41,290 nt of DNA from a bacterium (GTDB lineage: Bacteria; UBP15; UBA6099; JAJRTR01): contig JAJRTR010000164.1 in assembly GCA_024278215.1 (NCBI GenBank), positions 1-41,290 of the forward strand, written 5' to 3'. Below are positions 1 to 41,290 of the stretch, one piece after another. The notes beneath the pieces are model-generated. The model saw nothing but the letters and a program-made list of their open reading frames with translations. It did no database searches and had not been told where the DNA came from. The position numbers and the translations under genes are program-made. Within the stretch, counting starts at the first letter, position 1. Each line of letters opens with the position of its first letter.

Positions 1-1
1 A

Positions 2-805
2 CTGGCCTCAGCTGAATTGATCGGTTGTTTCGCTCTTACCGAACCCGGTTGCGGTTCGGACATTGCCGCAATCGAGACAACCGCGGAGAAGAAAAACGGC
101 GATTATATTCTCAATGGGAGAAAGACGTTAATAACAAATGGCCCTGTCGCGGACGTGGTTGTTGTTTTTGCGCGCACCGGTGAACCGAAGGATGCCGCAT
201 CGATAAGCGCTTTCGTGGTTGAAAGAGATACTGCGGGGCTGACTTGCGATGAAGCGACGGAGATGATGTGCGCAAGGGGCGCGGCCATGTCGAGCCTTGT
301 GTTCAAAGATTGCGAAATACCCGGGTCGAACCTGATAGGCGACGAGGGACAGGGTCTGGAAATCGCGAACCTGGTTCAGGATTACGCGCGTGTCAGTATG
401 GCGGCGATTGCTGTCGGTATTGCCAGGGCGGCGATGGAGGAATCCATAGCCCGCGCTGAAACGCGAATGGTTTTCGGAAAGTTGATAGGAAGTTATCAGG
501 ATATCAATCATAAAATCGCGACAATGCGTATGAATATAGAAGTGGCCAGGGAGCTGATCTACTACGCCGCCTGGCTGAAAGACAAAGGTGAAAAGTGTGA
601 AACAGATATTTCAGTTGCAAAGTTGTTTGCCTCTGAGATCGCTGTGAGGTCTGCGTCTGACGCGCTCCAGATACATGGTGGAGTGGGGCTCACGGTGGGG
701 CAAAAAGCAGAACGGCTGTACCGTGATGTAAAAATGTGCGAAATAGCCGGGGGTACATCAGAGATCCAACGCATGTCTATAGCAGGAGATGTCCTCTCTG
801 ACTGA
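2..805 (+). CDS. Acyl-CoA dehydrogenase (5'-truncated by the window edge)
   Basis: Motifs GCFALTEPGCGSD, LNGRKTLITNG, ALQIHGG, ERLYRD and IAGGTSEIQR. The frame is open back to position 2. Confidence 0.95.
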   Translation: MASAELIGCFALTEPGCGSDIAAIETTAEKKNGDYILNGRKTLITNGPVADVVVVFARTGEPKDAASISAFVVERDTAGLTCDEATEMMCARGAAMSSLVFKDCEIPGSNLIGDEGQGLEIANLVQDYARVSMAAIAVGIARAAMEESIARAETRMVFGKLIGSYQDINHKIATMRMNIEVARELIYYAAWLKDKGEKCETDISVAKLFASEIAVRSASDALQIHGGVGLTVGQKAERLYRDVKMCEIAGGTSEIQRMSIAGDVLSD

Positions 806-852
806 AAACGTATTTGAAGAAAAAACGGGCATTCGAGAAAGGGGTAAATGTT

Positions 853-2019
853 ATGCCACTCCAGGAATATTTTGAGTTTCACGACAAGACGAAACTGGTG
901 TATGGGCCCGGCACGATAGATCAAGCAGGTACGGAAGCAAAGTTGATTGGAGGCACAAAGGCTGTATTGATAACCGACGACGTGATTCGCGGACTGGGTT
1001 TTCCCGACACAGTGATAGAGAGCTTTGAGGACGCAGGCATAGATGTTGTGCTCGTGCGCGACGATATACCGCAGGATTCCAATGTGGGGATTATCACAGA
1101 GACAAGCAGCCAGGCAAAGACAAAGGGAGTTGATCTATGTGTTGGAATTGGCGGAGGCAGCGTGCTTGACACGATGAAGATGGTCAACCTGCTTCTGACC
1201 GAGGGTGGTGACCTTCTTAAAGACCACTAGGGCGCTTATATCCAGGAGCGTCCATTAAAACCGATGATCGCGATTCCGACAACGGCGGGAACCGGAAGCG
1301 AGGTAACCTTCGCTGCAGTGATCAAGGATCACGATTCCAATATGAAGGTCTCTTATGTCAGCCATTTCTTCGCGCCGAATGTTGCCATCCTGGACCCGAA
1401 TGTAACTCTGTCGATGCCGCCGAATATCACGGCATTCACGGGAATGGACGCTCTTACACATGTTATCGAATCGCTGCATAGCACGGAATCGACGCCAATT
1501 ACGGATGCGCTGTCGGCGGGTGCGATCCGGTCAATCAATACAAATCTGCCGATAGCAGTTGAAAATGGAAAAGACGTCGAAGCGCGTGGCCGGATGTTGA
1601 TTGCTTCCTGCACGGCGGGGCTCGCTTTCGCCAATTCGCTTGTAGGCATAGTACACGGAATCGCTCACTCCATTGGAGGCATAGCCGGCGTTCCTCACGG
1701 ACTGGCGAACTCGATAATGCTGCCTGTCTGCATGGAATGGAACCTGGACCACTGTCCCGAAAAGTATGCGATTTCCGCGCACGCCATGGGGGTGGTTCCA
1801 ACCGGTAATGCAAAAGCAGATGCAGTTGCTGGAATACAAAAAGTGCGTGAACTGATAGCGAAGATAGGATTACCCACTAATTTGAGTGAAGTGGGAGTGA
1901 CAGCAGATCAGTTCGAACCCATTGCCGACCTTACCATGGGTGACGGCACGATATATACAAACCCAAGACCGGTGGAAGATCCCGCCGATGTTGTGGAGCT
2001 TCTAAAAAAGGTTTTTTAA
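853..2019 (+). pseudogene. Iron-containing (type III) alcohol dehydrogenase with one in-frame TAG at 1228-1230 (nonsense allele, sequencing error or recoded codon)
   Basis: ORFs 814..1230 and 1264..2019 share one frame and join as ...DLLKDH*GAYIQERPLKPMIAIPTTAGTGSEVT. ATG 853 follows a GAAAGGGG RBS. The GGGS motif and metal ligands (GMDALTH, GIVHGIAH, VPHG) are intact. 388 aa if read through. Confidence 0.9.
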
Positions 2020-2087
2020 AGTATCAGTTGCCTGATTGATTTTGCTCGGTAAACGGGTTCTGTAGAACCGAGAGAAAGGAATCTGAA

Positions 2088-2501
2088 ATGGACCAATTAT
2101 TCAGAGACACAAACCATCTTTATGAGGTGCTGATCCCCTTTTACAACAATCTGAAGGATGACGAAGTAATAGGGCCAAAAGTATTAAGCAGCGGGCTGGT
2201 AATTCAGTTCAGGTATTCCGAGCCGGACGGAGTAATAACGATTGATTGCCCCAATGAGAAAATTATCCAGGGTGACGATGACTCCATTATTCCTACAGTG
2301 ACCATGACAATGAAAGCGAATATCGCGCACAAGTTCTGGCTGGGAAAACTCAACCTGATGATAGCGTTGACTAAAAGAGAAATCATCGCCAGGGGCCCAA
2401 TTGCTTCAACGATGAAACTTCTCCCGATAATCAAGGGCGCATACGCGATGTATGCCGATTACCTGAAAGAGATCGGGATGGAAGAGACAATTGATGTTTG
2501 A
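2088..2501 (+). CDS. SCP2 sterol/lipid-binding domain protein
   Basis: 137 aa. VTMTMKANIAHKFWLGKLNLMIALTKREIIARGP matches the SCP2 pattern. GAAAGGA RBS. Confidence 0.8.
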   Translation: MDQLFRDTNHLYEVLIPFYNNLKDDEVIGPKVLSSGLVIQFRYSEPDGVITIDCPNEKIIQGDDDSIIPTVTMTMKANIAHKFWLGKLNLMIALTKREIIARGPIASTMKLLPIIKGAYAMYADYLKEIGMEETIDV

Positions 2502-2514
2502 ACGTAAGAAGAAT

Positions 2515-2554
2515 GGTAACACTTCAGCCATCTTCACTTGGCTAAAGTGTTGCT
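2515..2554 (+). terminator. Intergenic stem-loop (terminator or mRNA-stabilising hairpin)
   Basis: GGTAACACTTCAGCCA-tcttcact-TGGCTAAAGTGTTGCT forms a 16-bp stem with one mismatch and G-U pairs. There is no clear U-tract. Confidence 0.45.
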
Positions 2555-2613
2555 ACTAATCAGAGTTTGGGATATGAACGACAGCATATCCTATGATGAA
2601 AGGAGTGTGAGAA

Positions 2614-3762
2614 ATGGCAAACAGAGCAGCTATATGCGCGGTAGCGCAGATTCCGTTTGAATCGAACTTATGGCAACAACGGGTGCAGGGAATGGTTTTC
2701 CCCGTTGTGAAATCCATCATGGAACAAACCGGTGTCTCCTTCGGCGGCGAAAAGGGCATCCAGAACGTCGTGACGTGCTCGGACGACGTGTTCGACGCGC
2801 GAACTATCTCAGACAATGGCGTCACCGACGAGGTGGGAGCACACTACCAGGGTGAGGAAAAAGTCGCAATGGACGGTGTCAACGCGATAGCATACGCCCT
2901 CGCTTGCATCCTCTCCGGGCATGATGATGTCACTATGGTCGTGGCCCACTGCAAGGAATCCCAGAGCGAGGACAGGAACATGTGTACCAACCTCGCTTTC
3001 GATCCGTTCTATTGCAGGCCGGTCGGATTGGATTACCTGAACCTGGCGGCAATGCAGGCGCGAGCATACATGGACGTGTCGGGAATCACAGACAAACACC
3101 TCGCAAAGGTAGTGGAACTTTCAAGGAAGAACGCGGCGGAAAATCCGCTGGCAATCGCCAGAGAGCCGGTTTCGGCGGAGGAAGTAATGAAATCGCCTAT
3201 GATCTGCGACCCGATACGTGATCTGCATGTCTATCCCGTTTCCGACGGCGCGATTGCAATGCTGATCGCAAACGAGGATCGATGCCGGGAGTTTACGGAT
3301 AAACCGGTATGGATCACTGGATTCGGCAATTGTATGGACAGCTATTTTCCCGGCGACAGGAACCTCGCAAGCAACTTCTCACTGAAACGGGCGGCGGAGC
3401 GGGCCTACATAATGGCAGGTGTCACTAATCCTGAAAAAGAGTTTGACATGGCCGAGGTGCATTCTTCATACGCCTACCAGTTGCCGATGTGGTGCGAGGG
3501 ACTTGGACTGTGCGGTGAAGGAAATGGAGGCGAGTGGATAGACGGCGGCGGTATGGAAAAGAAAAATGTGAACCCGTCAGGCGGTCCGCTTGGCGGTTTC
3601 CCCATAATGGTCGGCGGTCTGGCCGGTGCTGCGGAAGCTGTTCTACAACTACGCGGTGAGGCCGGGAAACGCCAGATTTATGGCGCAAAAAAAGCGCTGG
3701 CTCACGGCACAACAGGCGCGGCCGGACAGCATCACGCCGTTATGATACTCGAAAACAAATAG
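2614..3762 (+). CDS. SCP-x-type non-thiolytic thiolase-fold protein, Ltp4-like
   Basis: Thiolase fold (PVSDGAIAMLIA, VNPSGG, EAVLQLRGEAG.RQ) without the nucleophilic Cys or the GHP His. TCSDDVFDARTIS resembles the Ltp4 subfamily. Paired with the next gene. Confidence 0.8.
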   Translation: MANRAAICAVAQIPFESNLWQQRVQGMVFPVVKSIMEQTGVSFGGEKGIQNVVTCSDDVFDARTISDNGVTDEVGAHYQGEEKVAMDGVNAIAYALACILSGHDDVTMVVAHCKESQSEDRNMCTNLAFDPFYCRPVGLDYLNLAAMQARAYMDVSGITDKHLAKVVELSRKNAAENPLAIAREPVSAEEVMKSPMICDPIRDLHVYPVSDGAIAMLIANEDRCREFTDKPVWITGFGNCMDSYFPGDRNLASNFSLKRAAERAYIMAGVTNPEKEFDMAEVHSSYAYQLPMWCEGLGLCGEGNGGEWIDGGGMEKKNVNPSGGPLGGFPIMVGGLAGAAEAVLQLRGEAGKRQIYGAKKALAHGTTGAAGQHHAVMILENK

Positions 3763-3777
3763 AGAGGAGGCTCGAAC

Positions 3778-4998
3778 ATGAATAAAAAACACAAGAAAAA
3801 CAGGAACGTTGCAATAATCGGCGTCGGGCAGACTGTCTACTCCAGCCACCGCGAAGATGTGAACCAGCCCGAGATGATCCACGAGGCTGTTTCACTGGCA
3901 CTCAAGGACGCTGGACTGACGATGGATGATATAGATTGTGTTGTGCATGGCAATATGGAGCTTTTCGAGATGGTGCATCAGCCGGACATGTGGCATACCA
4001 TTGGAGACGGCGCGTATGGAAAAAGCGCGTTCAGGCTGACCACCGGAGGCACAACCGGTGCGACTCTCGTGAGCGCGGCGGATAACCTTGTCGCCTCGGG
4101 CATGTACGATGTTGTAATGGCAGTCGGCTTCGAGAAATTACAGGAGGGGCATACAACAGGCGGCATTACCAATATGGCAGACCCGCTGTGGACCCGGCAC
4201 CTCCAGACCGGCGCTCTCACAGGCGCGACAGCCTCATATATGATACAGGAATTCGGCGAGGAACGCGCAAAACGCGCCGCTATGAAACACCGCATCGACA
4301 TGGACAAGCACGCTGTGCTCAATCCCAACTCGCACCGCAGTTTCGGACTCGATTACGATCAGATGGATGACCTCATAAAGAACTCGCCTCAGCTTGCCGG
4401 TGAGCTCCGTCTCATTCACATGTGCTCCCAGAGCGACGGTGCGTGCGTCGTCATCATGGCATCCGAAGAAAAAGCAAAAAAACTCAGCAATAAACCGGTC
4501 TGGATTCGCGACCACATCACCATTCACCGCGAGGAAAATTTTTCCACTATGTTTACGTACGATATGGATGAGCGCGATCCCACCACTCACCGTGTCGCCG
4601 CAGAAAGACTCTTCGAGCGGAATGGTATCAAAGACCCGGTTGAATATTTCAATGTGTTCGAGATGTATGACCCTTCATCATGGTGGGGGCTCGACTGGTT
4701 GCGCGACTTTTTCTTGCTCGAGGGCGACGAAGTCCTGACAATGGTGGAAAGCGATGACTTTAAGATCGGCGGTAAAATACCCGTAAATCCATCGGGCGGT
4801 GTCACATCGGCTAATCCCATCGGTGCAACAGCTATGATCCGGGTAGCGGAAGCAGCGCTCCAGGTTCGTGGAGACGCCGGCGGACACCAGGTGCCGGGCG
4901 AAGTGAATCACGCACTCGCCTCAGGCTTCGGAGGCACCTACTGGACCGTTCTGTTCATGCTGGAAAAGAATCTTGACTGGCAGAAGGGAGAACAATGA
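3778..4998 (+). CDS. SCP-x-type non-thiolytic thiolase-fold protein, Ltp3-like (putative retro-aldolase subunit)
   Basis: GVGQT...HREDV, FEMVHQPD, SDGACVVIMA, FEMYDPSSW and VNPSGGVTSANPIGA closely parallel actinobacterial Ltp3. The catalytic Cys position reads TTGGTTG. GGAGG RBS. Confidence 0.85.
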   Translation: MNKKHKKNRNVAIIGVGQTVYSSHREDVNQPEMIHEAVSLALKDAGLTMDDIDCVVHGNMELFEMVHQPDMWHTIGDGAYGKSAFRLTTGGTTGATLVSAADNLVASGMYDVVMAVGFEKLQEGHTTGGITNMADPLWTRHLQTGALTGATASYMIQEFGEERAKRAAMKHRIDMDKHAVLNPNSHRSFGLDYDQMDDLIKNSPQLAGELRLIHMCSQSDGACVVIMASEEKAKKLSNKPVWIRDHITIHREENFSTMFTYDMDERDPTTHRVAAERLFERNGIKDPVEYFNVFEMYDPSSWWGLDWLRDFFLLEGDEVLTMVESDDFKIGGKIPVNPSGGVTSANPIGATAMIRVAEAALQVRGDAGGHQVPGEVNHALASGFGGTYWTVLFMLEKNLDWQKGEQ

Positions 4999-6155
4999 GC
5001 GAATACTATGGAACAACGGTAGAAGATATTTTTAAAACCCAGAATAAGCGATTCCGGGCTGAAGGCTCGGAGGGTGTGGACGCTGTTTTCGCTTATGACG
5101 TACAGGGCGAAGGCGGCGGAAGGTGGAAATTAACAATTAAAGACGGTGCCTGCGCGACCGAGAAACTTGATAGCGATGATTTTGGCGAATATTCGGTAAA
5201 AATTACGGTGGATGCTGAAACATTCGTAGGTGTTACCATCGGAAAAATCGACGGAACAGAGGCTTTCACCGCGGGCAAGCTGAAAGTGGATGGGCAAATA
5301 CCGCTAATGATGGAGTTGCCGAAACTCTTTACGAAATATGCGCCTCCCGGAAAAGAAGTAACTGCCGCAGACATCCTGGCAACCTCCGAGTCGCGTTTTC
5401 AACCGGAAAACGCGGAAGGACTCGATATCACTGTCGGGTACAACCTCGCCGGCGACGGCGGCGGTCAGTGGACGGCTGTCATAAAAGACGGCACATGCAA
5501 ACTTGAAGAAGGTCTTCGAGACAATCTAACGGTATGCAACATCGTGAAGGCGAAGGACTTTGTCGATCTCATGCTTGGTAAGCTGGACCCCATAGTCGCC
5601 TTCGGAGCAGGCAGGCTGCGGCTGGTCGGAGATATGGAGATCGCTCAGCGGCTGCCCAAAATATTCTCAAAGTTCAAATCGAATGCGTCGGAGCCTGTTG
5701 AAGAACTTATCATGCTCAAAAAGATTATTTCCGTCGACATGAAATACTCCACAGGCCCGACAATGGGGAAATTCTTGAATGGCCTCAAGGAAAAGAAAAT
5801 TCTCGCCAACGTGTGCCCCAAATGCGGCCGCAAGCAATTGCCACCGCGCGAGTGTTGCGCTGTCTGCCGGTGTGATGTGGATGAATTTGTGGAAGTCGGC
5901 CCGGAGGGGATTGTCACATATTGCGATATTATTTATTATGCCAGCCCCGATCCGCTTACAGGAGAGACCCGTGAAACTCCTTATGGCGCCCTTTTCGTGC
6001 TACTCGATGGATGCAAAGACCGTGAAGCGCTCTGGCACCTGCTCAAGAAGGAAGACCTGGTCGATGTCAAGCGTGGTGACCGTGTACGGCCCGTATGGGT
6101 CGAAAATCCCACCGGCTCGGTGTACGACATAATTTACTTCGAGAAAGTGCGGTGA
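4995..6155 (+). CDS. Tandem SCP2-SCP2 fused to a DUF35 (Zn-ribbon + OB-fold) domain
   Basis: Two internal repeats (G.GGG.W...IKDG.C...; GK.D...AF.AG.L...G), then FLNGLKEKKILANVCPKCGRKQLPPRECCAVC and PYGALFVLLDG. ATGA overlap with the upstream gene. Confidence 0.85.
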   Translation: MSEYYGTTVEDIFKTQNKRFRAEGSEGVDAVFAYDVQGEGGGRWKLTIKDGACATEKLDSDDFGEYSVKITVDAETFVGVTIGKIDGTEAFTAGKLKVDGQIPLMMELPKLFTKYAPPGKEVTAADILATSESRFQPENAEGLDITVGYNLAGDGGGQWTAVIKDGTCKLEEGLRDNLTVCNIVKAKDFVDLMLGKLDPIVAFGAGRLRLVGDMEIAQRLPKIFSKFKSNASEPVEELIMLKKIISVDMKYSTGPTMGKFLNGLKEKKILANVCPKCGRKQLPPRECCAVCRCDVDEFVEVGPEGIVTYCDIIYYASPDPLTGETRETPYGALFVLLDGCKDREALWHLLKKEDLVDVKRGDRVRPVWVENPTGSVYDIIYFEKVR

Positions 6156-6201
6156 AGTTTTTCGAGTTTTTATGTGAATATTTCAAAAAGGAGAATCCGC
6201 T

Positions 6202-6657
6202 ATGAATCAGGAAAATAAAGATTGCTATGTTGTCGACGGAAAGCTGGCGTTGCCTTACCAGTATTTCGCGGGCAGAACCGGCAGCAGGTTCCTAATATCG
6301 CTACGCGACAAGAAAAAAATCTTCGGCGTTAAATGCAACAAGTGCGACAAGGTATTCGTGCCGCCCAGGCAGACTTGCGAACGCTGTTTCGAGAACATAA
6401 GCAATAACTGGGTGGAGTTATCTGACACAGGCGAGATAGTTAACTTCTCAGTGGTGCGATACGAGGGCAAACATCTGCCGCGCAAGCCGCCATTTGTACT
6501 CGCGCTTATCAAGCTGGGCGGTGCCGATACACCGATGACGCATATCGTCGAGGGAATCGAGCCGGAAAAAGTCGAAGTCGGCATGAAGGTCAAAGCAACA
6601 TTTTCAGACGAACCGACAAACACCATTCTCGACCTCGACCATTTCGAGCCGGTGTAG
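6202..6657 (+). CDS. DUF35 Zn-ribbon OB-fold protein (ChsH2-C-like)
   Basis: CNKCDKVFVPPRQTCERC Zn ribbon, PPFVLALIKLGGADT and VEVGMKVKA. AAGGAG RBS. Confidence 0.9.
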   Translation: MNQENKDCYVVDGKLALPYQYFAGRTGSRFLISLRDKKKIFGVKCNKCDKVFVPPRQTCERCFENISNNWVELSDTGEIVNFSVVRYEGKHLPRKPPFVLALIKLGGADTPMTHIVEGIEPEKVEVGMKVKATFSDEPTNTILDLDHFEPV

Positions 6658-6771
6658 GACATTGCGGCATAGCCGGTTCTTGCGTTTTTTCGAAACACCT
6701 TTGGAAACTGTCCGGATAATTTGTTGTTTTGCGTTTCAATTTAACTGATCACATTATACAGGAGGTTACAG

Positions 6772-8277
6772 ATGGGGTTTTCATACTATTGGTCTCCGGA
6801 GCATCAGCGTGCCTGGAGTGAAAAGCAACTTCTACGCTATGTGAAAAGTCATATTCTTACATACCATCCCTTCTATAGAAAGAAGTGCCGGGAAATGGGA
6901 ATCGGCAGCGGGAATCTGAAAAACTATGAGGACTTCAGGAAGTTCCCTCTCGTGACCAAAACGGACCTGGTTGAAGACCCACGCGCTTTCATCCTTCAGC
7001 CGACGTTTCCCGGCAGAGAACCGCTGTACAAGAACATCGCTCCCATCAGGAAAGCGGACCTCCTCAGATACGCATACCAGGCAGTTCGCCGACCGCTGCT
7101 CGCCAGCGCAACAGGCGAAGAACGCACCTTGAAAAAACGCATCGAGGCCGAAGCGCGGCGGGAATGGTTCCCCATACACTTCCATGCAAGCGGTGGCACA
7201 ACCGGCAACCCGAGTCCCGCTGTATATACTCATCACGACATCTTCAACGTCACCCCGAGTATAGTTTCTATGTCCAGCTGGTGCGGCATCAAGCCCGAGC
7301 ATAAAATGTTGAACCTCTTCCCCGCCGCACCGCACCTCGCTTTCTTTCAGGTAGTATTCAGTCAGTTTCTGATGGCCGGACATGTATTTCATACATGCGG
7401 CGGATCGGTAATACCCACAGAACGACAAATCCAAATCTGCGAGCAGCTTGAATTTGATAATATCGTAGCCATCCCATCATATCTTACGTACTGGCTTGAA
7501 GTTGCGGAAAAAATGCGAAAAAGGGGCGACATAAAGAAGATTGACAACATCAAGTATGCCGTCGTTTCGGGAGAGCCAATGGTACCCGCTTACCGCGAAC
7601 GCATTAAAGAACAGTTCGCCGCCATCGGATCAAAAGATGTCACTATTATTGAGGGCTACGGAATGACAGAGTTGAAAGGCGCATTTTATGAGTGCGCCGA
7701 AGGCTCGGGCATTCATTTAAATACTGAACATTACTTCTGGGAAGTGCTTGATCCTGAAACAAAAGAGCCGGTGCCGGAAGGTCATGAAGGTGTTCTCACT
7801 TTCAGCCATATAGACTTCCGGGGCACCGTGTTGATCCGCTACTTCACCGGTGATCTCATAAAGGGAATGGTATGGGAAAAATGTGAGCACTGTGGGCATA
7901 CCAGCCCGAAACTGCTAACGCCCCTGTGCCGCGCGGTTAAAGATTTTACTAAAATAAAAGGCTCGCGCGTTAACCTTTTGAATCTCCAGACCGCCATTCG
8001 AAACACCGAGGGAGTCGAATCGTTTCAGGTGGTCATAACCAAACAACGTCCGGAAGACCCCTATTCAAGAGACTGGGTCCGAATACACGTTGCGAAAAAA
8101 GCAGATGCGAATGAGCAAACCATAGTTCCGATTCTGAAAAAGAACGTGAAACTCGACTGTGAAATATCGCCGTCCGAGGTGATATTCAATACACCGGAAG
8201 AAGTCGAAAACATGCTGTTCGCCCGCACCAACCTGAAAGCCGACTGGATTATAGACGAACGGCAGGTGCATGTGTGA
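6772..8277 (+). CDS. Phenylacetate-CoA ligase (PaaK)-family adenylate-forming enzyme
   Basis: HASGGTTGNPSP P-loop, EGYGMTE, ECAEGSGIHL and RYFTGDL. AGGAGG RBS. Substrate unknown. Confidence 0.85.
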   Translation: MGFSYYWSPEHQRAWSEKQLLRYVKSHILTYHPFYRKKCREMGIGSGNLKNYEDFRKFPLVTKTDLVEDPRAFILQPTFPGREPLYKNIAPIRKADLLRYAYQAVRRPLLASATGEERTLKKRIEAEARREWFPIHFHASGGTTGNPSPAVYTHHDIFNVTPSIVSMSSWCGIKPEHKMLNLFPAAPHLAFFQVVFSQFLMAGHVFHTCGGSVIPTERQIQICEQLEFDNIVAIPSYLTYWLEVAEKMRKRGDIKKIDNIKYAVVSGEPMVPAYRERIKEQFAAIGSKDVTIIEGYGMTELKGAFYECAEGSGIHLNTEHYFWEVLDPETKEPVPEGHEGVLTFSHIDFRGTVLIRYFTGDLIKGMVWEKCEHCGHTSPKLLTPLCRAVKDFTKIKGSRVNLLNLQTAIRNTEGVESFQVVITKQRPEDPYSRDWVRIHVAKKADANEQTIVPILKKNVKLDCEISPSEVIFNTPEEVENMLFARTNLKADWIIDERQVHV

Positions 8278-8585
8278 CGTGATACCTGTTGTCAAACCGC
8301 AAATATATATAATGTCGTATCAACAAAGAAAAGACGGAAGAACAGATAAGGCCCAGCCTGCAAGTCGAAGTTGCGCCTGAAATTAATCTTTCACACCGGG
8401 GCGCAAGAAAAACCATCGCACGCGCAAGTTTTCACAAGTCACGGCAGTCATTTTCCGGTATTCAGCAATTAATCAACCAGCAGAACTCAACAAAACAGGG
8501 GTTTCCGTTCTGGCACTATATGTACGGTTGCTTGCAATTGATTCACAACTATACAATACTTAATATAAGGCAGATATACTTAAAC

Positions 8586-8640
8586 ATTGCGTTTTCAGGT
8601 AACCCCAGATACCTCCTTATTGCATCTTTAGGTAACCTCA
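8586..8640 (+). promoter_or_regulatory. Pair of 22-bp imperfect direct repeats upstream of the cytidylyltransferase cassette (candidate operator)
   Basis: ATTGCGTTTTCAGGTAACCCCA (8586-8607) vs ATTGCATCTTTAGGTAACCTCA (8619-8640): 18/22 identical with a 33-bp period. Each contains the near-palindrome GGTAACC. Confidence 0.4.
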
Positions 8641-8708
8641 CCCCAATACATGGGCCGAGTGAGGATTGTTTATTTACCGAACACTATATCGGACACTACA
8701 GGAGAAAA

Positions 8709-9575
8709 TTGGTCATATCAAACGAAAACGATTATATCGAAGAACGTGTAACAACAGCCGTACTCCTTGCAGCCGGCACAGGAACACGCCTGCAACCCTT
8801 GACGCTCAATTCACCCAAATGCATGACTATGGTAAATGAAACTTCCATATTAGAGCGATTAATATCCAGCCTGAATCAACATGGTTTCAAACGTCTGGTT
8901 GTGGTCACAGGCCACCTGGAATCCTGTATTCGCAGATATCTGGGGAACCGGGCCGGCAACATGAAGATTGAATATGTTTTCAGTCCACTATATAAGACAA
9001 CCAATAACATATATTCACTATGGATGGCCCGCAAAATTATAAACGAGCCTTTTTTGCTGATTGAAAGTGACCTTGTTTTTGATCCATTTTTATTGTGTAA
9101 CATGCTTTATCCTGACAGAATTGCAGTTGCTCGCGTGCAGCCATGGCTTCACGGTTCAGCAGTTACAATAAATCAGTTCAACATGGTTGATGCATTCCAT
9201 AATGACACTATAAACCTTCCAGGGGAGATAAGATATAAGACTGTCAATATCTACAGCCTTTCCCTCTCTTCGTGGAACAGGGTTGTCGAGACATTAAATA
9301 AGTATGTTCTGGCAGGTGAAGTGAATAGCTATTACGAAGCCGTGTTCGGTCGAATGGTTGCAGAAAAGCGCTTATCATTTCAAGCTGTTTTTTTTGACGG
9401 TAACCCATGGTATGAAATTGACACCTTAGAGGATCTTGCATCAGCGGAAAGGCTGTTCCCTTCGAAATTTTGTGAAGCGATCCCCTTTCAGCATATACAT
9501 ACAGGTAGTTTGATAAACACAAACCTGCATGCCGGTAAAACAACCTGTAATGGAAATAATCATGGTGAATTCTGA
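8709..9575 (+). CDS. Nucleotidyltransferase, LicC/phosphocholine cytidylyltransferase-like
   Basis: AVLLAAGTGTRLQPLT...PKC, YKTTNNIYSLW, LLIESDLVF and WYEIDTLEDL. Probable TTG start at 8709 after AGGAG. Confidence 0.85.
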   Translation: MVISNENDYIEERVTTAVLLAAGTGTRLQPLTLNSPKCMTMVNETSILERLISSLNQHGFKRLVVVTGHLESCIRRYLGNRAGNMKIEYVFSPLYKTTNNIYSLWMARKIINEPFLLIESDLVFDPFLLCNMLYPDRIAVARVQPWLHGSAVTINQFNMVDAFHNDTINLPGEIRYKTVNIYSLSLSSWNRVVETLNKYVLAGEVNSYYEAVFGRMVAEKRLSFQAVFFDGNPWYEIDTLEDLASAERLFPSKFCEAIPFQHIHTGSLINTNLHAGKTTCNGNNHGEF

Positions 9576-10671
9576 TTACAAAACCCAGGCGGATAAGTAT
9601 GAATTCATCGCAGGTCAGCATGGAGGATACTATCGCCATGACTTTATAGACCATGCGTATCTGTATAACCTTTATTTTCCTCCTGAAGAAGTTTTTGATA
9701 TCTTAAAAAACCGAATCCACGACCTTGTTCTTAACTACCCTGTTGCCCAGAACGCCCTTGCCGCTCTTGTGGGTAACCTGATTAATCAACACCCTCAACG
9801 TATTGTTGTCGGTAACGGTGCAGCAGAACTTATCAAAATAGTCTCAGGACATATTGCCCACAGGATTATTGTTCCAGTACCTTCTTTTAATGAATATATA
9901 AACGCAGCACCAAAGGTGCGGGCCATAGAGTTTCTACTTGAATTTCCGTCCTTTCATCTGGATGTAGATAAATTTGCAGCTCAAGCGATTAAAGACAAAG
10001 CAGATGTTGCTGTTGTGGTAACACCGAATAACCCGACCTCCATGGCCATTCCCAAACTCGATCTAATACGCCTGGCAAAAAAACTGGCCAATCATGATTG
10101 TCATCTGATTATTGATGAATCCTTTATCGATTTTGTCGTGGACAGCGCTCAGACAACCATGGAACGTGAAATTGAGCAATATCCGAACATTTCCATTTTC
10201 AAAAGCATGAGTAAGGCATATGGCATCTGTGGTCTTCGCATCGGCTATCTTCTGACGGCAAATTCAGAATTTGCCCAAGCTGTACGTCAAGGAGTTCATA
10301 TCTGGAACATTAACGGATTTGCCGAGGAGTTCTTAAGGATTTTACCCGATTTTAGTGAAGTTTTTATTGAAAGCTGTAACCATGTAAAGGAAGACCGTGA
10401 CAAGCTTTATGAAGACCTGAAGAGTTTTCCGGAAGTAAAGATTTACAAACCTGATGCTAACTTTATTTTTTGCCGTCTGCCTGATTCCGCGCCAAATGGG
10501 CCTGAAATAACAAAGAAATTATTTATTGAGCATAACATTTACATAAAACACTGTCGGGATAAAACTCTTCAGGATTCTGACCGTTACATTCGTATTGCTT
10601 CTCGAACTCAAAGCGAGAATTCCAACCTGTTGGATGCACTGGCGTCTATCCTTGGATATAAAAACAGTTAG
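9562..10671 (+). CDS. PLP-dependent class I/II enzyme (HisC/CobD-like aminotransferase or amino-acid-phosphate decarboxylase)
   Basis: VGNGAAELI, PSFNEY, TPNNPT, IDESFIDF, KSMSKAYGICGLRIGY (PLP lysine) and ANFIF. Start is 9562 or 9529. Confidence 0.9.
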   Translation: MVNSDYKTQADKYEFIAGQHGGYYRHDFIDHAYLYNLYFPPEEVFDILKNRIHDLVLNYPVAQNALAALVGNLINQHPQRIVVGNGAAELIKIVSGHIAHRIIVPVPSFNEYINAAPKVRAIEFLLEFPSFHLDVDKFAAQAIKDKADVAVVVTPNNPTSMAIPKLDLIRLAKKLANHDCHLIIDESFIDFVVDSAQTTMEREIEQYPNISIFKSMSKAYGICGLRIGYLLTANSEFAQAVRQGVHIWNINGFAEEFLRILPDFSEVFIESCNHVKEDRDKLYEDLKSFPEVKIYKPDANFIFCRLPDSAPNGPEITKKLFIEHNIYIKHCRDKTLQDSDRYIRIASRTQSENSNLLDALASILGYKNS

Positions 10672-10681
10672 GGCAGACTTA

Positions 10682-11329
10682 ATGAAAAAGTCACAATATC
10701 CGCAATCACATCAGACAGGAATGCTTTACTTTGCCAGAGATATTCCAAACATCTGTTCCCTTGCCGGGCTTTTATGTGCTGTCCTGGGCATGTACTTTGC
10801 TATTCTGCGAATTTTTCCGGTGGCCATCACAGGAATGCTCTGGGCTGTTGTTTTTGACTGGAGTGATGGAATCATTGCCCGCAAAATAAAGGGCAGAACA
10901 GATGTGCAAAGAACATTCGGCGGACAGCTGGATTCATTGATCGATATGGTAAGCTTCGGAATATGTCCTGCTGTTATTCTTTTAAGCTATGGGGATTTTA
11001 GTCCATGGTTCCTGCCGGGAGCCTTTGTAATTGTCGCCACCAGTGCAATAAGACTGAGCTACTTCAATGTTTTCGGCCTTGTAGATGATTCAACTTATAT
11101 GGGGCTTGCACTTGATAACAATATAATAATTCTTTCTTTTGTTTTTCTATTTGATAGTTTTTTCAGCCACTCGGTTTTTTCGGCCATTCTCTATACAATG
11201 TTCATGGTTCTGGCGGCTTTTAACATAGCTTCTGTTAAAACCCCAAAATTCACCGGAAAATGGTTTTATATTCTCATACTTTATTCAATCACATTAACAA
11301 TTATCTACAGTTGGATACTATGGGGATGA
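10682..11329 (+). CDS. CDP-alcohol phosphatidyltransferase family membrane protein
   Basis: Signature DWSDGIIARK...FGGQLDSLID, IPNICS, RLSYFN and multiple hydrophobic segments. Confidence 0.9.
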   Translation: MKKSQYPQSHQTGMLYFARDIPNICSLAGLLCAVLGMYFAILRIFPVAITGMLWAVVFDWSDGIIARKIKGRTDVQRTFGGQLDSLIDMVSFGICPAVILLSYGDFSPWFLPGAFVIVATSAIRLSYFNVFGLVDDSTYMGLALDNNIIILSFVFLFDSFFSHSVFSAILYTMFMVLAAFNIASVKTPKFTGKWFYILILYSITLTIIYSWILWG

Positions 11330-11759
11330 GCACGACAAATAAGTGTAAACAATACAGTTCCTTGCCTGAATCCGAATACCTGCACGTTTTTGTCATTTTT
11401 CGAAATCCATATCCATATTTTGATCATTCTATCCACCCAATAAACAGGGATTATCACGAATAGAATTGTTTCCCTGATTTCAGAGCAAAATATTTCCCCT
11501 TCTTTCAGAATCCCTAACCCGGAAAACCGGTGCCAAACAGGCCGCATTTTCGTGCCCAAACAAATGCGGTTTGAGCACGGCACACAGAGTTCCATCGTTC
11601 TAAAGGTCTACCTCGGAAACGCCTGTAACTGGAAGCTCCAGCTTTCACCGATCTCTTTTCAGCATTTCTCTACCATCCTGCGTAGCATTTCAGTCGTAAG
11701 ATACAATTGAAAACCGCTATAGAAATCACCGATTGTTCATTTCTTTGATTATGATGATA

Positions 11760-11795
11760 TATCCTTCTGTCTGCGCGACCATGGGCTCGTGCTCC
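11760..11795 (+). repeat. 36-bp direct repeat, left copy (REP-like hairpin or att-like site)
   Basis: TATCCTTCTGTCTGCGCGACCATGGGCTCGTGCTCC is 35/36 identical to 22936-22971. Confidence 0.9.
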
Positions 11796-11898
11796 AGCCG
11801 GGCCGCCCTGCTTTACTCGAAATAATTTCGCCCGGACTCGTAACAAACGTGATTTTGTACATGGCTCTTTTGGGAGATTATAAAAATCATGAAAAGTC

Positions 11899-11926
11899 TT
11901 GATAAAAGGTCAAATAATGTTATACT
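11899..11926 (+). promoter_or_regulatory. Sigma70-type promoter for the giant-protein operon
   Basis: TTGATA, 16-nt spacer, TATACT, with a TGn extended -10 and an AT-rich upstream region. Confidence 0.55.
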
Positions 11927-12129
11927 TAGCGCCAATCAATTCAATTCAAATCATTTCATTCATTTTGATGACGAATGTGTCGGTTCATTTCAGGTGAATA
12001 TACGATGAGGAACGCCATTTTCAGGTATCGTGTACGGTCAGTTGGGAAGATCGTAAAAATACCGATCCGTTGAAGACGGATGTATGTTCTGAAAATCGAC
12101 GACAATCACGGTATACCAGGGAAAAAAAT

Positions 12130-15100
12130 ATGATAAATACAAAGTTGATCAAGGGAATCGTTTTTACGGTGTCATTTTTTTTGTGTGGTCTGTTTGCGGC
12201 TGTGCCTGCCGCGGCGCAGGACACAACGCCACCCTCGTGCGTTGTTGACGAGCTGGCCGATATACAGGGCGAGGCCACTTTCGCGGTGCACTGGGCCGGT
12301 GCCGACGAGTCCGGCGGATCGGGACTGACGGGGCTGTATCGTGTGCAGGTGCAGGACGCTGCCGAGGGTACATGGACCGACTGGCTGGTGAATACGGAAC
12401 AGACTAACGGCAGTTTTGCGGGCCTGGACGGACATACATATTATTTTCAGTGTGCGGCTAAAGATGTCGCAGGCAACTGGACCGCGCTTGCCGCCGATGG
12501 GTTCGGAGACACGGCTACTACGGTCAGGACGGAAAATTTGTCCGTCCAAATTGTTAACGACGGCACGGGCGATGATACCGATTTCACTTCCAGCGCCGAC
12601 ACACTGTCCGGCAACTGGAGCGAGGCATCAGGGGCCGTGGGCTACTCCTATTGCATCGGCACGGCTCCCGGCGAGGCCAATGTTCTGGCATGGACCGATA
12701 CGTCGAGCACTTCCTTCACCGACTCGGGACTCACCCTGGTGCACGGTGTGGTTTACTATATTTCCGTGCGTGCCAAAACCGCCGCGGATTACTATGGCGA
12801 CATATCTGTTTCGGACGGTATCGTTTCAGACCAGACAGCGCCGGACGCGCCATCGGTGGATACGGACGCGCAGATTCAATCCACAAGCATGATCCAGGCC
12901 ACATGGTCAGCCTCCGATCCCGAGTCCGGCATAGTGCGTTACGAAGTGTCCGTGGGCACGACGGCGGGTGGCACCGATGTCGGCGACTGGGCGTCCGCGG
13001 GTTCGGCCACGGTGTATGACATTACGGGATTGAGCCTTACCGTGGGCGGCACATATTTCGTAAATGTGCGTGCTGTCAACGGCGCAGGGGCCGTGAGCGA
13101 CGTGGGATCGTCGTCCGCTGTCGTCGTGGTCGGCACAATACCGGCCGCGCCCGCGTATGTTAACGACGGCACCGGCCAGGACGCGGAGTACACCTCCGAT
13201 ACCACACGGCTGTCGGCCAACTGGAGCGCTGTCGCCGACGCCTCAAGATATGATTATGCCGTCGGGACAACACCGCTGGGCACCGACATCGTGAACTGGA
13301 CGGACGCGGGAGCGGTTACCTCTTACGAAGTATCTTCGCTCACACTTACTTCCGGAACCACGTACTATTTTTCGGTTCGCGCGATCAACGGGTCCACACC
13401 GGGACCGGCCATAACCTCGGACGGTATAACCGCGGACACCTCCGCGCCCAGCACACCGATTGTCGAAACCCCCGAATTGCTGATAAGCAATACCACACAG
13501 TTGCAGGCTTCGTGGAACGCGGAGGAACCTGAATCCGAAATCACACTTTATGAATATGCCGTGGGAACATCTCCCACGAGTCAGGATGCCCTGGGTTGGA
13601 CCGGCACCGGCACCAGCGTCTCCGTCGTCATCAACAATATAGACATGCAAGTGGGTAAGACCTATTTTATCCAGGTGCGGGCCACAAACGGCGCGGGTCT
13701 TGTCAGCAACACAGGTGTGTCCGATGCAGTCGTTGTCACACACAACGCAGACATTACCACTACTTTCAGCCCTTCCGAAGTCACTACCGTTCAGACCGAT
13801 GCCGGGAACGCCGACTCTATTATTACAATATATTTCAACGAAAGCAGTGGCGTTGGTGTGGACTATCATCAGCTACAGATGCTTTATGTACTCGACAACG
13901 GCACCGAGTTCGAAGACCAGGTACGAATGATCACCGGTACGGGGCAGCCCGATCCCATCCAGGTGGGCGGAGACGCCGGTATGTCCATCGACGCCGGAAT
14001 ATCCATCACCCCGGGCGGGGCTGAATCGTATCGTTTCGCAGTGGTGATTCCCGAATACATTGTAACCCATGCGGTGGGCGGACGTGCCGATGCTTCTTTG
14101 ACAATGCGTTTCATCTTCACCGGTACGGACGAAAGCAAGCAGGAAGTGACAACAATTACGAACGTGCCTCTGGTTCTTTCTTCACATGCCGCCGCCGCTT
14201 CAGACCTGCACGTGGACGAAGTATCCATCACATCGCCCACCGCCGGCATGAATATCACGAACCCCGTTGCTTTTGCCGCCGCCGCCACCGTCAAAACCAC
14301 GGGCAGCGGAGACATCAAGGGCTACTGGGAACTCGACGGACGGCCCTACCACGAATTCAGGGAACACGCCTCCGCGGGAAGCGACATGACATTGAGTGTA
14401 AAGCTGCCCGAGTCGCTGGGGGGCCGCCACACGCTTATTCTGAAGATCATCATGCCGGAAGTTATGGAATCCGCACCGGTCGTCTTTACTGTAACCGACG
14501 TAATCAAGGGGGCCGTATTTACGGACTTCTGGGCCGGGGACCTTCACTTCACCGATGTGCGCGCAATCTTCGATGGAGACCTCAAGGCTTACAGCGGGTC
14601 CGCAAAACTGGAATACGGAGTGATCAGGCTCGAAACACCTGTTCCTTTCAGCAACCTGACAATCGAAGAACGAAACGGACGCTATGAGCTTACAGGCGGT
14701 GCCCTCAAGACAGAGATCGATTTCAGAGAAGTTCATGATGCACTCAGCATCTATGTGGACCGGCTGGCTGTGACCACGAGCGGAGCGAAGGTGGACGGGC
14801 GTGTGCATTTCGAAGGAGCCGATGGGGTGCCGGGCATAGGGCCGCTGCATTTCTACGGTGTTGACATTACATCCGACGGCATTACAGGCTCGGTAACATT
14901 CCCTGAAAAGCAACAGGGCACCATCGGCATTTTCAACATCGCCATCAACTCCGTACATTTTTCATACACTTCCGGCGGGCTGACGCTGGACGCCTCTGCC
15001 GTGCTCACACTGGGCGACGAGGGAACAGCGGGCGGTTCACTGGATTGCGTATTCAGCGTTTCCAGTTCCGGTTCGGCTGTTTTCCGGGTCGGCGAGCAGG

Positions 15101-18100
15101 CATACGAAAAAGCAGGTATCACCGACACACAATCCGGGCTCGGCAACGATCTGGTACTGGCTGGATTCACGTACCATGTAACCTATGGCGAACTCAGCGA
15201 AAAAGACGGCGCACTGGCTCTCGACGCCACCGGCGGCGCACTGGACGCGGCAGCGGCTCTCGGACCCGGAGTCAAGCTGAATATCGGCTCCTTACGTATG
15301 ATCGACACGGGCTCGATCACGCTGTCGGACATATCGTCGCCCGAATTCAGTTTCGGCTCCTTCTCGGCAAAAGCCACAGCACGTGAAATCACGCTTTCTC
15401 TGGGTGAGATCCCGGACCTTGTTCTGGACATGGAGATCACAGCGCCGATGGGCGGCGGGAAGCTCGTGTTGACCGCAGAAAATGTCCCTGTTGGCAAAGA
15501 AGGCATCCGTGATGCGGACATCACCGTCAAACCCGCCGGAGGCAGCGATCATGTGGCGGAACTCCGCTTGCTCGACTGGGCGGACCTGAAGGTAAGTAGC
15601 GCAATCATACACGTCAAGGACCGCAAACCCACAGGTATGGTTCTGACGGCAGGGCTGTCTTTCGACGGCAAAGGTTTCGAATCTGAAAATATTACCTGGG
15701 AAAACAACGACTGGAGCGGTACGCTGCACGCCGTGGGCGATCCGTCATTCGAGCTTGCAGGCGCGAAAATGGAGTTCCCGGCGGGCAGTGAGATAGACCT
15801 TACCATGAAAGGCGAGGGCAATGACGGACACAGCGTCGCCGTAATATTCAAAAACACTTCATTCGACTTTTCCGGACTGATAGGCAAGCCTTTCAAGTTC
15901 ACCGTGGACGAGTTGTCTGTAACCGACGGTGCAGTCGCCGCGGACGTCAGCGTGCATGACACCGTTACGCTGGCCGACCTGTCGCTTGCTATCAACAAGT
16001 TGCATATCGACAGCCCCAGACCCGCCACGGGCGGTAAACGGACAATCGACGCACTGCTCGGAGGCACACTTATTCTGAACGCCGGGCGTAAAATAAAAAT
16101 CGGATTCAACAATATGAAGATGTCGAGCACCGGTGAGATCGGTGGCGATATTTCTCCGGGTTACGACACGGAGTTCAACATGTTCGGGGCCTCGTTCCGG
16201 ATCAAAAAGATACATCTTGACAAACCGGCGGACGGCGAACTCCGGTTCACTATGGACGGCTCTATAGGATTCCTGAATTCACGCGTGGACTTTACGGGCA
16301 TGACATACAGGAAAGGCAAACTGAACGTACACGCCGAAGTGTCGGGAAACGCACCGCTGCGAATGCCCGGCCTGCATTTCATAGGCTTCACAAAGCTTGA
16401 CGTAGTGGACAACAAACTGGAGGCCGACGGATTTTTCGAACTGCCCGCGCCCATCAACAAGCGTGTTCCGCTGGAAAACCTCGCCATCGACACATCCGGC
16501 GGGCTGCCCGACAGAATTGAGATCGACAATCTTTCTTTCAACGTGGACGACTTCACGTTCAAAGTCTCGAAGGCGAGTTTCGAGTTTAAAACCAAGGCAC
16601 TGACACTCGATGGGAATATTGCATTGCCTGACGGATATTTCGACCAGATGATACCGTTCCGGAATGTGAGCCTGACAATGCCCGAGGGCGATTCAGGGCG
16701 TCCCGCGCAGGCGGATATGTCAAAGGCAAGCACGACGGCCACGGAGATAAAGGACACAAGGCACAACCTCCCGCTCCAGATCAGCAAGTTTTCCATCGGC
16801 ATCGATCCTGCTCACAACAGCAAGTGGTTCGTGAATCTGTCGGGCAAGCTCAGTATGGAACTCGACGGCCAGAGTTTTTACCTGGACTTCCTGAATTATA
16901 AAATATACTCGGACATGAGCATGAGCATGGGCAGAGTATCAGGCGGATTGAAGATCGGCGGGTTCGACGTAAATGTAGACGACCTCGATATCGTGGACAA
17001 CGTGAGCGATCCATACACTCAGATAACCGGTGGCATGTCCATGGAATCGCTCGGCACCGTTGCGGTCAAGGACCTGCGCATACACAGGTCGGGAGCCGTG
17101 GAACTGGCCGGAGTGCATCTTGACATGGACTACAACGCCTACAAATATGACGTGAACATCAGCTATATCGACAAGACATTCAAGGGCAGCGGCAGGATCA
17201 CGTTTGAAAACGAGGAACTCGACGTGTCCGCTATATTCGGTCCTTCCGAATGGATGCTGGACATAGAGGCAAGCGGCCTCGACATCGAACTGTTCCCGGG
17301 CGTGACCCTGGTAAAGGTCGGCGGCGGCGTGCATTACTGGAAAAACAGCAATTTGCTGAAATTCAAAATCGACTGCGGACTTGCTCTCCCCGAAAAAGAT
17401 GTGCTGTACGGAGACGTCGAACTTGACGTGGCCACCAATGGGATCATCGGCATCAATGGGAATCTCATCATGTTCGACTCCCTGCCGGTCAAGGAGGCCT
17501 ACATCCATATCGATATTCCACACGCTACCCTGGCCGGCACAATTGTGCTGAATAAAACAATTGGAGGCGTCGCGAATGCCGATGTGACGCTCGATGTTTT
17601 GTTTTCGCCGAACAACTGGTATCTCAGCGGCAATGGCAACGCAAACATACTGGGAAGTCTCAGTATCAATCCAGTGAGCTTCCGGCTTGACAGCAACGGT
17701 TTCCGCGCAAGCGGCCACAGCAATATCAATGTTGTAATTATGACTGCGGGATTTGATTTTAACCTTGACATAACCACCGGAGGCAGCGTGAGCGGCTCAT
17801 TCGCCGGTCACGTGGGTGCCACGATTCTTGGCATTGTACACGTTTCAGGCGACCTGGAGGTAGCCTATATCAACGGCGCGTTCGACGGCCATGTCGGGCT
17901 GAGCGGCTGCCTCGACGTCTGCATGCCCGGCTGCTCCTGGCACTGGGTAAACCACTGCTGCTGCGGTTTCAATTATCCCTGCGGCTGCTCATGGCACTGG
18001 TGGGGCATTTCCTGTGGTTCATGCCACACGCAAATATGTGTTCCCCTGTACCAGCCCTATAATTGCAGTTGGTGTTACAGTAAAATCCATAAATGCGCCA

Positions 18101-18153
18101 GCATCAATGTTTACCTGCGGATCGACAGCGGCGGCATTCACGCCCATCTATAA
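12130..18153 (+). CDS. Giant secreted protein (~2007 aa): signal peptide, ~5 FN3-like domains, Ig-like domains, long beta-rich repeat region, C-terminal 14-Cys hairpin
   Basis: Signal peptide MINTKLIKG...AVPAAA/QD. FN3-like repeats (W...D.ESGI..Y...VGT..G...W; G.TY...VRA.NGAG). Recurring G.(L/I).(L/F)....F.(N/D)(L/M).I...G units. ATG 12130 follows AGGGA. Confidence 0.85.
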   Translation: MINTKLIKGIVFTVSFFLCGLFAAVPAAAQDTTPPSCVVDELADIQGEATFAVHWAGADESGGSGLTGLYRVQVQDAAEGTWTDWLVNTEQTNGSFAGLDGHTYYFQCAAKDVAGNWTALAADGFGDTATTVRTENLSVQIVNDGTGDDTDFTSSADTLSGNWSEASGAVGYSYCIGTAPGEANVLAWTDTSSTSFTDSGLTLVHGVVYYISVRAKTAADYYGDISVSDGIVSDQTAPDAPSVDTDAQIQSTSMIQATWSASDPESGIVRYEVSVGTTAGGTDVGDWASAGSATVYDITGLSLTVGGTYFVNVRAVNGAGAVSDVGSSSAVVVVGTIPAAPAYVNDGTGQDAEYTSDTTRLSANWSAVADASRYDYAVGTTPLGTDIVNWTDAGAVTSYEVSSLTLTSGTTYYFSVRAINGSTPGPAITSDGITADTSAPSTPIVETPELLISNTTQLQASWNAEEPESEITLYEYAVGTSPTSQDALGWTGTGTSVSVVINNIDMQVGKTYFIQVRATNGAGLVSNTGVSDAVVVTHNADITTTFSPSEVTTVQTDAGNADSIITIYFNESSGVGVDYHQLQMLYVLDNGTEFEDQVRMITGTGQPDPIQVGGDAGMSIDAGISITPGGAESYRFAVVIPEYIVTHAVGGRADASLTMRFIFTGTDESKQEVTTITNVPLVLSSHAAAASDLHVDEVSITSPTAGMNITNPVAFAAAATVKTTGSGDIKGYWELDGRPYHEFREHASAGSDMTLSVKLPESLGGRHTLILKIIMPEVMESAPVVFTVTDVIKGAVFTDFWAGDLHFTDVRAIFDGDLKAYSGSAKLEYGVIRLETPVPFSNLTIEERNGRYELTGGALKTEIDFREVHDALSIYVDRLAVTTSGAKVDGRVHFEGADGVPGIGPLHFYGVDITSDGITGSVTFPEKQQGTIGIFNIAINSVHFSYTSGGLTLDASAVLTLGDEGTAGGSLDCVFSVSSSGSAVFRVGEQAYEKAGITDTQSGLGNDLVLAGFTYHVTYGELSEKDGALALDATGGALDAAAALGPGVKLNIGSLRMIDTGSITLSDISSPEFSFGSFSAKATAREITLSLGEIPDLVLDMEITAPMGGGKLVLTAENVPVGKEGIRDADITVKPAGGSDHVAELRLLDWADLKVSSAIIHVKDRKPTGMVLTAGLSFDGKGFESENITWENNDWSGTLHAVGDPSFELAGAKMEFPAGSEIDLTMKGEGNDGHSVAVIFKNTSFDFSGLIGKPFKFTVDELSVTDGAVAADVSVHDTVTLADLSLAINKLHIDSPRPATGGKRTIDALLGGTLILNAGRKIKIGFNNMKMSSTGEIGGDISPGYDTEFNMFGASFRIKKIHLDKPADGELRFTMDGSIGFLNSRVDFTGMTYRKGKLNVHAEVSGNAPLRMPGLHFIGFTKLDVVDNKLEADGFFELPAPINKRVPLENLAIDTSGGLPDRIEIDNLSFNVDDFTFKVSKASFEFKTKALTLDGNIALPDGYFDQMIPFRNVSLTMPEGDSGRPAQADMSKASTTATEIKDTRHNLPLQISKFSIGIDPAHNSKWFVNLSGKLSMELDGQSFYLDFLNYKIYSDMSMSMGRVSGGLKIGGFDVNVDDLDIVDNVSDPYTQITGGMSMESLGTVAVKDLRIHRSGAVELAGVHLDMDYNAYKYDVNISYIDKTFKGSGRITFENEELDVSAIFGPSEWMLDIEASGLDIELFPGVTLVKVGGGVHYWKNSNLLKFKIDCGLALPEKDVLYGDVELDVATNGIIGINGNLIMFDSLPVKEAYIHIDIPHATLAGTIVLNKTIGGVANADVTLDVLFSPNNWYLSGNGNANILGSLSINPVSFRLDSNGFRASGHSNINVVIMTAGFDFNLDITTGGSVSGSFAGHVGATILGIVHVSGDLEVAYINGAFDGHVGLSGCLDVCMPGCSWHWVNHCCCGFNYPCGCSWHWWGISCGSCHTQICVPLYQPYNCSWCYSKIHKCASINVYLRIDSGGIHAHL

Positions 18154-18175
18154 GCGGGACTTTCGGAGGACATAA

Positions 18176-20491
18176 ATGAAACGAATCGTTTTATACATTA
18201 TTGCAGTACTTGTATTCCTGTGCGGAATTTCCGATGCACAAACAAAAGACATCACCGAACCCGCGTCCCACGCACTGGCTACGGATTCCGCCGTGTACAT
18301 GTTCGTTAATGTATTGCCGATGGACGGAGTGGCGGGCTTCATGGTGTACCGCGCAGACGAACCCATCGCCGCACTCAACCGCGAGCACGGCGCCTTCTCT
18401 GAAAAATCATCTTCAGACCTGAAAACCGGTCTGGATTCCGCGCACCGCCAGATCCTCGACAAAATACTCGAGGGCAAAACCCTGGACGAACTGCAAAAGG
18501 AAATCGAAGAACTCGAGAAAACTGACCCACAGGCTGCCGAAAAACGCAAACAGGAAATAAAGGCCGCTATCGAACAGAATATCAGGGATTACGAAACCGC
18601 TTCCGAAAAACTGCAACACGACAGCAAGAACGCACTGGACCAGCACCATGAGGATTATAAGAATAAGGTGGAAAACGCCATCGAGAACGGTCCGGCCCCG
18701 GAGGACTTCAAACTGCTCACGGACACACCCGTGACACCCTTCACCGACGATCAGAAAATCATGGACGAACTCAACCTCGTCGACCTCGATTCACTTAAGG
18801 CGATGGGGCTGCAGTCCGCTTCGGAACTGGTGACGAAATATGACGAACACAAGGGCAATATCAACCTGCTCCTCCTGCACTCCCTGCCTGTAAACAGAAT
18901 CATGGGCCGCGTATACGAAGACACCACCGTGACGCCCGGCAACGGGTACGTTTACCGCGTGGACCTTGTAGATGATAAAGGCAATGTGGTGCGCAGCCTG
19001 CCCCCGATCACCGTCATCGCACAACCCAATCCACCGGCCACTCCTACAGGGTTCATAGCCGAGGCGAAATCGGATCATGTCGAACTGCGCTGGGACAAAC
19101 CCTCTAACATTCCTACCGGCTGGATCATTCTGCGCTCGGATTCTTCCCGCGATGCAGAGTTCACAAAGATCAATCCCGGCGTTATTTCAAGCATCGGTAA
19201 GTCCATATTCAAAGATTATTCGGTCAAACCCGGCATGAAACTCAGTTACAAACTTTTCGCCGTGGACACTGTGGGCAACCGTAGCATACCCGCGGAATCA
19301 CCGTCTTTCACCTTCGTGGACATCGTTCCACCGGCTCCACCCACAGGCGTAAAAGCCGTTTTGAAAAACGGTCGCATCTCCCTGACCTGGCCCCGAAGCA
19401 GGGAAACAGACCTGGCCGGCTACAATGTCTACCGCAGTAATACTCCGGATGGAGACTTCAAGTTGCTCACCGACACATCGCTGGCCGCAGACGCCGTCGA
19501 ACACATATCGGATGTGAATGTACCCGGCACTGTCCATTACTATCGCATAACCGCTCTGGACACTACAGGCAACGAAAGTGCGCCTTCACATTTAGCATGG
19601 GTCGTACCCCCGGACACTCTGGGGCCGGATTCCATCTCCGATCTCTCGGTGGAACAATCGGGGCCGGACTCCGTGACTCTGACATGGACCTGCAACGAAC
19701 CGAAGGACATGCACGGGTATCACATTTATCGCGGCTACTCGAAGGACAGCCTGAAAAAGATACACACATCCGTCATCCCCAAAGGAACATATTCCTATGA
19801 GGACAGCAACCTGCGTCCGGGCGAAACTTACTACTATGCGGTCGCGGGTGTCGACATCAATATGAACGAAGGCGCTCTTTCCGGTATCGTCGAGGTCGTC
19901 GCTCCCGACAGTGAAGCCCCCCTGCATCCCGCCAACATCGCCGCCGCGCCCGGCGACGGGATGGTCACGTTGTCGTGGCCCGCGAACCACGAACCGGATG
20001 TGGCCGCATACCACCTGTATCGCTCAAACGGGGAAAACAGCCCCTTTTCCAGAATCTTTATTTCCGACGCTGCAACTACGCAATATGTGGACAAAGATGT
20101 GGAGAACGGACTGGAATATATGTACTTCATCAAGGCCGTGGACAGTGCGGGCAACGAAAGCGCACAATCGCATACGGCATACGCAACCCCGCGTGACACC
20201 GCGGCACCGGCAGCCCCACGAGACACGAACGTCGAGGTGTCTGCCGCAGGCGTCACAATCTCATGGAAAGCGCCGAATGAACACGACATCGTGGGATACC
20301 TTGTGCTGCGCGCACAAGCGGAAACCGCCGTATATGAAACCATTACCGATCAGCCCGTAACCAACAACAGCTACACCGACACAACCGCCGCGGGAGAATG
20401 CTGGTACAAGATAGTAGCCGTTGATACATCGGGAAACAGAAGCCCGCGAAGCAACGCCGCGGGACCGGTCATACTCAGGGCCGGTAAGTAA
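18176..20491 (+). CDS. Secreted fibronectin type III repeat protein with an N-terminal helical insert
   Basis: Signal peptide. Repeats P.PP..V....V.L.W....E.D..GY.(V/I)YR...Y.D.....Y.Y...AVD..GNES. A charged helical stretch (ELQKEIEELEK...KRKQEIKAAIEQ) interrupts the first domain. GGAGG RBS. Confidence 0.9.
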   Translation: MKRIVLYIIAVLVFLCGISDAQTKDITEPASHALATDSAVYMFVNVLPMDGVAGFMVYRADEPIAALNREHGAFSEKSSSDLKTGLDSAHRQILDKILEGKTLDELQKEIEELEKTDPQAAEKRKQEIKAAIEQNIRDYETASEKLQHDSKNALDQHHEDYKNKVENAIENGPAPEDFKLLTDTPVTPFTDDQKIMDELNLVDLDSLKAMGLQSASELVTKYDEHKGNINLLLLHSLPVNRIMGRVYEDTTVTPGNGYVYRVDLVDDKGNVVRSLPPITVIAQPNPPATPTGFIAEAKSDHVELRWDKPSNIPTGWIILRSDSSRDAEFTKINPGVISSIGKSIFKDYSVKPGMKLSYKLFAVDTVGNRSIPAESPSFTFVDIVPPAPPTGVKAVLKNGRISLTWPRSRETDLAGYNVYRSNTPDGDFKLLTDTSLAADAVEHISDVNVPGTVHYYRITALDTTGNESAPSHLAWVVPPDTLGPDSISDLSVEQSGPDSVTLTWTCNEPKDMHGYHIYRGYSKDSLKKIHTSVIPKGTYSYEDSNLRPGETYYYAVAGVDINMNEGALSGIVEVVAPDSEAPLHPANIAAAPGDGMVTLSWPANHEPDVAAYHLYRSNGENSPFSRIFISDAATTQYVDKDVENGLEYMYFIKAVDSAGNESAQSHTAYATPRDTAAPAAPRDTNVEVSAAGVTISWKAPNEHDIVGYLVLRAQAETAVYETITDQPVTNNSYTDTTAAGECWYKIVAVDTSGNRSPRSNAAGPVILRAGK

Positions 20492-20517
20492 ATGAAATAT
20501 GTTAAAGGATATATCTT

Positions 20518-22539
20518 ATGAGCAAAGCTGTTTTCAAATACTTGTTGCCGTTCGCACTTGCCGTGGCACTCTTCAGCAACCCCGCCCATGCACTCAAGTT
20601 TCACCTGAGCGAACCTTCCAGTCACCCGGATAAAATCGATGTAACCACAAATCCGCCCGTCACTTCCGGGACAACAGCGGGCGTGAACCCGGCCAACGTA
20701 GGAGCCGCAGGCTCCGTACCGGCAAGCGACACCGGCACAGGCAACACTACCGCGCCAAGGGGCCGCGCACTCGGCGACGGCAAATACAACGGAATCTTTT
20801 CCGCATGGCAGCCCCTCGACAACACGCTGCCACTCAAATCCGCCCAAATCGAGCTCGGTGTCATCTCGCACAGACAGCACCGACAGATGCGCAACATTCT
20901 GTCACGCAGCGTTTTCACCGGCAACTATTATCTCGAAGGCGTCGAGTCAAATACGATTATCGACAAGCTCGGCTGGAAAACGCAACTGCACCGTCAGCTT
21001 AAAGGGAAACCCGTCACAAACTCACTGATTTCAATAAACGGTGAACAGAGCGGACTTACATTCAAATACGACGAAAAGGAAAAACTCACCAGTCTGGCCG
21101 CACCGAAAACCGGGGGAAACCACACGCGCAACCGCACGCTCTCCGTCGACTACAAACACTCAGACGCTCTCACTTTCAAACTCAAAAGCGACTCCCGGCT
21201 TCATCACACCATGGGCGGCACCCCCACAAATACCACCTCGGAAAAGTACGACTGGAGCGCGGGATACCTGTTCGCCGAAAACTCGCAGCTGCTATTGACA
21301 CACACCGACAACACAAGCCGCAACCGCATAAACAATAAAACTTCGCGCAACATCGGCACAGGCGTCACTCTGACCATGCCGCTGGCAGGCATTTTCGGGG
21401 TGCGCCTGGGCTATAAACACAACGACAACTTTCTAAACTCCAGCGGCACGGGCACCAGCCACAACTCACGCACCGCCTCCCTTGCCGTCATCTGCCAACT
21501 GCAAGAAGATTCGCAACTCACCTGGACCATCAGTCACTCCAACCTGAAAAGCATGTCCGGCACGTCCACCCTGGACTACGATGTCGCAGGTCAGGAAATC
21601 AATCTGCATTACGTCTTATCCAAAGCCCTGACACTAAATACAAAAAATATTCTCAAAGACGACGACGCAAACGGCAAATACACTCACAATCAGGCCGTGC
21701 TCGTTCTGGACCACTCGCATTTCCGCATTCTACCGGGGAAAACCACATTCACCACGAAAAAAACCATCAACCGCGCAGGCAGCGGCGCTCACAAGACAGT
21801 GGCCGAAAACAACACGATCAACCTGCCTCTTTCCTACCTCAACGGACGACTCAAGGCCAGGGCTCAACTCAACTTCAGCCGCAACAGCAGACTCAGCGCG
21901 GTCTCCAGCAACGATACATCGGCCAATAACCACAACTACAGGGTCACTTACAACATCCTGCGAAACCTGAAAGCTAAACTGGAAGCAAAAAGCATGGAAC
22001 AGACCGCATTCTCCGGTGACGGGCTTGCCTCGATGAAATCCAACAACGTCTATTCCGAAAAACTTTCCTACGAACTCAAAACGCCACTCGCAGGCATACC
22101 AGCCGTCACAGCCTTCAAATACGACCTCAAAACCAGCAGGTCGCGCAACAGAACCTTTGCCCCACGCAACGCTTTCAGCATCTCCAAAATAACATCGAAT
22201 ATCGGCACATTATCATTCGCCGACGGCAACTACTCCGGCTCCTACCAGTTCGAACACTCGAACTCGCGCCAACCCCACGGCATTGCTTTCCGCGCACTGA
22301 AACACAGACTTAAAATCAACATCGCCGATTTCGTCGGCTTCAAACTCACCTCGGATTACACGGCTGTGTTCCAGACAAAAGGCTTTTCCAACAACGGTAT
22401 TCTCAAACTATCCCAGGTGCTGGACAACAACAATGTCTTCTCCCTCGCCTGGGAGTTCAGTCGCAACCAGGACAAAAACAACTTAACGGGAAACAGGAAA
22501 AGCGAGTATCTGGAAGCCACGATGGAATTGAACTTCTGA
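20518..22539 (+). CDS. Putative large outer-membrane beta-barrel protein
   Basis: Signal peptide (PAHA/LK) and a Pro/Thr/Gly linker. Many alternating amphipathic strands with N/S/T-rich loops (LSVDYK, WSAGYLF, VRLGYKH, INLHYVL, YRVTYNI, FSLAWEF). C-terminal EYLEATMELNF resembles a BAM beta-signal. Confidence 0.75.
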   Translation: MSKAVFKYLLPFALAVALFSNPAHALKFHLSEPSSHPDKIDVTTNPPVTSGTTAGVNPANVGAAGSVPASDTGTGNTTAPRGRALGDGKYNGIFSAWQPLDNTLPLKSAQIELGVISHRQHRQMRNILSRSVFTGNYYLEGVESNTIIDKLGWKTQLHRQLKGKPVTNSLISINGEQSGLTFKYDEKEKLTSLAAPKTGGNHTRNRTLSVDYKHSDALTFKLKSDSRLHHTMGGTPTNTTSEKYDWSAGYLFAENSQLLLTHTDNTSRNRINNKTSRNIGTGVTLTMPLAGIFGVRLGYKHNDNFLNSSGTGTSHNSRTASLAVICQLQEDSQLTWTISHSNLKSMSGTSTLDYDVAGQEINLHYVLSKALTLNTKNILKDDDANGKYTHNQAVLVLDHSHFRILPGKTTFTTKKTINRAGSGAHKTVAENNTINLPLSYLNGRLKARAQLNFSRNSRLSAVSSNDTSANNHNYRVTYNILRNLKAKLEAKSMEQTAFSGDGLASMKSNNVYSEKLSYELKTPLAGIPAVTAFKYDLKTSRSRNRTFAPRNAFSISKITSNIGTLSFADGNYSGSYQFEHSNSRQPHGIAFRALKHRLKINIADFVGFKLTSDYTAVFQTKGFSNNGILKLSQVLDNNNVFSLAWEFSRNQDKNNLTGNRKSEYLEATMELNF

Positions 22540-22570
22540 CACGTACCTGTCTGAATCTCAAGAGGGATAT

Positions 22571-22602
22571 ATTCCCCGCCGCTTGCAGCGGGGTAGTTCA
22601 TT
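22571..22602 (-). repeat. REP/IS200-IS605-end-like palindrome, copy 1
   Basis: Minus strand AATGAACTACCCCGCTGCAAGCGGCGGGGAAT forms a hairpin. A related copy lies at 24179-24212 and a degenerate one at about 22608-22635. Confidence 0.65.
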
Positions 22603-22935
22603 ACATGTCATAGTCCCCGGGCCGGACAGTTCATTATAAAGTGGCTGGGAGAAAACCCCCGAAAAACGCGATTGCTCATAGGCAGCGGGATGAGCGACCA
22701 GCCTGGGTTCGGGGTGAAGATGGAATCCGCTCTGTTTTCATGCTCTTTTCTCGACTGCGCCGTGATGAGATATGCCGGCGCATTCCGCGTTGTTTTTCTA
22801 TTCAATTTTTAAAACATCTATAATCGGCAGGCGCTTTTGATCTTGTTCTTTTTCCGCGTCTCGTTGTATTTCCTGATGCGCCGCCTGCGTTTGTTTTCTT
22901 TTTTGAAGAATAGCGAGCCGAGTGTGTGAGTAATG

Positions 22936-22971
22936 TATCCTTCTGTCTGCGCGACCAGGGGCTCGTGCTCC
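22936..22971 (+). repeat. 36-bp direct repeat, right copy
   Basis: TATCCTTCTGTCTGCGCGACCAGGGGCTCGTGCTCC has one mismatch to 11760-11795. Confidence 0.9.
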
Positions 22972-23083
22972 TGTCAACAGGTAGCAAATTGCCGACGTAA
23001 ACAAAACTATTCCGAGCCAATAAACTATTCTCAAATTTTATAATACACGTACTGCCCCTTACACTTCCGCTATGTGCATAATT

Positions 23084-23127
23084 CTAGGTCTGACACCAAT
23101 ACATGCTAGGTCTGACACCAATACATG
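23084..23127 (+). repeat. Perfect 22-bp tandem duplication
   Basis: CTAGGTCTGACACCAATACATG x2, followed by degenerate TGACCCGCCAAT and CTGACCCCAAT units up to about 23151. Confidence 0.9.
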
Positions 23128-23224
23128 ACCCGCCAATCCCCTGACCCCAATCCCCCCCCAAGTAAATCTCCACCTTCTCTTCTGCCTTCACCCCTGTGAA
23201 CGGGTACGATAAAAGATAGCCATT

Positions 23225-23857
23225 TTATCTAATTGCATCAGCTTTATTTTGCTTTTTAATTTTAAGATATAATCTTCTCAGATACTCTTCAGAAAAGTAA
23301 GGTAATTCTTTGACTTTAATTACGCAAATATCCTCAGGATTCTTACCATGTAAGCAAAAAACAAAATTAAGAAAGAGATTCGTTTTTTTTGAATCAGAGA
23401 AAGTATAGTTTATCTTATAAGCATCATTGTATAGAGAGAAATCTATATCCTCACCAAAGTATTCTTTCAACTCTTTCACAAAATTATGCCAATAAACCGC
23501 ATTTTCCACAACTTCCCATTGAACACCATTAATTGTTTTAAATGGAGGAGTTACACCATATTCCTTATAAATTACAAATTTTTTCTTTTGAAGTTTTTTC
23601 TTAAACACACGTAATTCTTCCTTTGTCGGCATATAGCTGGTAAAATAATCCTTGCATATTATTAGTTGGCCATTTCTAATTTCAGTCGCGAAATTAACAT
23701 CTTTGACATTTTTAACAACATAAGGTACTTCCTTAATTATTTCAAAATTAGCGTCATTTTTATTCCCAATCGCAACATATGATTTATTATTACATGACAT
23801 TGTAGAAATAATAATAAAAACAAGCATGACATTAATCATATTTATGTTAAATTTCAC
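23225..23857 (-). CDS. AT-rich putative lipoprotein of unknown function (immunity-protein-like context)
   Basis: AGGAGG RBS 7 nt before GTG at 23857. Hydrophobic leader ends in ISTMS-C (lipobox-like). Much more AT-rich than the neighbouring genes. Confidence 0.7.
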   Translation of the reverse strand: MKFNINMINVMLVFIIISTMSCNNKSYVAIGNKNDANFEIIKEVPYVVKNVKDVNFATEIRNGQLIICKDYFTSYMPTKEELRVFKKKLQKKKFVIYKEYGVTPPFKTINGVQWEVVENAVYWHNFVKELKEYFGEDIDFSLYNDAYKINYTFSDSKKTNLFLNFVFCLHGKNPEDICVIKVKELPYFSEEYLRRLYLKIKKQNKADAIR

Positions 23858-23918
23858 AAACAAGCCTCCTATTCATGTTTTTAAATTACATAAAGAAGTT
23901 GTAAATATCATGGCTCGA

Positions 23919-24068
23919 TCAAAAATCAAATGCTCCATCCGGATGAAACCCTGTTGGCCAATTTGCAACATCGTTTCCACATTCTGGTTGTCCATAATAC
24001 TTATCTTTGAAATTATTATTATAATCTTCTACACATGCAGATCTACAGTCTAATCCATTATTGTGAGA
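23919..24068 (-). pseudogene. Orphan C-terminal gene fragment upstream of the lipoprotein
   Basis: Start-less AT-rich frame SHNNGLDCRSACVEDYNNNFKDKYYGQPECGNDVANWPTGFHPDGAFDF*, ending about 60 nt before the lipoprotein start. Confidence 0.4.
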
Positions 24069-24178
24069 AAAAACAAGATGGTCAGGAATCGCATGAGAGA
24101 AGCGCTCTTTTTGCGCTTCTCGACGAAAAGTTTTGAAAGAGTGTGAAAAACTTCTTAAGAAGTTTTCTCACATATATT

Positions 24179-24212
24179 GATGCCCCGTCCGCTTGCTCCG
24201 GGGAGCTTCATT
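24179..24212 (-). repeat. REP/IS200-IS605-end-like palindrome, copy 2
   Basis: Minus strand AATGAAGCTCCCCGGAGCAAGCGGACGGGGCATC has the same architecture and orientation as 22571-22602. Confidence 0.6.
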
Positions 24213-24226
24213 TGTGACAAACATGG

Positions 24227-25045
24227 TTATTCTACATCGTACATCTGTTTCATGTAGTGGAGTTCGGTGATGTTGGAGATTTGTATCATGCGGTCCATTT
24301 TGTCTGGAGAGAACTGATAGTAGGTCTCGCGGACGCGGTCGATGACGCCCATGCCGAACGAGATAGCGCCGATGTCGTCTGTGTGCTGTGGGGGCCGTCC
24401 GAGCTTCTGAAGTTTGTCGTCCTTATCAATCAAGGCCTGGCGAACATCGTGTAATATCTCGCGCGTCGAGTCCACAAGATGCTTGTTTTCTCCGGCTTTC
24501 ATTACTGTGTGCGCGAATCCGATCATGCGTCGTCCTTCAGTCTGTGAAACTGTAATATAGGCCTGTCGATAGTCCTCGAAATTGACAACGAGCGTGTCGT
24601 CGATTTTTGTGTCCCGTGATTCATAGGTTTTCATGAGTCCCGCGACAAGTTTATTCTCGAGCCTTTTCGATAGTGTATAAGCGACAATTGTGCTGAGTCC
24701 TATTTTCATTGCAGACGGGAAGATTGATACGTGCTTCATCATTATTCGCGGGATGGAGGGGATAATAAAGGCGAGTTTATGCGGACGCTTCAGCATTTTT
24801 ATCATCGACTCGAAGCTCTTATCCAGTTCGCCGCGATCTTCCACCTTAGGATAAACATTGCTCGTGAAAAGGTCTTCCATTTCGTCGATGTCGTCCTGTG
24901 AAATATCATCGAGCAGATTGTTATCCCTGATTTCAGCTATCGCCTCGAGGTATTCTATTCTATAGCGCTTATGGATTTCGGCATGAAGAAACTCGACTGC
25001 CTTTTTCCTTAATATTGCTTGTTCCCTGCTTTCTACCTGTGCCAA
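24227..25045 (-). CDS. Hypothetical alpha-helical protein
   Basis: Long ORF. Probable TTG start at 25045 after GAAAGG, although the ORF extends to 25147. LFTSNVYP...R..LD..F loosely recalls FFLEELY-motif proteins (unverified). Confidence 0.7.
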   Translation of the reverse strand: MAQVESREQAILRKKAVEFLHAEIHKRYRIEYLEAIAEIRDNNLLDDISQDDIDEMEDLFTSNVYPKVEDRGELDKSFESMIKMLKRPHKLAFIIPSIPRIMMKHVSIFPSAMKIGLSTIVAYTLSKRLENKLVAGLMKTYESRDTKIDDTLVVNFEDYRQAYITVSQTEGRRMIGFAHTVMKAGENKHLVDSTREILHDVRQALIDKDDKLQKLGRPPQHTDDIGAISFGMGVIDRVRETYYQFSPDKMDRMIQISNITELHYMKQMYDVE

Positions 25046-25391
25046 TATGCAGCCTTTCCGTATTATTGATTCCCTGATGTCAACCGAATCCGAATATACA
25101 ACTGCGCGCATAATAGCTGATGCCGGTTCGAGTGTCAAACACAGCATTCAATGCGAAAGGGCGAGTTGTTACATGATTTGTGTTAAACCCAATACTGTGC
25201 AACCGACTGTAGCGGAGGCAGAATTTTGCAATCGGCTCTGCATACATAGTTGCTGAACGAAACCCCTAAAAGGCCTGTCAATAAAGGAAGAATTCAGGCA
25301 CTTAACTCATCCATTTAACAGCAGGCGAATATAGTACTACAATATTCTACAATCTTTTTAGCGAACCAGTAATGTGGAGGAACAGGAATAT

Positions 25392-26783
25392 ATGAAAACT
25401 GCAAACAGGATATGCATGATTATTTCAGCGGCTATACTGCTCTTATTGCAGGCTGCAACACAAGCGCAGGAGAATGGAATCGGCAGTTTTCAATTCCTCA
25501 GGCAGGCTGGCGATATACCTGTTGAAATTACGGCATCGAGCCCCTCATGGAAGCAGACAATCGACACAGACACAGCGGGGGAAGCATTTATTGTGCTGAC
25601 GATATATTCACCCGACACATCGTGGCGCTCGAAAACAGAAAAAGGTCTTGTGCTCAAAACTTACTCCGATGGCGTGAACTATTCGGATATCGTGGTGTTC
25701 GGCGGCAAAGAAAAACTCGAATACACTGCTTACGTTGGTACTCTCGACGCTGGTGAGCATGAAATAGAGATCACCTTCGACAAAGAGAATTCGCCTGCGC
25801 CGGGCGGCACGGCTATTGTCGCTTCGGCGCAACTAAAAATCGTACCCGACGCACATCCCGAATATGTAGCTTATCAAAACTCGCCGATTCTTTATCTGCT
25901 CGATGGACAGGCCGTAAGCGACATTCCTCTGCTTATCTTCTACAGCATGAGCAACAATAGCGATACGACTATTCTGCACTACACAACAGTCTTCAGCAAC
26001 GAAGACGGCGGCACGGGCATACAGCCGATAATACTTATGGCTCAATGGGGCCGCACGACGGACATCGAGCTGATTTGCCGGGCCGTAATTGATAATTCAA
26101 CAGGCGACGTTCTCGAAATGCGGTATCAGAGCGACGGCCACAGCTTCAGCACATTTTCAGGTCGCAGGGTCAACGGGCACCCCGTGCTCAGAGTTTCCAC
26201 CAGCAACGGCATGTTCGACCAGGCCGGTGAAACCGCTGTAAAACTCGCGCCGATGCCGGTTCCATTCGTCAGCAATGGTCGCCCGCGTCCTTCTATTATG
26301 GACGATTACCCGTGGACATTCCGTATTATGAATGAAGAGATGTTCGCCGAAGACAAGGCGACCACAAAAAAGGGGCCTGTGTCAAAAGCACTGCTAAGCG
26401 ATGCACGTTCATATATTTATGTCGACTTCACCGCATCCAACAACAACGGAAAGCGCACTCTCGAATTTCTTGCCGAAATAAAAGGTAAAAAGAAGCGCTA
26501 CTCGTCGAATCCGCATCCTATGTTTTCTTATGAAAACAACTCCGGAATGCTGGCCAAAAGCGGCACATACAGAACGAATATAAAGATACCACTCGGAGCA
26601 AGGCCCGTGGATGTTACAAAAATCATTGTGCGCGGAACTGGAGAAGTCGACTACAATATTAAAGAAATAAAAACATTCATGCTCGGAAAAGACTATGTGC
26701 CGGAACCATATTTCTTTACCTTCAGGGGCGATGTTCATCTCACCCCGGAAAACAGAGAAGTTGAATTCCATGTTGTGCAATGA
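25392..26783 (+). CDS. Secreted hypothetical protein
   Basis: Signal peptide (AATQA/QE). Conserved-looking core YTTVFSNEDGGT...LMAQWGRTTDIE. No recognised family. Confidence 0.8.
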   Translation: MKTANRICMIISAAILLLLQAATQAQENGIGSFQFLRQAGDIPVEITASSPSWKQTIDTDTAGEAFIVLTIYSPDTSWRSKTEKGLVLKTYSDGVNYSDIVVFGGKEKLEYTAYVGTLDAGEHEIEITFDKENSPAPGGTAIVASAQLKIVPDAHPEYVAYQNSPILYLLDGQAVSDIPLLIFYSMSNNSDTTILHYTTVFSNEDGGTGIQPIILMAQWGRTTDIELICRAVIDNSTGDVLEMRYQSDGHSFSTFSGRRVNGHPVLRVSTSNGMFDQAGETAVKLAPMPVPFVSNGRPRPSIMDDYPWTFRIMNEEMFAEDKATTKKGPVSKALLSDARSYIYVDFTASNNNGKRTLEFLAEIKGKKKRYSSNPHPMFSYENNSGMLAKSGTYRTNIKIPLGARPVDVTKIIVRGTGEVDYNIKEIKTFMLGKDYVPEPYFFTFRGDVHLTPENREVEFHVVQ

Positions 26784-26910
26784 TATTCACACCGGGCTTT
26801 AACTTTTCAGCGTGTTTGTGATATTATTGATTTTGGGTTATGAAGCAAGTGCGGTGCCGACAATAAGGTTGACAGGACACTATCCACCCTGAAAAAAAGA
26901 GGAGTAAGAT

Positions 26911-27654
26911 ATGAAGAAGAGAATAACAATTACAAAAATTATGATAATCGCGCTGCTTTTCCTGCTTCCTGTTGTGTGTGTCGCGCAGGACGAAGAGGAA
27001 GACGACTGCACTGCATATATCGCCGGCATAACAGGCACTGCCGAGTTCCGGGTTAGCGAAGACGATGAATGGGAAGCGGTGGAGCTGGACATGTGCCTGA
27101 TGATAGGCGACATGCTGAGAACGAAGGAGAAGAGCGGCCTGGCGTTGAAATTCGGTGAGGCAGTAGATGTAAAAGTCAACGAGTCGTCAGAGCTGACGAT
27201 AAGTGCAATTGATGAGGATTCCGAAGAACCGAACCAGGTTGACCTTGAAATGGGCGAATTATGGAGCGAACTCGACAAGGAAAAAGAGGAGAACCTCGAA
27301 TTTCAGGTCGGCACGCCATCCGGTGTCGTTGCGGTCAGGGGTACGGAATTCAACGTGGCAGTCGACGAAGAGGGCAAGTCGAAAATCAATGTACTAAAAG
27401 GTGTCGTTAAAGTTTTCAATGACATGGGCGAAGTGTTTGCCAAGGCAGGCATGGCGACGGAATTGCTGGATGGAAAGCTGCCTGTCGAGCCGTTCGAATT
27501 CGATGTCGAAGCTTTCAAAAACAAACTTGATTCGTGGAAAGACCAGATATCGGTCGGCAAGATAAAAGAAGCGATGACACAGAAAATCGAAGAGAAGAAG
27601 GATGAAGTCAAAAAGAACATAAAGAAAAATATCGGCGGCAAATTCAAGTTCTGA
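26911..27654 (+). CDS. Secreted FecR-domain protein
   Basis: Signal peptide, GDMLRT, VKVNESSEL, VGTPSGVVAVRGTEFNV, VLKGVV and a Lys/Glu-rich tail. GAGGAG RBS. Confidence 0.85.
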   Translation: MKKRITITKIMIIALLFLLPVVCVAQDEEEDDCTAYIAGITGTAEFRVSEDDEWEAVELDMCLMIGDMLRTKEKSGLALKFGEAVDVKVNESSELTISAIDEDSEEPNQVDLEMGELWSELDKEKEENLEFQVGTPSGVVAVRGTEFNVAVDEEGKSKINVLKGVVKVFNDMGEVFAKAGMATELLDGKLPVEPFEFDVEAFKNKLDSWKDQISVGKIKEAMTQKIEEKKDEVKKNIKKNIGGKFKF

Positions 27655-27749
27655 TAAATTACAGATGGATTGAGAATATTTCTAAACTATCGAGCAAGTT
27701 GCAAAATTCTGATTTTGCCGCGGTCGGTTGCAATTAACTCTCTCTCCCT

Positions 27750-30700
27750 TCAGGAGAAACCGGCTCTGAATTCCGCGAGCGCGGCAAGTTTTTCTTCCAA
27801 CATTTCTTCATGGCGGGCGATGTCTACGTGTGTTATTTCGAGCGCTTCGTAATATGTTCCGGTCTCAATGAAAAACAGTCCCGAAGTGACTCGCTCCGTT
27901 GCCGCGAGGCCCTTCATCGCGGCGAGTGCGTATATTTCAAGCTGCATTTTATACTCTTCCGCCTTCCCGGCTTCTTCGCCCATGCGGATTTTGTCGGTTT
28001 TATAGTCGATGATATGCCATGTTCCACCGCCGCCGTAGAGCATGTCGATCTTGCCGTTCACGTAGTGGTCGCCTGCTTTCAGAAGGAACGGCGTTTCTGC
28101 ATAGGAAACGCTCTTTTCTATCTGCGCGCCCAGGTCGGATTCAAGGAATGCCTTCGCTTTCGGTAGGAACTCATCTATGAGTTTTTTGCGGTCACTCCTC
28201 CTTGATACATTCAGGTTTATAAGGATGTTTTCAAAACGTTCTTCCAGCACATCACCGCCTGATCTGAAAATGGACTCGAACAACCGGTGTACTGCACTGC
28301 CCCTGGTGAGCGGGTCGGCCCCCGGGTTTCGAACGGAGCCGCGCGCGCTTTTCTTTCGCATTCCCGTCCACTGCGTCGGTATTTTAAGAATATGGTTTTT
28401 CCTGTATCTCTCGCGGTCCGTCACGAAGTCCTGCAATTCGGTCACAGATACCGATATGCTCCCGCGACCGCCGCCGGGTGTGCCGAGGTACTTTAGCTTA
28501 TCATTGGCGTTGTTTTGTTCAGTTTTCTCGTCAGGGCCGTCATTTAAAGATTCGATAAGTTCCTGCGCGGCGCAAAACTTTTTCTTTCTCTTATGCGCGG
28601 CGGCAGGCGGCATCTCCATTATCCACTGTACATAACCGGAAACACCGTCGCGTGTCTTTTCGTCGGCGAGTGCGAACTCGATTTCTTCACTCCATTTTTT
28701 TGCGGGCGTGTTATTATCATCATATTCTTCATCCGCAATTTCAGCCGGAGCCGCCGCGTCGTAGCCCGAAAGGACCAGGTAGTCTTCAGCGCGTGTACAG
28801 GCCACATACAGCAGCCTTTTCATCTCGTCGGTTTCGCGCATCCCGGCAAGGTCTTTGATAACATTATTGACGGCGGTGGAGTCGACACCGAAGTCATCGT
28901 CAGGGCCGCCCGGTGCACGGAAACCGATCTCGTAGCGTTCTTCGCCGAAATCCTCGATGCTTAAGATGCCGCCGCCGCCGCGATGATAGTAGTCCCCTAA
29001 TGAAACCACCACCACTACCGGAAATTCCAGCCCTTTCGATCCGTGTATTGTCATAAAACGGACAGCATCCGAGTCATCGTCGACAACAGGCGCTTCTCCG
29101 AGCCGCAGTTCCATGCGCTGCTGTTCCTCGAGGTGTTGAACGAAAGATAAAATGCCCGCGGAATATTCGCGCTCGTAACTTCTGGCTATGTCGATGAACT
29201 TTTCGATATTCCGGCGTTTCTGCAAGCCGTGCTCACCGACGGAATAGACTGCGAGCAGCCCTGTCTGTTCGAGAATTCGAAGTATCAGTTCCGGAACAGA
29301 CAGACGACCAGCCATTGCGCTCCATTTCCTGAGCCTGTCCACGGCATACGCGGCAGGGCTGTCGTCCGCTCCATCGCACTTTACATATTTCTTCAGCCTG
29401 TCGAAAAAATGTCTGCCGCTCACGCGCGAAATGCGAAACAGAGTTTCATCGCTAAGTCCGAACATCGGAGACCTGAGCGCTCCGGCGAGGCTCACTTCGT
29501 CGCGCGGATCGGCGAGCCAGCCGAGTATGTTCATCAGGTCCGCCACTTCCTGCCGCTCGTAAAAACCGAAACCGCCGACATTCAGGAAGTCTATCCCCTC
29601 GCGCCTGAATGCTTCCTCGTATTCCGTTATGTGAGTCCTTGCGCGGAACAGCACGGCGATATCCTTATGACGCAGCGGTCTCGCGCTCTCATTCTCTTTA
29701 TCCATAACGAGAAATTCATCGCTACGCCGCAACATTTCAGAAAGGTGACAGGCCGCCATTTCCGCCTCGAACTCGTGGCGCGACGCATAATTTTCCTTCA
29801 TCTCATCAGGGACCGCGCCACTGAGAACATGAACACGCATCGCGGGCGACAGTTCATTTTTCTCCGTGTCGCCAACATTCATGCCTGCTGTTTTATCGCC
29901 TTGAAACACTCTGCGCCACATCTTCTCGCGGCCGGAACGAATGTTTTCGCAGGTAATGTGTGGCAGCAGGCCGGTCGTGTCTCTCGACGCGAAAATCTTT
30001 TCGAACATCACATTGAAAAATTGTATCAGGTCGGGATGTGAGCGGAAGTTTACATCGAGTTCGAGCCGCGAATCGATATTCATCGAAGCATTGTTCGCAT
30101 CAAGTTCCCTTGTCGCCCTGTCGAACACCCGAACATCAGCGCCCCGGAAGGCGTATATGCTCTGCTTCTCATCGCCCACAAGGAACACATTCTCGCTTAT
30201 AGCGCCCTGCTCATCTCTGGCTATCAAACTGATTATCTCCCACTGGAGCTGATTTGTATCCTGGAATTCGTCGACCATAATAAAACGGTACTGCCGCCTG
30301 AGTTCGCGTGCTACAGACGGGTGATTTTTCAACATCCGCCGGGTTTTTTCCTGCAGATCGTCGAAGTCAAGCATGCGACCGCAGCCTTTCGCCTTTTCAT
30401 AATGATCGCGCGCCGCCAGAAAAGTCCGTGCGAGTGCCCGGTGCACTGCTGCATAGGCATAATCCCGCACATTCATCCTGTATGAGAGCACATTTCTCGC
30501 CCACTCCCGCAACACTTTGCCGATGCTTTTAAACTCCTGTAAATGGTCTTCAGCCCATTTTTTCTTCGAGCCGTAGGAAAAGTTCAGACTGCTGAGATCA
30601 TCTATTGCGCCTGGAGGTATGTTTCCTTCTCCACATATCTTTTCGAGCGCGGCTACCGACGTCTCCCACATCGGGTAGGCCCTGTCGCTCGTGTCGGTGC

Positions 30701-31463
30701 ATATCAGCGATTCCATTCTTTCGAGCAGTCTGTCAAAATCGGAAATGTCGCGAAGTTTATTGATCCAATCGTTGCAAAGACTCTCATGTCGTGCACGTAT
30801 ATCCTGATCGGACATTACAGAGAATTCCTTCGCCCAGGCGAGTGATTTGTGGCGTACATTGAAAAGTTGTTCGAGCGCATCCGCGATTTGACGCCGCGAC
30901 CACAGACGCGATAGTGTCAGCAAATCATCCGAACCGTCTTCTGCCGCCCTGCCGATGAATTCATCGACGGCATCACGCAACAGGAAAACCTGCTGCGTAT
31001 CGTCCAGCACGACGAACTCGGGGTCCACATCGGCTTCGAGAGGGTAGTCGCGAAGCAGCGATGCGCATAACGAATGAATTGTCGAAACACGCGCGTCCGA
31101 CATCGAATCAAGTGTAGTTTCCCAGAATTTTATCCTGGAGAAATACGCGCCGCTCACATTATCGGTCGTGGCACTGTGCCCCTGGCGCGTACTTTCCGAT
31201 TCCGAATACTTATCGCGCCCGGCCCTGTCAGCGAGGCCCGATATTCTGGCCCTCACTTCACGCATGATGCGGCTTTTCATCTCCGCCGCAGCCATTTCCG
31301 TGAAAGTGATTGCAATAATATTATCGACCGTGGCGCTGCCGCTTTCGAGGATGGAAAGGTAACGCTCCGTGAGCACCATGGTCTTGCCCGAACCGGCCCC
31401 GGCCCGCAGCGCCACGTGTCTGTCGTGCGCCAGCGCACGCTTCTGCCTCTCAGTCAACCCCAT
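27750..31463 (-). CDS. addA: ATP-dependent helicase/nuclease subunit A (UvrD-type helicase + RecB-family nuclease)
   Basis: AGAGSGKT, AITFTEMAA.EM, STIHS, VDEFQDTN, VGDEKQSIYAFRGA, MTIHGSKGLEFP, RLLYVACTRA. Nuclease motif GKID...IIDYKT...QLEIY. Confidence 0.92.
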   Translation of the reverse strand: MGLTERQKRALAHDRHVALRAGAGSGKTMVLTERYLSILESGSATVDNIIAITFTEMAAAEMKSRIMREVRARISGLADRAGRDKYSESESTRQGHSATTDNVSGAYFSRIKFWETTLDSMSDARVSTIHSLCASLLRDYPLEADVDPEFVVLDDTQQVFLLRDAVDEFIGRAAEDGSDDLLTLSRLWSRRQIADALEQLFNVRHKSLAWAKEFSVMSDQDIRARHESLCNDWINKLRDISDFDRLLERMESLICTDTSDRAYPMWETSVAALEKICGEGNIPPGAIDDLSSLNFSYGSKKKWAEDHLQEFKSIGKVLREWARNVLSYRMNVRDYAYAAVHRALARTFLAARDHYEKAKGCGRMLDFDDLQEKTRRMLKNHPSVARELRRQYRFIMVDEFQDTNQLQWEIISLIARDEQGAISENVFLVGDEKQSIYAFRGADVRVFDRATRELDANNASMNIDSRLELDVNFRSHPDLIQFFNVMFEKIFASRDTTGLLPHITCENIRSGREKMWRRVFQGDKTAGMNVGDTEKNELSPAMRVHVLSGAVPDEMKENYASRHEFEAEMAACHLSEMLRRSDEFLVMDKENESARPLRHKDIAVLFRARTHITEYEEAFRREGIDFLNVGGFGFYERQEVADLMNILGWLADPRDEVSLAGALRSPMFGLSDETLFRISRVSGRHFFDRLKKYVKCDGADDSPAAYAVDRLRKWSAMAGRLSVPELILRILEQTGLLAVYSVGEHGLQKRRNIEKFIDIARSYEREYSAGILSFVQHLEEQQRMELRLGEAPVVDDDSDAVRFMTIHGSKGLEFPVVVVVSLGDYYHRGGGGILSIEDFGEERYEIGFRAPGGPDDDFGVDSTAVNNVIKDLAGMRETDEMKRLLYVACTRAEDYLVLSGYDAAAPAEIADEEYDDNNTPAKKWSEEIEFALADEKTRDGVSGYVQWIMEMPPAAAHKRKKKFCAAQELIESLNDGPDEKTEQNNANDKLKYLGTPGGGRGSISVSVTELQDFVTDRERYRKNHILKIPTQWTGMRKKSARGSVRNPGADPLTRGSAVHRLFESIFRSGGDVLEERFENILINLNVSRRSDRKKLIDEFLPKAKAFLESDLGAQIEKSVSYAETPFLLKAGDHYVNGKIDMLYGGGGTWHIIDYKTDKIRMGEEAGKAEEYKMQLEIYALAAMKGLAATERVTSGLFFIETGTYYEALEITHVDIARHEEMLEEKLAALAEFRAGFS

Positions 31464-34400
31464 TTACGGCCTCCTCACGCAGCGGGTCGCGAATATACAT
31501 AGTTGCCGACACCGCGTCTGTGCATGATTTTTTCAGTGCAAACTCCATCCGCACCGTGTCCAGTCTGCATATCCGGCTGAACTCGCAATATGAACATCCG
31601 GCAACTGGCGGCGACTCGAATGTAGTCTGAAAATGCCCGGAGACAATCGCTCTCACAACAGCCTCGATTCTGCTTTCCGCATTCGCAAGCTCTTCCCTGA
31701 AAGCTTCGTCCGAAAGGATGCCGCTCTTTTTGTTTGTGACGATGAAAGCGCCGTCGTCATATTTCTTAGATACAAAATTCTCGTTAGCAATGAAAACATT
31801 TCTACCCTCGTGACCGGGTTTGAGGCTGTCGTAAGCAGCGCCGATCAATTCGTCGTGCGGGCTCAGCATCGAACTTGTAAGCAGCATATAAAGGGGCAAC
31901 TGGAAATCGAGCCCCTCCAGAGTAAGTTTTATATTACGCGGCGCGCCGGTCTTATAATCTATCACCATCCATCCCCTGCCGCCGCCGTCAATTTCAGCGA
32001 TGTCTATCCTGTCTACAAAACCACTGAAACACACTTTTCCACCTTCCACCTCACATGTCCAACCGGCAGGAACCCGCATCCCGGCGCAGGGGGCATCGTT
32101 GCCGCCTTCCGCGCCGCCGCAGGGGAATTCGGTTTCGAAATACGCCGGTTGCAAACCTGCTGGAAGCTCACTTTCCCTTCGCAGGAACTTCAGAAGCAGC
32201 CCAGGCGGTCTCACGATCTCGATGTCTCCATCGGCGCATGCGATCTTTTCCACAACGGCATTTTCATCGCTGAGCCCCGCAAGAAGCTGTTCTTTGTAGC
32301 GATCCCAGAAAAAACCTTTGAACGGCATTTTCGCAAGCAACTTTTCAGCAATGTCGAGAAGTTGTTGACGTGCGTCATCGAAATTATCGGGTGTAACTCT
32401 CACTGCAATATGCGTTTCAGGGTCGAGCCGGTTTTCGTAGAATTTCTGGAGAATCTCATGTACGAGAGACCCGGTGGTAGCGGGAGAAATCTCCTCCTCG
32501 ACCTCTTCCGGTGCGGCGAGATCGAGAACATACCGGGAACAGAAAAACTTAAAAGGGCAACGCGCGTAAGTTTCGAGCCGTGTCGAGGAAAAGGGTTTTC
32601 CCGATGAAATAAATCTTTCGCGCAGTTCTTTCAGCAGCCCGGCGTCATTAACCTGACCGTCGAAACTGCCCAGCGTGTCGGCACCTCGCTGGTGTTCGAC
32701 AAGGCAACCTCTGAGCATAGCACGGAAATAATCCGCACGTATCGCCGCCTGCGGCGTCCTCATCATTGCGGCTGTCTCCGCGCGAACGGAGTCATTTTCA
32801 TTACTGGTAGTCTCCGATACAATCGTCTGCCACTGCAGAAGCGTAAACGGTTTTTCAGGTGGCGGTTCACCGATCTCTTCTATCGCCGTCACCAGTTCCA
32901 GTTCGTTCATGAAGTCCGACCTGACGCACTCGCTTTCGCCGTCCCACAACGGGTAAGAAAGGACTATGGCGTGGACACTGGAGATCAGGCTGTAGAAGAT
33001 GAGCCTGTCCTCCGACGGGTCTGCCATGATGGACTTGAGGCCTATCTTTTTACGGTCTTCGTTTTTAAAGATGAAAGGCCGTCCCGCGCACGCCGGAAAC
33101 TCACCGTCGATCAGGCCACCCATATACAGTTTGCCGATCTCCAGCCCTCTTGTCTCGTATAGGCCCATGACATCCACGCCGCCCCCGCATCCGGGCCTCA
33201 TGTAGCGGCCACCCCGCACCGCCACCTTCACATAACTGTTCAACGCAGACACTGTCGCGCATTCTTCATCGGCAACAAGAGAAAGAGCGGACCTGCAATC
33301 ATCGAGCGCATCATAAAGAGCCGCAAGCGCGGCCGCATTCGCCGCCTTCGCTGATTCGTTCAGATCGGGAGGGCCGCCCAGATAGATATTCTTCTCAAAA
33401 TCCAGTAGCGCAAGTGTATCTGCTATCCCGTCGAAGTAGTCGTCGAGCGAAACAGTCTTTCGGGTAAAGGGGCGCAGCAGATCTACCATCCGCTCGAAGA
33501 CCGCGCGATAGAAATCGAGCTCGTCGACCCTTCTTTGTGCGCGCTCCGCCTCATGCTTTTCGTCGTCGCAGTCGCGTTCGTTCCTGTGGACCTCCTTCAC
33601 GAGCCACGCGCGACGTCGCTCGAATTTTCGCAGCCAGTCCTTTTCTCCTCCATTAAGTTTACCGCCGGTCACCATCGCGTCACGCGCCACAGTATCCATC
33701 CGTGATGCTGAAAAGACAAACCGAGAATCGCCGGAAATATTGTCGAAAGAAAAGAAAGTTGAAGCGGCCATCTTATAAACAGCAGTCCGCGCAAACCCGG
33801 ATTCCACAACATCGATAATGCTAAGAAACGCACCGGCCACGGGCGATGCGCCGAGTGAATCGCCGGCTGCCTCACTGAACGCAATGCCGTATCTCGGGAA
33901 CCACTGCCGTATCATCGGCATGTAGCTTTCGAGCGACGGAAAAACTACGCTGACATCTTCGGGCGCCGCCACGCCCTCCACCAAGTCTTTTTTTATGGCG
34001 GCTGCAATTCTCTTAACTTCATCCTCACGGTTTCGCGCCTTTATCAGCTTGATGCCGACACCTGCCGGCACACCTTCCCTTTTGTCGATAACGCTCACAA
34101 ACATATTTTCATGCGCGGCGGGTCTCATCACTTTCACACCCGGATTCGAGTTGTAGTTTTCAGTTATCGCAACATCCAGCTTCGACAGAAACCGTGCGGT
34201 GTTGTCGGGCAGCACAAAAACTTTTTTCATCCGTTTCTTTTCGCCCTCTTCAGGACCGGCGGTCGCCAGCGCGAACACCGTCCGCTCAGCATTCCCGATA
34301 AGGGCGGCGACAAACTTTTTCTGGAGCGGATTGAAGTCGTAGAAACCGTCCCACACGAATAGTCCCACTCCGGGCAGAACAGATTCCAGACCTTCTCTTG

Positions 34401-34992
34401 CTATGTATTCAGTACAACGGGCTATCACATCTTCCCGGTCGAGCAGCACCCTGCCGTCGCCCTCTCCGCCGGAAGAACTACGCGCAGTATATGCCTCGAA
34501 AACCCTCATGAAGTCTTCCACGACAACAGGCGAGGCGTTCAACCTGTGTGCCGCGCACAATTTGCGAAGTGTACCGGCGTCAGGAACATCGTTCTGCTTC
34601 AGTTCGGAAATCAGTGCCGCAATTTTCGTCACGTAGCCGGTGAAGCCGGGACGCCCCCCCAGCATTTGCAGTTCAGAACCGCCGTGCAACAGAACGTCCT
34701 CGATAAGCACAGCTCCTTTAGTCCCGTTCAGCAACGGTTCGCTTACGGCGGCGGCGGCGACATGGTCTATAAGATTCTCTAACGTGATCACCATGCCGCC
34801 GACGAGAGCACCGCCACAGCTCTCGGCGATAATGGAGCGTATCTGTCGCGCTTTTCTCGATGTGGGAACAATGTAGCGCGATTCACAATCTGAAAAAACG
34901 CTGCACACATGCCGGTCGAATATGTACCTGTTCAGCAACAACCGCGAATCTACAGTCCGATTCTGGAAATATTCGATTATCAGTTCAGGCAT
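31450..34992 (-). CDS. addB: ATP-dependent helicase/nuclease subunit B (inactive helicase + Fe-S PD-(D/E)XK nuclease)
   Basis: DGFYDFNPLQ, SSTRLETYARCPFKFF, GSLVHEIL, GFVDRID...VIDYKTG, FQLPLY and CSYCEFSRIC (iron-staple Cys). Overlaps the addA start by 14 nt. Confidence 0.9.
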   Translation of the reverse strand: MPELIIEYFQNRTVDSRLLLNRYIFDRHVCSVFSDCESRYIVPTSRKARQIRSIIAESCGGALVGGMVITLENLIDHVAAAAVSEPLLNGTKGAVLIEDVLLHGGSELQMLGGRPGFTGYVTKIAALISELKQNDVPDAGTLRKLCAAHRLNASPVVVEDFMRVFEAYTARSSSGGEGDGRVLLDREDVIARCTEYIAREGLESVLPGVGLFVWDGFYDFNPLQKKFVAALIGNAERTVFALATAGPEEGEKKRMKKVFVLPDNTARFLSKLDVAITENYNSNPGVKVMRPAAHENMFVSVIDKREGVPAGVGIKLIKARNREDEVKRIAAAIKKDLVEGVAAPEDVSVVFPSLESYMPMIRQWFPRYGIAFSEAAGDSLGASPVAGAFLSIIDVVESGFARTAVYKMAASTFFSFDNISGDSRFVFSASRMDTVARDAMVTGGKLNGGEKDWLRKFERRRAWLVKEVHRNERDCDDEKHEAERAQRRVDELDFYRAVFERMVDLLRPFTRKTVSLDDYFDGIADTLALLDFEKNIYLGGPPDLNESAKAANAAALAALYDALDDCRSALSLVADEECATVSALNSYVKVAVRGGRYMRPGCGGGVDVMGLYETRGLEIGKLYMGGLIDGEFPACAGRPFIFKNEDRKKIGLKSIMADPSEDRLIFYSLISSVHAIVLSYPLWDGESECVRSDFMNELELVTAIEEIGEPPPEKPFTLLQWQTIVSETTSNENDSVRAETAAMMRTPQAAIRADYFRAMLRGCLVEHQRGADTLGSFDGQVNDAGLLKELRERFISSGKPFSSTRLETYARCPFKFFCSRYVLDLAAPEEVEEEISPATTGSLVHEILQKFYENRLDPETHIAVRVTPDNFDDARQQLLDIAEKLLAKMPFKGFFWDRYKEQLLAGLSDENAVVEKIACADGDIEIVRPPGLLLKFLRRESELPAGLQPAYFETEFPCGGAEGGNDAPCAGMRVPAGWTCEVEGGKVCFSGFVDRIDIAEIDGGGRGWMVIDYKTGAPRNIKLTLEGLDFQLPLYMLLTSSMLSPHDELIGAAYDSLKPGHEGRNVFIANENFVSKKYDDGAFIVTNKKSGILSDEAFREELANAESRIEAVVRAIVSGHFQTTFESPPVAGCSYCEFSRICRLDTVRMEFALKKSCTDAVSATMYIRDPLREEAVNGVD

Positions 34993-35225
34993 AAAGGCAC
35001 GCTCCGTTTACGTTATCAGTACATTATAAACATGTGTTGCGACATAATAAAACTACCATCGCTGCATAATTATCTCAAACAATATTGCGGCAGGGAAAAG
35101 TTTATTGAAAAAAACATGAGATTATTGTCAGGCGCGGTTTCGAGGGGACAGCGCTTATAATAAATGTAAAATATGCACAGAAAACAGTGGGGGCAGTCGC
35201 TTGCAGGCCGACTGCAATATAACGC

Positions 35226-36506
35226 ATGAGCGAAGAAGTAAGAGCAGAATTCATCACACACCTTATCAACGGCAACAATGCCATGCACAGAGACGAACTC
35301 GATCTTGCCGTGGCTGAATACTCCCTTGCGCTCGACCATAACCCGAACTTCCCACTGATTTATACAAAGCTGGGACAGGCAAACTTTAAAAAGAAGGATT
35401 TCGAGAAAGCAATAAGCTGTTTCAAGAAAGCTCTCGAACTGAACCCCGGCCACAGGGAAACCCTCTACAGGCTTGCTATGGCTTATGAAGCCACCGAACA
35501 GCCTGTAAAAGCCGCCGTAGTATATGAGATGATGGACGAAGAAGATCAAAGAAAAGAAGGCTCCGCCACGTCGCCCGGCAATAAAAATAAATCGCGAAGG
35601 CGTTCTTCATCGGCGAAATCACTGCGCTCGATAAAAACATCCGAAGTATTGCCGCTTTCACTCAGGACATTCACAACACATCCGCTTCTGATCGTACCTG
35701 TGTTCATTGGAATCGCCGCCTCGCTACTCATTGCGAAAGCCATCATGCCTTTCTTTTACATGATACCTGGCGACAACACTGAAATCCTGTCATTTTTTAC
35801 ATACTTGCTGAACGGACGGCAGATAAATGCAGCCACTGTTATTTATGTAGTTGTTAACATGTTAATCGCAACGATTATCTGCGCGCCTCTTTTCGCTTCG
35901 GTAACGATACTTACAAGATATATCTACAGGGACAAACAGACATCGTTCGGCACAGCGCTTACAGAATCCTTTGCCCGGATATCGCCCCTTTTGAGCACTG
36001 CAATAATCGGCGCAGCCGTAACCGCGCTTGTTGTCGCGCTCGGCATCTTCCTGTTTCAACTTTCCACAATTGTCCTGTATGAAATCTGGGGAGTAAGTAT
36101 CAGATTGCGGCCGCTGGCGCTTCTTACAGCCCCGCTGCCTGCCGTTTATTTCATTTATGCTGTTCCATCAATCGTTATTGACAAGAGAGATATGGAGAGT
36201 GCACTAAAGAAAAGCGGGCGCATCGGGAAAAGGTATTTCCTTAAAACCGCCTGCCTGCTGTACTTTGTTGTTATTGTTTATTCATTGATAGTGTTCGCAT
36301 TTTCTAAAATCGGATACGCCGGTTCGGCGCTTCCTTATCTTTGCATCGCGCCGGTAATAACCTTTACTCTCATTCACATAACAATGGTTTTCACAGTCGG
36401 ACAGGAAATAAAAAACATTCCACGCTCGGAGACCCGCGGCGGCTCCCCGGTGACAGATGAGAAGGCTGGTGAATCAGTTGATTTAAGTGCAAAAAGACGG
36501 AAATGA
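35226..36506 (+). CDS. TPR-repeat protein with a C-terminal multi-pass membrane domain
   Basis: N-terminal TPRs (LGQANFKKKDFEKAISCFKKALELNP), a basic linker and about six hydrophobic segments. Confidence 0.8.
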   Translation: MSEEVRAEFITHLINGNNAMHRDELDLAVAEYSLALDHNPNFPLIYTKLGQANFKKKDFEKAISCFKKALELNPGHRETLYRLAMAYEATEQPVKAAVVYEMMDEEDQRKEGSATSPGNKNKSRRRSSSAKSLRSIKTSEVLPLSLRTFTTHPLLIVPVFIGIAASLLIAKAIMPFFYMIPGDNTEILSFFTYLLNGRQINAATVIYVVVNMLIATIICAPLFASVTILTRYIYRDKQTSFGTALTESFARISPLLSTAIIGAAVTALVVALGIFLFQLSTIVLYEIWGVSIRLRPLALLTAPLPAVYFIYAVPSIVIDKRDMESALKKSGRIGKRYFLKTACLLYFVVIVYSLIVFAFSKIGYAGSALPYLCIAPVITFTLIHITMVFTVGQEIKNIPRSETRGGSPVTDEKAGESVDLSAKRRK

Positions 36507-36535
36507 CGATTGTCAACTGAAAATGGACAACAATA

Positions 36536-36713
36536 GAGCCAATTGCAAAATTATGTTCGTAGCGAGGTCGAGCGAAATTGTTCAGAGCAAGGCGGAGGTG
36601 TAAAATCCTCGCAGGCGTACTTGCAGAGTACGTCGAGGAAGATTTTGCGCCGACAACGCAGCTATGGACAATAGCAGCCGACCGCAGCAGAATCAGAACT
36701 TTGCAATTGGCTC
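36536..36713. mobile_element. MITE-like element (178 bp) with 14-bp terminal inverted repeats and a 4-bp AATA target duplication
   Basis: GAGCCAATTGCAAA ... TTTGCAATTGGCTC. AATA occurs at 36532-36535 and 36714-36717. Internal palindrome CCTCGCAGGCGTAC-ttgcaga-GTACGTCGAGG. Lies between convergent genes. Confidence 0.8.
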
Positions 36714-36722
36714 AATAGCGAA

Positions 36723-38048
36723 CTAAATCCTTGAATAAACCGCAAAAAGCAACAGCCCGGCCACCAGCATCATGAACGCCGGAATAATAAGCAGCCTGTA
36801 TATTCCGCCGAGATTCGCCTTGAAATAATCTTTTGTGAGTATCAGGCAGAAATGCACCGGGCTCAACATCATTCCCATGTATCCGAATGAATATGCCAGC
36901 GCGAGATATGCAAACTTAACATCGGACTCCATAACAGACGCCGGCAACAGGGAAATAACAAGCGGGAACGACGCACCCACGAATCCCACGGCAATGCCCA
37001 TCACAATTCCTGATATGAAGGGCAGGGCGGCTATCACCACCAGCGGCGGGATGTTATACAATTCGAGGTCCGCCTTTGCCGCGGAAAACGCATCGACTCC
37101 CGTCAGCATATCCCTGAACAACATTATCCCCACAACCAGAAGTACCATTGACAACTGGTTCTTCGAGAGAAAATATTCAGCAATTGTCCCGACACCCGTT
37201 TTCTGTGTCGCGGCCAGCCAGACTATCCCGAATATCACTCCCATGATGACAGGCCAGTATTTCCCCGCGAGGTCGGACATATCAATCTGCAAGTGAGTGC
37301 TCAGAAAACCAATCACAGGACCCGCCGCGAATATCGTAACTATCACGATTATTATGCTTGCGCTTTCCCTGATGGTTTTAAAAAGGTAATAACTTCTATT
37401 ATTGTCGTTATTCTCGATGTTCTGCTTATCCTCATCGTTATTCTTCGCTGCAAAAGCCGGTTTAAGAATAAACAGGTATCCACTCGCTACGGCAGCAAGT
37501 GTCAAAGGTATGTTGAAGAGTATTATCTTCCACATAGAGGCGTGGAAAAGGTGCGAAGCAAGAATAACACCGGGGTAGAGCGGCCACCAATATTCCCACA
37601 CGTGCCTGAACCAGTAATTGATCGCCGATTTCTGCTCGGGGTTCTGTCCACTGCCGGCGCCGCATGCCGTATCGACCATCGGGGCGCTGAAAATGGCTCC
37701 TCCGGGCATCGGCAGCAATCCGATCAGCGCAGGCAGCGCGGCTCCGCTGTACATCGATTTTCCAAGCAGCCTGCTGAAGGATTCCACTATTTTTTTCAGC
37801 ACTCCCGTTCCATCCATCAGGTTGCTGAACCCAAGAATCAGGACTACCACCGCTATAAGAAATCTCGTTTCGGCTGAGATAGAAGAGCGTGCGGCTATTT
37901 TCAGTGTTTCCACAATACCTGCGTTGAACCACAGCCCCGAAATCCCGGACATCAACAGCAACGATGCCCACAACGGTGCCTTCAGCCTGTATAATATCAC
38001 TATCCCTGAGAATATTATCAGTATTTTAAACAATGCCTGTATTCCCAT
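36723..38048 (-). CDS. DUF401 family membrane protein (putative transporter)
   Basis: PALIGLLPMPGGAIFSAPMV, INYWFRHVWEYWWPLYPG and GMMLSPVHFCLILT..YF. Probable start MGIQALFK at 38048. Confidence 0.88.
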   Translation of the reverse strand: MGIQALFKILIIFSGIVILYRLKAPLWASLLLMSGISGLWFNAGIVETLKIAARSSISAETRFLIAVVVLILGFSNLMDGTGVLKKIVESFSRLLGKSMYSGAALPALIGLLPMPGGAIFSAPMVDTACGAGSGQNPEQKSAINYWFRHVWEYWWPLYPGVILASHLFHASMWKIILFNIPLTLAAVASGYLFILKPAFAAKNNDEDKQNIENNDNNRSYYLFKTIRESASIIIVIVTIFAAGPVIGFLSTHLQIDMSDLAGKYWPVIMGVIFGIVWLAATQKTGVGTIAEYFLSKNQLSMVLLVVGIMLFRDMLTGVDAFSAAKADLELYNIPPLVVIAALPFISGIVMGIAVGFVGASFPLVISLLPASVMESDVKFAYLALAYSFGYMGMMLSPVHFCLILTKDYFKANLGGIYRLLIIPAFMMLVAGLLLFAVYSRI

Positions 38049-38284
38049 TATCGCTTCCACGGAAGTCAATAATAGCGGCGCACTTATATAAAGTAAAGCA
38101 GTGTTTATCACGCAGCACTACACAGGCACCTAAGATGTCGGGCAGTTTCGATTATTGTTTTCCTGAAGGTTCCATTATCGCCGGCTATGCACTATACTTT
38201 CGTATTATCACGTTTCAATACATGTTTATAGAATGCTGTCCGGTAAAGAGCAGGAGTTTTAGTTACCCTGCGAAGGTGTTGATC

Positions 38285-39859
38285 ATGACAGGCGACAACT
38301 CGGGAAATATAGATCAGAAAATGAGAATATCATATCTCGAATCCATGTTCGAGAAGATGGAATTATTGCTTAATTCCACAGATGTGCTTATCGCTTTTCT
38401 GGACAGCGAAGGCCATATCATTTTTGCAAATAAATCCATGGCCGAGAGTTTAGGTGCAGACATTCATAACTGCGAAGATACCGTAATCTGGGATTTTATG
38501 GACGCCGAAACCGGGAATAGAAGAAAAAAATATTTTCGCGAATGCCTCGAAAAGAACAAGCTTGTAAACTTCGAAGACGAGAGAAACGGAAGATATTTCA
38601 TAAACAGCTTCGCGCCCGTGAGCAACAACAATGCAATTGTAATGGTTCGCAATATAACACCACGCCGCAGGGCGGAGATCGCACTCAGAGAAAGTGAAGA
38701 GAAATATCGCAGCCTCGTCGAGAACGCCAATGACGGTATCTGCATTTTCACCGAAGAAGCTGTGCTTTATGCCAACAGACGGTTTTCCGACCTTGTGGGT
38801 TTTCAGGCCGACGGCATCATCGGAACATCGCTCTCTCTTTATATCGCCCCGTCCGAAAGAGACTGCTTTATAAGAAATATCGCAAGTTTAGCGCATGGAG
38901 AAAAAACTCAATTCGTTTTCGATTCCATGATCAATCACCGGGACGGCATCAGGATAAATATCGAATTCAACATCAGCGTTATTACCTACAATGGCCACAG
39001 GGCATACCTGGCCTTTATGCGCGATATTACAAACCGTGTCAACTCCGCCGCTGAACTGCGCAGGCACAGGGACCACCTGGGCGAACTCGTCTACGAGCGT
39101 ACACTCGAACTCACTCTTACCAACAAGGAACTTCGCCATGAAATCGCTGAAAGAAAACTCGCACAGGAATCACTCCAGTCCGCTAAGAGCGAGGCGGAAT
39201 TCTATATTGACCTTATGTCTCACGACCTGACCAACTTCAACCATGCGCTGCTCGGCAACATAGACCTCCTCGACCATGCTATAAACGGCGACGACAAAGT
39301 GCGCCGCCTTCTGAACTCGTGCAGGCGGCAGATCGCAAGGAGCAAACTTCTGATACACAAAGTACGCACATTCTCCAAAATCAAAGACATCGCCGCCGCC
39401 GATCTTATGGAAATAGACCTCAACGTCTGCATCACCGATTCCATCAATTTAATGAAAAAAATGTATCCCGGCAACGACGTGCAATTCGTTTTCGAGCCGG
39501 AAGGGAAAAAGAATATTCTTGGCGCCGACATCTTATCGGCCGCCGTCAATATTGTACTCGAAAATGCTGTCGCACATGCCGGCGCACAAATTGTAAATGT
39601 CGAAATATCTGTCATGGAAAACAATGTGGATGGCCTTGACGTCTGGACACTATGCGTGGCGGATAACGGACCCGGCTTTTCCGACGAACAGAAAAAAAAT
39701 GCTTTTACTACCGACGGCAACACACTTAGAGGGCTCGGCCTGCCTCTTGCCAATGAGATCATGAAAACACTTGGTGGTCGTATAAAGATCGAAGACAGAA
39801 CTCCGGGAGTTCCGCAACACGGTGCGCTTGTTACCCTGTCCATTCCGAAAGCCCGATAA
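38285..39859 (+). CDS. Cytoplasmic PAS-PAS sensor histidine kinase
   Basis: Two PAS domains (RNIT.RRRAE.ALRESEEKYRSLVE; RDITNR), H-box LMSHDLTN, N-box LENAVAH, DNGPG and GLGL. Probable start at ATG 38285. Confidence 0.9.
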   Translation: MTGDNSGNIDQKMRISYLESMFEKMELLLNSTDVLIAFLDSEGHIIFANKSMAESLGADIHNCEDTVIWDFMDAETGNRRKKYFRECLEKNKLVNFEDERNGRYFINSFAPVSNNNAIVMVRNITPRRRAEIALRESEEKYRSLVENANDGICIFTEEAVLYANRRFSDLVGFQADGIIGTSLSLYIAPSERDCFIRNIASLAHGEKTQFVFDSMINHRDGIRINIEFNISVITYNGHRAYLAFMRDITNRVNSAAELRRHRDHLGELVYERTLELTLTNKELRHEIAERKLAQESLQSAKSEAEFYIDLMSHDLTNFNHALLGNIDLLDHAINGDDKVRRLLNSCRRQIARSKLLIHKVRTFSKIKDIAAADLMEIDLNVCITDSINLMKKMYPGNDVQFVFEPEGKKNILGADILSAAVNIVLENAVAHAGAQIVNVEISVMENNVDGLDVWTLCVADNGPGFSDEQKKNAFTTDGNTLRGLGLPLANEIMKTLGGRIKIEDRTPGVPQHGALVTLSIPKAR

Positions 39860-39969
39860 CCGGCACCATATTCGGCATTATATGACAGAATATTAAAGGA
39901 ATAAAGAAATGCTGCTTATAATAATTTTAGGGGTGGGGTAGGGCGTAGAAGCCCCGAAAGACCAAACTG

Positions 39970-40341
39970 ATGTCGAAGAAAATCTTCATAGTCGAAGACG
40001 AAGCCGATATTGTCGAGTTCTATATCGAGGTGCTCGAAATGTACGGCTTCGACGTTGTCGGCAGCGCCCGAAACGGAGCGCAGGCCGTCGTGAAGTTCGC
40101 CGCCATGTCCGAACATCCCGACATCATCATCATGGACCACCGAATGCCGATTATGACAGGCATCGAAGCCACAACAAAAATCCTCGAAATCGACCCCGAC
40201 GTAAAAATAATATTCGCCAGCGCCGACGATTCCATTGAAAAACAGGCCCGCCAACTCGGTGTCGTCTCCTTCGAAAAGAAACCCTTCGACCTCGACCGCC
40301 TCATCGCCGCCGTCCGCGAAATATCCTTTCCCGATAACTGA
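39970..40341 (+). CDS. Single-domain (CheY-like) response regulator
   Basis: IVEDE, PDIIIMDHRMP, IIFASA and KKPF. Confidence 0.93.
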   Translation: MSKKIFIVEDEADIVEFYIEVLEMYGFDVVGSARNGAQAVVKFAAMSEHPDIIIMDHRMPIMTGIEATTKILEIDPDVKIIFASADDSIEKQARQLGVVSFEKKPFDLDRLIAAVREISFPDN

Positions 40342-40400
40342 ACTGATGATGTAAAAGTAAATATTTGTATTGTTGACACAATCTGTGATAGATTTCAGGA

Positions 40401-40814
40401 ATGAGAATCATAGGAATTGATCATGGCCAAAGACGGATAGGCGTTGCGGTGAGCGATGAAAAATGCCGCATCGCACTGCCTTTGTGTGTTGTGGACGGCA
40501 AGAAAAGCCTCAAGGCTCAGTTTGCGGAGATATTCGACAAGTATGAGATCAGCGAGGTTGTCGTAGGCGATCCGCTTAATTTGGAAGGCGAGTCAGGGAA
40601 ACAGTCTGAAAAAGCCCGCAGATTTGCAGACAGGATTGAAGCGTGGTTTGGCTTAAAATGCAGGATGTGGGACGAAAGATTCACATCTTTGCAGGCCGAT
40701 TCGGCGGCAAGAAAGTCAGGTTCCCACAAGGACAAAGGAAAACGAGACATGGCTGCTGCCACGTTGATATTACAGTCTTATCTGGATTTTACATGCAGGG
40801 AAAATCGTCAGTGA
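40401..40814 (+). CDS. ruvX: YqgF/RuvX RNase H-like pre-16S rRNA nuclease
   Basis: IGIDHGQRRIGVAVSD, VVGDPLNLEG, WDERFTS and D..AA.LILQSYLD. Confidence 0.95.
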   Translation: MRIIGIDHGQRRIGVAVSDEKCRIALPLCVVDGKKSLKAQFAEIFDKYEISEVVVGDPLNLEGESGKQSEKARRFADRIEAWFGLKCRMWDERFTSLQADSAARKSGSHKDKGKRDMAAATLILQSYLDFTCRENRQ

Positions 40815-41176
40815 AATAGCTCTTCAAGGGTGATTTCTATACAATGTGTTGATTCGTGTATAAAAAGTCACGGATGACATTTGCCAACAGCCAATAAGCG
40901 ACAACAGCGAACTTGCAAAGAGTATTTTTGTGCATTTTCGACAACTTTGACAACAACGGCTGCATTGAGAATAATTAATTACATGCGAATCAATGTGTTG
41001 TCTTGAAAAATTTTTATGGAGAAAGCTGGTGCTTTCAGGTTTCGACGTTCCCAAAGGTCCATCATGTGAATGATGAAAAATCATAAACTTAAGACTATAA
41101 TGATAGCTGAGGAGACTATTGTGTATGTATATGCAATAAACATACACAATAATACACATGATTTATAAATCCCTGA

Positions 41177-41290
41177 TGTTGCCGCCGCTGGATTAAAAAT
41201 GACCCTTTATGCTGAAGTAATAATGACCCCACAGTAAGACAATATAATACCAGTAACAGGGAGAGGAAGCAAGGGCAAAGGGAAGCCCCC
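41177..41290 (+). mobile_element. Probable terminus of an IS21-family insertion sequence (runs off the window)
   Basis: Begins TGTTGCCGCC. Contains two 19-bp direct repeats, GCTGGATTAAAAATGACCC (41187-41205) and GCTGAAGTAATAATGACCC (41211-41229), 16/19 identical with a 24-bp period, as expected for IS21 transposase-binding repeats. No istA is visible in the window. Confidence 0.55.

What the first reader, a model, noticed from the sequence alone, without database searches (positions are those of the whole stretch)
12130..22539. Candidate uncharacterised three-component surface/secretion system: giant passenger + FN3 scaffold + dedicated beta-barrel
Seen: three tightly linked co-oriented genes (gaps of 22 and 26 nt) behind one promoter, all with Sec-type signal peptides. 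They encode a ~2007-aa modular protein, a 771-aa FN3 array and a 673-aa strand-rich protein ending in Phe. I found no POTRA/TpsB, autotransporter, RTX/T1SS, T9SS C-terminal or sortase signature, so it fits no standard secretion class I can recognise. From memory (unverified), two segments resemble proteins of the poorly understood Bacteroidota TANFOR-type loci, which also combine a giant protein, an FN3 protein and a barrel: FWAGD...YSGSA......VPFSNLTI in the giant protein, and the helix-interrupted first FN3 domain ending GRVYED.TV.PG..Y.YRV. Inference: the barrel exports or anchors an elongated appendage whose functional end is the C-terminal tip.
Basis: partly seen in the sequence, partly recalled or inferred. 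Interest (0 to 1): 0.85.

Follow-up and report, generated by a model that had tools for sequence, protein, structure and literature searches.

The report
Undescribed outer-membrane barrel, FN3-rod, giant-protein module
Three tightly packed genes in an uncultured bacterium encode a very large outer-membrane barrel, a rod of seven fibronectin-like domains and a 2,007-residue all-beta protein; the set recurs in a few rare bacterial lineages, matches no described secretion or envelope system, and probably displays a giant protein on the cell surface.

Summary
There are three co-oriented genes at 12130-18153, 18176-20491 and 20518-22539, with gaps of 22 and 26 nt, and each product starts with a signal-peptide-like N-terminus. 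The 673-aa protein models as a plug-less barrel of about 30 strands. Its best fold match is MtrB, and it has no Pfam or NCBIfam family. A profile of it found only 23 relatives among 1.84 billion representative proteins.

The giant protein is a lineage-specific fusion. Relatives encode an FN3-array giant and a separate ~1,430-aa all-beta protein, here called the T module. The 771-aa protein belongs to a well-conserved seven-FN3 "rod" family. I found it full-length at 10 loci in 9 of 401 genomes, spanning four phylum-level lineages. At all 10 loci a protein of at least 1,287 aa lies upstream. At 7 of 10 a barrel-like gene follows immediately.

Best reading (about 0.5): a dedicated barrel, rod and giant-protein surface-display module, with a variable Cys-rich tip inserted near the giant's C-terminus. 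Function and protein contacts are inferred, not shown. It lies outside every secretion class I tested, and it parallels architecturally an unpublished Bacteroidota module noted earlier in this scan.

The parts
11757..11795 (.). Left copy of a 39-nt direct repeat that brackets the operon
   Evidence: the repeat finder family D1: 37 of 39 identical to the copy at 22933-22971. These are the only two copies in the 4.55-Mb assembly. Similarity does not extend beyond the 39 nt.
11899..11926 (+). Sigma-70-like promoter match upstream of the giant gene (consensus match only)
   Evidence: TTGATA-16-TATACT, 10 of 12, with TG. The scan found 14 such sites against 8.5 +/- 2.9 in shuffles.
12130..18153 (+). 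Giant protein, 2007 aa: signal peptide, five FN3-like domains (about residues 30-560), M module (about residues 575-900), T-module core (about residues 900-2007)
   Evidence: fn3, E 6.8e-13. BLAST: residues 31-960 resemble the C-terminal part of the upstream giants of relatives (37-39% identity) and residues ~900-2005 resemble their separate ~1430-aa proteins (30-32%). The T profile matches from nt 13888 to 18147.
13852..14826 (+). M module of the giant. It is homologous to the C-terminal ~400 aa of upstream giants, or to stand-alone 406/469-aa proteins, in relatives. It is a distant paralogue of the N-terminal region of the T module.
   Evidence: residues 575-981 against G010_406 (29% identity, E 6e-51) and residues 523-946 against G005_469. 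T-profile positions 134-400 also hit the C-terminal ends of the upstream giants (E 2e-7 to 5e-12).
14827..18150 (+). T-module core: about 1100 aa of antiparallel beta meander with one strongly hydrophobic face and no known family
   Evidence: Alignments A3 and A4. AlphaFold model with pLDDT 59.5 and pTM 0.35, all strands. No convincing fold match. No Pfam family in any of 6 members other than the FN3/Ig domains of one fused member. Strand hydrophobic face averages 1.74 against -1.01 for the other face.
17908..18096 (+). Cys/Trp/His-rich segment (63 aa, 14 Cys, one CxxCH). About 57 aa of it is an insertion between the last beta strands of the T module. This is the lineage-variable site.
   Evidence: the insertion is absent from the three ~1430-aa orthologues aligned; it is kept in the 75%-identical P0004. 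G070 carries an unrelated ~600-aa Cys-rich insert at the same place. One search gives the coordinates and the Cys count.
18176..20491 (+). FN3-rod protein, 771 aa: signal peptide and seven FN3 domains. Domain 1 carries a conserved helical insert, plus a window-specific ~110-aa coiled insert at residues ~61-176.
   Evidence: fn3, E 4.3e-16. Alignments. Full-length orthologues at 27-37% identity.
20518..22539 (+). Outer-membrane barrel protein, 673 aa: signal peptide, conserved N-terminal peptide (about residues 26-50), low-complexity linker (to about residue 91), about 30 beta strands (residues 106-672), C-terminal Phe
   Evidence: pLDDT 75.6, 30 DSSP strands. Foldseek top hit is MtrB 6r2q_B, E 4.6e-10. 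VIA Z 15.4. No Pfam or NCBIfam family.
22776..22792 (+). Terminator-like hairpin followed by a T run, 237 nt after the barrel gene's stop codon
   Evidence: consensus match only; 21 such sites found against 14.0 +/- 3.7 in shuffles.
22933..22971 (.). Right copy of the 39-nt direct repeat

Best explanation
This is a conserved cell-envelope module with three core parts. (1) A very large, plug-less outer-membrane beta-barrel of about 30 strands. (2) A rod of seven FN3 domains, roughly 25 nm long if extended, whose first domain is specialised. (3) A giant all-beta protein, the T module, which in this lineage has become fused to the FN3-array giant that relatives encode as a separate upstream gene. 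All three products are exported by Sec. I infer that the barrel is inserted in the outer membrane by BAM and serves as the dedicated port or anchor. I infer that the FN3 rod is the adaptor or stalk that links the barrel to the T module. I infer that the T module, with the FN3 array attached to it, is displayed as a long surface appendage, most likely an adhesin, whose variable Cys-rich knot near the C-terminus is the exposed specificity-determining tip. What is shown: the genes, their conserved co-occurrence, the barrel fold, the fusion, the variable insertion site, and the lack of membership in any tested family. What is inferred: surface location, which proteins touch which, and the adhesive role.
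For: The barrel model has 30 strands over residues 106-672 and no plug domain, and residues 1-91 are disordered. Its best structural matches are MtrB, a sheath barrel (Foldseek E 4.6e-10, TM 0.43/0.45; VIA Z 15.4 over 435 residues), followed by TonB-dependent-transporter barrels. Five of the six aligned family members end in an aromatic residue. The genome has a BamA/Omp85 gene (145 bits). Conserved order: G008, G006 and G010 have giant, ~1430-aa T protein, ~700-aa rod, ~720-aa barrel. G070, the sole genome of another phylum, has T-giant, rod, TPR protein, one opposite-strand gene, then barrel. The rod family is found full-length at 10 loci in 9 of 401 genomes. A protein of at least 1,287 aa lies upstream on the same strand in 10 of 10 loci (immediately upstream in 9). 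A barrel-like gene lies immediately downstream in 7 of 10. The fusion argues that the FN3-array giant and the T protein work together: window residues 31-960 match the upstream giants, residues ~900-2005 match the T proteins, and the junction lies in paralogous M / T-N-terminal segments. The insertion site is variable: no insert in three orthologues, a 57-aa Cys knot here and in P0004, and ~600 aa in G070. FN3/Ig arrays and Cys-rich knots are typical of extracytoplasmic surface proteins (established knowledge).
Against: There is no direct evidence of surface exposure, of export through the barrel, or of any contact between the three proteins. The T-module model has low confidence (pLDDT 59.5, pTM 0.35) and no fold match above background. 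The strand count and closure of the barrel rest on a model built from 6 sequences, and I could not inspect its coordinates. The barrel's strands are only weakly hydrophobic on their better face (mean 0.26). Linkage is not universal. In G001 the barrel sits on another contig with unrelated divergent neighbours. In G005 the barrel is flanked by a TPR-like protein and an M-module protein, and no T protein was found in that genome (83% complete). In G167 and G321 only the rod is demonstrably homologous: hhalign gives 7.7% for the barrel-like protein and 8.1% for the giant.
Confidence: 0.5

Rival explanations
1. A two-partner-like secretion system. The barrel is only a translocation pore, and the giant protein (possibly the rod too) is released into the medium or onto prey or host cells as a soluble adhesin or toxin carrier, rather than being held at the surface.
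For: It shows the same gene linkage as the best explanation. It has a Sec signal plus a dedicated barrel, as in type Vb systems (established knowledge). A variable C-terminal insert recalls polymorphic C-termini.
Against: The barrel has no POTRA or Omp85 domain and the giant has no TPS domain (0 of 18 barrel members hit such a family). The model has about 30 strands rather than 16. No toxin or immunity domain was detected. The variable part is an internal insert of 57 to ~600 aa flanked by conserved strands, not a replaceable C-terminal domain.
Confidence: 0.15
2. A trans-envelope bridge or tether rather than a surface fibre. The T module is an amphipathic beta-sheet that carries or lines a path for lipids or other hydrophobic molecules (as in AsmA/TamB, LptD or ApoB), or it tethers the outer membrane. 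The barrel would be its outer-membrane port and the FN3 rod a periplasmic spacer.
For: T-module strands have one strongly hydrophobic face (mean 1.74 against -1.01). The top Foldseek hits of its model are ApoB100 and LptD (E 2.5e-6 to 1e-4), and lipovitellin appears in the VIA list (Z 8.0). The rod would be about as long as a periplasm is wide (inference). A TPR protein recurs in three loci (G005, G070, G179).
Against: The TM-scores of those hits are 0.06-0.16, so they show only a shared strand arrangement, and the model is weak. No AsmA, TamB or LptD family is detected. The T module has no inner-membrane anchor, and in the window it sits behind a cleavable signal peptide and five FN3 domains. 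A hydrophobic face is equally expected for the core of a beta-sandwich.
Confidence: 0.15
3. A porin-cytochrome-like conduit for extracellular electron transfer, with the barrel acting as an MtrB analogue.
For: MtrB is the best structural match. One CxxCH motif lies in the Cys-rich insert and is kept in P0004.
Against: There is a single CxxCH among 14 cysteines. The insert is absent from the other orthologues. No multihaem protein is encoded in the operon. No MtrB/PioB family hit appears in 18 barrel members.
Confidence: 0.03
4. The three genes are merely neighbours: an ordinary porin-like protein beside two unrelated surface proteins, with no joint function.
For: Linkage is broken in G001 and differs in G005. 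Function is untested.
Against: The order giant/T, rod, barrel is kept in the window, G008, G006 and G010 at only 23-39% protein identity. It recurs with extra genes in G070 and G179. Gaps of 22 and 26 nt here, and overlapping stop and start codons in G179, G167 and G321, indicate co-translation units.
Confidence: 0.05

Closest known systems
MtrCAB porin-cytochrome complex (MtrB sheath barrel around MtrA; PDB 6r2q)
   Same: It has a large plug-less outer-membrane barrel with long strands, encoded next to its partner proteins. MtrB is the best fold match (Foldseek E 4.6e-10; VIA Z 15.4). The idea that an elongated partner occupies the lumen is taken from this system.
   Different: There is no sequence relationship. 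The model has about 30 strands against 26 in MtrB. There are no multihaem partners. The partners here are an FN3 rod and a giant beta protein.
Two-partner secretion (type Vb, TpsB/TpsA such as FhaC/FHA)
   Same: A Sec-exported giant beta-rich protein is encoded beside a dedicated outer-membrane barrel.
   Different: There are no POTRA, Omp85 or TPS domains. The barrel is about twice as large. A third conserved component, the FN3 rod, is present.
T9SS type-B cargo with PorP/SprF-type barrel (SprB-SprF of Flavobacterium; recalled from knowledge, no paper read here)
   Same: A giant FN3/Ig-rich surface protein is encoded with its own outer-membrane barrel, which holds it at the surface.
   Different: None of the three window proteins has a T9SS C-terminal domain. 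The T9SS core was not detected in this genome: SprA and GldK matches fall below their cut-offs and GldM gave none. The barrel is far larger than PorP/SprF. One related locus (G179) does contain a T9SS-CTD protein.
SlpA of Deinococcus (30-stranded barrel) and SprA (36 strands)
   Same: These are the only barrels above 26 strands named in the preprint 10.64898/2026.03.07.710327 (passages read). The model here has a comparable strand count.
   Different: There is no SLH or coiled-coil tether domain and no sequence similarity. SlpA appears only at Foldseek rank 30 (E 1.7e-5).
Unpublished 'barrel, giant, FN3-protein' module of Bacteroidota and relatives noted earlier in this scan (AI notes e1-1394064, e1-4839706, e1-4099704, e1-4915336, e1-3531426 and others)
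   Same: It has the same three kinds of component, and MtrB is the closest fold there too. It is likewise absent from Pfam and NCBIfam.
   Different: The gene order there is barrel, giant, FN3; here it is giant, FN3, barrel. My barrel and T profiles found no member in 388 genomes of other phyla apart from G070, plus weak hits in G179 and G282 for the T profile. Homology is therefore undetected, and I could not test it directly because no sequence of that module was available to me.

Membership tests
TANFOR-domain polymorphic toxins (TIGR02542) | N-terminal TANFOR domain of about 147 aa | tested here: not met
   NCBIfam scan of the giant protein: 0 families at E <= 0.1. TIGR02542 searched over the whole assembly (95% complete): 0 matches at E <= 1.
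TANFOR-domain polymorphic toxins (TIGR02542) | C-terminal toxin domain with an adjacent immunity gene | tested here: not met
   Pfam finds only FN3/Ig-type domains in the giant. The downstream genes are the FN3 rod and the barrel. The definition is taken from PMC7073777, section 6.
Two-partner secretion (TpsB/TpsA) | POTRA domains plus an Omp85-type 16-strand barrel; a TPS domain in the passenger | tested here: not met
   No such Pfam or NCBIfam family in the three proteins or in 18 barrel-family members at E <= 1. The model has 30 strands.
Classical or inverse autotransporter (type Va/Ve) | Barrel and passenger in one polypeptide, with an autotransporter or intimin beta-domain family | tested here: not met
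   The barrel is a separate gene. No such family was detected. The last ~220 aa of the T module give only background-level porin-like matches (Z <= 10).
MtrB/PioB porin-cytochrome barrels | Sequence membership in the MtrB/PioB family | tested here: not met
   0 Pfam families for the barrel and none of that kind in 18 members. A PDB sequence search with the profile found only OmpF at E 0.25.
MtrB/PioB porin-cytochrome barrels | Large plug-less sheath-barrel fold | tested here: met
   6r2q_B is the top hit in both searches. It leads TonB-dependent barrels by only about 1.5 Z units, so this is a resemblance of fold class, not proof of kinship.
MtrB/PioB porin-cytochrome barrels | Adjacent multihaem cytochrome partners | tested here: not met
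   One CxxCH motif in 3,451 residues of the three proteins, lying in a lineage-specific insert.
T9SS cargo with PorP/SprF- or PorV-type barrel | C-terminal sorting domain (type A or B) on the cargo | tested here: not met
   No Por_Secre_tail or other CTD family in the giant or the rod.
T9SS cargo with PorP/SprF- or PorV-type barrel | T9SS core (SprA, GldK/L/M/N) present in the genome | tested here: inconclusive
   SprA model: best 34.9 bits against a cut-off of 200. GldK: best 90.5 bits against 350. GldM: none, but that model rang in no control genome either. Two marginal Por_Secre_tail hits lie elsewhere in the genome.
AsmA/TamB-like or LptD-type lipid-transport proteins | AsmA/TamB/DUF490 or LptD (OstA) family domains; an inner-membrane anchor for AsmA-like proteins | tested here: not met
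   No such family in 6 T-module members at E <= 1. The T module lies behind a signal peptide and FN3 domains. Foldseek hits to LptD and ApoB have TM <= 0.16.
Chaperone-usher pili | Usher barrel with plug, a PapD-like chaperone, and pilin subunits | tested here: not met
   Only a sub-threshold PapD_C hit in the rod (E 0.064, 14 bits against a cut-off of 22.8). No usher family was found. PapC and FimD appear only as partial matches to the T-module model (Z 8.6-9.9).
Barrel-giant-FN3 module of Bacteroidota (this scan's earlier AI notes, unpublished) | Homology of barrel, giant and FN3 protein to that module | not testable with these tools
   The notes give no sequences. My profiles found nothing comparable in 388 genomes of other phyla except in G070, G179, G167 and G321. 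Three loci with partial FN3 hits that I opened (G161, G357, G287) showed no trio.

The most novel reading that the evidence does not exclude
This is a previously undescribed class of outer-membrane machine. A plug-less sheath barrel of about 30 strands is threaded or capped by a dedicated seven-FN3 rod. The rod holds a giant amphipathic beta-sheet protein, to which further FN3 giants dock through paralogous M modules, at the cell surface, independently of type V and type IX secretion. The FN3-rod family is its universal marker across at least four phylum-level lineages. The module would be the distant counterpart of the widespread unannotated barrel-giant-FN3 module of Bacteroidota.
Probability: 0.3. 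Interest if true: 0.85.

Novelty: categorically new. Interest (0 to 1): 0.66.

Why it matters
Only a handful of routes are known by which diderm bacteria place giant proteins on their surface: types I, V and IX secretion, ushers, and Slam. Barrels above 26 strands are known from just two proteins, SlpA and SprA (passages read). A conserved, self-contained trio of huge barrel, FN3 rod and giant beta protein that fits none of these routes would add a new way of building surface appendages. It would give function to unannotated giant genes in several uncultured phyla. It also offers a compact 10.4-kb, three-gene set that can be synthesised and tested in a model diderm. The natural fusion in this window, and the variable insertion site, point directly to which parts interact and which part is likely exposed.

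Tried and rejected
Word-indexed protein searches gave almost nothing. The barrel found only itself. The T region found only P0004, and these searches missed orthologues that whole-genome searches did find, so they say little about rarity.

I then used the T-module alignment instead. That scan returned only the three contigs already known from genome contigs, and only the G008 contig from metagenome contigs.

Complex prediction with barrel residues 26-673 and rod residues 23-370 returned 'no answer' (score 0.00). It is not evidence either way. Other pairings (T C-terminus with barrel, the full rod) could not be tried because the cap is one job.

The look-up of sequencing runs listed no run, and no RNA holder was listed, so co-transcription could not be examined.

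ESM Atlas look-ups gave leads only. The T module gave nothing useful. The barrel's nearest clusters are unnamed clusters from Eiseniibacteriota and Cloacimonadota, plus one auto-named 'putative Cell surface protein SprA' from Fervidibacterota, all at 0.95.

Three ~690-aa proteins with partial FN3-rod hits (G161, G357, G287) have no giant or barrel neighbours. They are not the module.

Rejected ideas:
- TANFOR relationship.
- Porin-cytochrome function.
- The T module's C-terminal meander as an autotransporter-type barrel: only background Z scores, and the conserved C-terminus is not a typical aromatic-terminal OMP signal.

Literature: four searches found no description of such a module. The searches were TANFOR, a six-term envelope query, '30-stranded', and 'giant genes'. 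The giant-gene preprint 10.1101/2023.11.21.568195 (passages read) links Omnitrophota giants to type II-like loci, not to barrels. These searches are narrow, and supplements were not available.

Full report
**What is there**

The window is contig C140 of a 4.55-Mb, 207-contig assembly that is 95% complete. Three + strand genes occupy 12130-22539:
- a 2007-aa protein (the open frame begins at a TTG at 12070; the first ATG with an AGGGA-type ribosome-binding site is at 12130),
- a 771-aa protein,
- a 673-aa protein ending in Phe.

The gaps are 22 and 26 nt, and each is preceded by a Shine-Dalgarno-like sequence. All three N-termini look like cleavable Sec signals. This is by eye only; no predictor was available. 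A sigma-70-like site at 11899-11926 and a terminator-like hairpin at 22776-22792 bracket the genes, but such consensus hits are only about twice the shuffled expectation. The operon has 53-57% G+C, against 41% in both flanks.

**Domain content**

Pfam and NCBIfam see only FN3/Ig-type domains in the first two proteins and nothing in the third. None of the 18 barrel-family members, and none of the 6 T-module members, matches any Pfam family of outer-membrane or secretion proteins at E <= 1.

**The barrel**

With a six-sequence alignment (A1), AlphaFold gives a model with mean pLDDT 75.6. It has 30 DSSP strands from residue 106 to 672, no plug domain, and a disordered N-terminal 91 residues. Within that N-terminal stretch, a peptide of about 25 residues just after the signal peptide is conserved across the family, and it is followed by a low-complexity linker.

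Foldseek against the PDB ranks MtrB (6r2q_B) first, with E 4.6e-10 and TM 0.43/0.45. The independent VIA search also ranks MtrB first, with Z 15.4 over 435 aligned residues. TonB-dependent barrels follow at Z about 13.9.

Three caveats apply. I could not inspect the coordinates, so the strand count and barrel closure come from DSSP on a shallow-alignment model. The strands are long and rather polar: the better face averages only 0.26 on the Kyte-Doolittle scale. The match to MtrB is a match of fold class, not of family. Barrels above 26 strands are otherwise known only for SlpA (30) and SprA (36), according to passages read.

**The giant protein is a fusion**

In G008, G006 and G010, genomes of the same order, the locus reads:

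FN3-array giant (1600-2000 aa) -> ~1430-aa protein with its own signal peptide -> ~700-aa FN3 protein -> ~720-aa barrel -> another giant.

Window residues 31-960 match the C-terminal part of the first giant at 37-39% identity. Residues ~900-2005 match the 1430-aa protein, the T module, at 30-32%. The join lies in a ~400-aa M module. This module ends the upstream giants, occurs as a stand-alone ORF in G010 and G005, and is a distant paralogue of the N-terminal region of the T module: T-profile positions 134-400 hit it at E 2e-7 to 5e-12. A 75%-identical protein of 2005 aa from another data set has the same fused form. A natural fusion of two proteins that are separate elsewhere argues that they act in one assembly.

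**The T module**

The model is weak (pLDDT 59.5, pTM 0.35). It is entirely an antiparallel beta meander. Foldseek's best hits, ApoB100 and LptD, have TM <= 0.16. VIA gives only partial porin-like or single-sheet matches at Z <= 10, which is near background. The strands are strongly amphipathic, with face means of 1.74 and -1.01.

The extreme C-terminus carries a conserved motif of the type Cys ... VYLRID..G.HA. Just before it lies a variable site:
- three orthologues have no insert,
- the window and P0004 carry a 57-aa insert rich in Cys, Trp and His (14 Cys in the 63-residue segment 1927-1989, and one CxxCH),
- G070 carries an unrelated ~600-aa Cys-rich insert at the same position.

**The FN3 protein is the best-conserved component**

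It has seven FN3 domains. The window copy has an extra ~110-aa coiled insert.

A profile of it (A6), searched in 401 genomes, gives 97 genomes at E <= 1e-25, but most of those are partial hits to FN3 repeats in other proteins. Near-full-length matches in ORFs of 682-771 aa occur at 10 places in 9 genomes: G000, G001 (two), G006, G008, G010, G070, G179, G167 and G321.

The window's phylum has only 13 genomes in the set. G070 is the only genome of its phylum. G179, and the pair G167/G321, are again only 'same domain' relatives. The rod family therefore spans four phylum-level lineages.

**Gene context of the ten rod loci**

- A protein of at least 1,287 aa lies upstream on the same strand in 10 of 10 loci. 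It is immediately upstream in 9. In G179 two genes lie between.
- A barrel-like gene lies immediately downstream in 7 of 10 loci: the window, G008, G010, G006, G179, G167 and G321.
- In G070 the barrel follows after a TPR gene and one opposite-strand gene.
- In G001:C30 the contig ends 143 nt after the rod gene.
- In G001:C121 a convergent 1423-aa protein ending in Phe, weakly similar to P0026, lies beside it.

Homology of the partner proteins fades faster than that of the rod:
- The barrel family is strong in the window, G001, G005, G006, G008, G010 and G070.
- The G179 barrel is only weakly related: hhalign 64%, E 6e-5; BLAST 7e-10 to P0025, a distant family member in G001.
- The G167 and G321 proteins are not demonstrably related: 7.7%, with only a sub-threshold OMP_b-brl hit.
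- The N-terminal part of the G179 giant resembles the end of the T module: hhalign 79.5%, E 1.5e-5, including the LFPG...GGG..Y and terminal motifs.
- The G167 giant does not (8.1%).

P0025 itself sits directly upstream of a FN3-rich giant of more than 4,470 aa in G001, which repeats the barrel-plus-giant theme. A TPR protein recurs in G005, G070 and G179, and the G179 operon also contains a protein with a T9SS sorting domain.

**Rarity**

- The barrel profile found 23 proteins at E <= 1e-3 (18 at <= 1e-30) among 1.84 billion representatives.
- It found 7 strong genomes of 401.
- The T profile found 6 strong genomes of 401.
- Pattern scans of the genome and metagenome collections returned only contigs already known.

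**Exceptions to linkage**

In G001 the family barrel is on a different contig with unrelated divergent neighbours. In G005 it lies between a TPR-like protein and an M-module protein, and no T protein was found in that 83%-complete genome.

**The TANFOR lead**

TANFOR is TIGR02542, an N-terminal domain of Bacteroidetes polymorphic toxins. Its gene neighbourhoods are enriched in Fn3, PKD, SprB and T9SS-CTD domains (PMC7073777; outline, sections 6 and 9, and passages read). The paper's main text does not mention a barrel. The model matches nothing in this genome or in the giant protein. Among the proteins I collected, the quoted FWAGD...VPFSNLTI segment is found only in the window protein and P0004.

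Earlier AI notes of this scan describe an unannotated barrel-giant-FN3 module that is common in Bacteroidota and also has MtrB as nearest fold. However, gene order differs, my profiles did not reach such loci, and I had no sequence of that module to compare. Homology is therefore open.

**How it most likely works**

This section is inference except where marked. All three proteins cross the inner membrane by Sec. The barrel is folded into the outer membrane by BAM; the genome does have a BamA gene (shown). A barrel of about 30 strands without a plug needs something to fill or gate it, as MtrA fills MtrB and LptE plugs LptD.

The gene immediately beside the barrel in most loci is the FN3 rod. 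Its specialised first domain and fixed seven-domain length fit an adaptor or stalk. The T module is always encoded just before the rod, and in this lineage it is covalently joined to an FN3 array. I take it to be the displayed body of the appendage. The M modules would be the means by which separate FN3 giants dock onto it in relatives. The variable Cys-rich insert would be the exposed tip.

I put about 0.5 on this surface-display reading. I give smaller weights to a release-type secretion system (0.15), a trans-envelope bridge or lipid-path role suggested by the amphipathic sheet (0.15), electron transfer (0.03), and chance neighbourhood (0.05).

**Novelty and verdict**

Every described class I could test fails on its defining features: TANFOR toxins, type Va/Vb/Ve secretion, T9SS cargo with a PorP-type barrel, usher systems, MtrB/PioB, AsmA/TamB and LptD (see Membership tests). 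Four narrow literature searches found no description. Supplements were closed and the searches were not exhaustive.

I rate the finding as lying outside known kinds. The reservation is that the function is unproven and that it may turn out to be a remote relative of the equally undescribed Bacteroidota module. Interest: 0.66.

Noticed in passing
window 11757-11795 and 22933-22971: A 39-nt direct repeat (37 of 39 identical) brackets the operon exactly, 11,176 nt apart. It occurs nowhere else in the 4.55-Mb assembly. It coincides with a jump from 41% to about 55% G+C. It could mark the ends of an inserted island or be a duplicated regulatory or hairpin element. No integrase lies inside.
   Followed up: partly
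window 23081-23124: Two tandem copies of a 22-nt unit (21 of 22 identical) in the AT-rich spacer downstream of the operon.
   Followed up: no
window 8520-11329: A low-G+C (41-43%) three-gene set: a nucleotidyltransferase, a class I/II aminotransferase and a CDP-alcohol phosphatidyltransferase. It looks like a head-group or envelope-lipid modification cassette, directly upstream of the operon's promoter region.
   Followed up: no
window 25374-27654: A 469-aa protein with a signal peptide and no Pfam family is followed by a 247-aa FecR-domain protein. Two further orphan ORFs (212 and 306 aa) lie on the minus strand at 23225-25147.
   Followed up: no
window 2614-6657: A cluster of two thiolase-like proteins, an SCP2/ChsH2 zinc-ribbon protein and an OB-fold ChsH2-C protein, next to an acyl-CoA dehydrogenase and an Fe-alcohol dehydrogenase. 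It looks like a side-chain or beta-oxidation-type pathway.
   Followed up: no
window 27750-34992 (minus strand): An AddA/AddB-type helicase-nuclease pair (1237 and 1180 aa).
   Followed up: no
L063 (G179:C108) 490-14870, minus strand: A five-gene operon with overlapping stop and start codons, in another phylum: a giant of at least 1927 aa with a T-like N-terminal part, a 997-aa PKD/CarboxypepD_reg protein carrying a T9SS sorting domain, a 602-aa TPR protein, an FN3-rod orthologue, and a 576-aa barrel. This links the module to a T9SS-type cargo in that lineage.
   Followed up: partly
L041/L042 (G001:C14) 16654 onward: A distant barrel-family member (P0025, 779 aa) is followed 37 nt later by a FN3/cadherin-rich ORF of more than 4,470 aa that runs off the contig.
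   Followed up: partly
L046 (G070:C21) giant residues ~1500-2100: A ~600-aa Cys-, Trp- and Tyr-rich region, apparently helical, is inserted at the same C-terminal site as the window's 57-aa Cys knot. Its fold and function are unknown.
   Followed up: no

Follow-up and report, generated by a model that had tools for sequence, protein, structure and literature searches.

The 63-residue segment with 14 cysteines encoded at 17908-18096 of the 41,290-nt stretch of DNA analysed here (the window) is identified by family comparison as a lineage-specific expansion, by about 56 residues, of a short turn that is closed by a conserved cysteine pair. The host is an exported orphan protein built as an amphipathic beta-meander, and the ancestral turn forms the tip of its final beta-hairpin. 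A first-pass annotation of the window had proposed a mirror-symmetric cysteine ladder; the segment is probably instead a disulfide-knotted knob borne on a stalk of two strands. We see an even chance that it is an aromatic-faced knob with multiple disulfide bonds that the ancestral pair closes. The protein family is regarded as undescribed on the grounds that Pfam, NCBIfam and PDB do not contain it.

Host protein and gene cassette

The open reading frame (ORF) that contains the segment spans 12070-18153 and opens at a TTG at 12070. The start codon is likely the ATG at 12130, which would give a protein of 2,007 aa. The following features of the gene cassette are referred to below:

12130-18153, forward strand: gene for the exported giant protein, 2,007 aa, with an ATG start matching the start of the homologue
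14800-15021, forward strand: approximate junction of the gene A-like and gene B-like parts in the fused protein (blastp coordinates)
18176-20491, forward strand: gene C, Fn3-rich protein of 771 aa with a signal-like N-terminus (Pfam and synteny)
20518-22539, forward strand: gene D, orphan protein of 673 aa without a Pfam match (synteny; C-terminus by sequence)

Read by eye, the N-terminus of the giant protein is a hydrophobic signal-like peptide ending in AAAQ, a leader of the Sec type without a twin arginine. Fn3 at the far N-terminus provided the sole domain matches above a Pfam cut-off; the remainder of the protein matched no Pfam or NCBIfam family, and an NCBIfam search for a C-terminal sorting domain (T9SS or other) gave no match. 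The C-terminus reads HAHL. In blastp, gene A relatives match ORF residues ~70-1008, while gene B relatives, from their own residue ~335, match ORF residues ~935-2049; the relatives carry A and B as two separate neighbouring genes, which are fused here. Gene C is syntenic in loci L007-L010 (35-37% identical) and gene D in loci L008-L010 (24-25% identity). The gene D product, which ends in alternating hydrophobic residues with a final Phe, is probably an outer-membrane barrel. Together with the signal-like N-terminus, a cassette with a probable outer-membrane protein suggests from context that the giant protein sits in the envelope. A small uncultured phylum, represented by 13 species genomes, is the only group in which the cassette was found, and the orphan gene B family, with E-values of 3e-31 to 3e-178, was found in 5 of the 13 genomes of this candidate phylum. 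A search of public sequencing runs listed no holder of the stretch, among RNA runs or others.

Cysteine content and internal repeat of the segment

The first-pass annotation had quoted 63 residues for 17908-18096, and these are the exact translation of the forward strand at these coordinates. Its 14 cysteine positions (1, 5, 9, 17, 18, 19, 25, 27, 36, 39, 44, 53, 56 and 63) were verified, as was its description of the protein as otherwise poor in cysteine: the segment holds 14 of the 21 Cys of the ORF (20 counted from the ATG) and, moreover, 6 of its 27 Trp. The count within the segment is even (14). With 5 more Cys that lie neither in it nor in the signal peptide, the mature giant protein has an odd total.

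17908-18096, forward strand: 63-aa, 14-Cys segment (translation), from Cys1 (17908-17910) to Cys63 (18094-18096), the family-invariant pair
18013-18027, forward strand: CGSCH, a CXXCH motif (CNWCH in the homologue P0003), read from the translations
17928-17946, forward strand: copy 1 of a 19-nt direct repeat, encoding GCSWHW
17982-18000, forward strand: copy 2 of the 19-nt direct repeat, encoding GCSWHW and continuing into the central WHWWG (17992-18006)

Chance does not account for the clustering of cysteines in the segment. When the 2,007-aa protein was shuffled 20,000 times, no 63-aa window exceeded 7 Cys (a number reached in 3 shuffles), compared with 14 observed. When the entire 4.55-Mb genome was scanned in six frames, 63-aa windows denser in Cys occurred in just two frames (17 and 15 Cys), both of them short open frames (102 and 154 aa) with a non-coding look by eye, and the segment motif was without a second carrier among the proteins of this genome. 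The segment contains 6 Trp, 5 His, 4 Tyr and 1 Phe, which together account for 16 of its 63 residues, and only 3 charged residues. Its cysteines form CXXC twice, CXC and CCC; however, at least two CXXC motifs arise in 78% and CCC in 33% of shuffles of the segment, so these motifs carry no evidential weight. CXXCH likewise turns up in 17.7% of shuffles that preserve composition.

The two copies of the direct repeat are identical at 18 of 19 nt and lie 54 nt apart, and at the protein level GCSWHW...C is present twice, 18 residues apart. Self-alignment of the segment gave a score of 51, which was matched or beaten by 8 of 300 shuffles. Because GCSWHW...C is a direct repeat, its symmetry is translational and not mirror symmetry. 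A DNA pattern search of 185,579 species genomes, with two CSWHW units spaced as in the segment, returned 4 matches, none of which is a relative (0/4); all were rejected as out-of-frame simple repeats with stops.

Family comparison of the hairpin turn

Members of the gene B family have a C-terminal beta-meander with a hairpin turn closed by two Cys, followed by a VYLRID-like strand. Cys1 and Cys63 are invariant in 7/7 aligned family C-termini, and in 5 distant family members their equivalents enclose just 4-8 residues. Where two Cys close a hairpin turn of 4 residues and the protein is exported, they would most simply form a disulfide. Two of the seven family C-termini (P0004 and P0005) end in Trp.

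17917-18084, forward strand: 56-residue block (MAFFT alignment of 6 B-part sequences)

Among the 6 B-part sequences, this block is shared only by the window protein and P0003, a protein of 2,005 aa, and it is the sole lineage-specific insertion of at least 5 aa across ~1,100 aligned residues. P0003, the only close homologue, is identical to the segment at 58 of 63 residues (92%), compared with 74% over the whole protein. The segment is the best-conserved stretch, its level of conservation being reached by just 0.3% of 63-aa windows. None of the 5 substitutions falls on a Cys, with a probability of ~0.27 that all of them would miss the 14 Cys by chance. Conservation of the Cys spacing was judged on one insert-bearing homologue of 92% identity and is nearly uninformative. 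A metagenome scan yielded 2 loci, both identical in their C-terminal 70 residues to loci already in the set, and one of them lies on a contig of equal length.

Predicted structure of the C-terminal region

AlphaFold was run with the C-terminal 328 aa as query and an alignment of 7 sequences (A1). The region was modelled as a 20-strand up-and-down amphipathic meander, a pattern that continues for more than 1,000 residues of the protein.

17878-17925, forward strand: ascending stalk strand, model residues 238-253, including Cys1 and Cys5 (AlphaFold with A1)
18079-18126, forward strand: descending stalk strand, model residues 305-320, including Cys63 and the conserved VYLRID (AlphaFold with A1)

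The segment does lie between two beta-strands, as had been proposed. These flanking strands (pLDDT 82 for block 241-250 and 87 for block 311-320) are, at 16 residues each, the longest of the 20, and the 18 other turns all comprise 2-6 residues. Within the insert the pLDDT is 28-43 and no strand was placed in 254-304, which is uninformative at such confidence. A model of the last 228 aa from the single sequence was unusable (pLDDT 31 overall).

In VIA-align of the 328-aa model, 48 of the 50 matches listed were membrane beta-barrels according to their entry titles (Z 8.1-12.8). The rmsd was ~11-21 Å for 45 of these 48 listed barrel matches, for most of them ~15 Å, and 5.6-6.5 Å over 190-195 residues for LptD. 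LptD was also the only Foldseek match at E <= 0.001, with a TMq of 0.30. The body had no Pfam, NCBIfam or PDB sequence match.

Searches for relatives of the segment

Word-index searches revealed no relatives of the segment among proteins of 34-111 aa or of 112-2000 aa, a range outside which P0003 (2,005 aa) falls. The segment and the last 128 aa matched zero Pfam families at E up to 10, a search in which the HMMER filters drop most matches above E ~0.1; this includes the granulin profile (PF00396) and cytochrome c domains for both queries and metallothionein-like domains for the segment. Likewise, nothing was found for the segment or the C-terminal domain in Pfam, NCBIfam and PHROGs. A profile of alignment A1 gave 0 matches to PDB sequences at E up to 10, and a phmmer search of PDB with the last 98 aa found 3 matches (E 0.21-6.1), none of them significant, including a zinc-finger protein at E 1.6-6.1.

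In the ESM Atlas, the C-terminal 328 aa were close only to unnamed clusters (<=0.90, low recognition). Nearest to the segment were keratin-associated proteins, with scores of 0.79-0.86 that lie under the tool's 0.9 threshold for a lead and most likely reflect composition; if anything, this likeness hints at intermolecular cross-links. No radical-SAM family was matched in Pfam among the 25 window ORFs scanned at the thresholds used, and thioether or RiPP-type maturation of the segment was rejected on this basis.

Interpretation of the segment

The first-pass annotation had described one long beta-hairpin projecting from the body, with six nested disulfides, a vicinal Cys17-Cys18 pair and WHWWG at an apex like that of a fusion loop. 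The pair sums that it quoted are arithmetically right (64, 61, 62, 63, 64 and 63) and thus do lie within 61-64, WHWWG is at the sequence midpoint, and the segment is aromatic and uncharged in composition. Independent backing exists for one pair alone, the outermost Cys1-Cys63, through its invariance and the short turn that it closes in five family members. However, the mirror symmetry is not beyond chance: with the end Cys fixed and the other 12 placed randomly, 727 of 5,000 placements (14.5%) did as well, that is, gave at least six disjoint pairs with sums within a 4-wide band. From the outermost pair inwards, the nested rungs are separated by steps of 4, 4, 10, 6 and 2 residues on the N-side and of 7, 3, 9, 5 and 3 on the C-side, and because these steps differ every rung would need a bulge. 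A common register across the proposed rungs, the constant i+j of a cystine ladder, is therefore not found among the Cys of the segment. Moreover, the would-be strands contain Pro7, Pro24, Pro46 and Pro50 as well as four Gly, the direct repeat would place equivalent units at non-equivalent positions of the hairpin, and AlphaFold shows no strand in 254-304, with low confidence there. A single long hairpin with six nested rungs is thus very improbable. The part of the proposal that stands is something held on a two-strand stalk, which fits the excursion between the strands and the invariant Cys1-Cys63.

In the preferred reading, the expansion would fold into a compact knob in which several disulfides, possibly up to seven, hold the chain together. 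Its base would be closed by the ancestral Cys1-Cys63 bond, and the two-strand beta stalk would carry it. Part of the expansion probably arose from internal duplication of the GCSWHW...C unit. The nearly uncharged aromatic surface may serve as a contact face at the C-terminal end of the protein, directed at a partner, a ligand or a membrane interface. Oxidative folding is plausible, since a VKOR homologue scores above the Pfam cut-off in this genome (78.8 bits) and in 4/4 relatives that carry the gene B family. Against the knob stand the insert without a confident fold (pLDDT 28-43), its occurrence in a single homologue, the Cys- and His-rich make-up (CXXC twice, CXC, CCC), which suits metal binding equally well, and DsbB, of which none was found in this genome (95% complete).

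A metal-thiolate/histidine cluster, in which the 14 Cys and 5 His would bind Zn, Cu, Fe, Ni or chalcophile metals and the metal would either replace disulfides structurally or make the tip metal- or metal-sulfide-binding, is unlikely. CGSC and CSWC lie 13 residues apart, a spacing that resembles that of zinc knuckles and zinc ribbons, and CGC, CCC and the 5 His are at hand, as are the non-significant PDB matches to a zinc-finger protein. Nevertheless, the CXXC and CCC motifs are frequent in shuffles, no metal-binding family was matched in Pfam at E up to 10, and the ancestral two-Cys turn cannot be a metal site. Metallothioneins are rich in Cys with few or no aromatic residues, unlike the segment with its 16 of 63. 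The Sec-type leader without a twin arginine additionally argues against Fe-S cluster insertion in the cytoplasm, which would not be possible with such a leader. The Cys-rich tip might instead act between molecules, with disulfides that join copies of the giant protein to one another or to other envelope proteins and so stiffen a surface layer. This improbable reading is favoured by the odd mature Cys total, by the keratin-associated proteins as nearest neighbours in feature space, a lead only, and by the disulfide-cross-linked envelope described for Chlamydia (PMC6752827). It is opposed by the cassette partners C and D, whose products have just 3 and 1 Cys, by the absence of the segment motif from all other proteins of the genome and by ESM Atlas scores that fall below the threshold and are most likely compositional.

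Covalent heme c on the CXXCH motif would make the tip a redox site. CXXCH is retained in both proteins despite two differing inner residues, the protein is apparently exported, and heme attachment is possible in principle because maturation genes are present in the genome (three Cytochrom_C_asm matches above the cut-off). Yet with CXXCH so common in shuffles, no cytochrome family match, 12 competing Cys around the motif and an all-beta body without any helical cytochrome-like context, this is the reading we consider most improbable. In a bolder and distinctly improbable version of the knob, a newly evolved mini-domain would carry a cofactor or metal, either heme c on CXXCH or a metal-thiolate centre of Cys and His. 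It would be placed where a beta structure that spans the envelope has its outer end, as part of an undescribed four-gene A-B-C-D machine with D as an orphan outer-membrane protein. If true, a 4-residue turn would have given rise to a novel type of extracellular element for redox reactions or mineral contact.

The segment represents a case of domain birth, from a 4-8-residue two-Cys turn to a 63-residue, 14-Cys, Trp-rich module in another lineage. The birth of the module accompanies a gene fusion, and no other part of the protein is as conserved as the new module. Should it fold by itself, bacteria would have in it a new scaffold, disulfide-rich or metal-bound and without sequence relatives, of interest for peptide-scaffold engineering; it would also offer a way into the function of the envelope gene cassette, which is uncharacterised. 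The practical importance of the module is limited by an uncultured host, by its presence in just two sequences and by a role that is only inferred.

Comparison with known systems

The likeness to LptD, other large outer-membrane beta-barrels and TamB-type sheets concerns the body and not the knob. Unlike outer-membrane barrels, the body has short turns on both sides and ends in HAHL instead of a C-terminal aromatic residue.

Cystine-stabilised beta-hairpin peptides are cationic, about 18 residues long and have 2-3 rungs in strict register, whereas the segment would have six rungs off register in 63 nearly uncharged residues. The known peptides theta-defensin, tachyplesin, protegrin and gomesin are described as cystine-stabilised beta-hairpins with nested disulfides (PMC13001179, PMC6099743). 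The nearest real 'cysteine ladder' of the size of the segment (~60 residues, 12-14 Cys) is the granulin/epithelin module, in which twelve Cys form six disulfides in a stack of four beta-hairpins (PMC7463432) and a column of disulfides pins the stacked hairpins. Granulin is eukaryotic, and the segment has one CCC. The granulin pattern comprises four CC doublets, which the segment does not have. The Chlamydia envelope proteins, described as disulfide-cross-linked (PMC6752827), and keratin-associated proteins are likewise Cys-dense, with Cys that act between molecules, and have no sequence relationship to the segment.

The knobs of bovine antibodies generally have fewer than 14 Cys. The ultralong CDR H3 of these antibodies is described as a disulfide-rich mini-domain of ~40-70 residues on a two-strand beta stalk (PMC5994613, PMC8602281, PMC12371982). 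Since the protein studied here is bacterial and without an immunoglobulin context, the comparison is an analogy only, with no homology, a non-Ig host and putative knob disulfides and binding; the insert, moreover, is germline-fixed and conserved and not diversified. In both cases, the stalk emerges from a loop of a beta-rich body, and the element that it carries goes back to lineage-specific expansion of a short loop; in the giant protein the alignment and the AlphaFold model place a two-strand beta stalk around a long insert in such a loop.

The cysteine segment

Translation confirmed the 63-residue sequence quoted in the first-pass annotation, together with its 14 cysteines at segment positions 1, 5, 9, 17, 18, 19, 25, 27, 36, 39, 44, 53, 56 and 63.

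Position of the cysteine segment in the giant protein
17908-18096, plus strand: 63-residue cysteine segment, by translation
12070-18153: open reading frame (ORF) of the giant protein, containing the segment

The segment is separated from the end of the ORF by 19 residues. An ATG at 12130 yields a 2,007-aa protein whose start agrees with that of its one close homologue, P0003, and whose N-terminus is, by eye, hydrophobic and signal-like. The remainder of the protein is poor in cysteine, as had been stated: of the ORF's 21 Cys, 14 fall in the segment, as do 6 of its 27 Trp. Shuffling the protein 20,000 times never put more than 7 Cys into a 63-aa window. When all six frames of the 4.55-Mb genome were scanned, windows denser than the segment appeared only in two short reading frames, 102 and 154 aa long, which look non-coding by eye. 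Since shuffles and scan show such density to be rare, the cluster is real and highly non-random. The scan gave no occurrence of CSWHW outside the segment. Aromatic residues and histidine (W/H/Y/F) make up 16 of the 63 residues, charged residues 3.

The first 33 codons of the segment have a GC3 of 0.85. The last 30 (18007-18096) have a GC3 of 0.47 and a GC of 0.42 (gene means 0.66 and 0.56), within the lowest 1.6% and 0.5% of windows, respectively. The halves of the insert may be of different age or origin.

Family and origin of the insert

The protein family is very small. A HMMER search of 1.84 billion representative proteins with the last 328 aa matched four proteins, and genome searches added two further distant members. 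P0003 (2,005 aa) is 78% identical over these 328 aa and 74% overall; the other three matches are 31-35% identical. The family was found in 5 of the 13 species genomes covered for the phylum (3 of the 6 of high quality). For the segment itself, protein and genome searches gave no sequence relatives other than one orthologue.

In seven aligned C-termini Cys1 and Cys63 are invariant, with just 4-8 residues between them in the five distant members. In an alignment of six proteins over about 1,100 residues, a 56-residue Cys/Trp block is the sole insertion of at least five residues that is shared by the window protein and P0003 alone. The invariant end cysteines, the short turn in distant members and this sole private insertion mark the 14-cysteine ladder of the first-pass annotation as the expanded form of a small hairpin turn closed by Cys. 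Among the five relatives with the short turn, three (loci L005 and L006 and the distant family protein P0004) carry a third Cys two residues past the second invariant one, forming CXXC; judged from these sequences, the turn seems prone to gaining cysteines.

No stretch of the protein is better conserved than the segment, in which 58 of 63 residues are identical between the window protein and P0003; a value this high occurs in only 0.3% of 63-aa windows. All 14 cysteines are retained in P0003, an outcome with a chance probability of about 0.27 given only five substitutions.

The block contains a direct repeat, in which 19 nt recur 54 nt downstream with 18/19 identity, both copies encoding GCSWHW. 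The corresponding protein self-alignment (GCSWHWxxxxC) was equalled in 8 of 300 shuffles, and a further CSW, the third in the block, lies at Cys53. A degenerate DNA pattern for double CSWHW matched four unrelated genomes (L013-L016); these matches were rejected as TGG/TGC-rich simple repeats, out of frame and with stops. The expected chance rate of the pattern had been set too low, because W-S-N matches Cys and Trp codons too.

Predicted structure of the C-terminal part

AlphaFold gave a pLDDT of 31 without an alignment and a mean of 64.6 with a seven-row alignment, the latter model being an up-and-down meander of 20 antiparallel strands. The two beta-strands proposed to flank the segment were recovered as a stalk of the longest strands of the model (16 residues each, pLDDT 82-87); the remaining 18 turns span 2-6 residues. 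The insert (model residues about 255-305) reached a pLDDT of 28-43, with secondary structure absent from this low-confidence model. Disulfide-rich peptides are difficult for such prediction methods, according to PMC11035057.

Among the 50 VIA-align rows listed, 48 are membrane beta-barrels by entry title (Z 8.1-12.8), most at an rmsd of about 15 Å. LptD fitted with 5.6-6.5 Å across 190-195 residues and was the sole Foldseek hit with E ≤ 0.001 (TMq 0.30). From the model, the body is read as an amphipathic beta-meander, which may be barrel-like or taco-like. Pfam, NCBIfam and PDB sequence searches gave no match to body or knob.

Fold of the expansion

We give about even chances to a compact knob, into which the expansion would fold with several disulfides, closed at its base by the ancestral Cys1-Cys63 bond and displaying an aromatic, uncharged face. 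The first-pass annotation had instead proposed one long hairpin stapled by six nested disulfides with WHWWG at its apex. The mirror symmetry behind it proved to be at chance level: with the ends fixed and the other 12 Cys placed at random, 727 of 5,000 placements gave at least six pairs with sums within a 4-wide band. The rungs are moreover out of register, with steps of 4, 4, 10, 6 and 2 on one side against 7, 3, 9, 5 and 3 on the other, the would-be strands contain four Pro, and a mirror-symmetric arrangement is at odds with the direct repeat. Such a ladder is very unlikely.

No single motif is significant by itself in shuffles of the segment composition. At least two CXXC occurred in 78% and CCC in 33%. 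A metal-thiolate/His cluster is an unlikely though not negligible reading; intermolecular cross-linking by the cysteines is rated as distinctly improbable. Attachment of heme c to CXXCH, a motif found in 17.7% of shuffles, is the hardest to credit. The compact knob remains the preferred reading.

Cassette and genome context

The segment has an exported context. Four co-oriented genes recur in relatives.

Genes of the cassette in relatives
A: Fn3-rich, >780 aa
B: about 1,440 aa, with the C-terminal Cys hairpin
C: Fn3-rich, about 700 aa
D: orphan, about 730 aa

Loci of the conserved orphan cassette
Window: 18176-22539 (genes C and D)
L008: 6980-11648
L009: 6857-11144
L010: 6930-11531

The window protein (12130-18153) corresponds to A fused to B minus about 335 N-terminal residues, including the B signal peptide; A and B are separate neighbouring genes in the relatives' loci L007-L010. 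P0003 has the same length and shares the fused form, which rules out an assembly artefact. Fusion and knob were found together, in these two proteins. The gene C product has a signal-like N-terminus. At the thresholds used, gene D had no match in Pfam or NCBIfam; its product ends in alternating hydrophobics and a terminal aromatic or His (F, Y or H), a pattern typical of outer-membrane barrels, and is probably such a barrel. A VKOR homologue is present in this genome and in 4 of 4 family-carrying relatives, DsbB was not found in this genome, and cytochrome c assembly gave three matches.

The cassette has a GC of 0.53-0.57 and its flanks (8001-12000 and 22001-24000) 0.41-0.43. In the low-GC flank upstream lie genes for an NTP-transferase, a class I/II aminotransferase and a CDP-alcohol phosphatidyltransferase, which may form a module for modifying head groups or surface polymers.

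Other features of the window
2614-8277: a gene run with two thiolase-like members, an SCP2 protein, a ChsH2-type OB/zinc-ribbon protein and an AMP-binding enzyme, resembling in content a set for lipid or steroid side-chain-type degradation
27750-34992, minus strand: AddA/AddB-type helicase-nuclease pair (UvrD helicase plus PD-(D/E)XK; AddB N-terminal domain plus PD-(D/E)XK)

Comparison with known systems

The segment clearly exemplifies how a turn can give rise to a domain, and it may offer a new scaffold; its importance is limited by an uncultured organism and by only two sequences. Its architecture would resemble the stalk-and-knob of bovine ultralong CDR H3 (PMC5994613, PMC8602281). Its cysteine density resembles that of granulin, which according to PMC7463432 has twelve Cys forming six disulfides in a hairpin stack. 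The segment belongs to neither; a Cys-rich mini-domain on a hairpin is a known kind, and new here is a variant without relatives beyond one orthologue.
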